From the NCBI GenBank assembly GCA_043826455.1, contig JBDRQD010000031.1, positions 1 through 48,702 on the forward strand: a DNA stretch of 48,702 nt, read 5' to 3'. A program made the translations under genes and the position numbers. Each line of letters opens with the position of its first letter. Position 1 is the stretch's first letter. The notes beneath the pieces are model-generated. The model was not told the origin of the DNA. It made no database searches and saw only the letters and a list, made by a program, of their open reading frames with translations. Below, piece after piece: positions 1 through 48,702 of the stretch. This DNA is from Candidatus Bathyarchaeota archaeon. GTDB taxonomy: Archaea > Thermoproteota > Bathyarchaeia > TCS64.

Positions 1-149
1 AAAAAGCCTGAAAACAGGGAATCGCGGTGGCGGTGATGGGACCCCCCCTCCCCCCCCACACGCACACGAAGAAAAAGACGCAGACAACCCCAAAAAAAGA
101 CACCCAGAACCCAACACAGCCGCACCCAGCCCACCACACCAACTGGACA

Positions 150-157
150 TTTATAAG
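150..157 (+). promoter_or_regulatory. Putative TATA box for srp54
   Basis: TTTATAAG ~40 nt upstream of the GTG start; SD-like AGGTGA at 184-189. Confidence 0.5.
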
Positions 158-194
158 ACACGTACATCAGTACAAACCATACCAGGTGAACACA

Positions 195-1520
195 GTGGTC
201 CTCGAAAACCTAGGCAGCAACCTCTACAACGCCATACAGAAGATCATCAAAGCCCCCGTAGTAGACGAGACCCTGGTAAAGGAACTAGTAAAAGACTTCC
301 AACGAGCCCTACTACAAGCAGACGTCAACGTCCAGCTCGTCATGGAGCTCAGCCAGAACATCCAGAAGAGGTCCCTGGAGGAGAAGCTGCCCCCCGGCAT
401 CAGCCGCAGAGAGCACATAGTCAAGGTCATCTACAATGAGCTCACACGGTTCGTCGGCGAGACCCCCCAGGAGCTGAAGATCACACCCGGCAAGCAGAAC
501 ATAATAATGATGGTGGGCATCCAGGGCAGCGGCAAGACCACCCACACAGCCAAGCTGGCCCGGTACTTCCAAAAGCGGGGCCTCAAGGTGGGCATCATAT
601 GCGCCGACACCTTCAGGCCCGGCGCCTACAACCAGCTGAAGCAGCTGGCTGACAGCATCAAGGCCCCCTTCTACGGCGAGCCCGACGCCAAGGAGCCCGT
701 GGCCCTCGCCAGGCGCGGGGCAGCCCACTTCAAGGACTCGGAGGTCGTCATACTGGACACCTCTGGGCGCCACAAGGAGGAGACGGCCCTCATCCGGGAG
801 ATGCAGCAGATAGAGGCCGCCGTGAAGCCCCAGGAGATCATACTGGTCCTGGACGGCACCATAGGGCAGCAGGCCGCGGCCCAGGCCAAGGCCTTCAAGG
901 AGGCCACGGCCGTGGGCAGCATCATCGTCTCCAAGCTGGACGGCACGGCCAGGGGCGGAGGCGCCCTCAGCAGCGTAGCCGCCACCGGGGTGCCCATCAA
1001 GTTCATCGGCACCGGGGAGAAGATAGAGGACCTGGAGGCCTTCGTACCCGGCAGGTTCATAGGCCGCCTCCTGGGCATGGGGGACATCGAGGGCCTGGTG
1101 GCCAAGGTGAAGGAGGCCGAGATGCCTGTCAACGAGAAGGACGTCATGGCAATGCTCAGCGGCAAGTTCAGCCTCCAGGACATGTACAACCAGTTCGAGG
1201 CCATGCAGAACATGGGGCCCCTCCAGAAGGTGCTATCCATGATCCCCGGGTTCAGCTACCAGCTGCCCACTGAGGAGCTGGAGAACGCCGAGGAGCGGCT
1301 GACCAGGTGGAAGGTCATCATCCAGAGCATGACGCCGGAGGAGAGAGAGGACCCCAAGGTCCTTAACGCCAGCAGGATGAAGCGCGTCGCCAGAGGCAGC
1401 GGCACAGAGGAGCGGGAAGTAAGAGAACTTATAAAACAGTATAATACTATGAGGAAAATGCTTAAACAGATGAAGGGAAGCCGAAGAATGAGGCGCCAGA
1501 TGCCCTTCAAGTTTGGGTAG
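195..1520 (+). CDS. srp54: Signal recognition particle protein SRP54
   Basis: GIQGSGKTT, DTFRPGA, DTSGRH, SKLDGTARGGG GTPase motifs; Met-rich M domain; start reassigned to GTG195 (MVLENLG) after AGGTGA. Confidence 0.97.
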   Translation: MVLENLGSNLYNAIQKIIKAPVVDETLVKELVKDFQRALLQADVNVQLVMELSQNIQKRSLEEKLPPGISRREHIVKVIYNELTRFVGETPQELKITPGKQNIIMMVGIQGSGKTTHTAKLARYFQKRGLKVGIICADTFRPGAYNQLKQLADSIKAPFYGEPDAKEPVALARRGAAHFKDSEVVILDTSGRHKEETALIREMQQIEAAVKPQEIILVLDGTIGQQAAAQAKAFKEATAVGSIIVSKLDGTARGGGALSSVAATGVPIKFIGTGEKIEDLEAFVPGRFIGRLLGMGDIEGLVAKVKEAEMPVNEKDVMAMLSGKFSLQDMYNQFEAMQNMGPLQKVLSMIPGFSYQLPTEELENAEERLTRWKVIIQSMTPEEREDPKVLNASRMKRVARGSGTEEREVRELIKQYNTMRKMLKQMKGSRRMRRQMPFKFG

Positions 1521-1532
1521 GAGAACACAGAA

Positions 1533-1829
1533 ATGGGAAAAACTAGTAGCGGAATACGCAGAAAGAGCAGGGCAGCCCTGAGCAAGAGGGTCCGGGAGAA
1601 GGGTAGACTCCCACTCAGCAGGTTGCTCACGAAGTACGAGGAAGGCGAGAAAGTAGTCATCACCATCGACCCAGGCGTCCACAAGGGCATGCCCCACAAA
1701 CGTTTCCAGGGGAAGGTGGCCGACGTCGTCGGCAAGAGGGGCAGAGCCTACGTCCTTGAGATACCCCAGAGGAAGACGGTTAAGACCATCATCGCCACCC
1801 CAGAGCACATAAGGAAGCACAAAGGCTGA
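1533..1829 (+). CDS. rpl21e: 50S ribosomal protein L21e
   Basis: IDPGVHKGMPHKRFQGKV and PEHIR motifs; conserved context. Confidence 0.96.
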   Translation: MGKTSSGIRRKSRAALSKRVREKGRLPLSRLLTKYEEGEKVVITIDPGVHKGMPHKRFQGKVADVVGKRGRAYVLEIPQRKTVKTIIATPEHIRKHKG

Positions 1830-1833
1830 TCAC

Positions 1834-2160
1834 ATGACCGTCTCTAACAAGAAGGAGATCACGGTGGCCGAGGCCAGGAAGATACTCATGGACAAGGCCG
1901 AGGACCTTGACCCCCTCCAGCGCCGGGTGCTGGAGTACACCATCCGGTTCAGCAAGCTGGACAGCGAGACCGCAGCCAAGATCACCGACGAGCTGGTCAA
2001 GGAGGCCAAGATAGAGAGGGGCCTGGCGGTCCAGATAGTCAACTGCATGCCCGCTAGCGTCCCGGAGGTGCGCACCTTCCTGGGCAGGCAGCGCATCATC
2101 GCCGAGGACACTTTGAACAAGATTCTAGGGATAATTGAAAAATACCGGGTCGAAGAATAA
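1834..2160 (+). CDS. rpoF: RNA polymerase subunit F (Rpo4)
   Basis: LEYTIRFSKL and AVQIVNCMP..VPEVRTFL HRDC-like pattern; follows rpl21e. Confidence 0.9.
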   Translation: MTVSNKKEITVAEARKILMDKAEDLDPLQRRVLEYTIRFSKLDSETAAKITDELVKEAKIERGLAVQIVNCMPASVPEVRTFLGRQRIIAEDTLNKILGIIEKYRVEE

Positions 2161-2192
2161 GTACCCGGTAAAGGTACCCGGAGCTGATTGAG

Positions 2193-2759
2193 TTGTACAA
2201 GGAGCCAAAGAAGTACGAGGAGTACGCCTACGTCCTGGACTACCTACCCCACGGCAGGCCAGGCGCACCCAGGACAGCTCACACGGCGTCGGGGGTCATC
2301 CAGCTCCTAGGCGAGGAGTACTTCACCCTCCTTGAGGCCACCCCCAACAGGGACGCCGAGTACAACATCGGGGACAGGATATACGTGGGCAAGGGTGACA
2401 GGGCCCTGGTGAGCCACATCCTGGGCAGGATCAACTACGAGGAGCTCACGTCCCAGTCGAAGGCCGAGCTCCTCGCCGTCATAGAGGACATCGTCCAGAG
2501 CAACGAGGCAAGGTTCATAGAGTTCTTCAACACCAGCCCGTCACTCACCCCACGGATGCACTCCCTGGAGCTTATACCGGGCATAGGCAAGCGCCTCATG
2601 TTCCAGATACTGGAGCTGCGGGAGAGGTACCCCTTCACAGGCTACGAGGACCTGAAGACGAGGGTGAACCTGACGGACCCGGTGAAGCTGTTGGCTCGCC
2701 GCATCCAGGACGAGCTCAGCCAGGAGCAGAAGTACTACCTGTTCGTGAGGCCGGCTTAA
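2193..2759 (+). CDS. DUF655 family putative nucleic-acid-binding protein
   Basis: YAYVLDYLP, GEEYFTLLE, RMHSLELIPGIGK; canonical position after rpoF. Confidence 0.9.
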   Translation: MYKEPKKYEEYAYVLDYLPHGRPGAPRTAHTASGVIQLLGEEYFTLLEATPNRDAEYNIGDRIYVGKGDRALVSHILGRINYEELTSQSKAELLAVIEDIVQSNEARFIEFFNTSPSLTPRMHSLELIPGIGKRLMFQILELRERYPFTGYEDLKTRVNLTDPVKLLARRIQDELSQEQKYYLFVRPA

Positions 2760-2799
2760 CCGAATACATATATGCTCAGGTTAACGTAAAATAAATGGG

Positions 2800-2910
2800 A
2801 TGAGCTCCGCCCTAGTCAACGCGCTGCTGGCTGCGCTGATATTGGCCACCCTGGCGGTCATAGCGTTGCTCGTCAGACTTTTACGCTCCCGGGGCGCCGA
2901 GGTCTCCTGA
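2800..2910 (+). CDS. Small single-pass membrane peptide (36 aa), below ORF-track threshold
   Basis: MSSALVNALLAALILATLAVIALLVRLLRSRGAEVS: one hydrophobic helix followed by basic residues; AT-rich upstream. Confidence 0.45.
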   Translation: MSSALVNALLAALILATLAVIALLVRLLRSRGAEVS

Positions 2911-3013
2911 GGGGCTTCGAAGTGGATTAGGTGGCGGGTGAAACGAGTGACGGGCCACCCCTTTTGCACTATCTTTTTATTAATCTACTGGGCTACTCAG
3001 GTGGGACACAGCG

Positions 3014-3508
3014 ATGAAAGCCAGCACCTTCAAGTTCAAGAAGAACATGCCCTACACCAAGCGCAAGTACATGGGCGGCGTACCCGGGTCTAAGATAGTG
3101 AAGTTCACCATGGGTAACACGGGTCGCGAGTACACCCACAGGGTGGAGCTTATCAACATCAAGGAGATCCAGATCAGGCACAACGCCCTGGAGTCGGCGA
3201 GGGTGGCGGCCAACAGGGTGATGGAGAAGTACGTTGGCAGGGACAACTTCACGCTGAAGGTGGTGCCCTTCCCCCACAACATCATCCGCGAGCACAAGAG
3301 GGTCAACGTGGCCCAGGCCGACAGGTTCCAGGAGGGCATGAAGAAGGCGTACGGCAAGCCCACGGCCATGGCCGCCAGGATCAAGCAGAACCAGCCCATA
3401 TTCGTGGCTGAGGTGGACAAGGCCAACGTGGAGTACGCCAAGGAGGCCCTGAAGAGGGCGGGGGACAAGTTCCCGGTGGCCACTAGGATAGTGGCCACCG
3501 AGCTGTAA
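3014..3508 (+). CDS. rpl10e: 50S ribosomal protein L10e/uL16
   Basis: QIRHNALESAR and ADRFQEGMKKAYGKP motifs. Confidence 0.96.
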   Translation: MKASTFKFKKNMPYTKRKYMGGVPGSKIVKFTMGNTGREYTHRVELINIKEIQIRHNALESARVAANRVMEKYVGRDNFTLKVVPFPHNIIREHKRVNVAQADRFQEGMKKAYGKPTAMAARIKQNQPIFVAEVDKANVEYAKEALKRAGDKFPVATRIVATEL

Positions 3509-3542
3509 CACCTTTAACCAGCCTCAGCTTATTCATCATCAA

Positions 3543-4553
3543 GTGCCCGCTTTGTATAACCTGGAGCTCCCCAAGATCGCCGAGGAGATCAAGAGGAGAG
3601 GCAGCACACGGGTTCTGCTGCAGCTGCCGGACGGCATGAGACCCCACGCGTTGCAGCTGGTCAGGGTCATACGCGAAGCCACGGGGGCCCAGGTGTTCCT
3701 CTCAGGCGACTCATGCTACGGCGCATGCGACATCGCCACCCGCCAGGCCCGTGAGCTGGAGGCGGACCTCTTGGTCCACATCGGCCACAGCGCCATGGTG
3801 GAGGAAGGCGAGGTGCCCGTCCTCTACGTTCACGCGGAGGTGGACGTGGACGTGAGGCGCCTCGTGGAGGAGACCCTGCCGCATCTGAGCGAGTATAGGC
3901 GGGTGGGGGTGGTGACGACAGTCCAGCACGTCCATCAGGTACACGAGGTTGCCCTGGAGCTGGAGAGGCGCGGCGTCGAGGCTCGTGTGGGGGAGGGCGA
4001 CGACAAGGCCCCGAACGCGGGCCAGGTCCTGGGGTGCCACTACGGGGCCGCCCTGAGGGTGGCCGAGGACGTGGACGCCTTCCTCTACGTGGGGGGCGGC
4101 AGGTTCCACCCCCTGGGGCTGGCCCTGGCCACGGGCAAGCCCGTGGTGGTGGCCGACCCCTACAGTGGCTCGGTGACCGCGGTGGAGCCGGAGGCCCTCA
4201 TGGGGCTCGCCAAGAGGAGGATGGCGGGTATAGTCGCGGCCAGGGACGCCAAGGCGCTGGGGATACTGGTGTCCTCGAAGCCCGGGCAGGGGGCTCTGGA
4301 GGTGGCTGAGGGCCTGGAGCGCAGGTTCAGGGACAGGGGCGTCGAGGCCGCCATATTTTATCTGGACGAGGTGAGGGCGGAGCACCTGAACAACTACTCG
4401 GAGCCCCAGGCCTTCATAGTGACGGCGTGCCCCAGGATCGCCATAGACGGGGTCACCGGGGTGGACAGGCCCATGCTCACCGTCCAGGAGGCACGCGTGG
4501 CCCTGGGGGACCTCACGTGGGACGAGGTGTGGGGCAGGGGCTACCTGGGCTGA
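3543..4553 (+). CDS. dph2: Diphthamide biosynthesis enzyme Dph2
   Basis: LQLPDG, SCYGACD, GQVLGC, ACPRI Fe-S ligand motifs. Confidence 0.94.
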   Translation: MPALYNLELPKIAEEIKRRGSTRVLLQLPDGMRPHALQLVRVIREATGAQVFLSGDSCYGACDIATRQARELEADLLVHIGHSAMVEEGEVPVLYVHAEVDVDVRRLVEETLPHLSEYRRVGVVTTVQHVHQVHEVALELERRGVEARVGEGDDKAPNAGQVLGCHYGAALRVAEDVDAFLYVGGGRFHPLGLALATGKPVVVADPYSGSVTAVEPEALMGLAKRRMAGIVAARDAKALGILVSSKPGQGALEVAEGLERRFRDRGVEAAIFYLDEVRAEHLNNYSEPQAFIVTACPRIAIDGVTGVDRPMLTVQEARVALGDLTWDEVWGRGYLG

Positions 4554-4667
4554 CCGCTGGGTTTTTAAAACACGCCACCGTATCTGCCCATACTATCACA
4601 TCACACTCACAAAAGGGTCCCCGGGGGGCATAACCGGGGACAAAACAGAATAGAAGGATGAAGCAGA

Positions 4668-5240
4668 ATGGCGAGGAAGCCCGAGAGAAAGGAGGTCTTC
4701 CCCGGGGAGAAGCTGGCCGTCGTAGAGGAGTACGGCGACGGCAAGGGTACGTATCAGCTTGACGGGGATGTTAGGTCATCAGAGATAGGTGTCACTAGGA
4801 TTGACGCCGGGACACGGAGCATGGTGGTGGATAAGTGGACTCCGGAGATCACTGTCCCCCTGGAGGGGCTGGATGTGGTTGCGGAGGTGGGGTCGGTTGC
4901 CAGGAAGGACGCCCGGATAGACATATTCATGATGGGCGGCAGGCACATTCACCCGACGTACAGCGGGGTGGTTCACATAAGCGACATCAGCACCGAGTAC
5001 GTGAAGAACATCGACATGGCGCTCAGGAGCGGCGACGTGGTGAAGGGCAAGCTGGTGAACACCAGGAATCGGCTCAACCAGGTCACCCTGGCTGGCCCCG
5101 AGTACGGGGTCATATATGCTTACTGCAGCAGGTGCGGAGGCGTCCTGACGAGGGACGGGGGAAAGCTTACGTGCCCGGGCTGCGGAAGGGTTGAGCGGAG
5201 GAAGACCGCCCGAAGCTACGGAAAGGAGGAGCTGGTATGA
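4668..5240 (+). CDS. csl4: Exosome RNA-binding protein Csl4
   Basis: VFPGEKL, S1 domain, CSRC...CPGC zinc ribbon, ERRKTA. Confidence 0.92.
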   Translation: MARKPERKEVFPGEKLAVVEEYGDGKGTYQLDGDVRSSEIGVTRIDAGTRSMVVDKWTPEITVPLEGLDVVAEVGSVARKDARIDIFMMGGRHIHPTYSGVVHISDISTEYVKNIDMALRSGDVVKGKLVNTRNRLNQVTLAGPEYGVIYAYCSRCGGVLTRDGGKLTCPGCGRVERRKTARSYGKEELV

Positions 5241-5527
5241 GGATCAACATAGTCAAGCAGGAGGGGGGCTACATGGAGCTGGATTTCAGCGGCGAGGGCC
5301 ACACCATGCTGAACCTGCTGCAGAGCAGCCTCCTGGAGGACCCGGAGGTGGAGATGGCCGGGTACAGCAAGCCCCACCCCCTGATGGACAGGGCCAAACT
5401 GTTCATCACGCTAAGGAAGGGTGAGGGGCACCTGGATGCTGTGAGGAGGGCCGCCGAAGCTGCCGGAGGCAAGCTGGACGAGTTCCTGGCCGGGTTTGAG
5501 GCGAGCCTCCGCGAGTTTAAAGGTTGA
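5237..5527 (+). CDS. rpoL: RNA polymerase subunit L (Rpo11)
   Basis: GEGHTMLNLL and AGYSKPHPL motifs; ATGA overlap with csl4. Confidence 0.93.
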   Translation: MRINIVKQEGGYMELDFSGEGHTMLNLLQSSLLEDPEVEMAGYSKPHPLMDRAKLFITLRKGEGHLDAVRRAAEAAGGKLDEFLAGFEASLREFKG

Positions 5528-5546
5528 TAGATGTTTCGGGGGGCGT

Positions 5547-6053
5547 GTGCCCCTGAGCCGGGTGAGGATTAGGCAGGCTAAGAGGCAGGTTCGCGTCCTG
5601 GGGCTGGCCGTCGCTGAGCTCGGCGGCTGTTTCCTGCCTGTGGGTGTGGTCTACAGGGGCCGCCTGGGGGCCGAGGGCGTCGTCGGGTGCAGGCCATGCG
5701 GCGGCGACGCGGCCGAGGCGGTCTCGGAGGCCGTCAGAGGGTCTCCTCACTACGGCCAGGTCAGGGTATTATTGTTGGATCTATCCCGGCTGCCTGGGGG
5801 CTGCGCCCTGGACCCCCTCAAGTTGGAGGATCTGGCGGGTAGGCCGGTGCTGGCTCTGGGGCCCATTGATGCTGAGCTGGACGGCAGGCACATGTTCAGG
5901 TGGGGGGCCTACACGGTGGTCTCGGCGGGGCTCACCGAGGGGGACGCCCGGGGGGTCCTGGCCGCGGCGTCCGTGGACGGGTACCCTGAGGCTCTGCGGG
6001 TGGCATGGCTGGTTGCCGGCGCCCTAGGTGGGGCTGGCTTACACAAGGTTTAA
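5547..6053 (+). CDS. DUF99 family (endonuclease V-like) protein, divergent
   Basis: RVLG, GVVYRG, HYGQVRVLLLD, YPEALRVA; canonical position between rpoL and tfs; start GTG5547 or GTG5562. Confidence 0.75.
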   Translation: MPLSRVRIRQAKRQVRVLGLAVAELGGCFLPVGVVYRGRLGAEGVVGCRPCGGDAAEAVSEAVRGSPHYGQVRVLLLDLSRLPGGCALDPLKLEDLAGRPVLALGPIDAELDGRHMFRWGAYTVVSAGLTEGDARGVLAAASVDGYPEALRVAWLVAGALGGAGLHKV

Positions 6054-6096
6054 AAATGGTTTCTGCTGGATAGTGTGCGGGCGGAGGTAGTCTGAT

Positions 6097-6417
6097 CTGA
6101 AGTTCTGTCCAGAGTGCGGGGCCTTCTGCGTGGCTGACAACGAGAAGAAGTGCTACGTTTGCCCCAGGTGTGGTCATGAGGAGCCTCTGGAGGAAACCAG
6201 GACGGTGAGCCGTGTTAACCGGGGGGACGACAAGATCATCGTTGTTGGGCAGAAGGAGCGTAAGCTGAGCACCATGCCTCGGACGAAGGCTAAGTGTGAG
6301 AAGTGTGATAACGATGAGGCGTACTGGTGGATGGTTCAGACGCGGGGCATCGATGAGAGCATGACCCAGTTCTACCGGTGCACCAAGTGCGGCCACACGT
6401 GGCGCGACTACAGCTGA
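6097..6417 (+). CDS. tfs: Transcription factor S
   Basis: Two Zn ribbons (KFCPECG..CPRC; CEKC..CTKC), QTRGIDESMT with catalytic DE; start inferred at CTG6097. Confidence 0.92.
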   Translation: MKFCPECGAFCVADNEKKCYVCPRCGHEEPLEETRTVSRVNRGDDKIIVVGQKERKLSTMPRTKAKCEKCDNDEAYWWMVQTRGIDESMTQFYRCTKCGHTWRDYS

Positions 6418-6481
6418 CCACTGTATTTTTATTGGCTTGTGTCTATTGTGTGTGCAGCATCGCGTTGTTTAGCTGAGGAAA

Positions 6482-7240
6482 ATGACATTGTTTGAGGTTG
6501 AGGTTTCAAGGATTGACCCCTTCCGGAGCCTGGTGAAGGCGCTGAGCGTCATTGTGGAGGAGGGCACCTTCTCGTTGAATGAGGCTCAGATGCGGCTGCT
6601 GGCCATGGATCCTAGCCACGTGGCCATGGTGGACTTTGAGCTTCCGGGGGGCTTCTTCGACAGCTACCGTTGTGAGGGTGAGCCGAGGCTTAGTATAAAC
6701 ATCAAGGAGTTCCTAAAGTTCCTGGACAGGGTGGAGAGGGATGAGCAGGTCCGGATCGTGCTTAGTGAGGAGAAGGCGCGGCTGGTCATCCACTGTAAGC
6801 GTGGTGGGCATAGTAGGCGGTTTGAGATGCCGATCCTGGAGCCGTTGGACGAGGAGGTGCCTCAGCCTAAGATATTCTTCAAGGCTAGGGCCCGGTTGAC
6901 TACGAATGCGCTCCGGATGGCGATCCGGGATGCTGATCTGGTGTCGGAGCATGTGCGGGTTGAGGTGGAGAAGGATGTGTTGAAGATCAATGCGACGGGG
7001 GATATGGGGTCTAGTTTCAGTGAGTGGGAGAGGGATAGTGATGATTTGCTTGATCTTAAGGTGGATGAGGTGAGCGGTGCTACTTTTACGTTGAGCTACC
7101 TGAGTGACATCGCTAACGCGGCGGGTTCGGTGAGTGAGGTGGCTTCGCTGGAGTTGAGCACGGATATGCCTGTGAAGATGGATTTTGAGATCCCTCAGGG
7201 CCGGCTGGTATATTACCTGGCGCCGTGCATCGGCGTCTAG
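6482..7240 (+). CDS. pcn: DNA sliding clamp PCNA
   Basis: AMDPSHVAMVD and C-terminal YYLAP motifs, 252 aa. Confidence 0.97.
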   Translation: MTLFEVEVSRIDPFRSLVKALSVIVEEGTFSLNEAQMRLLAMDPSHVAMVDFELPGGFFDSYRCEGEPRLSINIKEFLKFLDRVERDEQVRIVLSEEKARLVIHCKRGGHSRRFEMPILEPLDEEVPQPKIFFKARARLTTNALRMAIRDADLVSEHVRVEVEKDVLKINATGDMGSSFSEWERDSDDLLDLKVDEVSGATFTLSYLSDIANAAGSVSEVASLELSTDMPVKMDFEIPQGRLVYYLAPCIGV

Positions 7241-7326
7241 CCTCCTATTTCTCTGTGCGTAAGCTAACCCATAATTGCACAATCCTTCGGCGCCGTGCGC
7301 GGCTTAGGAATACCGGCTCGGCGCCA

Positions 7327-7743
7327 TCAAGCCACCCTTGAGGTGATTCCATCGAAGCCTGCGTCGAAGCTGGCTATCCTATCTATTCTGCGGTTCTCCA
7401 TCATGGCCAAAGACGCGCAGTCCGTGAAGCTTAACCCCCTCTCAGAGTATCTTTTAAACAGGGTCCAGGCATTACTGAAGGTTTCTTCATCGACGTTTAA
7501 TATCTCAATGAAGGAGGGCGTATCTTGGCCTAGGATGAGTTTGCCGAGAGCGACTGCGACATCGGATCTCTTGGTTCGTACAAGGGCCACCGTGACGGCC
7601 TCATCGAAGACATAATCAGTGGTGTAAGCCGGGCCCATCTCACCTCCGGCGATGGATGACACTAGCCTGAGGGCGTCACTGTGGTTCACATCCTGCCTGT
7701 TGTGGAAGCCTACGAGCACACCTGTGTCTATTAAAACAGTCAG
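7327..7743 (-). CDS. vapC: VapC PIN-domain toxin
   Basis: VLIDTG, TDYVFDEAVT, LSFTDC, IASFDAGF; probable CTG start overlapping the antitoxin TGA. Confidence 0.9.
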   Translation of the reverse strand: MTVLIDTGVLVGFHNRQDVNHSDALRLVSSIAGGEMGPAYTTDYVFDEAVTVALVRTKRSDVAVALGKLILGQDTPSFIEILNVDEETFSNAWTLFKRYSERGLSFTDCASLAMMENRRIDRIASFDAGFDGITSRVA

Positions 7744-8042
7744 ATGTGGCCATCCTCCGCGGGCATTCTCTGTCCGTAGAGGATCTGGTCTATCTCCTCT
7801 TCTCGGGTCTCTACGCCCCAATCCATGGGTGCGTTTAAGAGCGCTTCTAACTGCCTTTTAGGCAGGGGCGGGGCCTCTATGGCTCTCTCTAAGACCTGAT
7901 CCAAGTGGTCGGCTGAGAACCTTATTATTGTGTCCAAGAGCCTTTGCTGGGGTATCTTGCTGCCTGTTGCGAGGGTGATCTTTGCCTGGAGGGCTTCAAG
8001 GGTCTTCTTCGCGTCTTCGCTCACCTTTATGGAGGAGCCCAT
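7740..8042 (-). CDS. Putative antitoxin (RHH-like N-terminus)
   Basis: SSIKVSEDAK N-terminus, acidic C-terminus (REEEIDQILYG), directly upstream of the PIN gene. Confidence 0.78.
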   Translation of the reverse strand: MGSSIKVSEDAKKTLEALQAKITLATGSKIPQQRLLDTIIRFSADHLDQVLERAIEAPPLPKRQLEALLNAPMDWGVETREEEIDQILYGQRMPAEDGHI

Positions 8043-8163
8043 AGGTTTTAGTGGAATTTTCTACTTTTTATACTTTTCTACTTTTTCTGTGCGCATAAAT
8101 CTGTTCGTCTCTGCTGCACGCGACTTACCTGGTTTGAGTATGACGTATCTGTTGTGAATGGCC

Positions 8164-8281
8164 CATGTTTTTGTATGGAATGGATAGCGTTTTTGCGTAG
8201 ATTCATGCGGCGTCGGACCGGTTCTAGGAGCCCTTTTGGTGTGGGGCGGCTGTTTCCGGTTCATCCGCGTTACCCCCTCTC
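8164..8281 (+). repeat. Copy A of a ~118-bp diverged direct repeat with a covarying hairpin
   Basis: Ungapped hand alignment to 9355-9472 gives ~70% identity (about 35 mismatches in 118). Confidence 0.8.
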
Positions 8282-8342
8282 GTTTTTCTACTGGCGCCAT
8301 CCTTAAGAGCTATCTTATCCGTTAAGGTGAGCTGCGGACCAT

Positions 8343-8370
8343 ATTTTAGGAGGTTTTCTCCTCCTAAAAT
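8343..8370. repeat. Perfect 11-bp inverted repeat
   Basis: ATTTTAGGAGG-ttttct-CCTCCTAAAAT. Confidence 0.8.
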
Positions 8371-8375
8371 CGGTG

Positions 8376-8565
8376 CCCCCCTATCTTTTTTGCATATATA
8401 CTACGGGTCATGCCCTCGCGGGGTGAAATAACTCGTTTTATGGCTGAAAAAACCGTCATAAAATGATACCCCCCCTACTTTTTTTGGCATTCGCCTCCGC
8501 GGGTCAGCTACCCGAATGGTAGAAAAATCTGTCATTAGGGGGTACCCCCCCTACTTTTTTTGCAT
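8376..8565 (+). repeat. Three imperfect direct repeats C6-7-TA(T)C-T6-7-(G)GCAT
   Basis: Copies at 8376-8395, 8469-8490 and 8545-8565. Confidence 0.8.
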
Positions 8566-8603
8566 ATCAAACTGGTTAGATTATGTGGAGGGGCTGTTGT
8601 CGC

Positions 8604-9020
8604 TCAGCGTATGGTTTTCAGGTACTGGTCTACCTGTGATGCTGTGAGGCCTGCCTTGTCTGCGGCCCTCAGGATGTCTGTGTCCTCGGTTACCAGGCTG
8701 GTGCCGGCTTTGAGGGCGGCTGTGAGGTACGCTGAGTCGTAGAAGGTGAGGCCGTGCCGTGAGGCGTTCTCCGCGATGGCCGCTAATTCGCCGGGGTCTA
8801 TTCTTCTTATGTTCATGATGGAGATGAGCCTCACGATGGCTTTCATTTTCTCCGCTGCTTCCCCGGGTTCTCCGCCGGATGCCCGGTTCTCCTTCCAGAC
8901 GATGTTTCCGAGCTCGTATAGGGTGAGGTCCAGGACGGTTTGGCCTTCCAGGATGGGGGCGGCGTCTCCCCGCAGCCTTCGTAGGGCCGCCTGGACACTG
9001 CTGGCGTCGAAGAGGGGCAC
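8604..9020 (-). CDS. vapC: VapC PIN-domain toxin
   Basis: LFDASS, LYELGN, LTFYDSAY, LVTED PIN motifs. Confidence 0.9.
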   Translation of the reverse strand: MPLFDASSVQAALRRLRGDAAPILEGQTVLDLTLYELGNIVWKENRASGGEPGEAAEKMKAIVRLISIMNIRRIDPGELAAIAENASRHGLTFYDSAYLTAALKAGTSLVTEDTDILRAADKAGLTASQVDQYLKTIR

Positions 9021-9245
9021 TCAGCGGGTCCTCCGGTCCTCCTTGATCCAGCTTAGGGCCTGCTCCTCGGGTATCTTTGAGAAGTATTCTCCCAGCTCCT
9101 CGGCTGCCTCTGCGGCTTCCTCTAGTTTCTTTCTGCGTATCTCTTCTTCTATGGCTTTCCTGGCCACTGAGCTGACCTCTATGCTGTACTTGTCTATGTC
9201 TCGTTTGGTCTCGTCGGGTACGCGGATGGAGATTACGGTGCCCAT
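9021..9245 (-). CDS. VapB-like antitoxin (RHH)
   Basis: TVISIRVP...EVSSVARKAIEEEIRR...IKEDR; abuts the PIN gene. Confidence 0.82.
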   Translation of the reverse strand: MGTVISIRVPDETKRDIDKYSIEVSSVARKAIEEEIRRKKLEEAAEAAEELGEYFSKIPEEQALSWIKEDRRTR

Positions 9246-9354
9246 AATACGTTATTTGTATTACGTTGGGTGTAATAAGGGTTGTGGCTGGAGGCACTGA
9301 AAGCGTGGATGGGGTTGTGGACTATTCCCTAACCCGATGACTTCCTGAAAAGAT

Positions 9355-9472
9355 CGTGTTTCGGTGTGGAATGGACGGCGATTTGGTATAGAATGGCGAG
9401 GCATCGGACCGGTTCCGGGTGTCCTCTCGGCGTGGGGAGACAGTTTCCGGTTTATTTTGCTCTACCCCTCTC
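9355..9472 (+). repeat. Copy B of the ~118-bp diverged direct repeat
   Basis: Aligns to 8164-8281; followed by a 9-bp hairpin CTTATCCCG-N7-CGGGATAAG at ~9524-9548. Confidence 0.8.
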
Positions 9473-9653
9473 TGTCTGGGGCAGGGCGCTGGCGTGTCGG
9501 GCGTAGCGTTTCCAGACTGTTGGCTTATCCCGTGCCAGCCGGGATAAGGCGGAAAAAAATTCCATCTTTTACTTTGAGGAGTGTTTTTGTTTCATCTTCA
9601 TGAGTGTTAGCCTGTCTTTTCAAACGGTGTTGTCTGATTGTAGTGCCTTATGT

Positions 9654-10571
9654 CTACATTGGAGGGGTTACGGAGTGTTGGATGTTGAGTTCGTTTATTC
9701 TATCGAATATCTCCTCGTTTGCCGTGACGTAGGGTTTATGGTATATTACCACCTTACCCTTTGATAGCTCCATGAGGCTGTTGAAGAATTCCACGTAGGA
9801 GCGCCTCCCATAGATTCGCTCGTACTCGTGGTGGACCGATTGAGGCGTCTTTTTCACTATCTTGTCGGCGTCTATGCAGAACCTGTAGTAGCAGCTGTTG
9901 GCGTGGATGAGGGTGCTCAGCGCCTTTATGTTCATTATCTCCTCGAGGAACGAGTATCTCTCGGCGAAGATGAGGGAGATCACGTTTCTTACGAGGGCGT
10001 CCTTGTCTCGGCTACGCTCTCTGATGCCTTGCCCGATCTCCCCCAGGCCAAACTTGCCTTCACCGTAGGTGATGACGCCCAGGCTCTTCAGCAGGTTGAT
10101 CCAGTCCCAGTACCTTTCGGAGCGGGTGAGGTCCTCTATGTCTTGTTCGGTGAGGACGTTATAGTGGTAGATCCAGTTCATAATGACTTCGACGGGGTTG
10201 AGGAAGTGGTGGACCGTCTGTACGTTGGCCAGCTCACTGGAAGCGGCCCGGGTGACTATCCTCTCTATACGCTCGTTCCAGAGGTTAAGAGACTCGTTTA
10301 GGGCGTGGAGGCACTGATCCTTTGTAGGTGCGTCCAAGATGGATCCCTTCTCGTTGACGAGTAGCTGGCTTATCTTTTCCAGGTTCAGGACGTTGACTAT
10401 CCGTTCGTTGTTGGCGTCGTTTATAATCAGCCTAGGATAGTGGACGCTGAGGTTCACGAGGTATTTCCTTGAGAAGGCGTCGTGGCTCGGCTCCTCTGCG
10501 TAGACGAGGTTACCGTAGTGTTCTACCGCGTACATCTTCGCCTTCCTATAGATTTCGCTCATCTTCTTCAC
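9654..10571 (-). CDS. Hypothetical protein (305 aa), co-oriented downstream of the C39 peptidase
   Basis: Long ORF starting 4 nt after the peptidase stop; no family recognised. Confidence 0.7.
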   Translation of the reverse strand: MKKMSEIYRKAKMYAVEHYGNLVYAEEPSHDAFSRKYLVNLSVHYPRLIINDANNERIVNVLNLEKISQLLVNEKGSILDAPTKDQCLHALNESLNLWNERIERIVTRAASSELANVQTVHHFLNPVEVIMNWIYHYNVLTEQDIEDLTRSERYWDWINLLKSLGVITYGEGKFGLGEIGQGIRERSRDKDALVRNVISLIFAERYSFLEEIMNIKALSTLIHANSCYYRFCIDADKIVKKTPQSVHHEYERIYGRRSYVEFFNSLMELSKGKVVIYHKPYVTANEEIFDRINELNIQHSVTPPM

Positions 10572-10575
10572 CTCG

Positions 10576-11121
10576 TCAAATGTATTCAGTTAACTTTCTC
10601 TCGGCTCTCTCGTCGACCTTCACTCTTATTGTGTAGCGGTCCATGGCGTCCCATTTCGAAAGGAAGGTGTCGATTCCTTCCTTCAAGTCTCCATGTAAGG
10701 GATCCTTGTATAAAACCTTGTTATTAGTGTAACCTTCAACTACGACGGAGTGTCCATAAGGGCGTCCTATTTGATCTTTGAGTTCTACCCACAGAATAAC
10801 TGGTTTAGTTTCTTCTATGTCTTTTATGATAGTCTCCCATTGAGGGTAACTTGAGTCTCGCCTGAACTCAACTGAGGGCACGCTTTTCTCTAACAACCTG
10901 TTAATGTTCTCGATTGATCCGAACTCTGTTCCCAGTTCCGTTGTTCCCACGGCCTTCATTATTTCGTCAAGTTCGGGGACAACGACTTGGTTATGATGAA
11001 TGTGGAGGTAATCTAGAACCATCTTTAGGCAGTGGGGGACACAAGAGTAGCCATTACTTTGTAGACTTAGTGGCACGCCGAGGTACAGTTTCTTAGCCTG
11101 TTTGTCGGATGGCAGAGCCAA
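10576..11121 (-). CDS. C39-like (papain-fold) cysteine peptidase
   Basis: LQSNGYSCVPHCLKMVL (Q..C), PVILWV, GHSVVVEGY, YKDP (H..D). Confidence 0.82.
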   Translation of the reverse strand: MALPSDKQAKKLYLGVPLSLQSNGYSCVPHCLKMVLDYLHIHHNQVVVPELDEIMKAVGTTELGTEFGSIENINRLLEKSVPSVEFRRDSSYPQWETIIKDIEETKPVILWVELKDQIGRPYGHSVVVEGYTNNKVLYKDPLHGDLKEGIDTFLSKWDAMDRYTIRVKVDERAERKLTEYI

Positions 11122-11377
11122 CTTGGATTTAAATGAGTGTAAACATTAATAAACAGTTATAGTGTTTTAGCTGTTTTTATGCCGATTGTTGACCCGTATT
11201 TATCTGTTGCATGCTTTTTTAGTTAATGTAAATTTAAAGTCGCTTTAGGCGATATATCGGTTATTACTTTAGAGTGGCTGGTTGACTGAAATTCTGATGT
11301 TTTTTTTTAGAAAACTGCATGGTATCGACTGTCTTTAGTGTTTTATCCTTGTAACATGGTTTAATTCTACAGGTGGC

Positions 11378-12625
11378 GTGTTGGAGGATATCGAGGAGCT
11401 GCTGAGGGATTATGTTGAGAGGAACTCGGGTATCTGCTGCGCCCAGTGGGACCCGGCCGTCTCCGAGAGGCTTCTGTTTGACCCCTACGACGCAGATAAA
11501 AGGGCGTGGGCTGCCCACTATTTTCTGCTTAATGCGTCTGTAACTGAGACGGCTCTCATCGGGAGGGCCGAGAACGCCAGGGCCCTCATGGTTGAGCTTC
11601 ACAGGCGCTACGGGGACGCGCTGCTGCGTCAGACTAATGCTCAGCTCCTCAACGAGGCTGTGAGGGGGTGTGGCTTCTACAGGGATTTCAGGTCTCAGCG
11701 GCTGAGGATCGGTGCGGTTCTGGCGGGTGTGAACAGGTGGGTGGAGGAGGAGGCCGGCGGGGACCTTCTTGGGTACTCTGGGCGTTTCTCGTCGCCGTCT
11801 GAGTATGCTCGTGTGCTTCAGGGGATGCCCAGGATGGGTGGCAGGCACTGCGAGAAGGTGTGGATGTATCTCCGGTGGCTTACCAGGCCTTATCCGGATC
11901 TGGGAGTGTATCATTTTGATGTCAGGGATCTGAGGACGCCTTTGACGTCGTACGTTGTCAGTGTGGCCGCCTGCCTGGGGATGTGCGAGGAGCCGGGCTC
12001 CGAGCAGTGGAAGTGTGTTGGGTACCGTGAGGAGGCCCGTGAGAGGGTCACAGGCTACGCTTCCCGGCTGTTCCCTGATGACCCGTTGAGAGTTGACTAC
12101 CCCTTCTACATGCTGGGCCGGTGGATGGAGGGTCAGAGGCCCTGCGTGGAGGACCTGCGGGACTACCTGGTTTTCTTCGATGAGCTGTACAGGCTGACGG
12201 GGACGGTGCCCGTCACTTACGATATTGTGGGTAGGGAGACCAGTGGCTTCGAGAGGAGCCTCCGGGGGCTGCTGGAGAGGCAGTCCATGGTGTTCTACTT
12301 TGAGCCTCAGAGGTTCAGCCTGGGGGGCGGGTTAACCTATAAGCCTGACTTTGTGTTGCCGGGGGTCAGGGTGGGGGGTAGGACGGTTGTCTTGGAGCCG
12401 CATGGGGTGTGGGGTGGCGACCACGAGTTGGAGGTTACCCGGAAGTACCGGTTGTTCAGGGAGATGTTCGGCAGCCTGTTTTACCTGATTCTGATCGTGC
12501 CGCCATTGGAGTATGTCCGGGTGCGTGATGGGTACCCTGAATCATATGATGACATTGTGGAGGGCAACAGGATGGGAGACCTACTGTACATGCTCAAATC
12601 AGGAAGATACAAACAAATATTCTAA
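11378..12625 (+). CDS. DUF2400/TIGR02757-like HhH protein fused to a C-terminal PD-(D/E)XK-like nuclease
   Basis: KVWMYLRWLTRPYPDLG..LRTPLTSYV..FPDDPLRVDYPF; C-terminal FEPQRF..YKPDFVLP..VVLEPHG. Confidence 0.7.
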   Translation: MLEDIEELLRDYVERNSGICCAQWDPAVSERLLFDPYDADKRAWAAHYFLLNASVTETALIGRAENARALMVELHRRYGDALLRQTNAQLLNEAVRGCGFYRDFRSQRLRIGAVLAGVNRWVEEEAGGDLLGYSGRFSSPSEYARVLQGMPRMGGRHCEKVWMYLRWLTRPYPDLGVYHFDVRDLRTPLTSYVVSVAACLGMCEEPGSEQWKCVGYREEARERVTGYASRLFPDDPLRVDYPFYMLGRWMEGQRPCVEDLRDYLVFFDELYRLTGTVPVTYDIVGRETSGFERSLRGLLERQSMVFYFEPQRFSLGGGLTYKPDFVLPGVRVGGRTVVLEPHGVWGGDHELEVTRKYRLFREMFGSLFYLILIVPPLEYVRVRDGYPESYDDIVEGNRMGDLLYMLKSGRYKQIF

Positions 12626-12738
12626 ATAAGCAACTGTTCTTAATGTCTAAAGATTCTCTCAGGACGGAGAAAAATAATAGAGGAATTAAAAAATAAACTG
12701 ATAGAAAAATATAAAAATTATTTAAATAACATTAACTC

Positions 12739-13362
12739 ATGATTGATCAAACTAGAGAAATACAACAAGCTATCAATCAAATAACTGAACTTGGCCATTC
12801 GTTACAAAAAATTAAAGGAGGCTCATTCCCCACCGATCTTTTATCAGTTTACGGAGAGCTTTCAGCTTACCTTGAATTAAGGAAACGATTTCCGAATTCT
12901 GAAATCAAATTTAAAAGAAAAGCAAGAGCAGATGTAGAAATAGATGGAATAAAAATAGAAATAAAGACATCTAATTATAAAAAAGAGGATTACGGGGAAG
13001 GTTATGGATTCGCACTGCATATTAAAAAATGTAAACAACATCCTAAAGCTCATTATAAACATCCACGAAGAGGGGCAATTATTGGAGATTTTTGTTATTT
13101 TGATTATCTCGTCTGCGTAGCAGTCAATGAGAATAACATAGAAAACCCCGTTTTCTATGTTTTTTCAAAGGCTGAAATAGAAGGTATTTCATCTGAGATT
13201 GAAAACAAGTCAAGAAGGTTTTGGTACTCTCCTTACAGAATTCTAATCCCTATTAAACCTGATCTGAAAAATAAAGGGGTTTTATACAGTGATTTCGATC
13301 TTGAAATTGCAAATGACAAGAAAAAATACAAGAAAAGGTGGGATAAAATCAAGACCAAATAA
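12739..13362 (+). CDS. Putative PD-(D/E)XK restriction-endonuclease-like protein
   Basis: YGE...ADVEIDGIKIEIKTS, FDYLVCV; very AT-rich insert. Confidence 0.68.
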   Translation: MIDQTREIQQAINQITELGHSLQKIKGGSFPTDLLSVYGELSAYLELRKRFPNSEIKFKRKARADVEIDGIKIEIKTSNYKKEDYGEGYGFALHIKKCKQHPKAHYKHPRRGAIIGDFCYFDYLVCVAVNENNIENPVFYVFSKAEIEGISSEIENKSRRFWYSPYRILIPIKPDLKNKGVLYSDFDLEIANDKKKYKKRWDKIKTK

Positions 13363-13524
13363 AATAATACTAAGTGTTAGTGTACAGCGTTCAATGAGAT
13401 TAGATAGAAGGATTGCATGTGTATAAAAGATAGAAATTGAGCGGCAAAAATTAAAGAGTTTAAAATAGGATGCCATAACTATTCAATTGAGTTTTCTGGC
13501 TTAGCATCTGTAGTTCAGTATCTT

Positions 13525-13902
13525 CTAATAATACGCTGCTCTGAAAGCAGCGATGGCTCTGAAGCCTAGCTTCAGGTATAGGCTGTACCAGCTGAGAACC
13601 TCTCCCCTATCCATGTTCTTCACAGCCTCAACGTAGCCATTCACCCTACTCCACTTCATTACTCCAGCTATCCCTTTCATAGCTAGGTACAACCGTAGGG
13701 CTGACTCCTCCTCAAGGTGATAGTTGACCCGCCCGTCCCTCCAGGACATGAACTCGCTCATTCTAAGTGTCGGGAGCAGGACCTCCCTCAGTAGGGCGGC
13801 TTTGGATCCCTCAGTGGAGGCTTGAACAGTCTTTTTCTTTCCTTCATGTAGCCAGAGCCGTAACGTCGGCTTCTTGGTTACTATCAGTCTGTACTCACTC
13901 AA
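13525..13902 (-). CDS. Small protein ending the DUF499 operon (DUF3780/DUF7680-like by position and pattern)
   Basis: Starts 2 nt after the PglZ stop; ALRLYL...VKNMDRGEVLSWYS...RAIAAFR resembles small partners of DUF499 operons. Confidence 0.6.
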   Translation of the reverse strand: MSEYRLIVTKKPTLRLWLHEGKKKTVQASTEGSKAALLREVLLPTLRMSEFMSWRDGRVNYHLEEESALRLYLAMKGIAGVMKWSRVNGYVEAVKNMDRGEVLSWYSLYLKLGFRAIAAFRAAYY

Positions 13903-13904
13903 CC

Positions 13905-14807
13905 CTATGCACCTACTGTCACGACGGGGACCAGCGATTCTGTGAGGCTAACGCCTCCGTGGGCTATGAAGGTGTTGCTCCCAGGGGAGACATTTACATG
14001 GATCCTCCCAACGGCTACACTGATGCCGTCCACCTCTAACCCGTTGTCGCCGTACTCGCCGCCGTAGCGCTCCTGCCTCCTTGGGGAGGAACCCCAGAAG
14101 TACTTGGCAGGGTTCGAACCGAGGTAGATGTAGCCGTGGTCCCCCGTGACCACCAGGGGGGCGTTCCGTGAGAGCGACTCCACCAAGTCGATGAGTGGAC
14201 CAACTACCCTTGAAACGTCCTGTACTTGGGTGGTCCTGTGGGCACGCGCCCCCGTCAGCGGCGCGTCAGGGTACTGGGTCAGGAGTAGGTGCCCCCGGCT
14301 ACTTCCGACTCTCGGTGGATTCATTATGTCGGCGATTACATCTCCGCGCCATGTGCGGCCTTCGTAGAGCTTCTCGCCCGTGAATGCGTCCTTCAGGCTG
14401 GGTGTGTGGAATATCTTCATGGATACGTTCTGGGTTGTGGTCGGGGCAGGTGTACGCTCAACGGTATAGTGAAGCCTATCACCAAGCTTATTTTGGAGGG
14501 CTAGGAGCTCACGGATGCTGAAGCCGTCGCAGACCAGGACGTTAGCGTCGATCTCAGCAGCCCTCTGGAGCGCCTTTTGGAGAGCCCAGCCGTGCTCCTC
14601 GATTGCCAGATTCCTGTACAGGTCTGAGCCCCATGCGTCGTGCAGCCACTTCTCGAAGCCCTGCAGCCACTCCTCCACCTTATCATAGCTGCTCACAACA
14701 TCATCGAGATCCATGAGGAGGCTGAGCCTGGAGATCAGGTAGTCGACAAGCGCCGGGACCGGGTCATGCTCACGCACAAGCTTAACAAGGAGCGTGTCCG
14801 AGTACAC
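13905..14807 (-). CDS. pglZ: Compact PglZ-like alkaline-phosphatase-fold protein
   Basis: VLVCDGFSIREL, PTTT, VVTGDHGY, HGGVSLTESLVP; GTG14807 preceded by AGGAGG. Confidence 0.8.
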   Translation of the reverse strand: MYSDTLLVKLVREHDPVPALVDYLISRLSLLMDLDDVVSSYDKVEEWLQGFEKWLHDAWGSDLYRNLAIEEHGWALQKALQRAAEIDANVLVCDGFSIRELLALQNKLGDRLHYTVERTPAPTTTQNVSMKIFHTPSLKDAFTGEKLYEGRTWRGDVIADIMNPPRVGSSRGHLLLTQYPDAPLTGARAHRTTQVQDVSRVVGPLIDLVESLSRNAPLVVTGDHGYIYLGSNPAKYFWGSSPRRQERYGGEYGDNGLEVDGISVAVGRIHVNVSPGSNTFIAHGGVSLTESLVPVVTVGA

Positions 14808-14809
14808 CT

Positions 14810-16237
14810 TTACGCCTCCTTCAGCCTGTAGGTTATTCTCTTGGGCTTGTATTCGCCTGGGCTCAGGGTGCAGAGCCACTCGTGTATGGTCTGGCGGTAC
14901 TCGACGGCCGTCCTCACCGCGATCTCCAGGGCCTCCGCGTCCCTGGCGTCGTGAGGGCTCAGTATCTTCATCATGCCGCTGGCGACCCTCTGGATGGCTT
15001 TCTGGTCGCGGATGCTAAGGCTACCTCCTTCAGCGCCCAGCTCAGCCCTCTGGGAGACGGCGTGGACGAAGCTCTCCTTCCGTAGCTCGTGCATGATCTC
15101 GCAGAAGTAGTCAGTTATCAGACCATAACCGTTGGTGAGGTGGACCTCGCTCTGCCCGATCTTGGGCATCTCCCAGCCAGGGATCATGCCGTAGACTCGG
15201 TCGACGAAGGCCGAGTCCTTCATGCAATCGGGCATTACTGCCGTGAAGTCCTCGGCTGGTAGCCTGCCCTGTATCTCAATGTTACCCTGGAACATGAGGC
15301 TGCAGGTGCTCCTGGCCTTCCTTAGCTGGCCTCTCTCGAAGTCGCCGCTATCCATGTAGTCCTTGAACTTGCCCATGACCTCGTCCGGGTTCTTGAAGTC
15401 TATCTTGGCCACCTCGTCGAAGACGACGAGGTCCCTGACTGCTATGTCGCCGAGGGTGCGGTATGTTCCGTGGTAGAATAGTGTCGCGGGGCTCACCTGG
15501 CCTCCGCTGTAGAGCCTTGTATAGTAGCTGACGTTCTTGTAGAGGAAGCTCTTGCCTGTGGCGCGGGGGCCTAGCTCCATCATGTTGACGTTGTTCTCCA
15601 CAAGCGGGACCAGGCGGCTGAGGTAGATGAGCTTGGTTCGGTCGTCGTAGGCGTCGGGGTTCATGCCGAGGGTCTGCATGAGGGCGTCCATCCACTCGCT
15701 CATGGTGAACTCCTCCCGCTTGATCTTGTAGTCGTCCACTCTTACGTTGCTGTACTGGAGGGGGCTGAAGCTGGTTATGATGATGGGGGTCTGGGGGACG
15801 TCGCTGTCCTCTAGCACCATGGGCTGGTAGCTGAGCTTGGCGGTGCCCCACATCCCGGTTTCAAGGAGCTCCTTGTACTGCTCCAGAAGGCTGGGGACTA
15901 TCATGGCGTCTCTGATCTGGAGGCTGGGTATCTCGACCCTCCTCAGGCCGTGCCTGGCGTCTACCCGTACCTTGAACTCGTCGAGCAGCGTGTACTCGCC
16001 ACGGGTGGTGATCTCGTAGAGTACACGGTCTTTCTCCTTGGGCTCGGGGTAGAACTGTTTGACGAAGTTGTTGAGGACGTTCATGGTGGTGGGGTCCTCG
16101 CTCTCCCCGACCAGCTCCCGGGCAGCGTACTCGCTGATGAACTTGGGTAGGCGCTCCAGCTGCTGGGTTCGGCCGAGGCGCTTGTTGACGGTCTCGTCTG
16201 GGAAGACACGTTTCAGCTTCTGGTCTGTCGCGTTCAT
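14810..16237 (-). CDS. brxL: BrxL-like MCM/AAA+ protein lacking the Lon protease domain
   Basis: RLVPLVENNVNMMELGPRATGKS, VVFDEV, SAFVDR, PGWEMPK, GYGLITDYFCE; ends at 475 aa. Confidence 0.9.
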   Translation of the reverse strand: MNATDQKLKRVFPDETVNKRLGRTQQLERLPKFISEYAARELVGESEDPTTMNVLNNFVKQFYPEPKEKDRVLYEITTRGEYTLLDEFKVRVDARHGLRRVEIPSLQIRDAMIVPSLLEQYKELLETGMWGTAKLSYQPMVLEDSDVPQTPIIITSFSPLQYSNVRVDDYKIKREEFTMSEWMDALMQTLGMNPDAYDDRTKLIYLSRLVPLVENNVNMMELGPRATGKSFLYKNVSYYTRLYSGGQVSPATLFYHGTYRTLGDIAVRDLVVFDEVAKIDFKNPDEVMGKFKDYMDSGDFERGQLRKARSTCSLMFQGNIEIQGRLPAEDFTAVMPDCMKDSAFVDRVYGMIPGWEMPKIGQSEVHLTNGYGLITDYFCEIMHELRKESFVHAVSQRAELGAEGGSLSIRDQKAIQRVASGMMKILSPHDARDAEALEIAVRTAVEYRQTIHEWLCTLSPGEYKPKRITYRLKEA

Positions 16238-19200
16238 TGTTTCACCTTCTTGAACTCTTCGAGGGCGCTCTGGAGGCTGCGGGTGGGCTCGGGTAGGGCC
16301 GTGTCCTCCATGGCTATTAGTCGGTAGGTGAGGTTGCCTGGCATCTTAGCCACCTGTTTTAAGGCTTCTTCTGATAGTATCTCTCGGAGGGGCTTGAACT
16401 CCTGCTCACGTTTGGTTAAAGTAACCTCCACCTTGTCCAGGTACTCTCTAAGCTGTGTGATAAGCGACCGTAGCTCGCCCTGTTTATCGCTGGCGGCCTG
16501 GACGCTCACCCTGAGGGACTCTAGTGGTTTACCCTTCTCGGCCTGGGCTGAGAGCTCCACGGTGTAGGGCTGCTGCTGGAGCATCATCAGCGCTCCGAGG
16601 TGCCTGCTACAGTCCTGGTATGACGTGGTGATGGCCAGCTTTGCCTCGCGGGTCTGGGTGCCTAGGAGGGCTTGGAGGTCGGCTGCTGCCTCCGCCACTG
16701 GCTTTGAGCCGTCAATGAGCCTCTGGCCGGGGGTTAAGGGCGTGAACCTGGCCTGGAGCTGCTGGTCGATGTCGAGGGTCACGGTCCGAGTCTGGTTCAG
16801 GTGGCCGTCGCTCCACCTCTCGAAGGCCATGCCCTTGGGGGTCTCAACCCTCACGGTGTGCTGCCTGTCCTTGGCGAGGAGAACAGGCTGCCTGGTCTTG
16901 TAGGGCTGGTTGTCGATGATCACTGTTACATCCATGGACTCCCCTGACTTGATGTTCACCGCATCTATTGTGAGCTGCACATCCTCCGCTGGGGGCCTGG
17001 CTTTCCTGGCTACCTTTATGATGTACTCGTCGTCCCTGTCCCAGGTTATCATCCGTTCCTGCTCCATGGAGCCGTCTGTCCAACCCTCAAAGACTAGCCC
17101 CTCGGGTATGGCTGGGTTAATCGTATGGACTCGGTCGACTAGGTCCTCGATGGTGCTGGGGGTGGCCTTCGCCTCGCGTTTGTCCACCCAGATGGTGAGG
17201 GGCACGGGGGTTCCGGCCTCGTCCTCGGCCCGGATGACTACCTGGGAGACCTCAGGGTCCCGTATTACGAGACCCTCGTCCCTTATTGGCCCAGGGGGCT
17301 TGCCGAAGATGAGCTCCGCGCCGTAGCTGTACGCGGCCTTGCCCTCTGCTACAGCGTCCTGGATGGCCTTCATCGCTACCGCCCTGTCCGTGATGACCTC
17401 TATCTCGGGGCGCCTGTAGAAGCCCTCTATGATGGCCCTGACCTCGGGCTTCGTGGAGCCTTTGGGCCAATAGCGGTCGAGGAGGGTGTCGGGGCTGATC
17501 TGCTCCACGATCTTCTTTGCCTGGGTTCTGAGCCTGTCCTCGACGAGGCTCAGGATGTTCTCGGTGAGCATCCTCTCGGCTCCGAGCTGCATGGCGGTTA
17601 GCCCGGATGAGCTGGGGTACACCAGCCACTGGTAGGCAGAAGGGCAGCTGGGGGCTAGGCCGCTCCTCGCCATGGCGCGCAGATGATCTATCTGTTTGAT
17701 GCCCTCCTCCCCTACCTTGACTCTCAGCTCGTCCTTATCTTTCACCATGGCGTCTAGGGCCATGAGCTCCTTGGCGAGTCTGACGGGGCCGCTGAGGATG
17801 TCCTCTGGTCGGCCCGCGACTAGGAAGTAGACGGTGTTTTTATAGTTGCGTGGGGTGCCACCGTAGCTCTGGTAGAGGTCCCTGACGGCGTCGCAGGCCT
17901 CGTCTGGGCTTGAAGCGGCCCTCGTCTTGCCTGTGCCGTTGGCTGCCACAGTGTAGTCGGCGAGGATTAGTTGGAGGGTTGGAGTGTCGGGTATCTCGTC
18001 GCTGCGGTGAACCCATATGTGGAGGCTCCTTTCGTCCCAGAGGGGTCGCTTACCTGATGCCTGTTTCCTATAATGGGTTAGGGCTGAGGTCTTCCAGAAG
18101 TTGAGCTCCCGCTGTATTTCATTCCACCAGAGGCCAGCTTGCCTGGGGTCGTTCTCGACACGGCGCATGTACTCATCTATGAGCTTGTTGATGTTGGTGC
18201 GGCCGAAGACGTATCGGTCGCCTGAGAGGTCCACGAACCAGAGCTTTGTTCTGATCTCTTTGAGGGCCTCTGGGATGAGGGCCGGGTTGGATGATGGGCT
18301 GAGGATGGCGTATTTGGCCTCCTCCTCGGTGACTCCCTGCTGCTGTGGGCCGGTGGCCGTGAGGCTGTTAAGGACGATGGTGGCGAGGGCTTTCATGGCT
18401 GTGGGGCGGATAGCTTCTGGTATCTGGGTCATTCGTTCCTCTAGCTCCGTGTCGAGCTGGCTGACCAGGATGGGGTTCTTGAGCTTACCTATGGTTCCGC
18501 CGCGGACGTAGCCGTCCTCTAGGCGGGCGTGGCCAACGGTTATGAGGTCTGCGTAAGGGTCCCTGGCCTTGTGGACGCTGTAGATGAGGCTTGCTAGGAA
18601 TCGCAGCTCGTCCCGTATCTGCTGGAAGGCGGGGTCTTCCTTGAGCTTGCCGAGGGTCTGGTCAACGAAGGGATGGAAGGGGTAGTTGTCCTTGATGGCC
18701 TGATCCGAATTGGCCGCCCGTTTGGGCAAGTGCCTACTGTACAGTTCTTGGTAGCCTCTGGCGGTTTCATTGATGGTCTGGGTGAGGGCGTCGAAGTCGT
18801 CTGTGTAGAGGGCGTGACGTCTGACGCTTTTATACTCGCGTGGGGTAGCGATGATGGTGGGTTCGCTGTACCTGTTGAGTACGGCTGAGATGAGTCTTCG
18901 GGCGTCCTCGTAGATGCCGGTGGGGGCGGTGACGACGAGGGCGCATCCCTGGGTCTCGGTGACTGCGGCTGTAAGGTTCTGGAGGAAGGCTTGGAGGACG
19001 CTTATGTGTCTCTGGTTCCCCATGATGTTCTGGATATAGATGGTCGGCTCGTCGATGAGGATGAGAGTGGGCTCAGATTGGAGGACCTCCTTGAGGGTGG
19101 TGACGCTGGGGGCCTGACCCAGTGTATCGATCTCCCTATACTTCTCGTAGGTGTCCAGGGCCTTAAAGAGTACGCCCCATAGCGTGTTGACCTGGGTGCC

Positions 19201-19641
19201 GTCGGGGTACCTTTTACCGAACATGTCTATGCGGCTACCATCGATGACAGCCACCCTGAACTGGGGGGCCTTGTCCGCGATGTGTTCGCGTTTTAGGTAT
19301 GGTTCCGCCTTCTCTGGGTGTTTTGATAGGTAATATAATAGGAGGAGGGTATGGCTCTTGCCTCCACCCATACCCACCTGGAGGTTGTGGATGCTTTGGG
19401 CCTTCTCGCCTTTCATGCGGCGGGTTACGGCTTTGAGGAGGTTTCGCATGGAGTCTGTGAAGTGGGTTCGACGGTAGAAGCCTTCAGGGTCGAGGTAGCG
19501 GGGGTCCACATCGACCTTGGTTCCGAGTTCGAGACGCTCCCAGATGGCGCCCATGCTTACCACGAAGCTGTCTTCGGTTACGTTGCCTGCAGCGACCTCG
19601 GGGTAGGGGTTGAGGGTCTGCCAGACGGGTTTGATTGTCAT
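16234..19641 (-). CDS. DUF499 family AAA+ ATPase with C-terminal beta-rich repeats
   Basis: FYRRTHFT, Walker A GMGGGKSH, Walker B LILIDE, YPFHP, RNYKNTVYFL. Confidence 0.88.
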   Translation of the reverse strand: MTIKPVWQTLNPYPEVAAGNVTEDSFVVSMGAIWERLELGTKVDVDPRYLDPEGFYRRTHFTDSMRNLLKAVTRRMKGEKAQSIHNLQVGMGGGKSHTLLLLYYLSKHPEKAEPYLKREHIADKAPQFRVAVIDGSRIDMFGKRYPDGTQVNTLWGVLFKALDTYEKYREIDTLGQAPSVTTLKEVLQSEPTLILIDEPTIYIQNIMGNQRHISVLQAFLQNLTAAVTETQGCALVVTAPTGIYEDARRLISAVLNRYSEPTIIATPREYKSVRRHALYTDDFDALTQTINETARGYQELYSRHLPKRAANSDQAIKDNYPFHPFVDQTLGKLKEDPAFQQIRDELRFLASLIYSVHKARDPYADLITVGHARLEDGYVRGGTIGKLKNPILVSQLDTELEERMTQIPEAIRPTAMKALATIVLNSLTATGPQQQGVTEEEAKYAILSPSSNPALIPEALKEIRTKLWFVDLSGDRYVFGRTNINKLIDEYMRRVENDPRQAGLWWNEIQRELNFWKTSALTHYRKQASGKRPLWDERSLHIWVHRSDEIPDTPTLQLILADYTVAANGTGKTRAASSPDEACDAVRDLYQSYGGTPRNYKNTVYFLVAGRPEDILSGPVRLAKELMALDAMVKDKDELRVKVGEEGIKQIDHLRAMARSGLAPSCPSAYQWLVYPSSSGLTAMQLGAERMLTENILSLVEDRLRTQAKKIVEQISPDTLLDRYWPKGSTKPEVRAIIEGFYRRPEIEVITDRAVAMKAIQDAVAEGKAAYSYGAELIFGKPPGPIRDEGLVIRDPEVSQVVIRAEDEAGTPVPLTIWVDKREAKATPSTIEDLVDRVHTINPAIPEGLVFEGWTDGSMEQERMITWDRDDEYIIKVARKARPPAEDVQLTIDAVNIKSGESMDVTVIIDNQPYKTRQPVLLAKDRQHTVRVETPKGMAFERWSDGHLNQTRTVTLDIDQQLQARFTPLTPGQRLIDGSKPVAEAAADLQALLGTQTREAKLAITTSYQDCSRHLGALMMLQQQPYTVELSAQAEKGKPLESLRVSVQAASDKQGELRSLITQLREYLDKVEVTLTKREQEFKPLREILSEEALKQVAKMPGNLTYRLIAMEDTALPEPTRSLQSALEEFKKVKQ

Positions 19642-19649
19642 GTTACTTG

Positions 19650-19690
19650 AATAATAATTTAAACTCGGTTAAGAGATATTCCCTGATCCA
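19650..19690. promoter_or_regulatory. Compact divergent promoter between DUF499 and DUF1156 MTase 1
   Basis: Only 50 bp between the divergent starts; contains TTTAAA at 19658-19663. Confidence 0.55.
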
Positions 19691-19691
19691 G

Positions 19692-22553
19692 TTGAAGGAG
19701 CTTCTTATTGAGAAGTGGTTTCCAATCCACGAGGCTAGCATTGAGAGTGGGAGGGAGCGGAGCTTTGCGTACATGCCGCCTCTTCACATCCTTCATTTGT
19801 GGTGGGCTCGGCGCCCTCTTACTGTTTCACGGATCGCCTCCGTTCTTGCTGCCCTCCCCTCCGATTCCTACAACCCAGAGGACTATAGGAAGCTTCTTTA
19901 CGCGATGGGGCTGCGAGGCGACCCTGTCAAGGCGGTTAGTGGAAGAGGCGACGGTAAGAGGAGCTTCAGCTACCCCGTCTTTGAGGGCGTCAACCCCACC
20001 GCGGCTTCATACATGGTTAAGGCGAGAGAGCTTTGGGGCCGTCTGCCTACGGGCGCCGACTACATGGCCGGAGGCGGCAGCATACCCTTCGAAATGAGCC
20101 GCTCTGGGTACGGTTCAGTAGTGGCTGGAGACCTAAATCCTGTAGCCTATATTATTATGAAGGCAGGGCTTGAGTATCCGGCTCGTTACGGTGAGAGACT
20201 CGTCCATGATGTGGAGAGGTACGGAAAGCTGGTGTTGTCACAGCTTCGGGAGAAGGTAGTGCAGTATTACCCTAAATATGCTGGGATTCAGCCTGCTAAT
20301 TATGTCTGGGTGAAGACCTTCCGGTGTCCCGAGTGCGGCTGTGAGGTCCCCGCCGTTAAGCAGCCGGTGATCGATAGGGTGAACAACGTCGCCCTCTACC
20401 CGAGGGTTGAAGGTGAGGAGATAAGGCTTCATGTTGTCAAGGTCACAGATGCGGGGAATGGGCAGCTGCAGGTGGCTGAGGGGCCTTACAGGGGTGAGGA
20501 GTATGACGCTGGTGGCTACGTTCAGCGGGGCGTGTTGGAGTGTCCCCTGCATAGGCACACGGTGAGCGGGGAGGAGTCGAAGCGCCAGTACAGGGAGCAC
20601 CTTGTAGAGTGTGAAGCGGAGGGTTATTATGGGGGCCACCCCGCCGTCCTCGTAGCAGCCGTTTATAAAGGTAGAGAGTTCGCCGAGCCCACTCCTGAGA
20701 TGGTAGAAGGATACAGGCTGGCTGAGAGAGATCTGAGGGACCGATGGGAAGAATATCTTGCAGAGGACCTTATCCCAACTGAATCTATTCCTATAGGCGA
20801 GAAAACAGGTGAACCCCTTAATAATGGAATAAGTAAATGGTACGGACTCTTTAATGCTCGTCAACTCATCGCCCATGCCGAGCTGGTCCGCCTCATCCGC
20901 GAGACAAGATTAAGGGTGGCAGAAGATGAGAGGCGGAAGGGGCGAAGCCCGGAGGAGGCAGAGGAGTACGGCAACGCTGTGGCCACATACCTAACACTTG
21001 CACTCGGAAAAACGGTTGATTATAATTCAATACTTACAGCGTGGGATATTGCTCAAGGTTCAATTGCTCATACATTCGACTCCCATGCCTTCGCCTGGAC
21101 CTGGGACCATGCAGAAGGAGACATGATGAATGATCGAACCGGATATAGTTGGTGTATTAAAAATACACTAAAAGCACTAAAGGGGCTAGTGAAAAGGAAA
21201 GCTGCCCCAGTTACTGTCACTGTTGGTGACGCAGCCTCTCCTGAGATGGTTCCTGAGGGCGGCTTCGATGTAATCATCACTGATCCGCCCTACTATGGTA
21301 ATGTCCAGTATGCTGAGATCAGTGATTATTTCTACGTCTGGTTTAAGAGGGCCCTCCGCGACGCATATCCTGAAGCCTTCAAGGCAGTCGAGGCCCCTAA
21401 GCAGGAGGAGGCCGTCGCCAACCGTGTGCGACACGGTGGGGCAAGGCTCGCGGACACCCACTACGAGGACAAGATGACCCAGATATTCACCGCCATGAAC
21501 CACGCACTCGTCCCTGAGGGCGCCTTCGTCCTATGGTTTGCCCACAAAGCAGGGGCAGCGTGGAGCAGCACCATCAACGCCCTCCTCAACAGCGGCTTCA
21601 CCATAACCGCCTTATGGGGCGTCCGAGCCGAGATGGAGCGCAGCCTCCACATCACAGGCAAGGCCAGCCTCAAGACCAACATCCTACTGGTTTGCCGTAA
21701 ACGCGAGGGAGGAGACGGCTTCCTCCAGGACGCCCTCCATAAACTCGAAGCCACCCTGGAGCCCAGACTACAGGAACTAGAGTCCTACGGCATCACGGGC
21801 CCAGACTTCGTCATGGGCGCCCAAGCTGAAGCCTTACGGATCGCCAGTCAGAGCTGGCCCCTCAGGGACCCCGAGGGCAAGCTCACGGGGCAGGAGATGC
21901 TCGACTACGTCGTTGACCAGGCCACCGGCCTCGCAGCCAGCTACCTCACCCGCAAGATAGCCCCACAGATTGTGGGCGTAGACGCCCCCACCAAGTTCTA
22001 CGTCCTTGCTAGGCACCTCTACGGCGACTCCGTCCCATACGACGACGCCCGTCGCCTGGCCCTCGCCTGTACAGGCGCAACGGGCGTAGGCGACCCTGTG
22101 ATTGATGTCGCTGTCGCCACTGGTCTCGGAGAACTAACATCCGTAACCGTCTCCGGCGCACGTGACAAGGTACTCGAACTCACTCCACCGTGGACTAGGG
22201 CCAGAAAGGGCAAGCTCAGCCCCACAGATAAGAGCCCAGCCATAGACTGGATACATCAGGCAATCACAAACCTACAGGAGGGAGGTAGTATGGACAAGGC
22301 AGCTGAACACTTGGCTCGCGCAGGCGGAGCAGTGTGTGACATCCTTAAGGCCTTGTACGAGGTTCTCCCTGACAATGTGACCGAGGGCAGGAAGGCTGTT
22401 AAGAACATGGAGAAGGAGCATGTGCAGACCCTTCTCCTCACCGTCTGCCAGGAGGGACTTCACTTCCAAGCTCGGAGACGCCTCGCTGCTGAGCAGGCTC
22501 AGAGACGCATGACAGACTATGCCGAGGCGAATCCACGCACGCGGAGAGGCTAA
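19692..22553 (+). CDS. DUF1156 family adenine-specific DNA methyltransferase (copy 1)
   Basis: LHLWWARRPL, motif I DYMAGGGSIP, CPEC, motif IV TDPPYY, WFAHK; start TTG19692 by alignment with copy 2. Confidence 0.92.
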   Translation: MKELLIEKWFPIHEASIESGRERSFAYMPPLHILHLWWARRPLTVSRIASVLAALPSDSYNPEDYRKLLYAMGLRGDPVKAVSGRGDGKRSFSYPVFEGVNPTAASYMVKARELWGRLPTGADYMAGGGSIPFEMSRSGYGSVVAGDLNPVAYIIMKAGLEYPARYGERLVHDVERYGKLVLSQLREKVVQYYPKYAGIQPANYVWVKTFRCPECGCEVPAVKQPVIDRVNNVALYPRVEGEEIRLHVVKVTDAGNGQLQVAEGPYRGEEYDAGGYVQRGVLECPLHRHTVSGEESKRQYREHLVECEAEGYYGGHPAVLVAAVYKGREFAEPTPEMVEGYRLAERDLRDRWEEYLAEDLIPTESIPIGEKTGEPLNNGISKWYGLFNARQLIAHAELVRLIRETRLRVAEDERRKGRSPEEAEEYGNAVATYLTLALGKTVDYNSILTAWDIAQGSIAHTFDSHAFAWTWDHAEGDMMNDRTGYSWCIKNTLKALKGLVKRKAAPVTVTVGDAASPEMVPEGGFDVIITDPPYYGNVQYAEISDYFYVWFKRALRDAYPEAFKAVEAPKQEEAVANRVRHGGARLADTHYEDKMTQIFTAMNHALVPEGAFVLWFAHKAGAAWSSTINALLNSGFTITALWGVRAEMERSLHITGKASLKTNILLVCRKREGGDGFLQDALHKLEATLEPRLQELESYGITGPDFVMGAQAEALRIASQSWPLRDPEGKLTGQEMLDYVVDQATGLAASYLTRKIAPQIVGVDAPTKFYVLARHLYGDSVPYDDARRLALACTGATGVGDPVIDVAVATGLGELTSVTVSGARDKVLELTPPWTRARKGKLSPTDKSPAIDWIHQAITNLQEGGSMDKAAEHLARAGGAVCDILKALYEVLPDNVTEGRKAVKNMEKEHVQTLLLTVCQEGLHFQARRRLAAEQAQRRMTDYAEANPRTRRG

Positions 22554-22683
22554 AGCTGTATAATTCTAGATCCATGAACCCGACCTCGAGGATCGCGCAA
22601 GATATAGGTAGAGGATCTCCTAGACGGGTATGAGGTTCGGAATAATGTTTTAAAGAAATTTAAGACATATTAGTTGATTCGCT

Positions 22684-25600
22684 TTGAAGGAACTCCTCAT
22701 AGAGAAGTGGTTCCCGGTAAACGAGGCCAGTATTGAGAGTAGTAGAGAGAGGGCAGGGGCGAATATGATGCCGCCTTTATATTATCTTCATCTGTGGTGG
22801 AGCAGGAAACCGCTTGCTGCTTCGAGGATAGCAGCTGTGTTGGCAGCACTCCCCGCCGACGCCTACGGTAAAGATGACTTCAAGAAGCTCCTCTCGGCAA
22901 TGGGGCTCAGAGGGGATCCAATCAAAGTTCTTGAGTCTGGGGAGAGAAAGTTCCCTTACAAGATCTTCGAGGGCCAAAACCCTAACTCGACACTGTACAT
23001 GGGGAAGGCTGTGGAGCACTGGGGTAGGAAGCCCGTGGGAGCCGACTTCATGGCTGGCGGTGGCAGCATCCCCTTCGAGATGGCCCGCTCTGGATATGGC
23101 GAGGTTGTCGCGGGAGAGTACAACCCGGTCGCCTACCTGGTCCTCAAAGCAGCGGTGGAGTACCCTGTGAGATACGGGGAGAGGCTCGTTCGGGACGTTG
23201 AGCAGTACGGGAAACAGGTACTCAGGGAGCTCAGGGAGAAGGTCAGGGAGTTCTACCCTCCCCACCCAGCGGGCCAGCCAGTGAACTACGTCTGGGTCCG
23301 CTACTTCCGTTGTCCAGCGTGTGGATGTGAGGTCCCCAGCCTCATAAGCCTTCAGCTGGACCGAGTTAAAGGCTATGCTTTCTGTCCTGAAATTAAGGGT
23401 GACAGGACTGAGCTCAGAGTTGTAAAAGTCGAGGTGCTCGAGAAGATCAAGGTTGGTAATAAAAATGAGGCTCGTGTCAGGGTCACTGAGGGAAGGCTCA
23501 AGGGTACTGTATTCGATACGACCGGATACGTGAACAGAGGAGTTATCGAGTGCCCAATCCATAGGCATACAATAGAGTCAGAAGAGGTGAAACGTCAGTA
23601 CCGGGTACACCTTGAGGAGAGGATGCGCAAGGGTTATCATTGCAGCCACCCGGCAAGGCTAGCGGCTGTCGTCTACAAGGGGAGAGATTACGCTGAGCCC
23701 ACCTCCGAGATGATCAAAGCATACGAGGACGCTGAGGAGCACCTTAAAGATAGCTGGTCAAAACTTCTTACAGAGAATCTAATCCCAATAGAGATGATTA
23801 ACGAAGGTGAAAAAACAACCGAGCCCATCCGATATGGAATCTCATTCTGGGCTGATCTGTTCAATGCCCGTCAGCTCCTTGTTCACGCTGAACTTGTCCG
23901 CCTAATACGCGAGATACCTAAGCAGGTTGCAGCGAACGAGGAGAGGAAGGGAAGCCCGCATATGGAGGCCGAGGAATACGGGAAAGCAATCGCCACTTAC
24001 TTAACACTTGCCTTCGGTAAAGATCTTGATTATAATTCGATTATAACTGGATGGGATAGATCGCAAGGTTCAATCAATAATACATTTAAACAGCATAACT
24101 TTGGTTGGACATGGGAATATGGCGAAGGAGACCAAATACACGAAAAGACCGGATATGATTGGTGTCTTAAAAATTCATTAAAAGCTCTCAAAGGTTTATT
24201 GAAAAGAACGAATGCCAATATCAGAATAAATACCATAATTGGCGATGCCTCAAAGCTCAACTCATTAAACCATTATTTCGACATTATCATCACAGATCCA
24301 CCATACTATGGAAGTATACAGTATGGAGAGCTAAGCGATTATTTCTATGTCTGGTGGAAGAGAGCCATCGGTGACGCCTACCCTGAAGCCTTTATGACGT
24401 TGGACACCCCCAAGACGGATGAAGCTGTTGCTAACCGTGTCCGCCACGGCAGCCCCAAACTCAGCCACGCTGCCTACGAGAAGAAGATGGCTGAGATATT
24501 CACCAACCATTATCATATGCTTCGTAACGAAGGTATCTTCGCACTTTGGTTCGCCCATAAAGCAGGAGCGGCCTGGAGCAGCACCATCCACGCCCTCCTC
24601 AACAGTGGCTTTACAATCACAGCCCTCTGGGGAGTACGCACAGAAATGGAGCACAGCCTCCACATATCTGGTAAAGCAGCCTTACGCACCAACATTCTCA
24701 TGACCTGCCGCAAACGCCAAGAATCAGGCGGCTACCTACAGGATGTCCTCCACCAGCTCGATAACCAGGTCGAGTCCCGCCTTCAGGAGCTCGAGGAGTA
24801 TGGCCTAGTAGGCCCAGACTTCATAATGGCAGCACAAGCCGAAGCCCTCAAAGCCGCCAGCAGCCGCTGGCCCCTCCGCGACCCCGAGGGCAAGCTCACC
24901 CCCATGGAGATGCTCGACCACGCCATGGACTACGCCATCGGCCAGGCAACCAACTACATCACAAGTAAGGTCGCCCCCCAGATCACAGGAGTAGACGCCC
25001 CAACTAAGTTCTATGTCCTAGCCAAGTACCTCTACGGCAAATCCATCCCATACGACGACGCCCGCCGCATCGCCTAGCCTGTACAGGCACATCATCCACA
25101 GGCGACCCTGTCAAAGAGATAGCCGTCGACACAGGCCTCGCAGCCATGAAGAAGCAGCAGCTAGACGGCTCACCGGCAGCCCTATTAGAGTTCCACGCCC
25201 CATGGGACCGGGCGAGGGAGGGTCGCATACCCAAACAGCCCACAACTATTGACTGCATCCACGAGGCCATTGCAGCCCTCGAGGACACTGGCTCCACCAA
25301 CAAGGCGGCTGAGGCCCTAGCCCCCGCTGGCGGAGCGGCCTGCGAGGTCCTGAAGGCCCTTTACCAGGTACTACCAGACCAGCTTAAGAAGGGGCGCACA
25401 ACAACTAAGAACCTTGAGAAAGAGCACGTCCAGACCCTCCTCCTCACCGTCTGCCAGGAAGGGCTCCACATACAAGCGGGTAGACGCCTAGCTGAGGAGC
25501 AGGCTCAGAGACGTATGACCGACTACACCGAGGCCGAGCCCGATCCCAAGAAATATGACCCTATACTGGACGCCTTCCAGAAGAGCGAGCACAGATACGT

Positions 25601-25733
25601 GAAAGTAGAGGTCAAGGGCACAGACCCCCAGACCATCCACAAGATCCTAGCGGAGAGAATAAAGGCCAGAAACCTAACATCCAAGATAGCCGTATCACTC
25701 ATAGGCGGCACAGTGTACCTGGAGAAGACCTGA
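22684..25733 (+). pseudogene. DUF1156 methyltransferase copy 2, split by a 1-bp deletion at ~25074 (pseudogene or sequencing error)
   Basis: LHLWWSRKPL, DFMAGGGSIP, TDPPYY in 22684-25077; homology to copy 1 resumes in the shifted frame (LACTG...GDPV) and runs to 25733. Confidence 0.88.
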
Positions 25734-25734
25734 C

Positions 25735-26184
25735 ATGAGCACCCTAACATCAGCCATATTCGCCGAGTTCGAGGCCCTTAACGAGCTCACCAAACTCTAC
25801 GAGGACACCCACCATGTCAAGGCCGAGAGGATGAGGATCATCGAGTTCATGCGGAAAGCATATCACTCAGAAACCAAGCTCCACCCCACCATCCTGGTGC
25901 TTACAGGCTTACCTAACATCTTGGACTCACCACACACCGAGGACACTGAGCCAATCCAGCTCTTAATATCCTCGGTTAGGAAGCTGAGCAGAGAGACCGT
26001 CCTCCTTATATACGCCGACAAACTGGAGTGGAGCCCATCAAGCCGCACCACCATAAACGTGGACGGCATAACTATACACGTCTCAGAGATCGACATCCCA
26101 GGCACTACAGCCCTCAAATCAAGGATAAAACTAGGAACAGCTAGAGGCAGAAGAAAAGACAACTTCATCAAAGTCAACTGGTAG
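25735..26184 (+). CDS. Hypothetical protein (149 aa)
   Basis: ATG 1 nt after the MTase 2 stop; no recognised motif. Confidence 0.6.
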   Translation: MSTLTSAIFAEFEALNELTKLYEDTHHVKAERMRIIEFMRKAYHSETKLHPTILVLTGLPNILDSPHTEDTEPIQLLISSVRKLSRETVLLIYADKLEWSPSSRTTINVDGITIHVSEIDIPGTTALKSRIKLGTARGRRKDNFIKVNW

Positions 26185-26245
26185 AAAAATAAAGCAAGGG
26201 CTTCACAGAGTTAAATTTATTTAACCTTAAAACTCTAAACATCCA

Positions 26246-27742
26246 ATGACTCAACTCACTTTTTACGGCGGAATAAACGAGATAGGAGGTAATAAGATAC
26301 TTCTTGAAGACCGCGACACACGGATTCTTCTCGACTTCGGCATGAGCTTCAAACAGAGCGGCCTGTACTTCAGCGAGTTCCTACAACCTCGCAAATGCAA
26401 TGGGATAGGAGACTTCCTAGCGACCGGGCTCCTTCCCGAAATACCCGGAATTTATCGCGAGGACTACCTCCGACACATGGGCCGAGATCAAGAGGAGCAA
26501 AGCGTAGACGCTGTAATCATCAGCCACGCCCACATGGATCACATTGCCTACATTAACCACCTTAGACGAGAAATCAAGCTCCTCATGACACCAGGCACTC
26601 ACGCCATCCTCACAGCCATACAACGAACAAGTCAATCCAGCTTCGATGATTATCTCGTCTACAGTCCTAGCTTCGAGCTTCGCCCCAAGAAACGCGGAGA
26701 GGGTTATACCAAATCAGAGGGCGAATCTGTCTCAAGATCACTCGACATAGTCTCACAGATGGAAGATCATCGGATCGGCGACATCACTGTTATACCCCTT
26801 GAGGTCGACCACAGCGTCCCTGGTGCAGCAAGCTGGCTTGTATACACCTCTGAGGGAACCGTCCTCTACACCGGCGACCTCAGGTTTCACGGATACCTCG
26901 GCGAAAAGACAAACGAAATGGTTAGAAAGGCAGTAGAGGAAGGCGTCGACCTGCTCATCACCGAGGGCACACGCGTGGATCAATCAGAAGGGACCACCGA
27001 AGAGGACGTTCATAGTAACGCCTCCCGAATAATTGGAGAAACGCCCGGCCTTGCCGTCGTCAACTTCCCTCCCCGCGACCTCGCCAGGTTCCTTACCTTT
27101 TATAGGATCGCTGAAGCCACGAATAGAAAGCTGATAATAGGATTCAAACAGGCCGCTCTCATCGAAGAATACCACAAGGTGGATCAAACCTTCCCCTCAA
27201 TAGACGATCCTAGCATCCTGCTCTACGCGGAGCGAAAGGAGTGGGGCACCGCTGGCAGAGAAGGTTTACCCTCAAATATTCAGGGCATGTGCATCCCGGG
27301 AGAGGTTTGCAAGCAAGACTACAAGATATGGGAAAGAGAGTACCTCCAAAAAGACAACTGCGTATGCTTCAGCGACCTAACCAACCATTCAGAGTACATG
27401 TTCTACTGCAACTACTTCCAACTCAACGAACTAATAGACATAAAACCCACAAATGGAAGCGTGTATATACGAAGCATAACCGAACCCTTCGACGAGGAGA
27501 TGACTCTTGACGCTCGACGTATAGACAACTGGCTCAATCTATTCAGTCTGACCCAGTATGGTAGAAGATCAGAGGATGGGCTTCACGCATCAGGTCATGC
27601 AACTGGCCCTGAAATAAGAGACATGGTATTGGAGATCGACCCGCGAATCATTGTACCTATCCACACCGAGCACCCTGAGGCGTTTAGCTCAATGAGCCAA
27701 AACGTCGTAGTTGTCGAAAAAAACGGGAGTCTAACCCTCTAG
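26246..27742 (+). CDS. MBL/beta-CASP nuclease, RNase J-like
   Basis: GGINEIGGN, LLDFG, SHAHMDH, VDHS, YTGD, HASGHA, PIHTEH. Confidence 0.88.
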   Translation: MTQLTFYGGINEIGGNKILLEDRDTRILLDFGMSFKQSGLYFSEFLQPRKCNGIGDFLATGLLPEIPGIYREDYLRHMGRDQEEQSVDAVIISHAHMDHIAYINHLRREIKLLMTPGTHAILTAIQRTSQSSFDDYLVYSPSFELRPKKRGEGYTKSEGESVSRSLDIVSQMEDHRIGDITVIPLEVDHSVPGAASWLVYTSEGTVLYTGDLRFHGYLGEKTNEMVRKAVEEGVDLLITEGTRVDQSEGTTEEDVHSNASRIIGETPGLAVVNFPPRDLARFLTFYRIAEATNRKLIIGFKQAALIEEYHKVDQTFPSIDDPSILLYAERKEWGTAGREGLPSNIQGMCIPGEVCKQDYKIWEREYLQKDNCVCFSDLTNHSEYMFYCNYFQLNELIDIKPTNGSVYIRSITEPFDEEMTLDARRIDNWLNLFSLTQYGRRSEDGLHASGHATGPEIRDMVLEIDPRIIVPIHTEHPEAFSSMSQNVVVVEKNGSLTL

Positions 27743-27842
27743 ACTTCAAGTGCCTTTAATTATGCTCAAAGAAGTAAATAGGGCTCCAAGGGCGATTATT
27801 CTATGATTTTATTTTATAAACCAGTAATGCTTAAACAAGACC

Positions 27843-28235
27843 ATGATGGAGAAGAAAGAACTAGATCCGATAGAACTTTTCATAGACAAGCTCGCCTCCA
27901 GAGCATTCTACGGTTACGCAGGAGAGAAACCTCTTGTCATCCTAGCAGCTATAGAAACCTCCAGTGGCATAATGCGAGAGAACCAGCTTGCCCTAAGCGA
28001 AGTTCTAAGATCACCCATCCTTGGAAAACAGATCAAGAGAGCTTTCATAAACTTAGCACGGAGAACTAGTAAACTTAAAGATCCTGAATCTTCTTGGGGC
28101 AACGTTGTTACCACGAATGAAGAACTTCTCATCATCCTTAAAGAGAAAAAAAGTGTAGACGAGGCATTCAGAACAATGACTAAGGAAAGAACCGATAAAA
28201 TTATTAGAAAATATTACACCAAGCTGGGCTTATAG
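27843..28235 (+). CDS. Hypothetical protein (130 aa)
   Basis: ORF with TTTATAAA ~25 nt upstream. Confidence 0.55.
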   Translation: MMEKKELDPIELFIDKLASRAFYGYAGEKPLVILAAIETSSGIMRENQLALSEVLRSPILGKQIKRAFINLARRTSKLKDPESSWGNVVTTNEELLIILKEKKSVDEAFRTMTKERTDKIIRKYYTKLGL

Positions 28236-28289
28236 TTAATACCAAAGATAAATCGAAGCTAATAATATTTCACTTGAAAAAAAATTGTA

Positions 28290-29228
28290 CTATTTTCCAA
28301 TCATAAACAAGGCCATCTCGACATCACCAACACTGAATGGGTAACCCCTCTCATTCAAGTAATCCCTCACAACCTCAAGAACCCAAATAAGCCTCTCATA
28401 GTTCTCAGCCCACACCTCATCCGAGCAAACATCCCCACAACGACTCCTACCCACTGGACACTTCAACAACCTCTCCCCATCAAATCTGAGAGATCTGAAC
28501 GCACTACCCACACGGCTATCATAGATCGCGAACCTGTTCTGATCAAACAACCCAAGAACCTTGGAAGCAGACGATATGCCTACACCGTAAACCCCAAGCA
28601 GAACCCTGGCCGCGCCCCTAACCTGACCCTCGTCAAGCAAGTTGAACGCCTCACGGGTCACCTTCAGAGCCCCACCCTCCTCTAAACTAACCCTGTTTAA
28701 CCCACCCCAACCCATCACCCTGTCCAGCGTACGAAGATCAACACCGCCCAAGTTCTCAATCCTGGACTTCACCAATGCCGCCTGGATCTCGTTCCTCTCA
28801 TTAATACACTCGATGGTGGGTTTATCTCTCCAAGAATAACACCTGCGCCCCTCAACCAGCTCATCGAAGTGCTCCTCAGCCCAAAGCCTGATGACTTCAC
28901 CATACTTGCCTTTAAAATCCTCTGCAGGGTCCACCAGTCTAGGTTTCTCAGGTTTCACTGGAGTGAGCGTAAAATTCAGTCGAAATTTACCTGCCCTCAA
29001 GTAGTCAAAGTATGGGTGATTCTTCCGGGTCGACGAGTAATAGATGCTTGAAGGGTGCTCCGGAGCCATAGCTATAACATAAGTCCTTATCGTGGTCGCG
29101 GGAATCTCAGGCCGCTCCTGATGAACCTTCTCAATCACATCCTTCGGCTGGAAAACTTCCTTTTCCAGGCTTTTAACCGCCTCAAGAACGATCTCCCAGA
29201 TGGGCGCACCATACTTAGACACACTCAT
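28290..29228 (-). CDS. N-terminal wHTH-like domain fused to an HhH DNA-glycosylase-like domain
   Basis: VMGWGG, LGVYGVGISSASKVL (HhH), FAIYDSRV, DVEMALF; SD GGAGGT upstream. Confidence 0.68.
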   Translation of the reverse strand: MSVSKYGAPIWEIVLEAVKSLEKEVFQPKDVIEKVHQERPEIPATTIRTYVIAMAPEHPSSIYYSSTRKNHPYFDYLRAGKFRLNFTLTPVKPEKPRLVDPAEDFKGKYGEVIRLWAEEHFDELVEGRRCYSWRDKPTIECINERNEIQAALVKSRIENLGGVDLRTLDRVMGWGGLNRVSLEEGGALKVTREAFNLLDEGQVRGAARVLLGVYGVGISSASKVLGLFDQNRFAIYDSRVGSAFRSLRFDGERLLKCPVGRSRCGDVCSDEVWAENYERLIWVLEVVRDYLNERGYPFSVGDVEMALFMIGK

Positions 29229-29302
29229 CTACCTCCATACTGAACCAGAGCCTCTCAGAGATAGCTGGGTCCTGACGAGTACAGCAGACCATAGAGTCCC
29301 CC

Positions 29303-30034
29303 CTAACCATTACTAATTTTTATCTTGAGGAGTGCCTGTTTCGCCGCCCTCTGTCTGGCCTCTTTCATGGACTGCCCCTCCGCCTCAGCCAACTTTTCCC
29401 CGTTGACATACACTTCTGCCCTGAACACCGGGTCATTGGACGTACCAGCTATCGGAGTATACTTGTATTGGGGTAGTTTCCCATACAGTCTCTGGCTCAT
29501 CTCCTGCAGAGGATTAACAGGATTCCACACATCATGGGCCAACAATAGCTCAAATAGCCTGCCTTCCAGCTTCTCCTTGTAGAATACTCGAGCAGACTCA
29601 ATCTTCTCCTCATCCATGTAGATGGCCCCGGTGACGGCCTCCAATGCATTCGCTAGAAGCGTAAGCTCACCCTTACCCGTCAACACCTTCTCGCCCTCAC
29701 TTAGAAACAGATTTTCCTTGAAACCCAGCTCCTTGGCGACGACTCCAAGGACTTTATTGTTCTCTATCTCCATCCTGACATTGGTCATCTCCTCCGGCGT
29801 CGACTCTCTCTTGAAGAGAGCCTCACTGATGAGAAACTTGAGGACGCTATCACCTAGAAACTCGAGACACTCATTATCTTCAGTGATCTCCTTGTGCTCA
29901 TTTCTCGCAGCCCTAGTACTAATCGCTGTTTTCAACAGCTCCCTATTCTTTAAGACTAAACCTAACTTATCTTCGAGTGCGCTCAGGTTCTCAGCTGAAT
30001 AAGGGCCAGAAGTGTCCTGATTGGATGAATCCAT
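29303..30034 (-). CDS. rnc: Bacterial-type ribonuclease III with dsRBD
   Basis: NECLEFLGDSVL signature, LANALEAVTGAIYMD, dsRBD (LQEMSQ..P.Y..F..V..G.G.S.KEARQRAA). Confidence 0.9.
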   Translation of the reverse strand: MDSSNQDTSGPYSAENLSALEDKLGLVLKNRELLKTAISTRAARNEHKEITEDNECLEFLGDSVLKFLISEALFKRESTPEEMTNVRMEIENNKVLGVVAKELGFKENLFLSEGEKVLTGKGELTLLANALEAVTGAIYMDEEKIESARVFYKEKLEGRLFELLLAHDVWNPVNPLQEMSQRLYGKLPQYKYTPIAGTSNDPVFRAEVYVNGEKLAEAEGQSMKEARQRAAKQALLKIKISNG

Positions 30035-30360
30035 GATTAATCATTATAATGTGGATAGATATTATATTTACCTGATTGTGCCAATAAAGAATCACGCTCT
30101 AAGGGATTAGCAACTACGCGCACGCAACAGGTTACTCCTAGCACACTATAACGCATTCCTTGTTCTGAACTCTTCTGGGAAGTTGTACGCATTAAAGAAC
30201 AACGGAGTACCCGAGAAACTCAACGGCGACACAGGCCCACAACTCATAAACGAGTACTCCTTCTCCCTCAGACTACTCTGAGGATCACGGAACCGCTGAT
30301 ACAACCCCAAGGACTCCCTCTGACCCCCAATGATCTCCAGCAACGCATCCCGCTCCCTGC

Positions 30361-30397
30361 GCCAGCATAGGATAGGGGTCGAATCCCACCGAGCCCG
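30361..30397 (+). pseudogene. tRNA-derived fragment (D-loop-like, T-loop and 3' acceptor strand); possible att scar
   Basis: AGCATAGGATA (D-loop pattern), then TCGAATCCCAC-CGAGCCC-G; anticodon arm and 5' acceptor strand absent. Confidence 0.55.
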
Positions 30398-30559
30398 GTT
30401 TTTAGTGAACGGGGCTCTTCTCTACCTTCGTTTCCTGTAGAATCTTCTCATGAGGATGAATGCCTGGTTGCTTCTATCCGGGTCTACTCCCCCGCTCTCA
30501 CTGAGCAGCCGCCCACAGAATCGCCGCCACAGGTGAACTCATGCGCCTCCTCCTCAACC

Positions 30560-30854
30560 CTTACCCTATCAACATCATCAAGACGCTCCTCCCAGCGAAC
30601 AACTTCTATCCGACTTCACAGGTAGCTACAACCCTGGGAACCGCCACCAGCGCACAGAAACCGAGCGCTTCAAACCCTACACCTACGAGGGGCTCACCCG
30701 ACGCGACAAAGCCAACCTCAACATCACATGGATCAAAGACCAGACCCTACAAGAACTGGAAAACTTCCCCGAACCCGAAATACTAGCCGCAGAGATCATC
30801 GAAAACATAGAAGACGCCCTAGAACAGTTCAAAGCCATCCAGGAAACTCTGTAA
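30560..30854 (+). pseudogene. hsdM: C-terminal remnant of a type I R-M methyltransferase subunit
   Basis: Frame ending TAA30854 reads SYNPGNRHQRTETERFKPYTYEGLTRRDKANLNITWIKDQTLQELENFPEPEILAAEIIENIEDALEQF, a typical HsdM tail; no start or catalytic core. Confidence 0.78.
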
Positions 30855-30918
30855 GAAGAGCGCTAAAGACCTAAATCCACGCGATAAAATTTTATACATT
30901 CACAGAAACATAAAACAC

Positions 30919-31846
30919 ATGACCGTAGCGGCCTTCGACTCCAAGGAATACTCACGATCAACCAAAACACAACTCAAGTTCTACACGCCTCTCGGAGTTG
31001 GAGTCAAGTTCAGCGACCCCGCCGAAGCCGCGAAAAGCTACACAGACAGTCTCGAAAACCTGGCGCCCAGGTTCGGCATAGAAAACTGCTGCGGGGCCTT
31101 CTCCCCCTCAGAACAGTACCGAAAGCTCGGCCCCAGCAAGACACTGAAGCTGAGCGACGAACTGCTCCAAAAAGTGCAGGACCAGATCGAGTTAGCCTAC
31201 TTCACATACGTGGTCCTACCACCAACGGTAACTCCAACTATAAACGTGGGCGGGTACTCCTCCCCAAGCGTCCCTCTCCCAACCTTCGATTTCCTGAAGC
31301 GAGTGTCCGTATACTTCTCATACATCACAGCATGGAGCTACATAGGCATTGAAGATAGGGTAAAAGACGAGATAATTCTAGACGGATTCCGAGGCATTCC
31401 TAACCGACAAGAAACTATACGCATCCAAGAAACACCTTGAACCCTCCTCAATAGAAGAAGTGTGGAAAGATTACACATTCGAGAAACACACCCACTTCCT
31501 GGACCAAAACGTGCTATCAAAGATAAGATGGTACACAAATGACACAATAGACATCACAAGCTACTACGTACACCCGACAGTGTTCCTCTACTCAGACCAC
31601 TACAAAATGGAAGACATCAAAAAACTAGAAGTATTCCCATTCGCGACACGGTACGCCAGGATGAAAAACGGGTGCGTGAGAGGCTTCAACAAGACGCAGG
31701 ACTCCAAATACATCAAAGATGGAGACATATTCGCCTATGCAGGGGTGGAAGCTAAAAAATTGGCTGAAACTCTAAATGACATAGTGGAAATAGAAACACT
31801 AACATTCAGAGAACTAAGAACAAGAACAAAAACCCAAACACTCTAA
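30919..31846 (+). pseudogene. Hypothetical protein split by a frameshift or deletion at ~31382-31440
   Basis: ORFs 30919-31440 and 31460-31846; the second frame is open from 31382 (AFLTDKKLYASKK...). Confidence 0.55.
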
Positions 31847-32140
31847 CACTATTATAGGACGATGTCGAACGGTGCCGGGTTGGGACCATCCGCAAAGAAA
31901 CATTGATGCAGAAAGAATAAAAAGTTTATGGGCGTAGACACACGACCAGAAAGTCCATCACACAAGAACCCGAGGACGCCCCGGAACAGTCAAGAGTATC
32001 CGGGAGACCCTGGAGAAAGAATAAACCCCATCCCCCAACTTTCAACAAAAACTTAGGCCCCCGTCAACCATCTCTAATTTACACCTCAACCTAACAACCA
32101 TTATATAGGGTATTGGTACACTACCAAAACGGGAAAAACT

Positions 32141-32935
32141 GTGGCAGATATGCTATTCAGTGTACCCGGAATAATAAACGGAAGACTCATCGGATTCCTA
32201 CTAAACATAGCAATGGCAGCACTCGTATACTACTACATCAAGACCAAGAAGATAGTCCACATACGCAGGGTCCCAGGCCTCGACGCCATAGAGGAAGCCG
32301 TCGGCCGATCCGCGGAGATGGGCAAGCCCGTCATCTGCAGCTTCGGCATAGGCGGCTTCACCTACTGGACCCTGGCCGGCCTCGCCATCCTCAGCCACGT
32401 GGCGCGCCTCTCCGCCAGGACGGGGAGCCGCCTCATCGTCCCGACGGGAGGAGGCGACCAGAGCCTCATCGTCAGGCCCGTGGCCGAGGAGATCGTCAAG
32501 ACCGCCTACACCATGGAGGGCGCCGAGGACCAGTACAACCCGGACAACCTACCCTTCTTCAGCGGCCAGCAGTACGCCTACATAGGCGGATACGTGGGCG
32601 TCATGCAGCGCGTCAGGCCAGGCAGCGTCATCATGACGGGCAGCCACGCCAGCGAGGCCATGAACATCGCCGAGACCAGCAACGCCGTGGGCGCCATCAC
32701 CATCACGTCGGGCAGCTACATCAGCAACGTGGCCGCCCTCGCATGCGCGTCCGACTACATACTCATCGGCGAGGAGGCGCCCGCAGCGGGCGCATACCTC
32801 TCCGAGGACCCGTCCCAGAGGGCCAGCATCAGGGTGCAGGACCTCTTCAAGTGGCTAGCCATAGCCATAATGATACTGGGGATAGCCGCCAGGAGCATAG
32901 GAAACGACTTCATGCTCCGGCTGCTATCCACCTAG
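32141..32935 (+). CDS. DUF6754-like membrane-anchored protein
   Basis: IRRVPGLDAIEEAVGRSAEMGKPV and DYILIGEE motifs; TM helices at both ends; TTATATA at 32101. Confidence 0.78.
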   Translation: MADMLFSVPGIINGRLIGFLLNIAMAALVYYYIKTKKIVHIRRVPGLDAIEEAVGRSAEMGKPVICSFGIGGFTYWTLAGLAILSHVARLSARTGSRLIVPTGGGDQSLIVRPVAEEIVKTAYTMEGAEDQYNPDNLPFFSGQQYAYIGGYVGVMQRVRPGSVIMTGSHASEAMNIAETSNAVGAITITSGSYISNVAALACASDYILIGEEAPAAGAYLSEDPSQRASIRVQDLFKWLAIAIMILGIAARSIGNDFMLRLLST

Positions 32936-32947
32936 GAGGTGTAAAGG

Positions 32948-33589
32948 TTGGCAGAGATACTCAAGAATAGACAGCTCCAGATAATCGTCATGATGCTCAG
33001 CTTCCTCTTCGTCTTCCTACCCTACTTCCTCAACGTGCCCCAGCTCAACACAGCGTCAACAAAGCTCATCACCATAACCAGCATAGTCACCGCCTTCACC
33101 GTCGCCCTGGCCGTCATAGCCCAGTTCAGGCGCGGAATGAACATCATCAACAGGCGCAGCCGCGGCTGGTACTTCAAAGCCTACATGCTCATCACAATGG
33201 TGCTCATGCTCGGCTTCAGCCTCATAAGCAGGGAGACGGGCCCCTACCACTGGGTCATGTTCGCGGTGGTCAACCCGCTCAGCAGCGTCAACTACGGCAT
33301 ACTCGCATTCTACATGGCGTCCACAGCCGCCCGAGCCTTCAGGGCCCGCAACACCAAGGCCATGCTTCTACTCCTCAGCGGCTTCATAGTGCTCATCTAC
33401 CAGGCGCCCCTCACGGGGGCCTACTTCGGAGGCTTCGAGCCCATAGCCCTCTACCTGGGCAGCACCTTCGCCATGGCGGCCGGCAGGATGTTCCTCATAA
33501 GCGTCACCGTGGGCGCCATAGTATTCGGCGTCAGGGTGATACTAGGCAACGAGCCCTCAGTGCTGGGCATAAGTAAGGAGGAACAATGA
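32948..33589 (+). CDS. Polytopic membrane protein of the DUF6754 cluster
   Basis: About 6 hydrophobic segments; LAFYMASTAARAFRARN, RVILGNE; SD GGAGGT. Confidence 0.75.
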   Translation: MAEILKNRQLQIIVMMLSFLFVFLPYFLNVPQLNTASTKLITITSIVTAFTVALAVIAQFRRGMNIINRRSRGWYFKAYMLITMVLMLGFSLISRETGPYHWVMFAVVNPLSSVNYGILAFYMASTAARAFRARNTKAMLLLLSGFIVLIYQAPLTGAYFGGFEPIALYLGSTFAMAAGRMFLISVTVGAIVFGVRVILGNEPSVLGISKEEQ

Positions 33590-34461
33590 TGGCCAAAGAA
33601 AACGGCGGAATACTGAAGTGGATGGCAGAGTACGACAGACGCTACGTGTACCTAGCCCTGTTCCTAGTGATGGTGGGGCCACTACTGCGCCCCATAGGCA
33701 TGCCCATCAGCGTCAGCCCAGACACACGCCAGTACTACGGGATCCTCCAGCAGGTGCAGCCCGGCGACAAGGTCTTCTTCACCCTGAACACAGAGTTCAG
33801 CGGCTACAACGAGATCCAGAGCGGCATCATAGCCACGATGCGCGTCCTCGTGGAGAAGAACGCCAGGGTCTGCTTCGGGGTCGCCCACGTGGAGGCCACC
33901 GTCATACCTGAGCTCATCATCAAGGCCGTCCAGGCCGAGATGGATGCCAACGACTACCAGTACGGCAGGGACTACATAATCCTCGGATACATATTCCCGA
34001 ACGAGGCCGCGGTGGCCGCCGGCGCCCAGGACTTCCACGGCGTCGTCACCCAGGACTGGCTCGGCCGGCCCATAGCCGGCACCTTCCTGGACGAGATCGA
34101 CGACTGGGAGGACTGGGACCTCATAGCCGACTTCACCACGGGCATCGCCACCAGCTACCTCATCAACCACTACGCCCTCAGGGGGACACCCATGATCATG
34201 AACTGCATAGGCGTCATGATCGCCTCCGAGAAGCCCTACCTGGACTCCGGCGTCCTGCTGGCCCTCCTACAGAGCATGAGGGGCGGCGCCGAGCTGGAGT
34301 TCCTCATAGGGCACCCCGGGCCAGGCCTAACGGCCATGGACGCCTTCAGCTTCGGGCACTACATGCTGATAGTCTTCATCATCATAGGCAACGTCGGCTA
34401 CTTCGGCTACACCAAGCAACAGCAGATGAAACTCGCAAAGGAGGGTTCAACGAATGGTTGA
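33586..34461 (+). CDS. Membrane-anchored protein with a large soluble domain (DUF6754 cluster)
   Basis: DRRYVY..P..P N-terminus, YGRDYIILGY, GGAELE, MDAFSFGH..IIIGN; ATGA overlap. Confidence 0.75.
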   Translation: MMAKENGGILKWMAEYDRRYVYLALFLVMVGPLLRPIGMPISVSPDTRQYYGILQQVQPGDKVFFTLNTEFSGYNEIQSGIIATMRVLVEKNARVCFGVAHVEATVIPELIIKAVQAEMDANDYQYGRDYIILGYIFPNEAAVAAGAQDFHGVVTQDWLGRPIAGTFLDEIDDWEDWDLIADFTTGIATSYLINHYALRGTPMIMNCIGVMIASEKPYLDSGVLLALLQSMRGGAELEFLIGHPGPGLTAMDAFSFGHYMLIVFIIIGNVGYFGYTKQQQMKLAKEGSTNG

Positions 34462-35164
34462 CTTCATAGAGATATCGGTGGTGGCCGTGGGCACCTTCCT
34501 GGCCATGTGCATGTTCAGCACCCTCTACGGGAAGAGCAGCCCACTCTACGCCCTCGCTGAGGAGAGCTACATCGGGTTCGCAACCGGCCTCACAATAATC
34601 TGGAACATCGACTACATCTGGAAGACTGGCATCGTCAACATATTGGCGGGGGACTGGGTCCTCCTGTTCAGCATCTTGCTAGGCGCAATGATGCTGCTGA
34701 GGGTCCACCCCAAGTACAGCTACGTGGCCAGGCTGCCCATAGCCATAGTGCTGGGCGCCCAGTTCGGCCTCAGCCTGCGCACCATCATCTTCACCGGCTT
34801 CATACAGCAGATATCGGCGACCATCGTGCCCCTGTTCACGGGCGCCACTCAGACGCTTCTATACAACTGGACCATCGTCATATGCGTCATCTTCATGCTC
34901 ACCTTCTTCTTCTACACCATAGAGATGGAGGGGGCCCTGGGGATGAGCGCAAGGTTCGGCGAGTACCTACTCTACATAGCCTTCGGAACCGTCTTCGCGC
35001 AGACCTTCATGGGCAGGCTCGGCCTGGTCATCGGCTTCCTGCAGAGCTACACGATACCCGACTGGGAGACTCCGTATCTTCTAGTAAGCATGGTCCTCGT
35101 CCTCGCCTTGGTCATCTACATGGACAAGACGGGGCTCCTGGAGAAGCTGACACCAGAAGAGTAA
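34454..35164 (+). CDS. Polytopic membrane protein of the DUF6754 cluster
   Basis: FSTLYGKSSPLYALAEESYIG, FGTVFAQTFMGR; about 7 TM segments. Confidence 0.75.
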   Translation: MVDFIEISVVAVGTFLAMCMFSTLYGKSSPLYALAEESYIGFATGLTIIWNIDYIWKTGIVNILAGDWVLLFSILLGAMMLLRVHPKYSYVARLPIAIVLGAQFGLSLRTIIFTGFIQQISATIVPLFTGATQTLLYNWTIVICVIFMLTFFFYTIEMEGALGMSARFGEYLLYIAFGTVFAQTFMGRLGLVIGFLQSYTIPDWETPYLLVSMVLVLALVIYMDKTGLLEKLTPEE

Positions 35165-35192
35165 TACCCACCTTTTTTTACTATATTCTTCT

Positions 35193-35546
35193 ATGACCGT
35201 CGAGTGGCAACACTGGGAGGACCTTTCACCCGAGAGGGAGAAGGAGCTCATCGACAGGCTGGCCAACGCCTTCGTCAAGCGCGGCCTGGGCCTCATGGGC
35301 AGGATGCTGCTGGAGAGCGGCGGCCCCCTCACAAGCATGTTCGCCGAGTTCTACATGGGCATATACGGGCCCTTCTTCGACTTCCTAGAGGTGGACGAGT
35401 ACGTGGCGCTCCTCAGGAACAAGAGGAACCTGAAGAGGCTGGTCAAGCGCATCGAGGAGCTGGAGGAGGAGAAGGAGCGGAAAGAGAAGGAGCGCAAGGG
35501 CAAGCCCTCGGCGAAAACAGACGAGGCCCCCAAACTAGAGGAGTAG
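35193..35546 (+). CDS. Hypothetical protein (117 aa)
   Basis: Coding-like codon usage; LESGGPL motif and charged C-terminal helix. Confidence 0.65.
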   Translation: MTVEWQHWEDLSPEREKELIDRLANAFVKRGLGLMGRMLLESGGPLTSMFAEFYMGIYGPFFDFLEVDEYVALLRNKRNLKRLVKRIEELEEEKERKEKERKGKPSAKTDEAPKLEE

Positions 35547-35553
35547 GCGCCGG

Positions 35554-35820
35554 CTACATATTCACTTCGTCTTTGGCATCCTCTCCCCCGGAATCACCAT
35601 CCCCGCCCTTCCCCTGGAGCAGCCTGGCCTTGAGGTCCCTCTTCACCTTGAAGCTCCAGAGGCCCAGACCCAGCACAAGCAGGTTCAGCAGGGTGAAGGA
35701 CGGCAGGTCCACCTGGATCATGTTCGTGAGGTAGAAGAGGTCGGCCACAACGACGATGACCATGAACACGTTGGCCGCCAGCAGCATCTGCCTAGTCCTC
35801 TTGGGCAGGGTCTCCATCAA
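35554..35820 (-). CDS. Small two-TM membrane protein
   Basis: Two hydrophobic helices; directly downstream of the creatininase gene. Confidence 0.6.
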   Translation of the reverse strand: MMETLPKRTRQMLLAANVFMVIVVVADLFYLTNMIQVDLPSFTLLNLLVLGLGLWSFKVKRDLKARLLQGKGGDGDSGGEDAKDEVNM

Positions 35821-35827
35821 GTCTCCG

Positions 35828-36601
35828 TCAACCCATCTTGTGGGGCTTGGAGAGGAGCTCGGCGGCGTCGGCCACCTTTATGGCCTCCACCAGCTTCACC
35901 ACCTCCTCTGTGAAGGGCCTCATGATGTCCTCACCGATCTTCTTGGACGCGGTGGTGGACACGATCTTCTTGCCGGCCGAGCCCAGCACGCCTGTGGGCG
36001 TGAGGTCTACGGTGTCCCAGGGGAACAGCATGGGCCCCAGGTTGCTGATGCCCGTTATGGGCAAGGGCCCCAGGTGGGTGCTCTGCGTGGTGTCCACGGC
36101 TCTATCCATCTTCACCAGACGGCCGTGATAGTAGAGGTTCATGCTGGTCTCCTTCTCACCGGCGTGGCCATCTATCCCCGGGGGGAAGGTCATGAGGACC
36201 GCAGCGAATACGTCGAAGTCCCTTCGGAGGGTCCCAGCCACCTCCACCAGGGCCGCGGTGTTGCCGCCGTGGCCGTTGAAGAACAGTATCTTCCTGGCGC
36301 CGTGGCTGGCAACCGCCAGGGCCACGGACAGCATGTAGTCCCTGAAGACCTCGGGGGGCACCCAGAGGGTGCCGGGGAACTGCCTGTGGTGCTCGCTGAT
36401 GCCCACGGGCACCACTGGTAGGACAAGGACGCCGGTCCTGTCGCCCACCGCCTTGCTGAAGGCGGCGGCGATGAGGTGGTCGGTGCCCAGGGGGTTGTGG
36501 GGGCCGTGCTGCTCGGTGCTGCCCACGGGGAGTATCACTGTGTCGTTCTCCCGGAACAGCTTCTCGGCTTCGGCCCAGCTTACCTCGGCTAACTGAACCA
36601 T
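35828..36601 (-). CDS. Creatininase / creatinine amidohydrolase family protein
   Basis: GSTEQHGPHNPLGTD, NGHGGN, HAGEKETS. Confidence 0.92.
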   Translation of the reverse strand: MVQLAEVSWAEAEKLFRENDTVILPVGSTEQHGPHNPLGTDHLIAAAFSKAVGDRTGVLVLPVVPVGISEHHRQFPGTLWVPPEVFRDYMLSVALAVASHGARKILFFNGHGGNTAALVEVAGTLRRDFDVFAAVLMTFPPGIDGHAGEKETSMNLYYHGRLVKMDRAVDTTQSTHLGPLPITGISNLGPMLFPWDTVDLTPTGVLGSAGKKIVSTTASKKIGEDIMRPFTEEVVKLVEAIKVADAAELLSKPHKMG

Positions 36602-37153
36602 GAAATCACCTGATCCTCTTTCGGTGTCTGAAGGTTATAAGTTGACTGCGGTAATTGACGGCAGCTGGGCATAATGTGAGTTAAGTAACCTGAAGTTGAA
36701 TACGCTGTTCTTTTCATCTATGGTTTCTGTCTTGTCTATTGAATTAACACAAGGCATGTGGGTGGTGGGGATCGAACACAGATTTACTAGTAAAATCCCG
36801 AGGGTTGTACTGACACTATGAGAGTATCTTGGGAGAAACCCATTCAACACCTCGGTCTCAAGAACCAATGTTTCTAAGGGCCAGCCAACCACCACCCAGC
36901 ACATACTCTAGGCAGGAAACCTTTTTCATCTTTTCAACATACCGTCTAAATACGTACTACATTTTTAAATAGTCTTTAGATGAATATAGAGTAATCAATG
37001 AAGCTCTATTTTTGTAAGGAGGAAAAAAACATGGGATCGCCTCTTTTCTCAGTGGCGTTGTGGAGGAGAGGGATGTTTAATGGGGTCACCCGGGTTATTT
37101 GGCCAGGGGGTGAAGGGGTCCCGGTGAAGGAGACCCTGTAAAGGGAGAATTGA

Positions 37154-37182
37154 TTTAAATGATGCATATGCATAATGGAGGT
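37154..37182 (+). promoter_or_regulatory. TATA box, 12-bp palindrome and SD
   Basis: TTTAAAT at 37154-37160, ATGCATATGCAT at 37162-37173, GGAGGT at 37177-37182. Confidence 0.45.
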
Positions 37183-37189
37183 ATTAGGA

Positions 37190-37549
37190 ATGTTTACTTG
37201 TAAGTTTCTTAGAGGATGGTGGAGCAGGGCGCTTAGGCGCAGGATCCTGTTCACCGCCCTGGATAAGTCGGATAGAGGCTACCTGTACCTAGCGATGAGG
37301 GCCTTCGACGAGATACGCAACGCAGATGTGGGGACGATAATAGTGAAGATCCTCGCAAAGCTCAAGGACGCGTTGGAGAGCCCCTTCGTCAGGAGGATGG
37401 AGACCTACGGGATCGAGAAGGCTAGGAGCATATCTAGGAAGGCAGTGGAGTGGGGCCACGACACTGCTGAAGAATGGGCCAACGAAGCCGGGTTCATCAG
37501 GTACCTGACGGTTCTAGATTTTAACAAGCCTTCGGGGTGGGGTGTATAG
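37190..37549 (+). CDS. Hypothetical archaeal protein
   Basis: ATG37190 with SD; AVEWG..A.EW...GFIRYL pattern. Confidence 0.65.
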   Translation: MFTCKFLRGWWSRALRRRILFTALDKSDRGYLYLAMRAFDEIRNADVGTIIVKILAKLKDALESPFVRRMETYGIEKARSISRKAVEWGHDTAEEWANEAGFIRYLTVLDFNKPSGWGV

Positions 37550-37802
37550 ATTGAACGACAAGGTGTTGGGCTACATAATCCTCATCGGCAGCCTGTTCGG
37601 CGTCGCCTGCTACTTCTACCTCGTATTCCTGTCTCCATGGGCCCTGCTGGTCGTACAGGTTTCGGCGTTCCTAGCAGTGGCAGCGATGTTGTTGATCATG
37701 GCCTGGATAGGGTACACGCTAGCCACCACGCCTAACCCCGAGCCGCTGGAAGACTTCGCTGAAGAGCCATCGGCAGAGGAAAAAGTGGAAGAAGAAGCCT
37801 AG
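37542..37802 (+). CDS. Small two-TM membrane protein
   Basis: DKVLG...WIGYTLATTP.P.PLE with an acidic tail. Confidence 0.7.
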   Translation: MYRLNDKVLGYIILIGSLFGVACYFYLVFLSPWALLVVQVSAFLAVAAMLLIMAWIGYTLATTPNPEPLEDFAEEPSAEEKVEEEA

Positions 37803-37804
37803 CC

Positions 37805-37980
37805 GTGCTTGCACATGAGCAGACTAGAACGAAAAGCCTTGAGATCGAGCTACCCGGTAGATGTGAGTGTGGCTGCCCAACCTCAAAATCTGGGGTACAA
37901 GGATAAATGGCGGACTTGAGGTCGAGGTCCGCTGCATGAGATGCGGACAGCCACTTGGCAGAGTAAAGAAAGATGAGTGA
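37805..37980 (+). pseudogene. Small zinc-ribbon ORF with a 1-bp frameshift at ~37881
   Basis: ...GRCECGCPT then, in the shifted frame, LKIWGTRINGGLEVEVRCMRCGQPLG...*. Confidence 0.5.
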
Positions 37981-38152
37981 GTCTAAAAGGCTGGAGACCT
38001 TCAAGGCACTGGTGAACGACGCCTTCAGGGGCGTCCCGCTGAACGTGAGGCAGGACAAGGCGGCGAAGATCCTCGCCGAGGCCCAGAAACACTTCACTGG
38101 GGAGGAGCTCCAGGAACTCCAGGACTACGTCTTCGAGAGGCTTGAGAAGTGA
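37973..38152 (+). CDS. Small hypothetical protein (59 aa)
   Basis: MSESKRLETFKALVNDAFRGVPLNVRQDKAAKILAEAQKHFTGEELQELQDYVFERLEK; coding-like codon usage; overlaps the previous stop. Confidence 0.6.
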   Translation: MSESKRLETFKALVNDAFRGVPLNVRQDKAAKILAEAQKHFTGEELQELQDYVFERLEK

Positions 38153-38420
38153 TGTTAAGGCGGCTTTGGCATGGAAGCGGCCGAAAAATGTGCTACTACG
38201 AGCCTCACTGCCTGGTCTGCTGGATCAAGCTTTTCTTAGTAGTCATAAAGCTGCGTTCACGCATCCAGAGAAAAGTCATGTTCTACGATACGAATACAAC
38301 ATCAACACGGTGATTCATTGTATCTGGAGACGGTGCTTGAGGCTGAATCTACTCTCGTATCCTTGGATAAAGAAGATTTCGTTGATAGGGTTAAGCTGAA
38401 ACCGTCTCCCATAAAAGTTC

Positions 38421-38766
38421 ATGTCTCAGAGTTCTAACGGTGCTTCCCTGCTATCCACGACGATTGACAGGCTCTTCGATGCGCGTGCGCATCTGCTTTC
38501 AAGGCTCTTCGATGAGAGGGCTGAGGGCTACGCTGACTGCTTCAAAAGGCTGGGTGAGAGAAAGGCGATAGCCGAAGAGTTGGCGGGGAGGCTTGCTTCA
38601 GCCGCCCGGCTGAGAAATCTGCTCGTTCACAGGTACTGGGAGATCGACGATCGGCGGGTCTACTCGTCGATCAAGGGGGGGCGTCGAGGACTTAGCTTTT
38701 AAGAAGGACGTGAGGTCGTTCATAGAAGGGGGGCCTCATTGGAGAGGATGGGTTGAGGGAGGTTGA
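38421..38766 (+). pseudogene. HEPN (DUF86/HepT-like) toxin, N-terminally truncated and frameshifted
   Basis: Rx4H motif RNLLVH followed by RYWEIDD; G7 run at 38675-38681 shifts the tail. Confidence 0.75.
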
Positions 38767-38773
38767 CCGTCTG

Positions 38774-39205
38774 ATGGGGTTCGACTTCAGAACCTGTCAT
38801 ATGGAGAGTGAGGAGAGGGAGGGGCTGCTCCGTGGGCTTAAGAGGCTTCTGGAGGGTGTGGGTGGCATAGTATTCGCGTATGCTCATGGGGGCTTCGTTG
38901 AACTTGACGAGTTCAGGGATGTCGATGCAGCCTTATGGGTTAAGGATCCTGAGGACGCGTTCAGCTATGCCGTCGACTTGTCGGCGAGGCTTGAAGCCGG
39001 GGTGGGGGTGCCTGTGGATGTCCACGTGCTCAACGATGCACCCTTGTCGTTCAAGTGTCACGTGTTCACGGAGGGGGAGCTCCTGCTGTCGGCTGATGAT
39101 GAGTTTAGGGTGAGGATGCTCGACGAGACGCTGAGAAGATACTTTGACGTCAAGGAGCTGAATAGAGCTGCCGTCAAGCCCGGATCGTTTAATGAGCGCC
39201 GTTAG
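38774..39205 (+). CDS. Minimal nucleotidyltransferase (MNT antitoxin)
   Basis: FAYAHGGF...RDVDAAL, VDVHVLNDAP; adjacent to HEPN; start ATG38774 (SD GGAGGT) or TTG38753. Confidence 0.82.
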   Translation: MGFDFRTCHMESEEREGLLRGLKRLLEGVGGIVFAYAHGGFVELDEFRDVDAALWVKDPEDAFSYAVDLSARLEAGVGVPVDVHVLNDAPLSFKCHVFTEGELLLSADDEFRVRMLDETLRRYFDVKELNRAAVKPGSFNERR

Positions 39206-40109
39206 CAATAAGCCTCTAATCGTTGCCTGTATTCCGGCTTTCAACGAGGAGCGGAGTATAGGCGGCGTCGTGGTCAGGGCTTTGAGGTACGTGGACAGGG
39301 TCGTCGTCTGCGACGATGGGTCCCGGGATCTGACTGGTGTGATCGCTGAAGGGCTGGGGGCAGTTGTTGTAAGGCATGAACGGAATAGAGGTAAAGGGGC
39401 GGCTTTGAGGTCTGCTTTCCTACGTGCAAGGGAGTTGGGGGTGGATGTGATTGTGATGCTTGATGCTGATGGTCAGCATGACCCTGAGGAGATCCCTGGG
39501 CTCGTTGAGCCGGTTCTGAAGGGGGAGGCGGATATGGTTGTGGGGTCGAGGTACGTTGGGGGTTCTAGGATGGATGCACCGTTCTATCGGAGGGTTGGGC
39601 TGAGTTTGTTCAACGCGTTGAGCGGTGGGAGCGGTGACTCGGGTGTGGGCGATACTCAGAGCGGCTTCAGGGCGTTCTCTGCTAAAGCCCTGGATGTGGT
39701 GGTGGGGTGTAAAGCTGAGGGTTATGGGGTGGAGACGGAGCAGCTGGCGTTGGCGCAGAAGAGTGGTTTGAGGGTCGTGGAGGTGCCGGTGTCCGTTCGT
39801 TACCGCGGTCTGGGGAAGACGTCGAAGAAGAATCCTGCTTATCATGGGTTTGAGATCGTTGACACAGTTCTTAGGTTGGTCGTCTTAGAGAGGCCGCTGC
39901 TGTTCCTGGCTCTGCCCGGCGCGGCTCTATTTTTGGTTGGGGTCGGGTTCGGAGTATATTTCTTATGGTATTTCAATTTGACACGGTATTTCAGTGTCCC
40001 GATGGCGCTGGTAACGGTTGGGGCGGTCTTCCTGGGGATGCTTCTGTTAATATCGTCTATGATGCTCTACGCGATAAAGAGTGTGGGGCGTAATGCAAGA
40101 AGCGAGTAG
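39192..40109 (+). CDS. GT2 glycosyltransferase, dolichol-phosphate sugar synthase-like
   Basis: IPAFNEE, DDGS, NRGKG, DADGQH, DTQSGFRA; two C-terminal TMs. Confidence 0.9.
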   Translation: MSAVSNKPLIVACIPAFNEERSIGGVVVRALRYVDRVVVCDDGSRDLTGVIAEGLGAVVVRHERNRGKGAALRSAFLRARELGVDVIVMLDADGQHDPEEIPGLVEPVLKGEADMVVGSRYVGGSRMDAPFYRRVGLSLFNALSGGSGDSGVGDTQSGFRAFSAKALDVVVGCKAEGYGVETEQLALAQKSGLRVVEVPVSVRYRGLGKTSKKNPAYHGFEIVDTVLRLVVLERPLLFLALPGAALFLVGVGFGVYFLWYFNLTRYFSVPMALVTVGAVFLGMLLLISSMMLYAIKSVGRNARSE

Positions 40110-41601
40110 GACTTTTCAAGGTCTTTTCACGCGGACCTATACGTCTCTGCGGGAGCGCTTTGTGTTCAAGTTCAGTCTGCGTACGACGCTGCTGGTAGGG
40201 ACGGCTGTTAGGCTGTTGTTGATGCCCTTCACGGCTCACCCCTTCGATGTCTACTGCTGGTACATGTATTGCATGGATGTTTTAAGGTATGGTTTCGATT
40301 TCAGCGTCCTGAAGTCTGTGAATTCTCTCTGGTTCCTCACGTTGACTCCTATAGCCTTCGTGTACGGGTTCCTGTCTTCTGCTACGGGTTGGGGGGCGAC
40401 CGCGGTGGATGCTCTGCCTGCTTCGTTTAATCCGTATTATGGTATAGTTTGGGTTCCAGGTCCCTTGTTCAATACGTTGGTTAAGGTTCCCATGTTGTTG
40501 GCTGATGTAGGGACCGCCCTGGTCTTGTACCGTTTGATGAAGAGGTTTTCAGAGACGGGGTTGGCTGAGAAGGTGGTTGCGCTCTTTTACTTGAACCCGA
40601 TGTCGATCTGGATTTCTTCTGTGTGGGGGCAGAACGATTCGATACCAGCTTTCTTCACGGTTCTCTCCGTTTACCTGCTACTCGGCGATAGAGTTGTTCC
40701 TTCAGCGGTATCGTTGTTGTTGGCCACGCTTTTCAAGGTTTATCCAGCGGCTTTTATCATTCCAGCATCGGTTTATCTGTTTAAGAGGGGAAAGCAAAAA
40801 AAGTTGTTGAATTTTCTCTCATTTTTTATAGTACCTTACTTTCTTTTCTTGGTTACAGGTGGAATCCCGGCGGTGAATAATCTTTTGAGTCTTATACTTG
40901 GCTTCTTCTTACCTCATTGGAACTTTCATGGTGTTTTTGGGTTTGGTTTAACCTACTGGTCTTGGTCGATGGTGGTTTCTCTAGACCCGAGTATCTGGGC
41001 TCCTGTATCCGCTCTCTTGATGACTGTGCTCTTCTCCATTTTGCTATATTTTGTTTCAAAGACTAGGTTTTACGATCCATTGAAGGATTTAGCGATGGCC
41101 GCTTATCTGGTTGCTGCCGCCTTCTTCTTGAGCAGTAACCTCGTTAGTGAGGCTCGTTTTGTTTGGCTGCTGCCTTTCCTTGTCCTATTGGTAGGGGAAG
41201 GAGTGGTTTCGGTGAAGATGTTTGGGTTGATTTCGCTTACGGCTTTCTTGTATACGCAGAAGAATTTCCCTTACTATCTACTTCCCGTTGCCACTCTAAA
41301 TAGTGATGTTTTGACTCCCCTGTTTCGTATAGCTGCCCCATTTGGAGATGTTGTCCAAGGTGCATTGTTACCTAGCTCTGCTGGCGCTGTAATCTTGGCC
41401 ACTTTGGGGACCTTGTTCTCGATGCTGATATTAGTGATATACTTCAAGGTTCTAAGAGAAGTGGAGCTTAGTTGGTCTTCGATTAGAAGATTCACGGGTA
41501 AGACTGTTAGAACTGAAGCTGATAGGAAACTTGGGTCTTCTTTAGAGAAATTCATATTGCGTGCGCGCGCTCTGGTCCACAAAGAAATAAAAGTCATTTG
41601 A
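40093..41601 (+). CDS. GT-C fold polytopic glycosyltransferase (GT87/PIG-M-like)
   Basis: HPFD, KVPMLLAD, LNPMSIWISSVWGQNDS, FKVYP; many TMs. Confidence 0.75.
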   Translation: MQEASRTFQGLFTRTYTSLRERFVFKFSLRTTLLVGTAVRLLLMPFTAHPFDVYCWYMYCMDVLRYGFDFSVLKSVNSLWFLTLTPIAFVYGFLSSATGWGATAVDALPASFNPYYGIVWVPGPLFNTLVKVPMLLADVGTALVLYRLMKRFSETGLAEKVVALFYLNPMSIWISSVWGQNDSIPAFFTVLSVYLLLGDRVVPSAVSLLLATLFKVYPAAFIIPASVYLFKRGKQKKLLNFLSFFIVPYFLFLVTGGIPAVNNLLSLILGFFLPHWNFHGVFGFGLTYWSWSMVVSLDPSIWAPVSALLMTVLFSILLYFVSKTRFYDPLKDLAMAAYLVAAAFFLSSNLVSEARFVWLLPFLVLLVGEGVVSVKMFGLISLTAFLYTQKNFPYYLLPVATLNSDVLTPLFRIAAPFGDVVQGALLPSSAGAVILATLGTLFSMLILVIYFKVLREVELSWSSIRRFTGKTVRTEADRKLGSSLEKFILRARALVHKEIKVI

Positions 41602-41632
41602 ATGTAATTCTGGTAATCTGCTGGAGAAAATA

Positions 41633-42139
41633 TTGGTGCAGTTACTGATTAACGAAATTCTTTTCACCGCTTTAATTGTAGCAATTGTCATTATTTTGGT
41701 TCTCTTGTTCAGAAACATTAGTCGTAGTTCAGAAAAAATATCTGACTTGAAAATCATACCTACGGTTCAAGAACTAGTTAACTATGCACGTGAGCACTTG
41801 GAATTATTAAAAAAGAACAATGTTCTCATTGATAGAATACATTATTTTTCAAATAAGTTACTGCGAGAATTAAACAAATACGTGCGCGCCAAAATGGCAA
41901 TAAACATCACCCGAATAGTGAGGTATTTGCGTCAGAATCTTGGGGCTCCATTTGTTATCGTCTTTCAGCTGCTTCTATTGGTTTGCGCGGTTTTATTGAT
42001 TAGGGGGTATTCGAATCTGGCTAATGAGGTTGCGATATACGCGTATTATTCTCTGGTGATCGGCGTCGTCTTGCAGTTGGTTTCGTTTCTTCGTCACAGG
42101 GATGGGGTAGGGGAGACGGGTGTTGAAGAACGATGTTGA
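41633..42139 (+). CDS. Hypothetical membrane protein
   Basis: N-terminal TM and two C-terminal TMs. Confidence 0.6.
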   Translation: MVQLLINEILFTALIVAIVIILVLLFRNISRSSEKISDLKIIPTVQELVNYAREHLELLKKNNVLIDRIHYFSNKLLRELNKYVRAKMAINITRIVRYLRQNLGAPFVIVFQLLLLVCAVLLIRGYSNLANEVAIYAYYSLVIGVVLQLVSFLRHRDGVGETGVEERC

Positions 42140-42863
42140 TGTCTCGTTGGTCATACCGGCTTACAATGAAGAGGCTACAATTGAAAAGATGGTTGCTCGG
42201 GTGGACCGTGTTCTTAGGGAGACCGCGCTAAAGTATGAGCTTATTATTGTTAACGATGGAAGCCGGGATACGACGTGGAGAAGTGCTTTGAATTTGTCTC
42301 TGAAGAATGGTAACTTGAAAGTGGTAGGTTACGCTGTTAATCAGGGGAAGGGTTATGCGATTAGAGAGGGTTTTTCACGTGCTAGCGGTGATGCAGTTGT
42401 ATTTCTTGATAGTGACTTGGATATCGCTCCAGGTCAGATAAGCTCCTATCTCCAGGCGCTTAAGTATGGGGATCTTGTTATTGCATCGAAGCGTCACCCC
42501 AAGTCGGTTGTTGAGGTGCCGTTTCTGCGTAGGTTTCTGAGTTATGGGTTTAATATCTTTGTCAAATTATTGACTGGGCTTAGGGTGAGTGACACTCAGA
42601 CGGGGTTGAAAGCGGTTAGGCGAAAGGCACTGGAGCCAGTGTTCTCGGTATTGACCGTTCGCCGGTTTGCTTTTGATGTGGAGCTTCTGACAGTTGCAAA
42701 TCTTTACGGCTTGAAGATCGTTGAGATGCCTGTAAAGATCCGGTTAACGAATACACTGTTCAGTCCTTTTCAGGTGTGGAAGATGTTCGTAGACCTACTC
42801 GGGATCTCGTATAGGCTGAGGGTTCTAAGATGGTATCAGCGCGCGCCTGCAGGCTTATGTTGA
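42120..42863 (+). CDS. GT2 glycosyltransferase, dolichyl-phosphate glycosyltransferase-like
   Basis: IPAYNEE, NDGS, NQGKG, DSD, DTQTGLK, FAFDVELL. Confidence 0.9.
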   Translation: MLKNDVDVSLVIPAYNEEATIEKMVARVDRVLRETALKYELIIVNDGSRDTTWRSALNLSLKNGNLKVVGYAVNQGKGYAIREGFSRASGDAVVFLDSDLDIAPGQISSYLQALKYGDLVIASKRHPKSVVEVPFLRRFLSYGFNIFVKLLTGLRVSDTQTGLKAVRRKALEPVFSVLTVRRFAFDVELLTVANLYGLKIVEMPVKIRLTNTLFSPFQVWKMFVDLLGISYRLRVLRWYQRAPAGLC

Positions 42864-42952
42864 AGAGATGGGATCAATCCAACTTAGATGACGCAAAGTC
42901 GCGCTCGCAAATAGTGATCCACGAGAGTGTTACTCGCGACATTAACGTGGTT

Positions 42953-43912
42953 ATGAATAAGATGCATGAAGATCTCTCGGTTTCGATAATAATCCCCTGC
43001 ATTAGAATAGATGATTACACAAGACAATGCATTGAACACTGTAAGCGACTAGACTATGGAAACTATGAGGTTGTTCTGCTCCCTGATGTCGAATCGGATA
43101 GGGTGGACGGGGTTAAAGTCATTCCTACTGGTTCTGTGCCTCCTGGGGCGAAGAGGAATATTGGGATTGCTAACTCCTTTGGTGAGATCTGTGCCTTCAT
43201 AGACTCCGATGCTTATCCGAAAAATGATTGGCTGAAGAATGCAGTTAGATATTTTGGCGTATCAGAGGTCGCAGCTGTAGGAGGTCCTGGGCTTACACCT
43301 GGTGAGGATAGTTTAATGCAAAAGGCTAGCGGCTTTGTTCTATCCTCCTTCATGGTTGGTAATCTATCGAAAAGATACAAGTCCAAAAATACTCGGGAAT
43401 CAGATGACATACATTCATGTAATTTTATTGCTCGTAAGTTTGTTTTAACAGAGAGTGGTGGATGGAATGAGGAGTACTGGCCTGGAGAGGACACGTTGAT
43501 TTGTAGGGGGATAAAGAAGATTGGTATGAGGATGGTTGAGGCTCCTGATGTTGTTGTTTATCATCATCGTAGGCCTTTATTCTTGAAGCATTTAAGACAG
43601 GTTTCTAGTTATGGTTTGCATAGGGGCTTCTTTGCGAAGAGGTTTAAGGAGAATTCGCTTAGGCCGCTGTATTTTGCGCCCTCGTTGTTGGTAGTGGCTC
43701 TTTTATCAGGAAGCTTGCTTTCGCTTGTCAATGGGTTGGTTTTTATAGCTTTCCTTTTATTTTTAACTGTTTATTTGTTTCTCTGTATGGTTGCTTCTAT
43801 TGTTGAGGTTAGAAGTTTAATGCTTGTGCCTGTAGTTTGTTTAGGGATAGTTTTAACGCACTTGGCGTATGGCGTATCCTTCATGATTGGGTTTGTCAAG
43901 AGTGATCTTTAA
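42953..43912 (+). CDS. GT2 glycosyltransferase with C-terminal TMs
   Basis: VSIIIP, KRNIG, FIDSD, PGED, VYHHRR; start uncertain (42830-42962). Confidence 0.88.
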   Translation: MNKMHEDLSVSIIIPCIRIDDYTRQCIEHCKRLDYGNYEVVLLPDVESDRVDGVKVIPTGSVPPGAKRNIGIANSFGEICAFIDSDAYPKNDWLKNAVRYFGVSEVAAVGGPGLTPGEDSLMQKASGFVLSSFMVGNLSKRYKSKNTRESDDIHSCNFIARKFVLTESGGWNEEYWPGEDTLICRGIKKIGMRMVEAPDVVVYHHRRPLFLKHLRQVSSYGLHRGFFAKRFKENSLRPLYFAPSLLVVALLSGSLLSLVNGLVFIAFLLFLTVYLFLCMVASIVEVRSLMLVPVVCLGIVLTHLAYGVSFMIGFVKSDL

Positions 43913-43914
43913 AA

Positions 43915-45378
43915 ATGAAAGTCTACATCTCTTATCCGCCAATTGAAAACACGAAGGGTGTACCGCTGCTTTCGCAGAACCGGCAGTTCCAATGGTTCTC
44001 AGATCCAACCTACATTTATCCAGTGGTCCCAGCCTATGCCGCCTCTCTGCTTAAAGAAGCGGGCTACGATGTTGTCTGGGACGATGCTATAGCTGAAGAG
44101 AAAATCTATGAGGAGTGGCTAAGTAGCATTGGAAAGAGCCAACCCGATATAATGATGATCGAGACGAAGACTCCTGTTGTGAAGACGCATTGGAAAATCG
44201 TTGAAGATGTAAAGGAAGTCAGTCCAGAAACCCGGGTTGCTCTTGTTGGGGATCATGTTACCGCTCTGCCGAGAGAATCCATGGAGAACAGTGAGACTGA
44301 TTATATTCTCACTGGTGGAGATTATGATTTTCTCCTATTAAACTTGATAGAGTACTTGAGCGGTAAGACGGATGTTCTTGAGCCTGGAGTGTGGTTTAGA
44401 AAAGATGGAGAGATAATGAATAGTGGAGACTTCGTGCTTAATCATGATCTTAACATTCTTCCCTTTATAGATCGGGAGTTAACGAAGTGGCGTCTCTATG
44501 CATATAAAAATGGTAATTTTAAAGCTACTCCGGGATTTTATACGATGGTTGGGCGAGATTGCTGGTGGAGGAGAAACGGCGGATGCACGTTTTGTTCGTG
44601 GCCCACCTTGTATCCGGTTTTTAGGGTAAGAAAACCTGAGCTTTTAGTGAACGAGATCGGAGTATTAATAGAAAAATATGGAGCCAGGGAAATCTTTGAT
44701 GACACGGGCACGTTTCCAGTTGGGGTTTGGCTAAGAAAATTTTGTGAGCTGATGATCGAGCGTGGTTACAATGAGAAAGTTCGTATTAGTTGCAATATGA
44801 GGTTTGGAGCCTTAAGTCAAGAAGATTATCAGTTGATGAGGAAAGCAGGTTTCAGAATGCTGCTCTTCGGTTTGGAGTCAGCTAGCCAGAGGATCCTGGA
44901 TGAGTTGAATAAAGGTTTGACTGTGGATGAGATTGTTGATTCTTGTAGAAAGGCGAAGGAGTCTGGGTTAACGGTTCATATTACCATCATGTTTGGCTAT
45001 CCCAATGCGTCAAGGCAGGAGGAGTTACAAACTTATCAGTTAACGAAGAAGTTGATGGATGGTGGCTGTGCTGACACGTTGCAAAGCACGCTTTTGATGC
45101 CTTATCCAGGTAGCAGGTTGTATGAGATGGCTTTGGAGAATGGGTGGTTGAGGTTTTCGCCTGGTGAGTGGGAGCTTTGGGACATGTCTGAACCAGTTTT
45201 GAAGAGCGGTGGTATGTCGCCTGAAGAGGTTAAACGGTTATGTGATGAGACTTACAGGTTATTCTGGTCTCCAAAATATGTTTTGAGGAAATTGCTTTCT
45301 ATACGATCGTTTGAAGATCTTAGGTTTAGTTTTCGTGGGGCTCGTAAGGTTCTAGGCCATATAAAGGACTTTAAGTGA
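43915..45378 (+). CDS. B12-binding radical SAM protein
   Basis: N-terminal cobalamin-binding-like domain, CWWRRNGGCTFC, FGLESAS, MFGYP, PYPGS. Confidence 0.85.
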   Translation: MKVYISYPPIENTKGVPLLSQNRQFQWFSDPTYIYPVVPAYAASLLKEAGYDVVWDDAIAEEKIYEEWLSSIGKSQPDIMMIETKTPVVKTHWKIVEDVKEVSPETRVALVGDHVTALPRESMENSETDYILTGGDYDFLLLNLIEYLSGKTDVLEPGVWFRKDGEIMNSGDFVLNHDLNILPFIDRELTKWRLYAYKNGNFKATPGFYTMVGRDCWWRRNGGCTFCSWPTLYPVFRVRKPELLVNEIGVLIEKYGAREIFDDTGTFPVGVWLRKFCELMIERGYNEKVRISCNMRFGALSQEDYQLMRKAGFRMLLFGLESASQRILDELNKGLTVDEIVDSCRKAKESGLTVHITIMFGYPNASRQEELQTYQLTKKLMDGGCADTLQSTLLMPYPGSRLYEMALENGWLRFSPGEWELWDMSEPVLKSGGMSPEEVKRLCDETYRLFWSPKYVLRKLLSIRSFEDLRFSFRGARKVLGHIKDFK

Positions 45379-45382
45379 ATCT

Positions 45383-46199
45383 ATGATGAAGGAGACATTG
45401 ACAACCGATATCAGGGATGTTGTAGTCCTCCTTTTTTCAGAGGGCAATAACCTAGAAGAAATTTCGTTGACTTTAAGCATTCCCATTGCGCGCGGGCCGA
45501 TTCAATAATTTACTGGGTTTACTGGGGGCCCGTGTCTTCTGCTTTTTTATGAGGAAAACAAAGATCTGTTCCCCCAAACTATTAATCAAAAACCTGGATT
45601 CTAGCACCGATCCAACCAATCCTCTGGACGGGCCTACACACCGAAGGCCCAGGAAGACCAATCCAATACAACCCAATATGCGACCTAAGAGCCCTCATGC
45701 TACGACAGCTCCTCCAGATCCCATACATCAAAGACCTCTCAAAATGGCTGAGAAGAGACACCTACCTCAGAAAAGCCTGCGGATACGGCAAAAAAGCGCC
45801 ATGCGAGCCCCACTTCACCCAGATGAAGGAACGCATCGGAGCTGAGGGCTTCCGCATCATAGAGGCTTGGACACGACACGAGGCCCTCAAGCTCAGAAGA
45901 AGCCAGCCCCTGACCGCCGTCGGCCTCATCCAGGCCGCATGCATGGACGGCACCGACATACCCGCCTGGAGCAGCCGGGACCCCCACGACACCGGCCGGG
46001 ACCTCGGCGACCCGGATACCCGTGTGGGCCAGGGCAAGAAGGGCTTCAGCCTCGGATACCAATCCCTCTTCCTCGTGGACATCGCGCGCGCGGCCGTGCG
46101 GTAGCCCGCACTACTATGCTGAACCACATCACAAGACCACCAACACCCCATTATTGAATCCGCCCGCGCGCAACGATTAGGCGACATAGACGTGGTTAA
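45383..46199 (+). pseudogene. Tiny HTH gene (44 aa) interrupted by the IS
   Basis: Removing the IS and one GC copy gives MMKETLTTDIRDVVVLLFSEGNNLEEISLTLSIPIATIRRHRRG*. Confidence 0.6.
45490..46169 (+). mobile_element. Internally deleted IS (DDE transposase remnant, IS5/IS1182-like)
   Basis: 20-bp TIRs GCGCGGGCCGATTCAATAAT / ATTATTGAATCCGCCCGCGC (1 mismatch), flanking GC duplication, transposase fragment LRKACGY..ACMDGT..GDPD..GY. Confidence 0.82.
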
Positions 46200-46252
46200 G
46201 CAACGGAGTCATATAAAATAAAAATCAGTTGTAGGGTAAAGGTAGACTAAAT

Positions 46253-47173
46253 ATGAAAATTATGTTGACGGGATCCTCTGGTATGATAGGTACGAGATTA
46301 TTTGAGAAACTTCTTCAATTAGATCATGACGTAATAGGCATAGATAGGAAACAAAATAAATGGAATAAATCTCTGAACAAAAGAACAAGTAAAATAGATT
46401 TATTGAAACAAAGTGATTCAATAAAATTACCCGATGATATCGATTTCATAATCCATTTAGCTGCGAACGCAAGGGTTTATGAACTTGTCCAAAAACCAGA
46501 GCTGGCGCTGGAGAATATGGTCACCACTTTTAATGTTTTGGAATTTGCAAGAAAGAACAAAGTAAATAAAATTATCTTTTCATCTTCGAGGGAAATTTAT
46601 GGAAATTCAATTGATGAAAATTTAATGGCAGAAGATAAAGTAAAAATTGAAAACTGCGAAAGTCCTTACTCTGCTTCTAAGATTAGTGCCGAAGCATTGA
46701 TCCATGCGTATAGAAAAGCGTATGAAATAGATTTTGCAATTATTAGATTTACAAATATTTATGGTATGTACGACGGCAGTGACAGAGTAATTCCGTTATG
46801 GATAAGACAAGCCATTAAAAATGAAAATTTAATAATTTATGGTGAGAATAAAGTCCTAGATTTCACTTACATAGATGATGCTATTAATGGCGTTATGAAA
46901 ATAATTAAAAGATTTGATAATATTAAGGCAGAAACTTTTAATATAGCTTATGGAAAGGCTGTGAAGTTAACTTATGTTGCTAATAAAATAAGAGAATTAC
47001 TTCAAAGTGAGAGTAAGATAATAATAACAGAAAATCGTCTCGGTGAAGTTTGGAAATGCCAAGCTGATATTTCCAAGGCAGCGAAATTACTTGATTATGA
47101 ACCAAAAGTAGGCATAGATGAAGGATTAGCAAAGACAGTAGAATGGTATAAGAAATTCGAAAAGGGGACGTGA
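46253..47173 (+). CDS. NAD-dependent epimerase/dehydratase
   Basis: TGSSGMIG, HLAA, SSS, YSASK, RFTNIYG, DFTYIDD. Confidence 0.93.
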   Translation: MKIMLTGSSGMIGTRLFEKLLQLDHDVIGIDRKQNKWNKSLNKRTSKIDLLKQSDSIKLPDDIDFIIHLAANARVYELVQKPELALENMVTTFNVLEFARKNKVNKIIFSSSREIYGNSIDENLMAEDKVKIENCESPYSASKISAEALIHAYRKAYEIDFAIIRFTNIYGMYDGSDRVIPLWIRQAIKNENLIIYGENKVLDFTYIDDAINGVMKIIKRFDNIKAETFNIAYGKAVKLTYVANKIRELLQSESKIIITENRLGEVWKCQADISKAAKLLDYEPKVGIDEGLAKTVEWYKKFEKGT

Positions 47174-47176
47174 AGG

Positions 47177-48001
47177 TTGAGAGGGTTTCCTTTGGTTTCA
47201 GTAGTTGTAACTACAAAAAATGAAGAAAACAATATAGCTAATTGTCTCCAGTCCATAAGAAATCAAACATATCCTGAGGGGAAAATAGAGATAATTGTGG
47301 TGGATAACTATTCACCTGACAAGACAATTGAGATAGCTAAAAAATTCACTGATAAAGTTTACACTAAAGGTCCACAAAGATCTACACAGTTAAATTTTGG
47401 TGTTCAAAAAGCGAAGGGTGAATATGTTTTTTATCCTGATGCAGATATGATATTATCTAAAAATGTTATTATAGAGTGCGTTGATAAATGTGAAAGTAAA
47501 GATTATGTTGCTTTATATATTCCGGAAAAAATTATTGGCAATGGTTTTTGGATAGATATAAGAGATTTTGAAAGAAGCTTCTATAACGCAACTTGTATTG
47601 ATGCTGCTAGATTCGTTAGAAGAGATAAATATTTGGAAATTGGTGGATTTGACGAAAAATTGGATTTTGGGCCAGATGATTGGGATTTTAGTAGACGAGT
47701 TAAAGAAGTTGGCAAAGTTGAGATAACAACCGCTATTTTATATCATAACGAAGAAGGATTCAACCTTAAGAGATATCTAGAGAAAAAGAGGCGCTATTCC
47801 AAAACTTTTAACAAATATATTCAAAAATGGGGCAAAGATGACCCACTAATAAAAAAACAATTTGGAATCTGGTATAGATTATTTGGTGTTTTTATTGAAA
47901 ATGGGAAGTGGAAGAAACTTCCGAGTCATCCCATTAAAACCCTTGGAATGTACTTTTTGAGGTTTATGGTAGGAATCACCTACTTTAGGTCGCGTATATG
48001 A
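47177..48001 (+). CDS. GT2 glycosyltransferase
   Basis: VSVVVTTKNEE, VDNYS, DAD, GGFDE..GPDD. Confidence 0.9.
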   Translation: MRGFPLVSVVVTTKNEENNIANCLQSIRNQTYPEGKIEIIVVDNYSPDKTIEIAKKFTDKVYTKGPQRSTQLNFGVQKAKGEYVFYPDADMILSKNVIIECVDKCESKDYVALYIPEKIIGNGFWIDIRDFERSFYNATCIDAARFVRRDKYLEIGGFDEKLDFGPDDWDFSRRVKEVGKVEITTAILYHNEEGFNLKRYLEKKRRYSKTFNKYIQKWGKDDPLIKKQFGIWYRLFGVFIENGKWKKLPSHPIKTLGMYFLRFMVGITYFRSRI

Positions 48002-48260
48002 AAGAGAAAAAATGGAATAAGAATAACATTAAAACGGTCCTTTCACTCCCCATTAGTATGTGGGTATGTGTTTAACTGCTTTTGAAATGGGGCGGATTTC
48101 CGCCTTCTTTTCGGATAGTCGCATTGTTCTGGATAAAAAGAAGGCTGATTCGGCCTTCTTTCTGACGAGCTAAACACGTACCTTGTATTTAATAAAATTA
48201 AAATAAATTCTTGAAATAATGTAGTTTTATTGTTTATATAAGTTATTTCACGGGAAAAAA

Positions 48261-48702
48261 ATGGTAAAGATGGTTATATGTATGCCTGTTTATAATGCAG
48301 GGGAGATAATAAAAGAGACAATGGAAAGCATCCTAAATCAAAGTTTTGAAGATTTTGAAATTATTATAACCGATGATAATTCCACCGACAATACATTTGA
48401 AAATGTAAAAAAAATAGATGATCCTAGAATCAAGTACTATATATTTAAAAAGAATGTTGGATATCCCAAAAATCTGGAAAGATGCATAAACAAATGGTCT
48501 AATTCTAGTGAGATACTGTTTCTAATGGGACAAGATGATATCCTTGCAAAGGGTACCTTGGAGAAAGTCAACAAGATTTTCGATGAAAATGAAAATGTGG
48601 GAGCCATAACAAGACCCTATTATTGGTTCCATGATGATATAAAAAAGCCGGTTAGGGCAAAGGACACTTATGATAAAAATAAGGATGCTATTATTTCAAT
48701 CG
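48261..48702 (+). CDS. GT2 glycosyltransferase, partial (runs off the window)
   Basis: MVKMVICMPVYNAG..ESILNQSFEDFEIIITDDNSTD..MGQDD. Confidence 0.88.
   Translation, partial: MVKMVICMPVYNAGEIIKETMESILNQSFEDFEIIITDDNSTDNTFENVKKIDDPRIKYYIFKKNVGYPKNLERCINKWSNSSEILFLMGQDDILAKGTLEKVNKIFDENENVGAITRPYYWFHDDIKKPVRAKDTYDKNKDAIISI

What the first reader, a model, noticed from the sequence alone, without database searches (positions are those of the whole stretch)
13525..25733. Hybrid BREX-like system: DUF499 ATPase-BrxL-PglZ-small protein operon divergent from two DUF1156 methyltransferases, with no helicase
Seen: four tightly coupled minus-strand genes (ATGA overlap, 2-nt gaps) share a 50-bp divergent promoter with a DUF1156 MTase. 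Known: BREX uses a BrxC/PglY ATPase and PglZ with BrxL plus PglX (type 1) or a PAPS reductase (type 4), while DUF499/DUF1156 loci usually carry an SNF2 helicase-nuclease. Inference: DUF499 stands in for BrxC and DUF1156 for PglX, BrxL lacks its Lon domain and PglZ is only ~300 aa. That would make a minimal archaeal BREX-related architecture that fits no canonical BREX type. DUF499-centred BREX-related loci may already be catalogued, so novelty needs checking.
Basis: partly seen in the sequence, partly recalled or inferred. Interest (0 to 1): 0.85.

Follow-up and report, generated by a model that had tools for sequence, protein, structure and literature searches.

The report
Helicase-free BREX-related cassette using BrxL
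This archaeon carries a conserved six-gene cluster that likely marks its own DNA by methylation and attacks unmarked invading DNA; it is a variant of the recently described BREX-related defence systems, with a BrxL ring ATPase where those systems have a helicase.

Summary
DUF499-BrxL-PglZ-DUF7680 are tightly coupled and face a DUF1156 methyltransferase across 50 bp.

The cassette recurs in archaea. Of 31 related loci where the gene upstream of PglZ is visible, 24 have BrxL and 7 lack it. No SNF2 gene was found in this genome.

Most parts are published. Type-3 BR (PMC12839542) has DUF499, DUF1156, standalone PglZ and iSTAND, but also an SNF2 helicase; that paper restricts BrxL to BREX types 1 and 4 (supplement unreadable). 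The cassette forms its own clade. Its methyltransferase does not group with Type-3 BR (AU p=4e-5); DUF499 is unresolved (p=0.48). DUF7680 fills the small-subunit slot of MANTIS-type loci. So it is likely a chimera: a MANTIS-like methylation module with a PglZ/BrxB-like/BrxL effector arm.

The two methyltransferases are not a duplication but distinct alleles. A congener has Type I restriction genes at the same site. This scan noted the cassette at least three times before on other DNA. Verdict: new variant of a known kind; function untested.

The parts
13525..13902 (-). DUF7680 small protein, 125 aa; predicted methylation cofactor (MtsB slot)
   Evidence: Pfam PF24728 E 1.2e-7. Follows PglZ in 40 of 45 related loci. 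The family sits right after DUF499 in MANTIS-order loci L206, L207 and in 20 of 42 other archaeal DUF499 loci.
13905..14807 (-). Standalone PglZ phosphodiesterase/nuclease core, 300 aa; His-to-Thr at position 185
   Evidence: Position 185 is His in 42 of 50 homologs, Thr in 6, Ser in 2.
14810..16237 (-). BrxL AAA+ ATPase, 475 aa, no Lon-like or HKD C-terminal domain
   Evidence: TIGR02688 above cut-off; BrxL_N + BrxL_ATPase; Walker A GPRATGKS and Walker B VFDE intact.
16234..19641 (-). DUF499 ORC/Cdc6-type AAA+ ATPase, 1135 aa (BrxC/MtsA/HmaC counterpart)
   Evidence: PF04465; PADLOC HmaC E 1e-57; Walker A GMGGGKSH and Walker B LIDE.
19642..19691 (.). 50-bp divergent intergenic region with TTTAAA (19658-19663) and TTAA (19669-19672); predicted two-way promoter
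   Evidence: Sequence; nearly the same as the L094 intergenic region by eye. Promoter function inferred.
19692..22553 (+). DUF1156 N6-adenine methyltransferase 1, intact, 953 aa
   Evidence: PF06634, HmaB, PglXI hits; motif I YMAGGGS, motif IV DPPY; nearest relative L088, 82%.
22684..25733 (+). DUF1156 methyltransferase 2, split by a 1-nt deletion near 25072 into 22684-25077 (797 aa, both catalytic motifs) and a downstream piece ending 25733
   Evidence: The same sequence is in the source run's contig and in a 381-nt contig from another study. Nearest relative L087, 74%.
25735..26184 (+). Sixth gene, 149 aa; predicted BrxB-like inactive STAND ATPase (iSTAND)
   Evidence: Follows the MTase in 11 other contigs that reach this far. 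AlphaFold model pLDDT 86, pTM 0.82, with the iSTAND strand order. Fold matches are mostly AAA+/P-loop cores, but Z is at most 4.9.

Best explanation
The locus is a six-gene cassette, conserved in archaea, that likely works as a restriction-modification-like anti-virus and anti-plasmid system built from a MANTIS-like methylation module and a BREX-like effector arm. Shown: gene content, order, conservation, intact ATPase and MTase motifs, no SNF2 match in the genome. Inferred by analogy to MANTIS: the DUF499 ATPase loads the DUF1156 MTase on a short asymmetric site and, with DUF7680 as cofactor, methylates one strand of host DNA. Inferred by analogy to BREX: on unmethylated invader sites the same complex recruits PglZ, probably through the BrxB-like sixth protein, and PglZ nicks the DNA; BrxL assembles as an ATP-driven ring on double-stranded DNA and strengthens the block, taking the motor role of the missing SNF2 helicase. 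The MTase would set specificity for both marking and attack, so alleles could be swapped safely; the window likely records such a swap, with MTase-1 added and MTase-2 decaying.
For: Conservation: full six-gene order in the window, L002, L087, L088, L093, L094, L106; a five-gene form without BrxL in L108, L110, L111, L120. Census of 45 close loci: BrxL upstream of PglZ 24, DUF499 directly upstream 7, contig cut 14; DUF7680 downstream 40, other 2, cut 3. One clade in both DUF499 (15 rows, 100) and MTase (11 rows, 100) trees. MTase grouping with Type-3-BR-like loci is rejected, p-AU 4e-5. DUF7680 occupies the slot after DUF499 in PLD-SNF2 loci and was found in 0 of 24 distant-PglZ loci. The sixth gene's model fits the published iSTAND topology. 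Defence context: a congener has Type I HsdM-S-R between the same flanks; cassette parts in only 2 of 31 congeners by DNA search. Published mechanisms: MtsA+MtsB needed for MtsC methylation, PglZ nicks DNA, BrxB bridges BrxC and PglZ, BrxL rings on dsDNA.
Against: No activity was measured. The DUF499 tree does not reject grouping with Type-3-BR-like loci (p-AU 0.48). The iSTAND call is weak by score: best Z 4.9, Foldseek E at least 0.06, profile match to Type-3 iSTANDs only 1.8% probability. In type I BREX, BrxB binds PglZ residues 1-98, an N-terminal domain this short PglZ appears to lack, so the bridge is unexplained. Homology of DUF7680 to DUF3780/MtsB was not tested. The window's PglZ has Thr where 42 of 50 homologs have His. 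BrxL is absent from 7 of 31 informative loci, so it is not essential to the cassette; three BrxL-less loci (L108, L110, L120, near-copies) have an SMC-like ATPase and an SF2 helicase about 2.5 kb away on the other strand. The 45 loci include near-duplicates, and many are short contigs.
Confidence: 0.6

Rival explanations
1. It is an ordinary Type-3 BR system already catalogued among the 134 archaeal taxa of PMC12839542, with the helicase lost and BrxL as an accessory passenger.
For: It shares DUF499, DUF1156, standalone PglZ and probably iSTAND with Type-3 BR. Its PglZ search recovers canonical Type-3 loci. DUF499 does not reject common ancestry. The supplement could not be read.
Against: The paper says Type-3 BR keeps the helicase and that BrxL is specific to BREX types 1 and 4. 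MTase monophyly with Type-3-like loci is rejected. Gene order differs (divergent vs one strand). DUF7680 was not found in 24 distant-PglZ loci.
Confidence: 0.2
2. PglZ here works mainly as a nucleotide or cyclic-oligonucleotide phosphodiesterase that starves or silences the invader, not as a DNA nickase; the methylation module only senses.
For: The PglZ is a bare core like PorX. PglZ cleaves cyclic oligonucleotides, and nucleotide depletion is proposed in PMC12839542.
Against: Type I PglZ nicks and linearises dsDNA, and loss of this lowers defence by about 3 logs. Tight linkage to a DNA ring ATPase fits action on DNA.
Confidence: 0.12
3. In this genome the cassette is modification-only or decaying, and any restriction comes from neighbouring nucleases.
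For: MTase-2 is frameshifted. PglZ has H185T. A low-GC (0.33) ORF with a PD-(D/E)XK-like motif seen by eye lies next door at 12739-13362.
Against: All other genes are full length with intact motifs. Seven other homologs also lack His at 185. The neighbour is not found beside the cassette in other loci.
Confidence: 0.08

Closest known systems
Type-3 DUF499-centred BREX-related (BR) system (Rakesh & Krishnan, NAR 2026, PMC12839542)
   Same: DUF499 ATPase, DUF1156 N6-MTase, standalone PglZ core, and probably a separate iSTAND gene; no dedicated nuclease other than PglZ.
   Different: No SNF2 helicase; BrxL present; DUF7680 present; divergent layout; the MTase belongs to another lineage.
MANTIS / Gao_RL / Type-2 BR (bioRxiv 10.64898/2026.09.23.753747)
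   Same: DUF499 + small subunit + DUF1156 MTase. DUF7680 fills the same slot in MANTIS-order loci (L206, L207). Archaeal PLD-SNF2 loci L172, L173, L175, L177 share the divergent MTase/DUF499 layout.
   Different: The PLD-SNF2 effector MtsD is absent, with PglZ, an iSTAND-like protein and BrxL instead; the small subunit is DUF7680, not DUF3780.
Type-1 BR / Hma
   Same: Best PADLOC hits are HmaC and HmaB.
   Different: No HmaA helicase-nuclease; four extra genes.
BREX types 1 and 4
   Same: BrxL, PglZ, a BrxC-like ATPase and a probable BrxB counterpart; the Lon-less BrxL resembles type 4.
   Different: DUF499 instead of BrxC (DUF6079); PglXI-like MTase instead of PglX or PAPS reductase; no BrxA found; PglZ lacks its N- and C-terminal domains.

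Membership tests
Type-3 BR | DUF499 ATPase | tested here: met
Type-3 BR | DUF1156 N6-MTase | tested here: met
Type-3 BR | Standalone PglZ with metal-site residues | tested here: met
   300 aa, invariant D/T/D/D/H/H; one His is Thr in the window; fold not modelled successfully
Type-3 BR | Separate iSTAND gene | tested here: inconclusive
   Topology fits; Z at most 4.9; hhalign 1.8%
Type-3 BR | SNF2 helicase without nuclease fusion | tested here: not met
   No PF00176 match in the 97.7%-complete genome; no hit of my SNF2 profile in the window, L002 or L085-L125
Type-3 BR | DUF499 in the Type-3 clade | tested here: inconclusive
   Separate well-supported clade, but p-AU 0.48; the paper's own reference set was not available
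Type-2 BR / MANTIS | HKD/PLD-SNF2 effector | tested here: not met
Type-2 BR / MANTIS | DUF3780 small subunit | tested here: inconclusive
   The small protein is DUF7680. PF12635 search found nothing in 301 genomes, but no control rang; remote homology not tested
Type-2 BR / MANTIS | ATPase-dependent hemimethylation; inverted-site restriction | not testable with these tools
   needs methylome and restriction assays
Type-1 BR / Hma | Helicase-REase fusion | tested here: not met
BREX type 1 | BrxC, PglX, BrxA and multidomain PglZ | tested here: not met
   No PADLOC BrxC, PglX-only or BrxA hit among 24 window proteins scanned; PglZ is 300 aa
BREX type 1/4 | BrxL | tested here: met
   TIGR02688 above cut-off
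BREX type 4 | PAPS reductase and DUF4007 | tested here: not met
   No such Pfam hit among the 52 window ORFs scanned

The most novel reading that the evidence does not exclude
A fourth, archaeal type of BREX-related system: a helicase-free chimera in which a MANTIS-like methylation module (DUF499, DUF7680, DUF1156) drives a BREX effector arm (minimal PglZ, BrxB-like adaptor, single-ring BrxL). It exists in natural forms with and without BrxL, and changes target sequence by swapping whole methyltransferase genes.
Probability: 0.45. Interest if true: 0.65.

Novelty: new variant of a known kind. Interest (0 to 1): 0.5.

Why it matters
How BREX blocks phages, and what BrxL does, are open questions. 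This cassette puts the smallest PglZ and a Lon-less BrxL on a methylation module whose type has just been reconstituted (MANTIS). Sister cassettes with and without BrxL, and near-identical cassettes with different MTases, are ready-made comparisons. It also goes against the published statement that BrxL is confined to BREX types 1 and 4, and supports the idea that BrxL and SF2 helicases are interchangeable motors.

Tried and rejected
Single-sequence AlphaFold of PglZ failed (pLDDT 34), so the fold was not shown structurally. Complex prediction of DUF499(1-500) with the sixth protein, ATP and Mg gave no verdict (score 0.01). ESM Atlas gave no usable hit for DUF7680 and nothing at 0.9 or above for the sixth gene. 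PADLOC scans of the sixth-gene and DUF7680 alignments and the PDB profile search of DUF7680 gave only chance hits or none. BrxB itself was not among the listed fold matches. A DUF3780 search was uninformative because no control rang. No RNA holder was listed; RNA contigs laid only scraps from other strains. I first thought the DUF499 came from the Type-2 lineage; the tree does not resolve this. 'Recent tandem duplication of the MTase' was rejected (p-AU 4e-10). 'Assembly error at the frameshift' is unlikely. Whether BrxL was gained or lost in the clade is unresolved. The first tree run timed out and was redone with FastTree. The supplement of PMC12839542 could not be read. Look-ups of earlier scan notes by sequence and by place returned nothing.
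Full report
1. Observation. The window is one contig (G000:C31) of an archaeal genome, 97.7% complete and 7.2% contaminated; named close relatives are Bathyarchaeia. The four minus-strand genes, the ATGA overlap, the two 2-nt gaps and the 50-nt divergent gap are as described. DUF499, DUF1156 (twice) and DUF7680 are identified by Pfam; BrxL passes the TIGR02688 cut-off and has no Lon domain. The 300-aa protein is a PglZ core on sequence evidence: 61 homologs of about 300 aa, many with a precomputed PF08665 hit, 8 of 50 aligned members matching PF08665 on rescan, weak profile hits to PorX and two PglZ chains, and invariant D94, T125, D181, D223, H224, H283. T125 and H283 likely correspond to E. 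fergusonii T538 and H741 (inferred from motifs; residues). The window has Thr at 185 where 42 of 50 have His; that this His is a metal ligand is recalled from the alkaline-phosphatase family, not tested. No SNF2 match exists in the genome (the control rang in 14 of 14).

2. What was missed. MTase-2 has a 1-nt deletion near 25072 relative to MTase-1. The source run's 14.8-kb contig matches 12790-27574 without differences, and a 381-nt contig (depth 2.6) from a different study spans the break unchanged, so it is likely real. A sixth gene, 25735-26184, follows the MTase in 11 other contigs that reach that far. Its model is confident (pLDDT 86): a core sheet, a helix insert after strand 2, a beta insert after strand 4, no Walker motifs and no helical bundle, as PMC12839542 describes for iSTAND. 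The top 50 fold matches are mostly AAA+/P-loop cores, but Z is 4.0-4.9, Foldseek is not significant and the profile match to Type-3 iSTANDs is 1.8%. I call it a probable, unproven BrxB counterpart.

3. Conservation. A BrxL search of species genomes kept 80 of 98 loci; 4 had the cassette. A PglZ-profile scan of metagenomes gave 66 loci. I counted the 4 genome loci plus L085-L125 (45 in all), leaving out 24 distant-PglZ loci and the fragment L138. Upstream of PglZ: BrxL 24, DUF499 directly 7, cut off 14. Downstream: DUF7680 40, something else 2, cut off 3. These include near-duplicates and short contigs. The full six-gene order is seen in the window and 6 contigs; the five-gene form in 4. My SNF2 profile hit none of the window, L002 or L085-L125 (L004 and L007 were not scanned). 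However, Pfam finds an SF2 helicase and an SMC-like ATPase on the opposite strand near 3 BrxL-less near-copies. The cassette is rare: 3 of 401 class genomes by PglZ, and parts in 2 of 31 congeners by DNA. Named homologs include Thermococcus and Thermoproteota/Korarchaeota records. In congener G126 the same flanks, after PCNA and before the DUF7669 gene, enclose Type I HsdM-S-R, so the site is a defence slot.

4. Descent. Among the distant-PglZ loci are canonical Type-3 BR operons, DUF499-PglZ-MTase-small-SNF2 (L134, L143, L144, L145, L147, L149); this label is mine, from gene content. In FastTree trees (65 DUF499 rows of at least 830 aa, 59 MTase rows of at least 780 aa; L084, L088, L130, L133, L146 left out as apparent duplicates) the cassette is one clade with support 100 in both, apart from these loci. 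On subsets chosen after seeing those trees, holding the cassette with Type-3-like loci is rejected for the MTase (27 rows, p-AU 4e-5) but not for DUF499 (24 rows, p-AU 0.48). DUF7680 sits directly after DUF499 in plasmid operons of MANTIS order (L206; L207 with PLD-SNF2) and, by iterated profile, in 20 of 42 other archaeal DUF499 loci and 0 of 24 distant-PglZ loci. Four archaeal PLD-SNF2 loci share the divergent layout. The cassette's BrxLs form one clade (99) whose sister group is BrxLs beside Eco57I-type MTases; L001's BrxL nests inside it but sits in an unrelated operon (46 rows, only L001-L030 of the 80 genome loci used). So BrxL moves between systems. Direction of gain or loss is unresolved.

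5. Two MTases. They are 62% identical and not sisters (p-AU 4e-10): MTase-1 groups with L088 and L094, MTase-2 with L087. L087 and L088 are 93% identical over 8 kb of the core but 78% over most of the MTase and the sixth gene. Each window MTase has its own AT-rich upstream region, MTase-1's like L094's and MTase-2's like L087/L088's (by eye). MTase-2 abuts the sixth gene. I infer that MTase-1 was added and MTase-2 is decaying: a change of specificity in progress.

6. Mechanism (inferred). In MANTIS the DUF499 ATPase and a small cofactor are both needed for the DUF1156 MTase to hemimethylate a 6-bp site, and the MTase directs restriction too. In type I BREX, BrxB bridges BrxC and PglZ, PglZ nicks dsDNA, and BrxL forms ATP-dependent rings on dsDNA, with its C-terminal domain joining two hexamers. 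Putting these together gives the best explanation; a Lon-less BrxL would act as a single ring. The weak point is that BrxB binds a PglZ N-terminal domain that this PglZ appears to lack. Confidence 0.6.

7. Literature. PMC12839542: abstract, sections 18, 19, 21, 29, 30, 33, 40 and passages read; supplement unreadable, and it may list such loci. MANTIS preprint: abstract and sections 3, 12, 17. PMC13326643, PMC12205998, PMC10164562: passages only. PMC13477220: listing only. Four searches: at least 3 of DUF499/DUF1156/BREX/PglZ/BrxL (42 papers, 30 listed); at least 4 of BREX-related/BrxL/archaea/DUF499/helicase since 2025 (6 papers, 4 listed); DUF7680 (0); Bathyarchaeia+BREX+defense (1). In what I read, none describes a DUF499 system with BrxL. 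Earlier notes of this scan report the same cassette in three other genomes; they are not independent support.

8. Verdict. Real and conserved; a new variant of the BREX-related systems, not a member of Type-3 or Type-2 BR as defined, since the helicase test fails. Interest 0.5.

Noticed in passing
window 25515-25733; G000:C6, C25, C30 (L200-L202): The last ~60 aa of MTase-2 (also on the L087 and L088 MTases, absent from MTase-1) match three standalone ~82-aa basic proteins elsewhere in the genome; no Pfam or significant PDB hit. Possibly a small DNA-binding domain.
   Followed up: partly
window 9345-9575: A ~225-bp element with about 50 diverged matches (70-80% identity) across the genome and imperfect 14-nt terminal inverted repeats; MITE-like.
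   Followed up: partly
window 12739-13362 (+): 207-aa ORF, GC 0.33 against 0.58 for the genome, with a PD-(D/E)XK-like motif seen by eye; no Pfam, PADLOC or PDB hit. Possibly a recently acquired nuclease.
   Followed up: partly
window 11378-12625 (+): 415-aa protein with a DUF2400 hit and a C-terminal nuclease-like motif; found in several congeners at this site.
   Followed up: partly
L001:7063-11401; L006, L008-L011: BrxL in other operons: nuclease-like + unknown + ATPase + BrxL (L001), and Eco57I-type MTase next to BrxL, with a C-terminal extension of ~160 aa in L008, L009, L011.
   Followed up: partly
L178, L187: Divergent DUF1156/DUF499 pairs whose MTases are sister to this cassette's, next to a PD-(D/E)XK protein (and, in L178, a superfamily-1-like helicase) rather than SNF2.
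   Followed up: no
L126-L131, L135, L140-L142: DUF499-PglZ-MTase loci with no SNF2 seen; L140 and L142 carry EAD7, TIR or STAND genes inside the operon.
   Followed up: no
window 26246-30034: A beta-CASP metallo-hydrolase, a DUF7669 protein and a bacterial-type RNase III gene follow the cassette.
   Followed up: no
L198: Another DUF499 locus with several DUF1156 MTase genes in a row, suggesting MTase stacking is recurrent.
   Followed up: no
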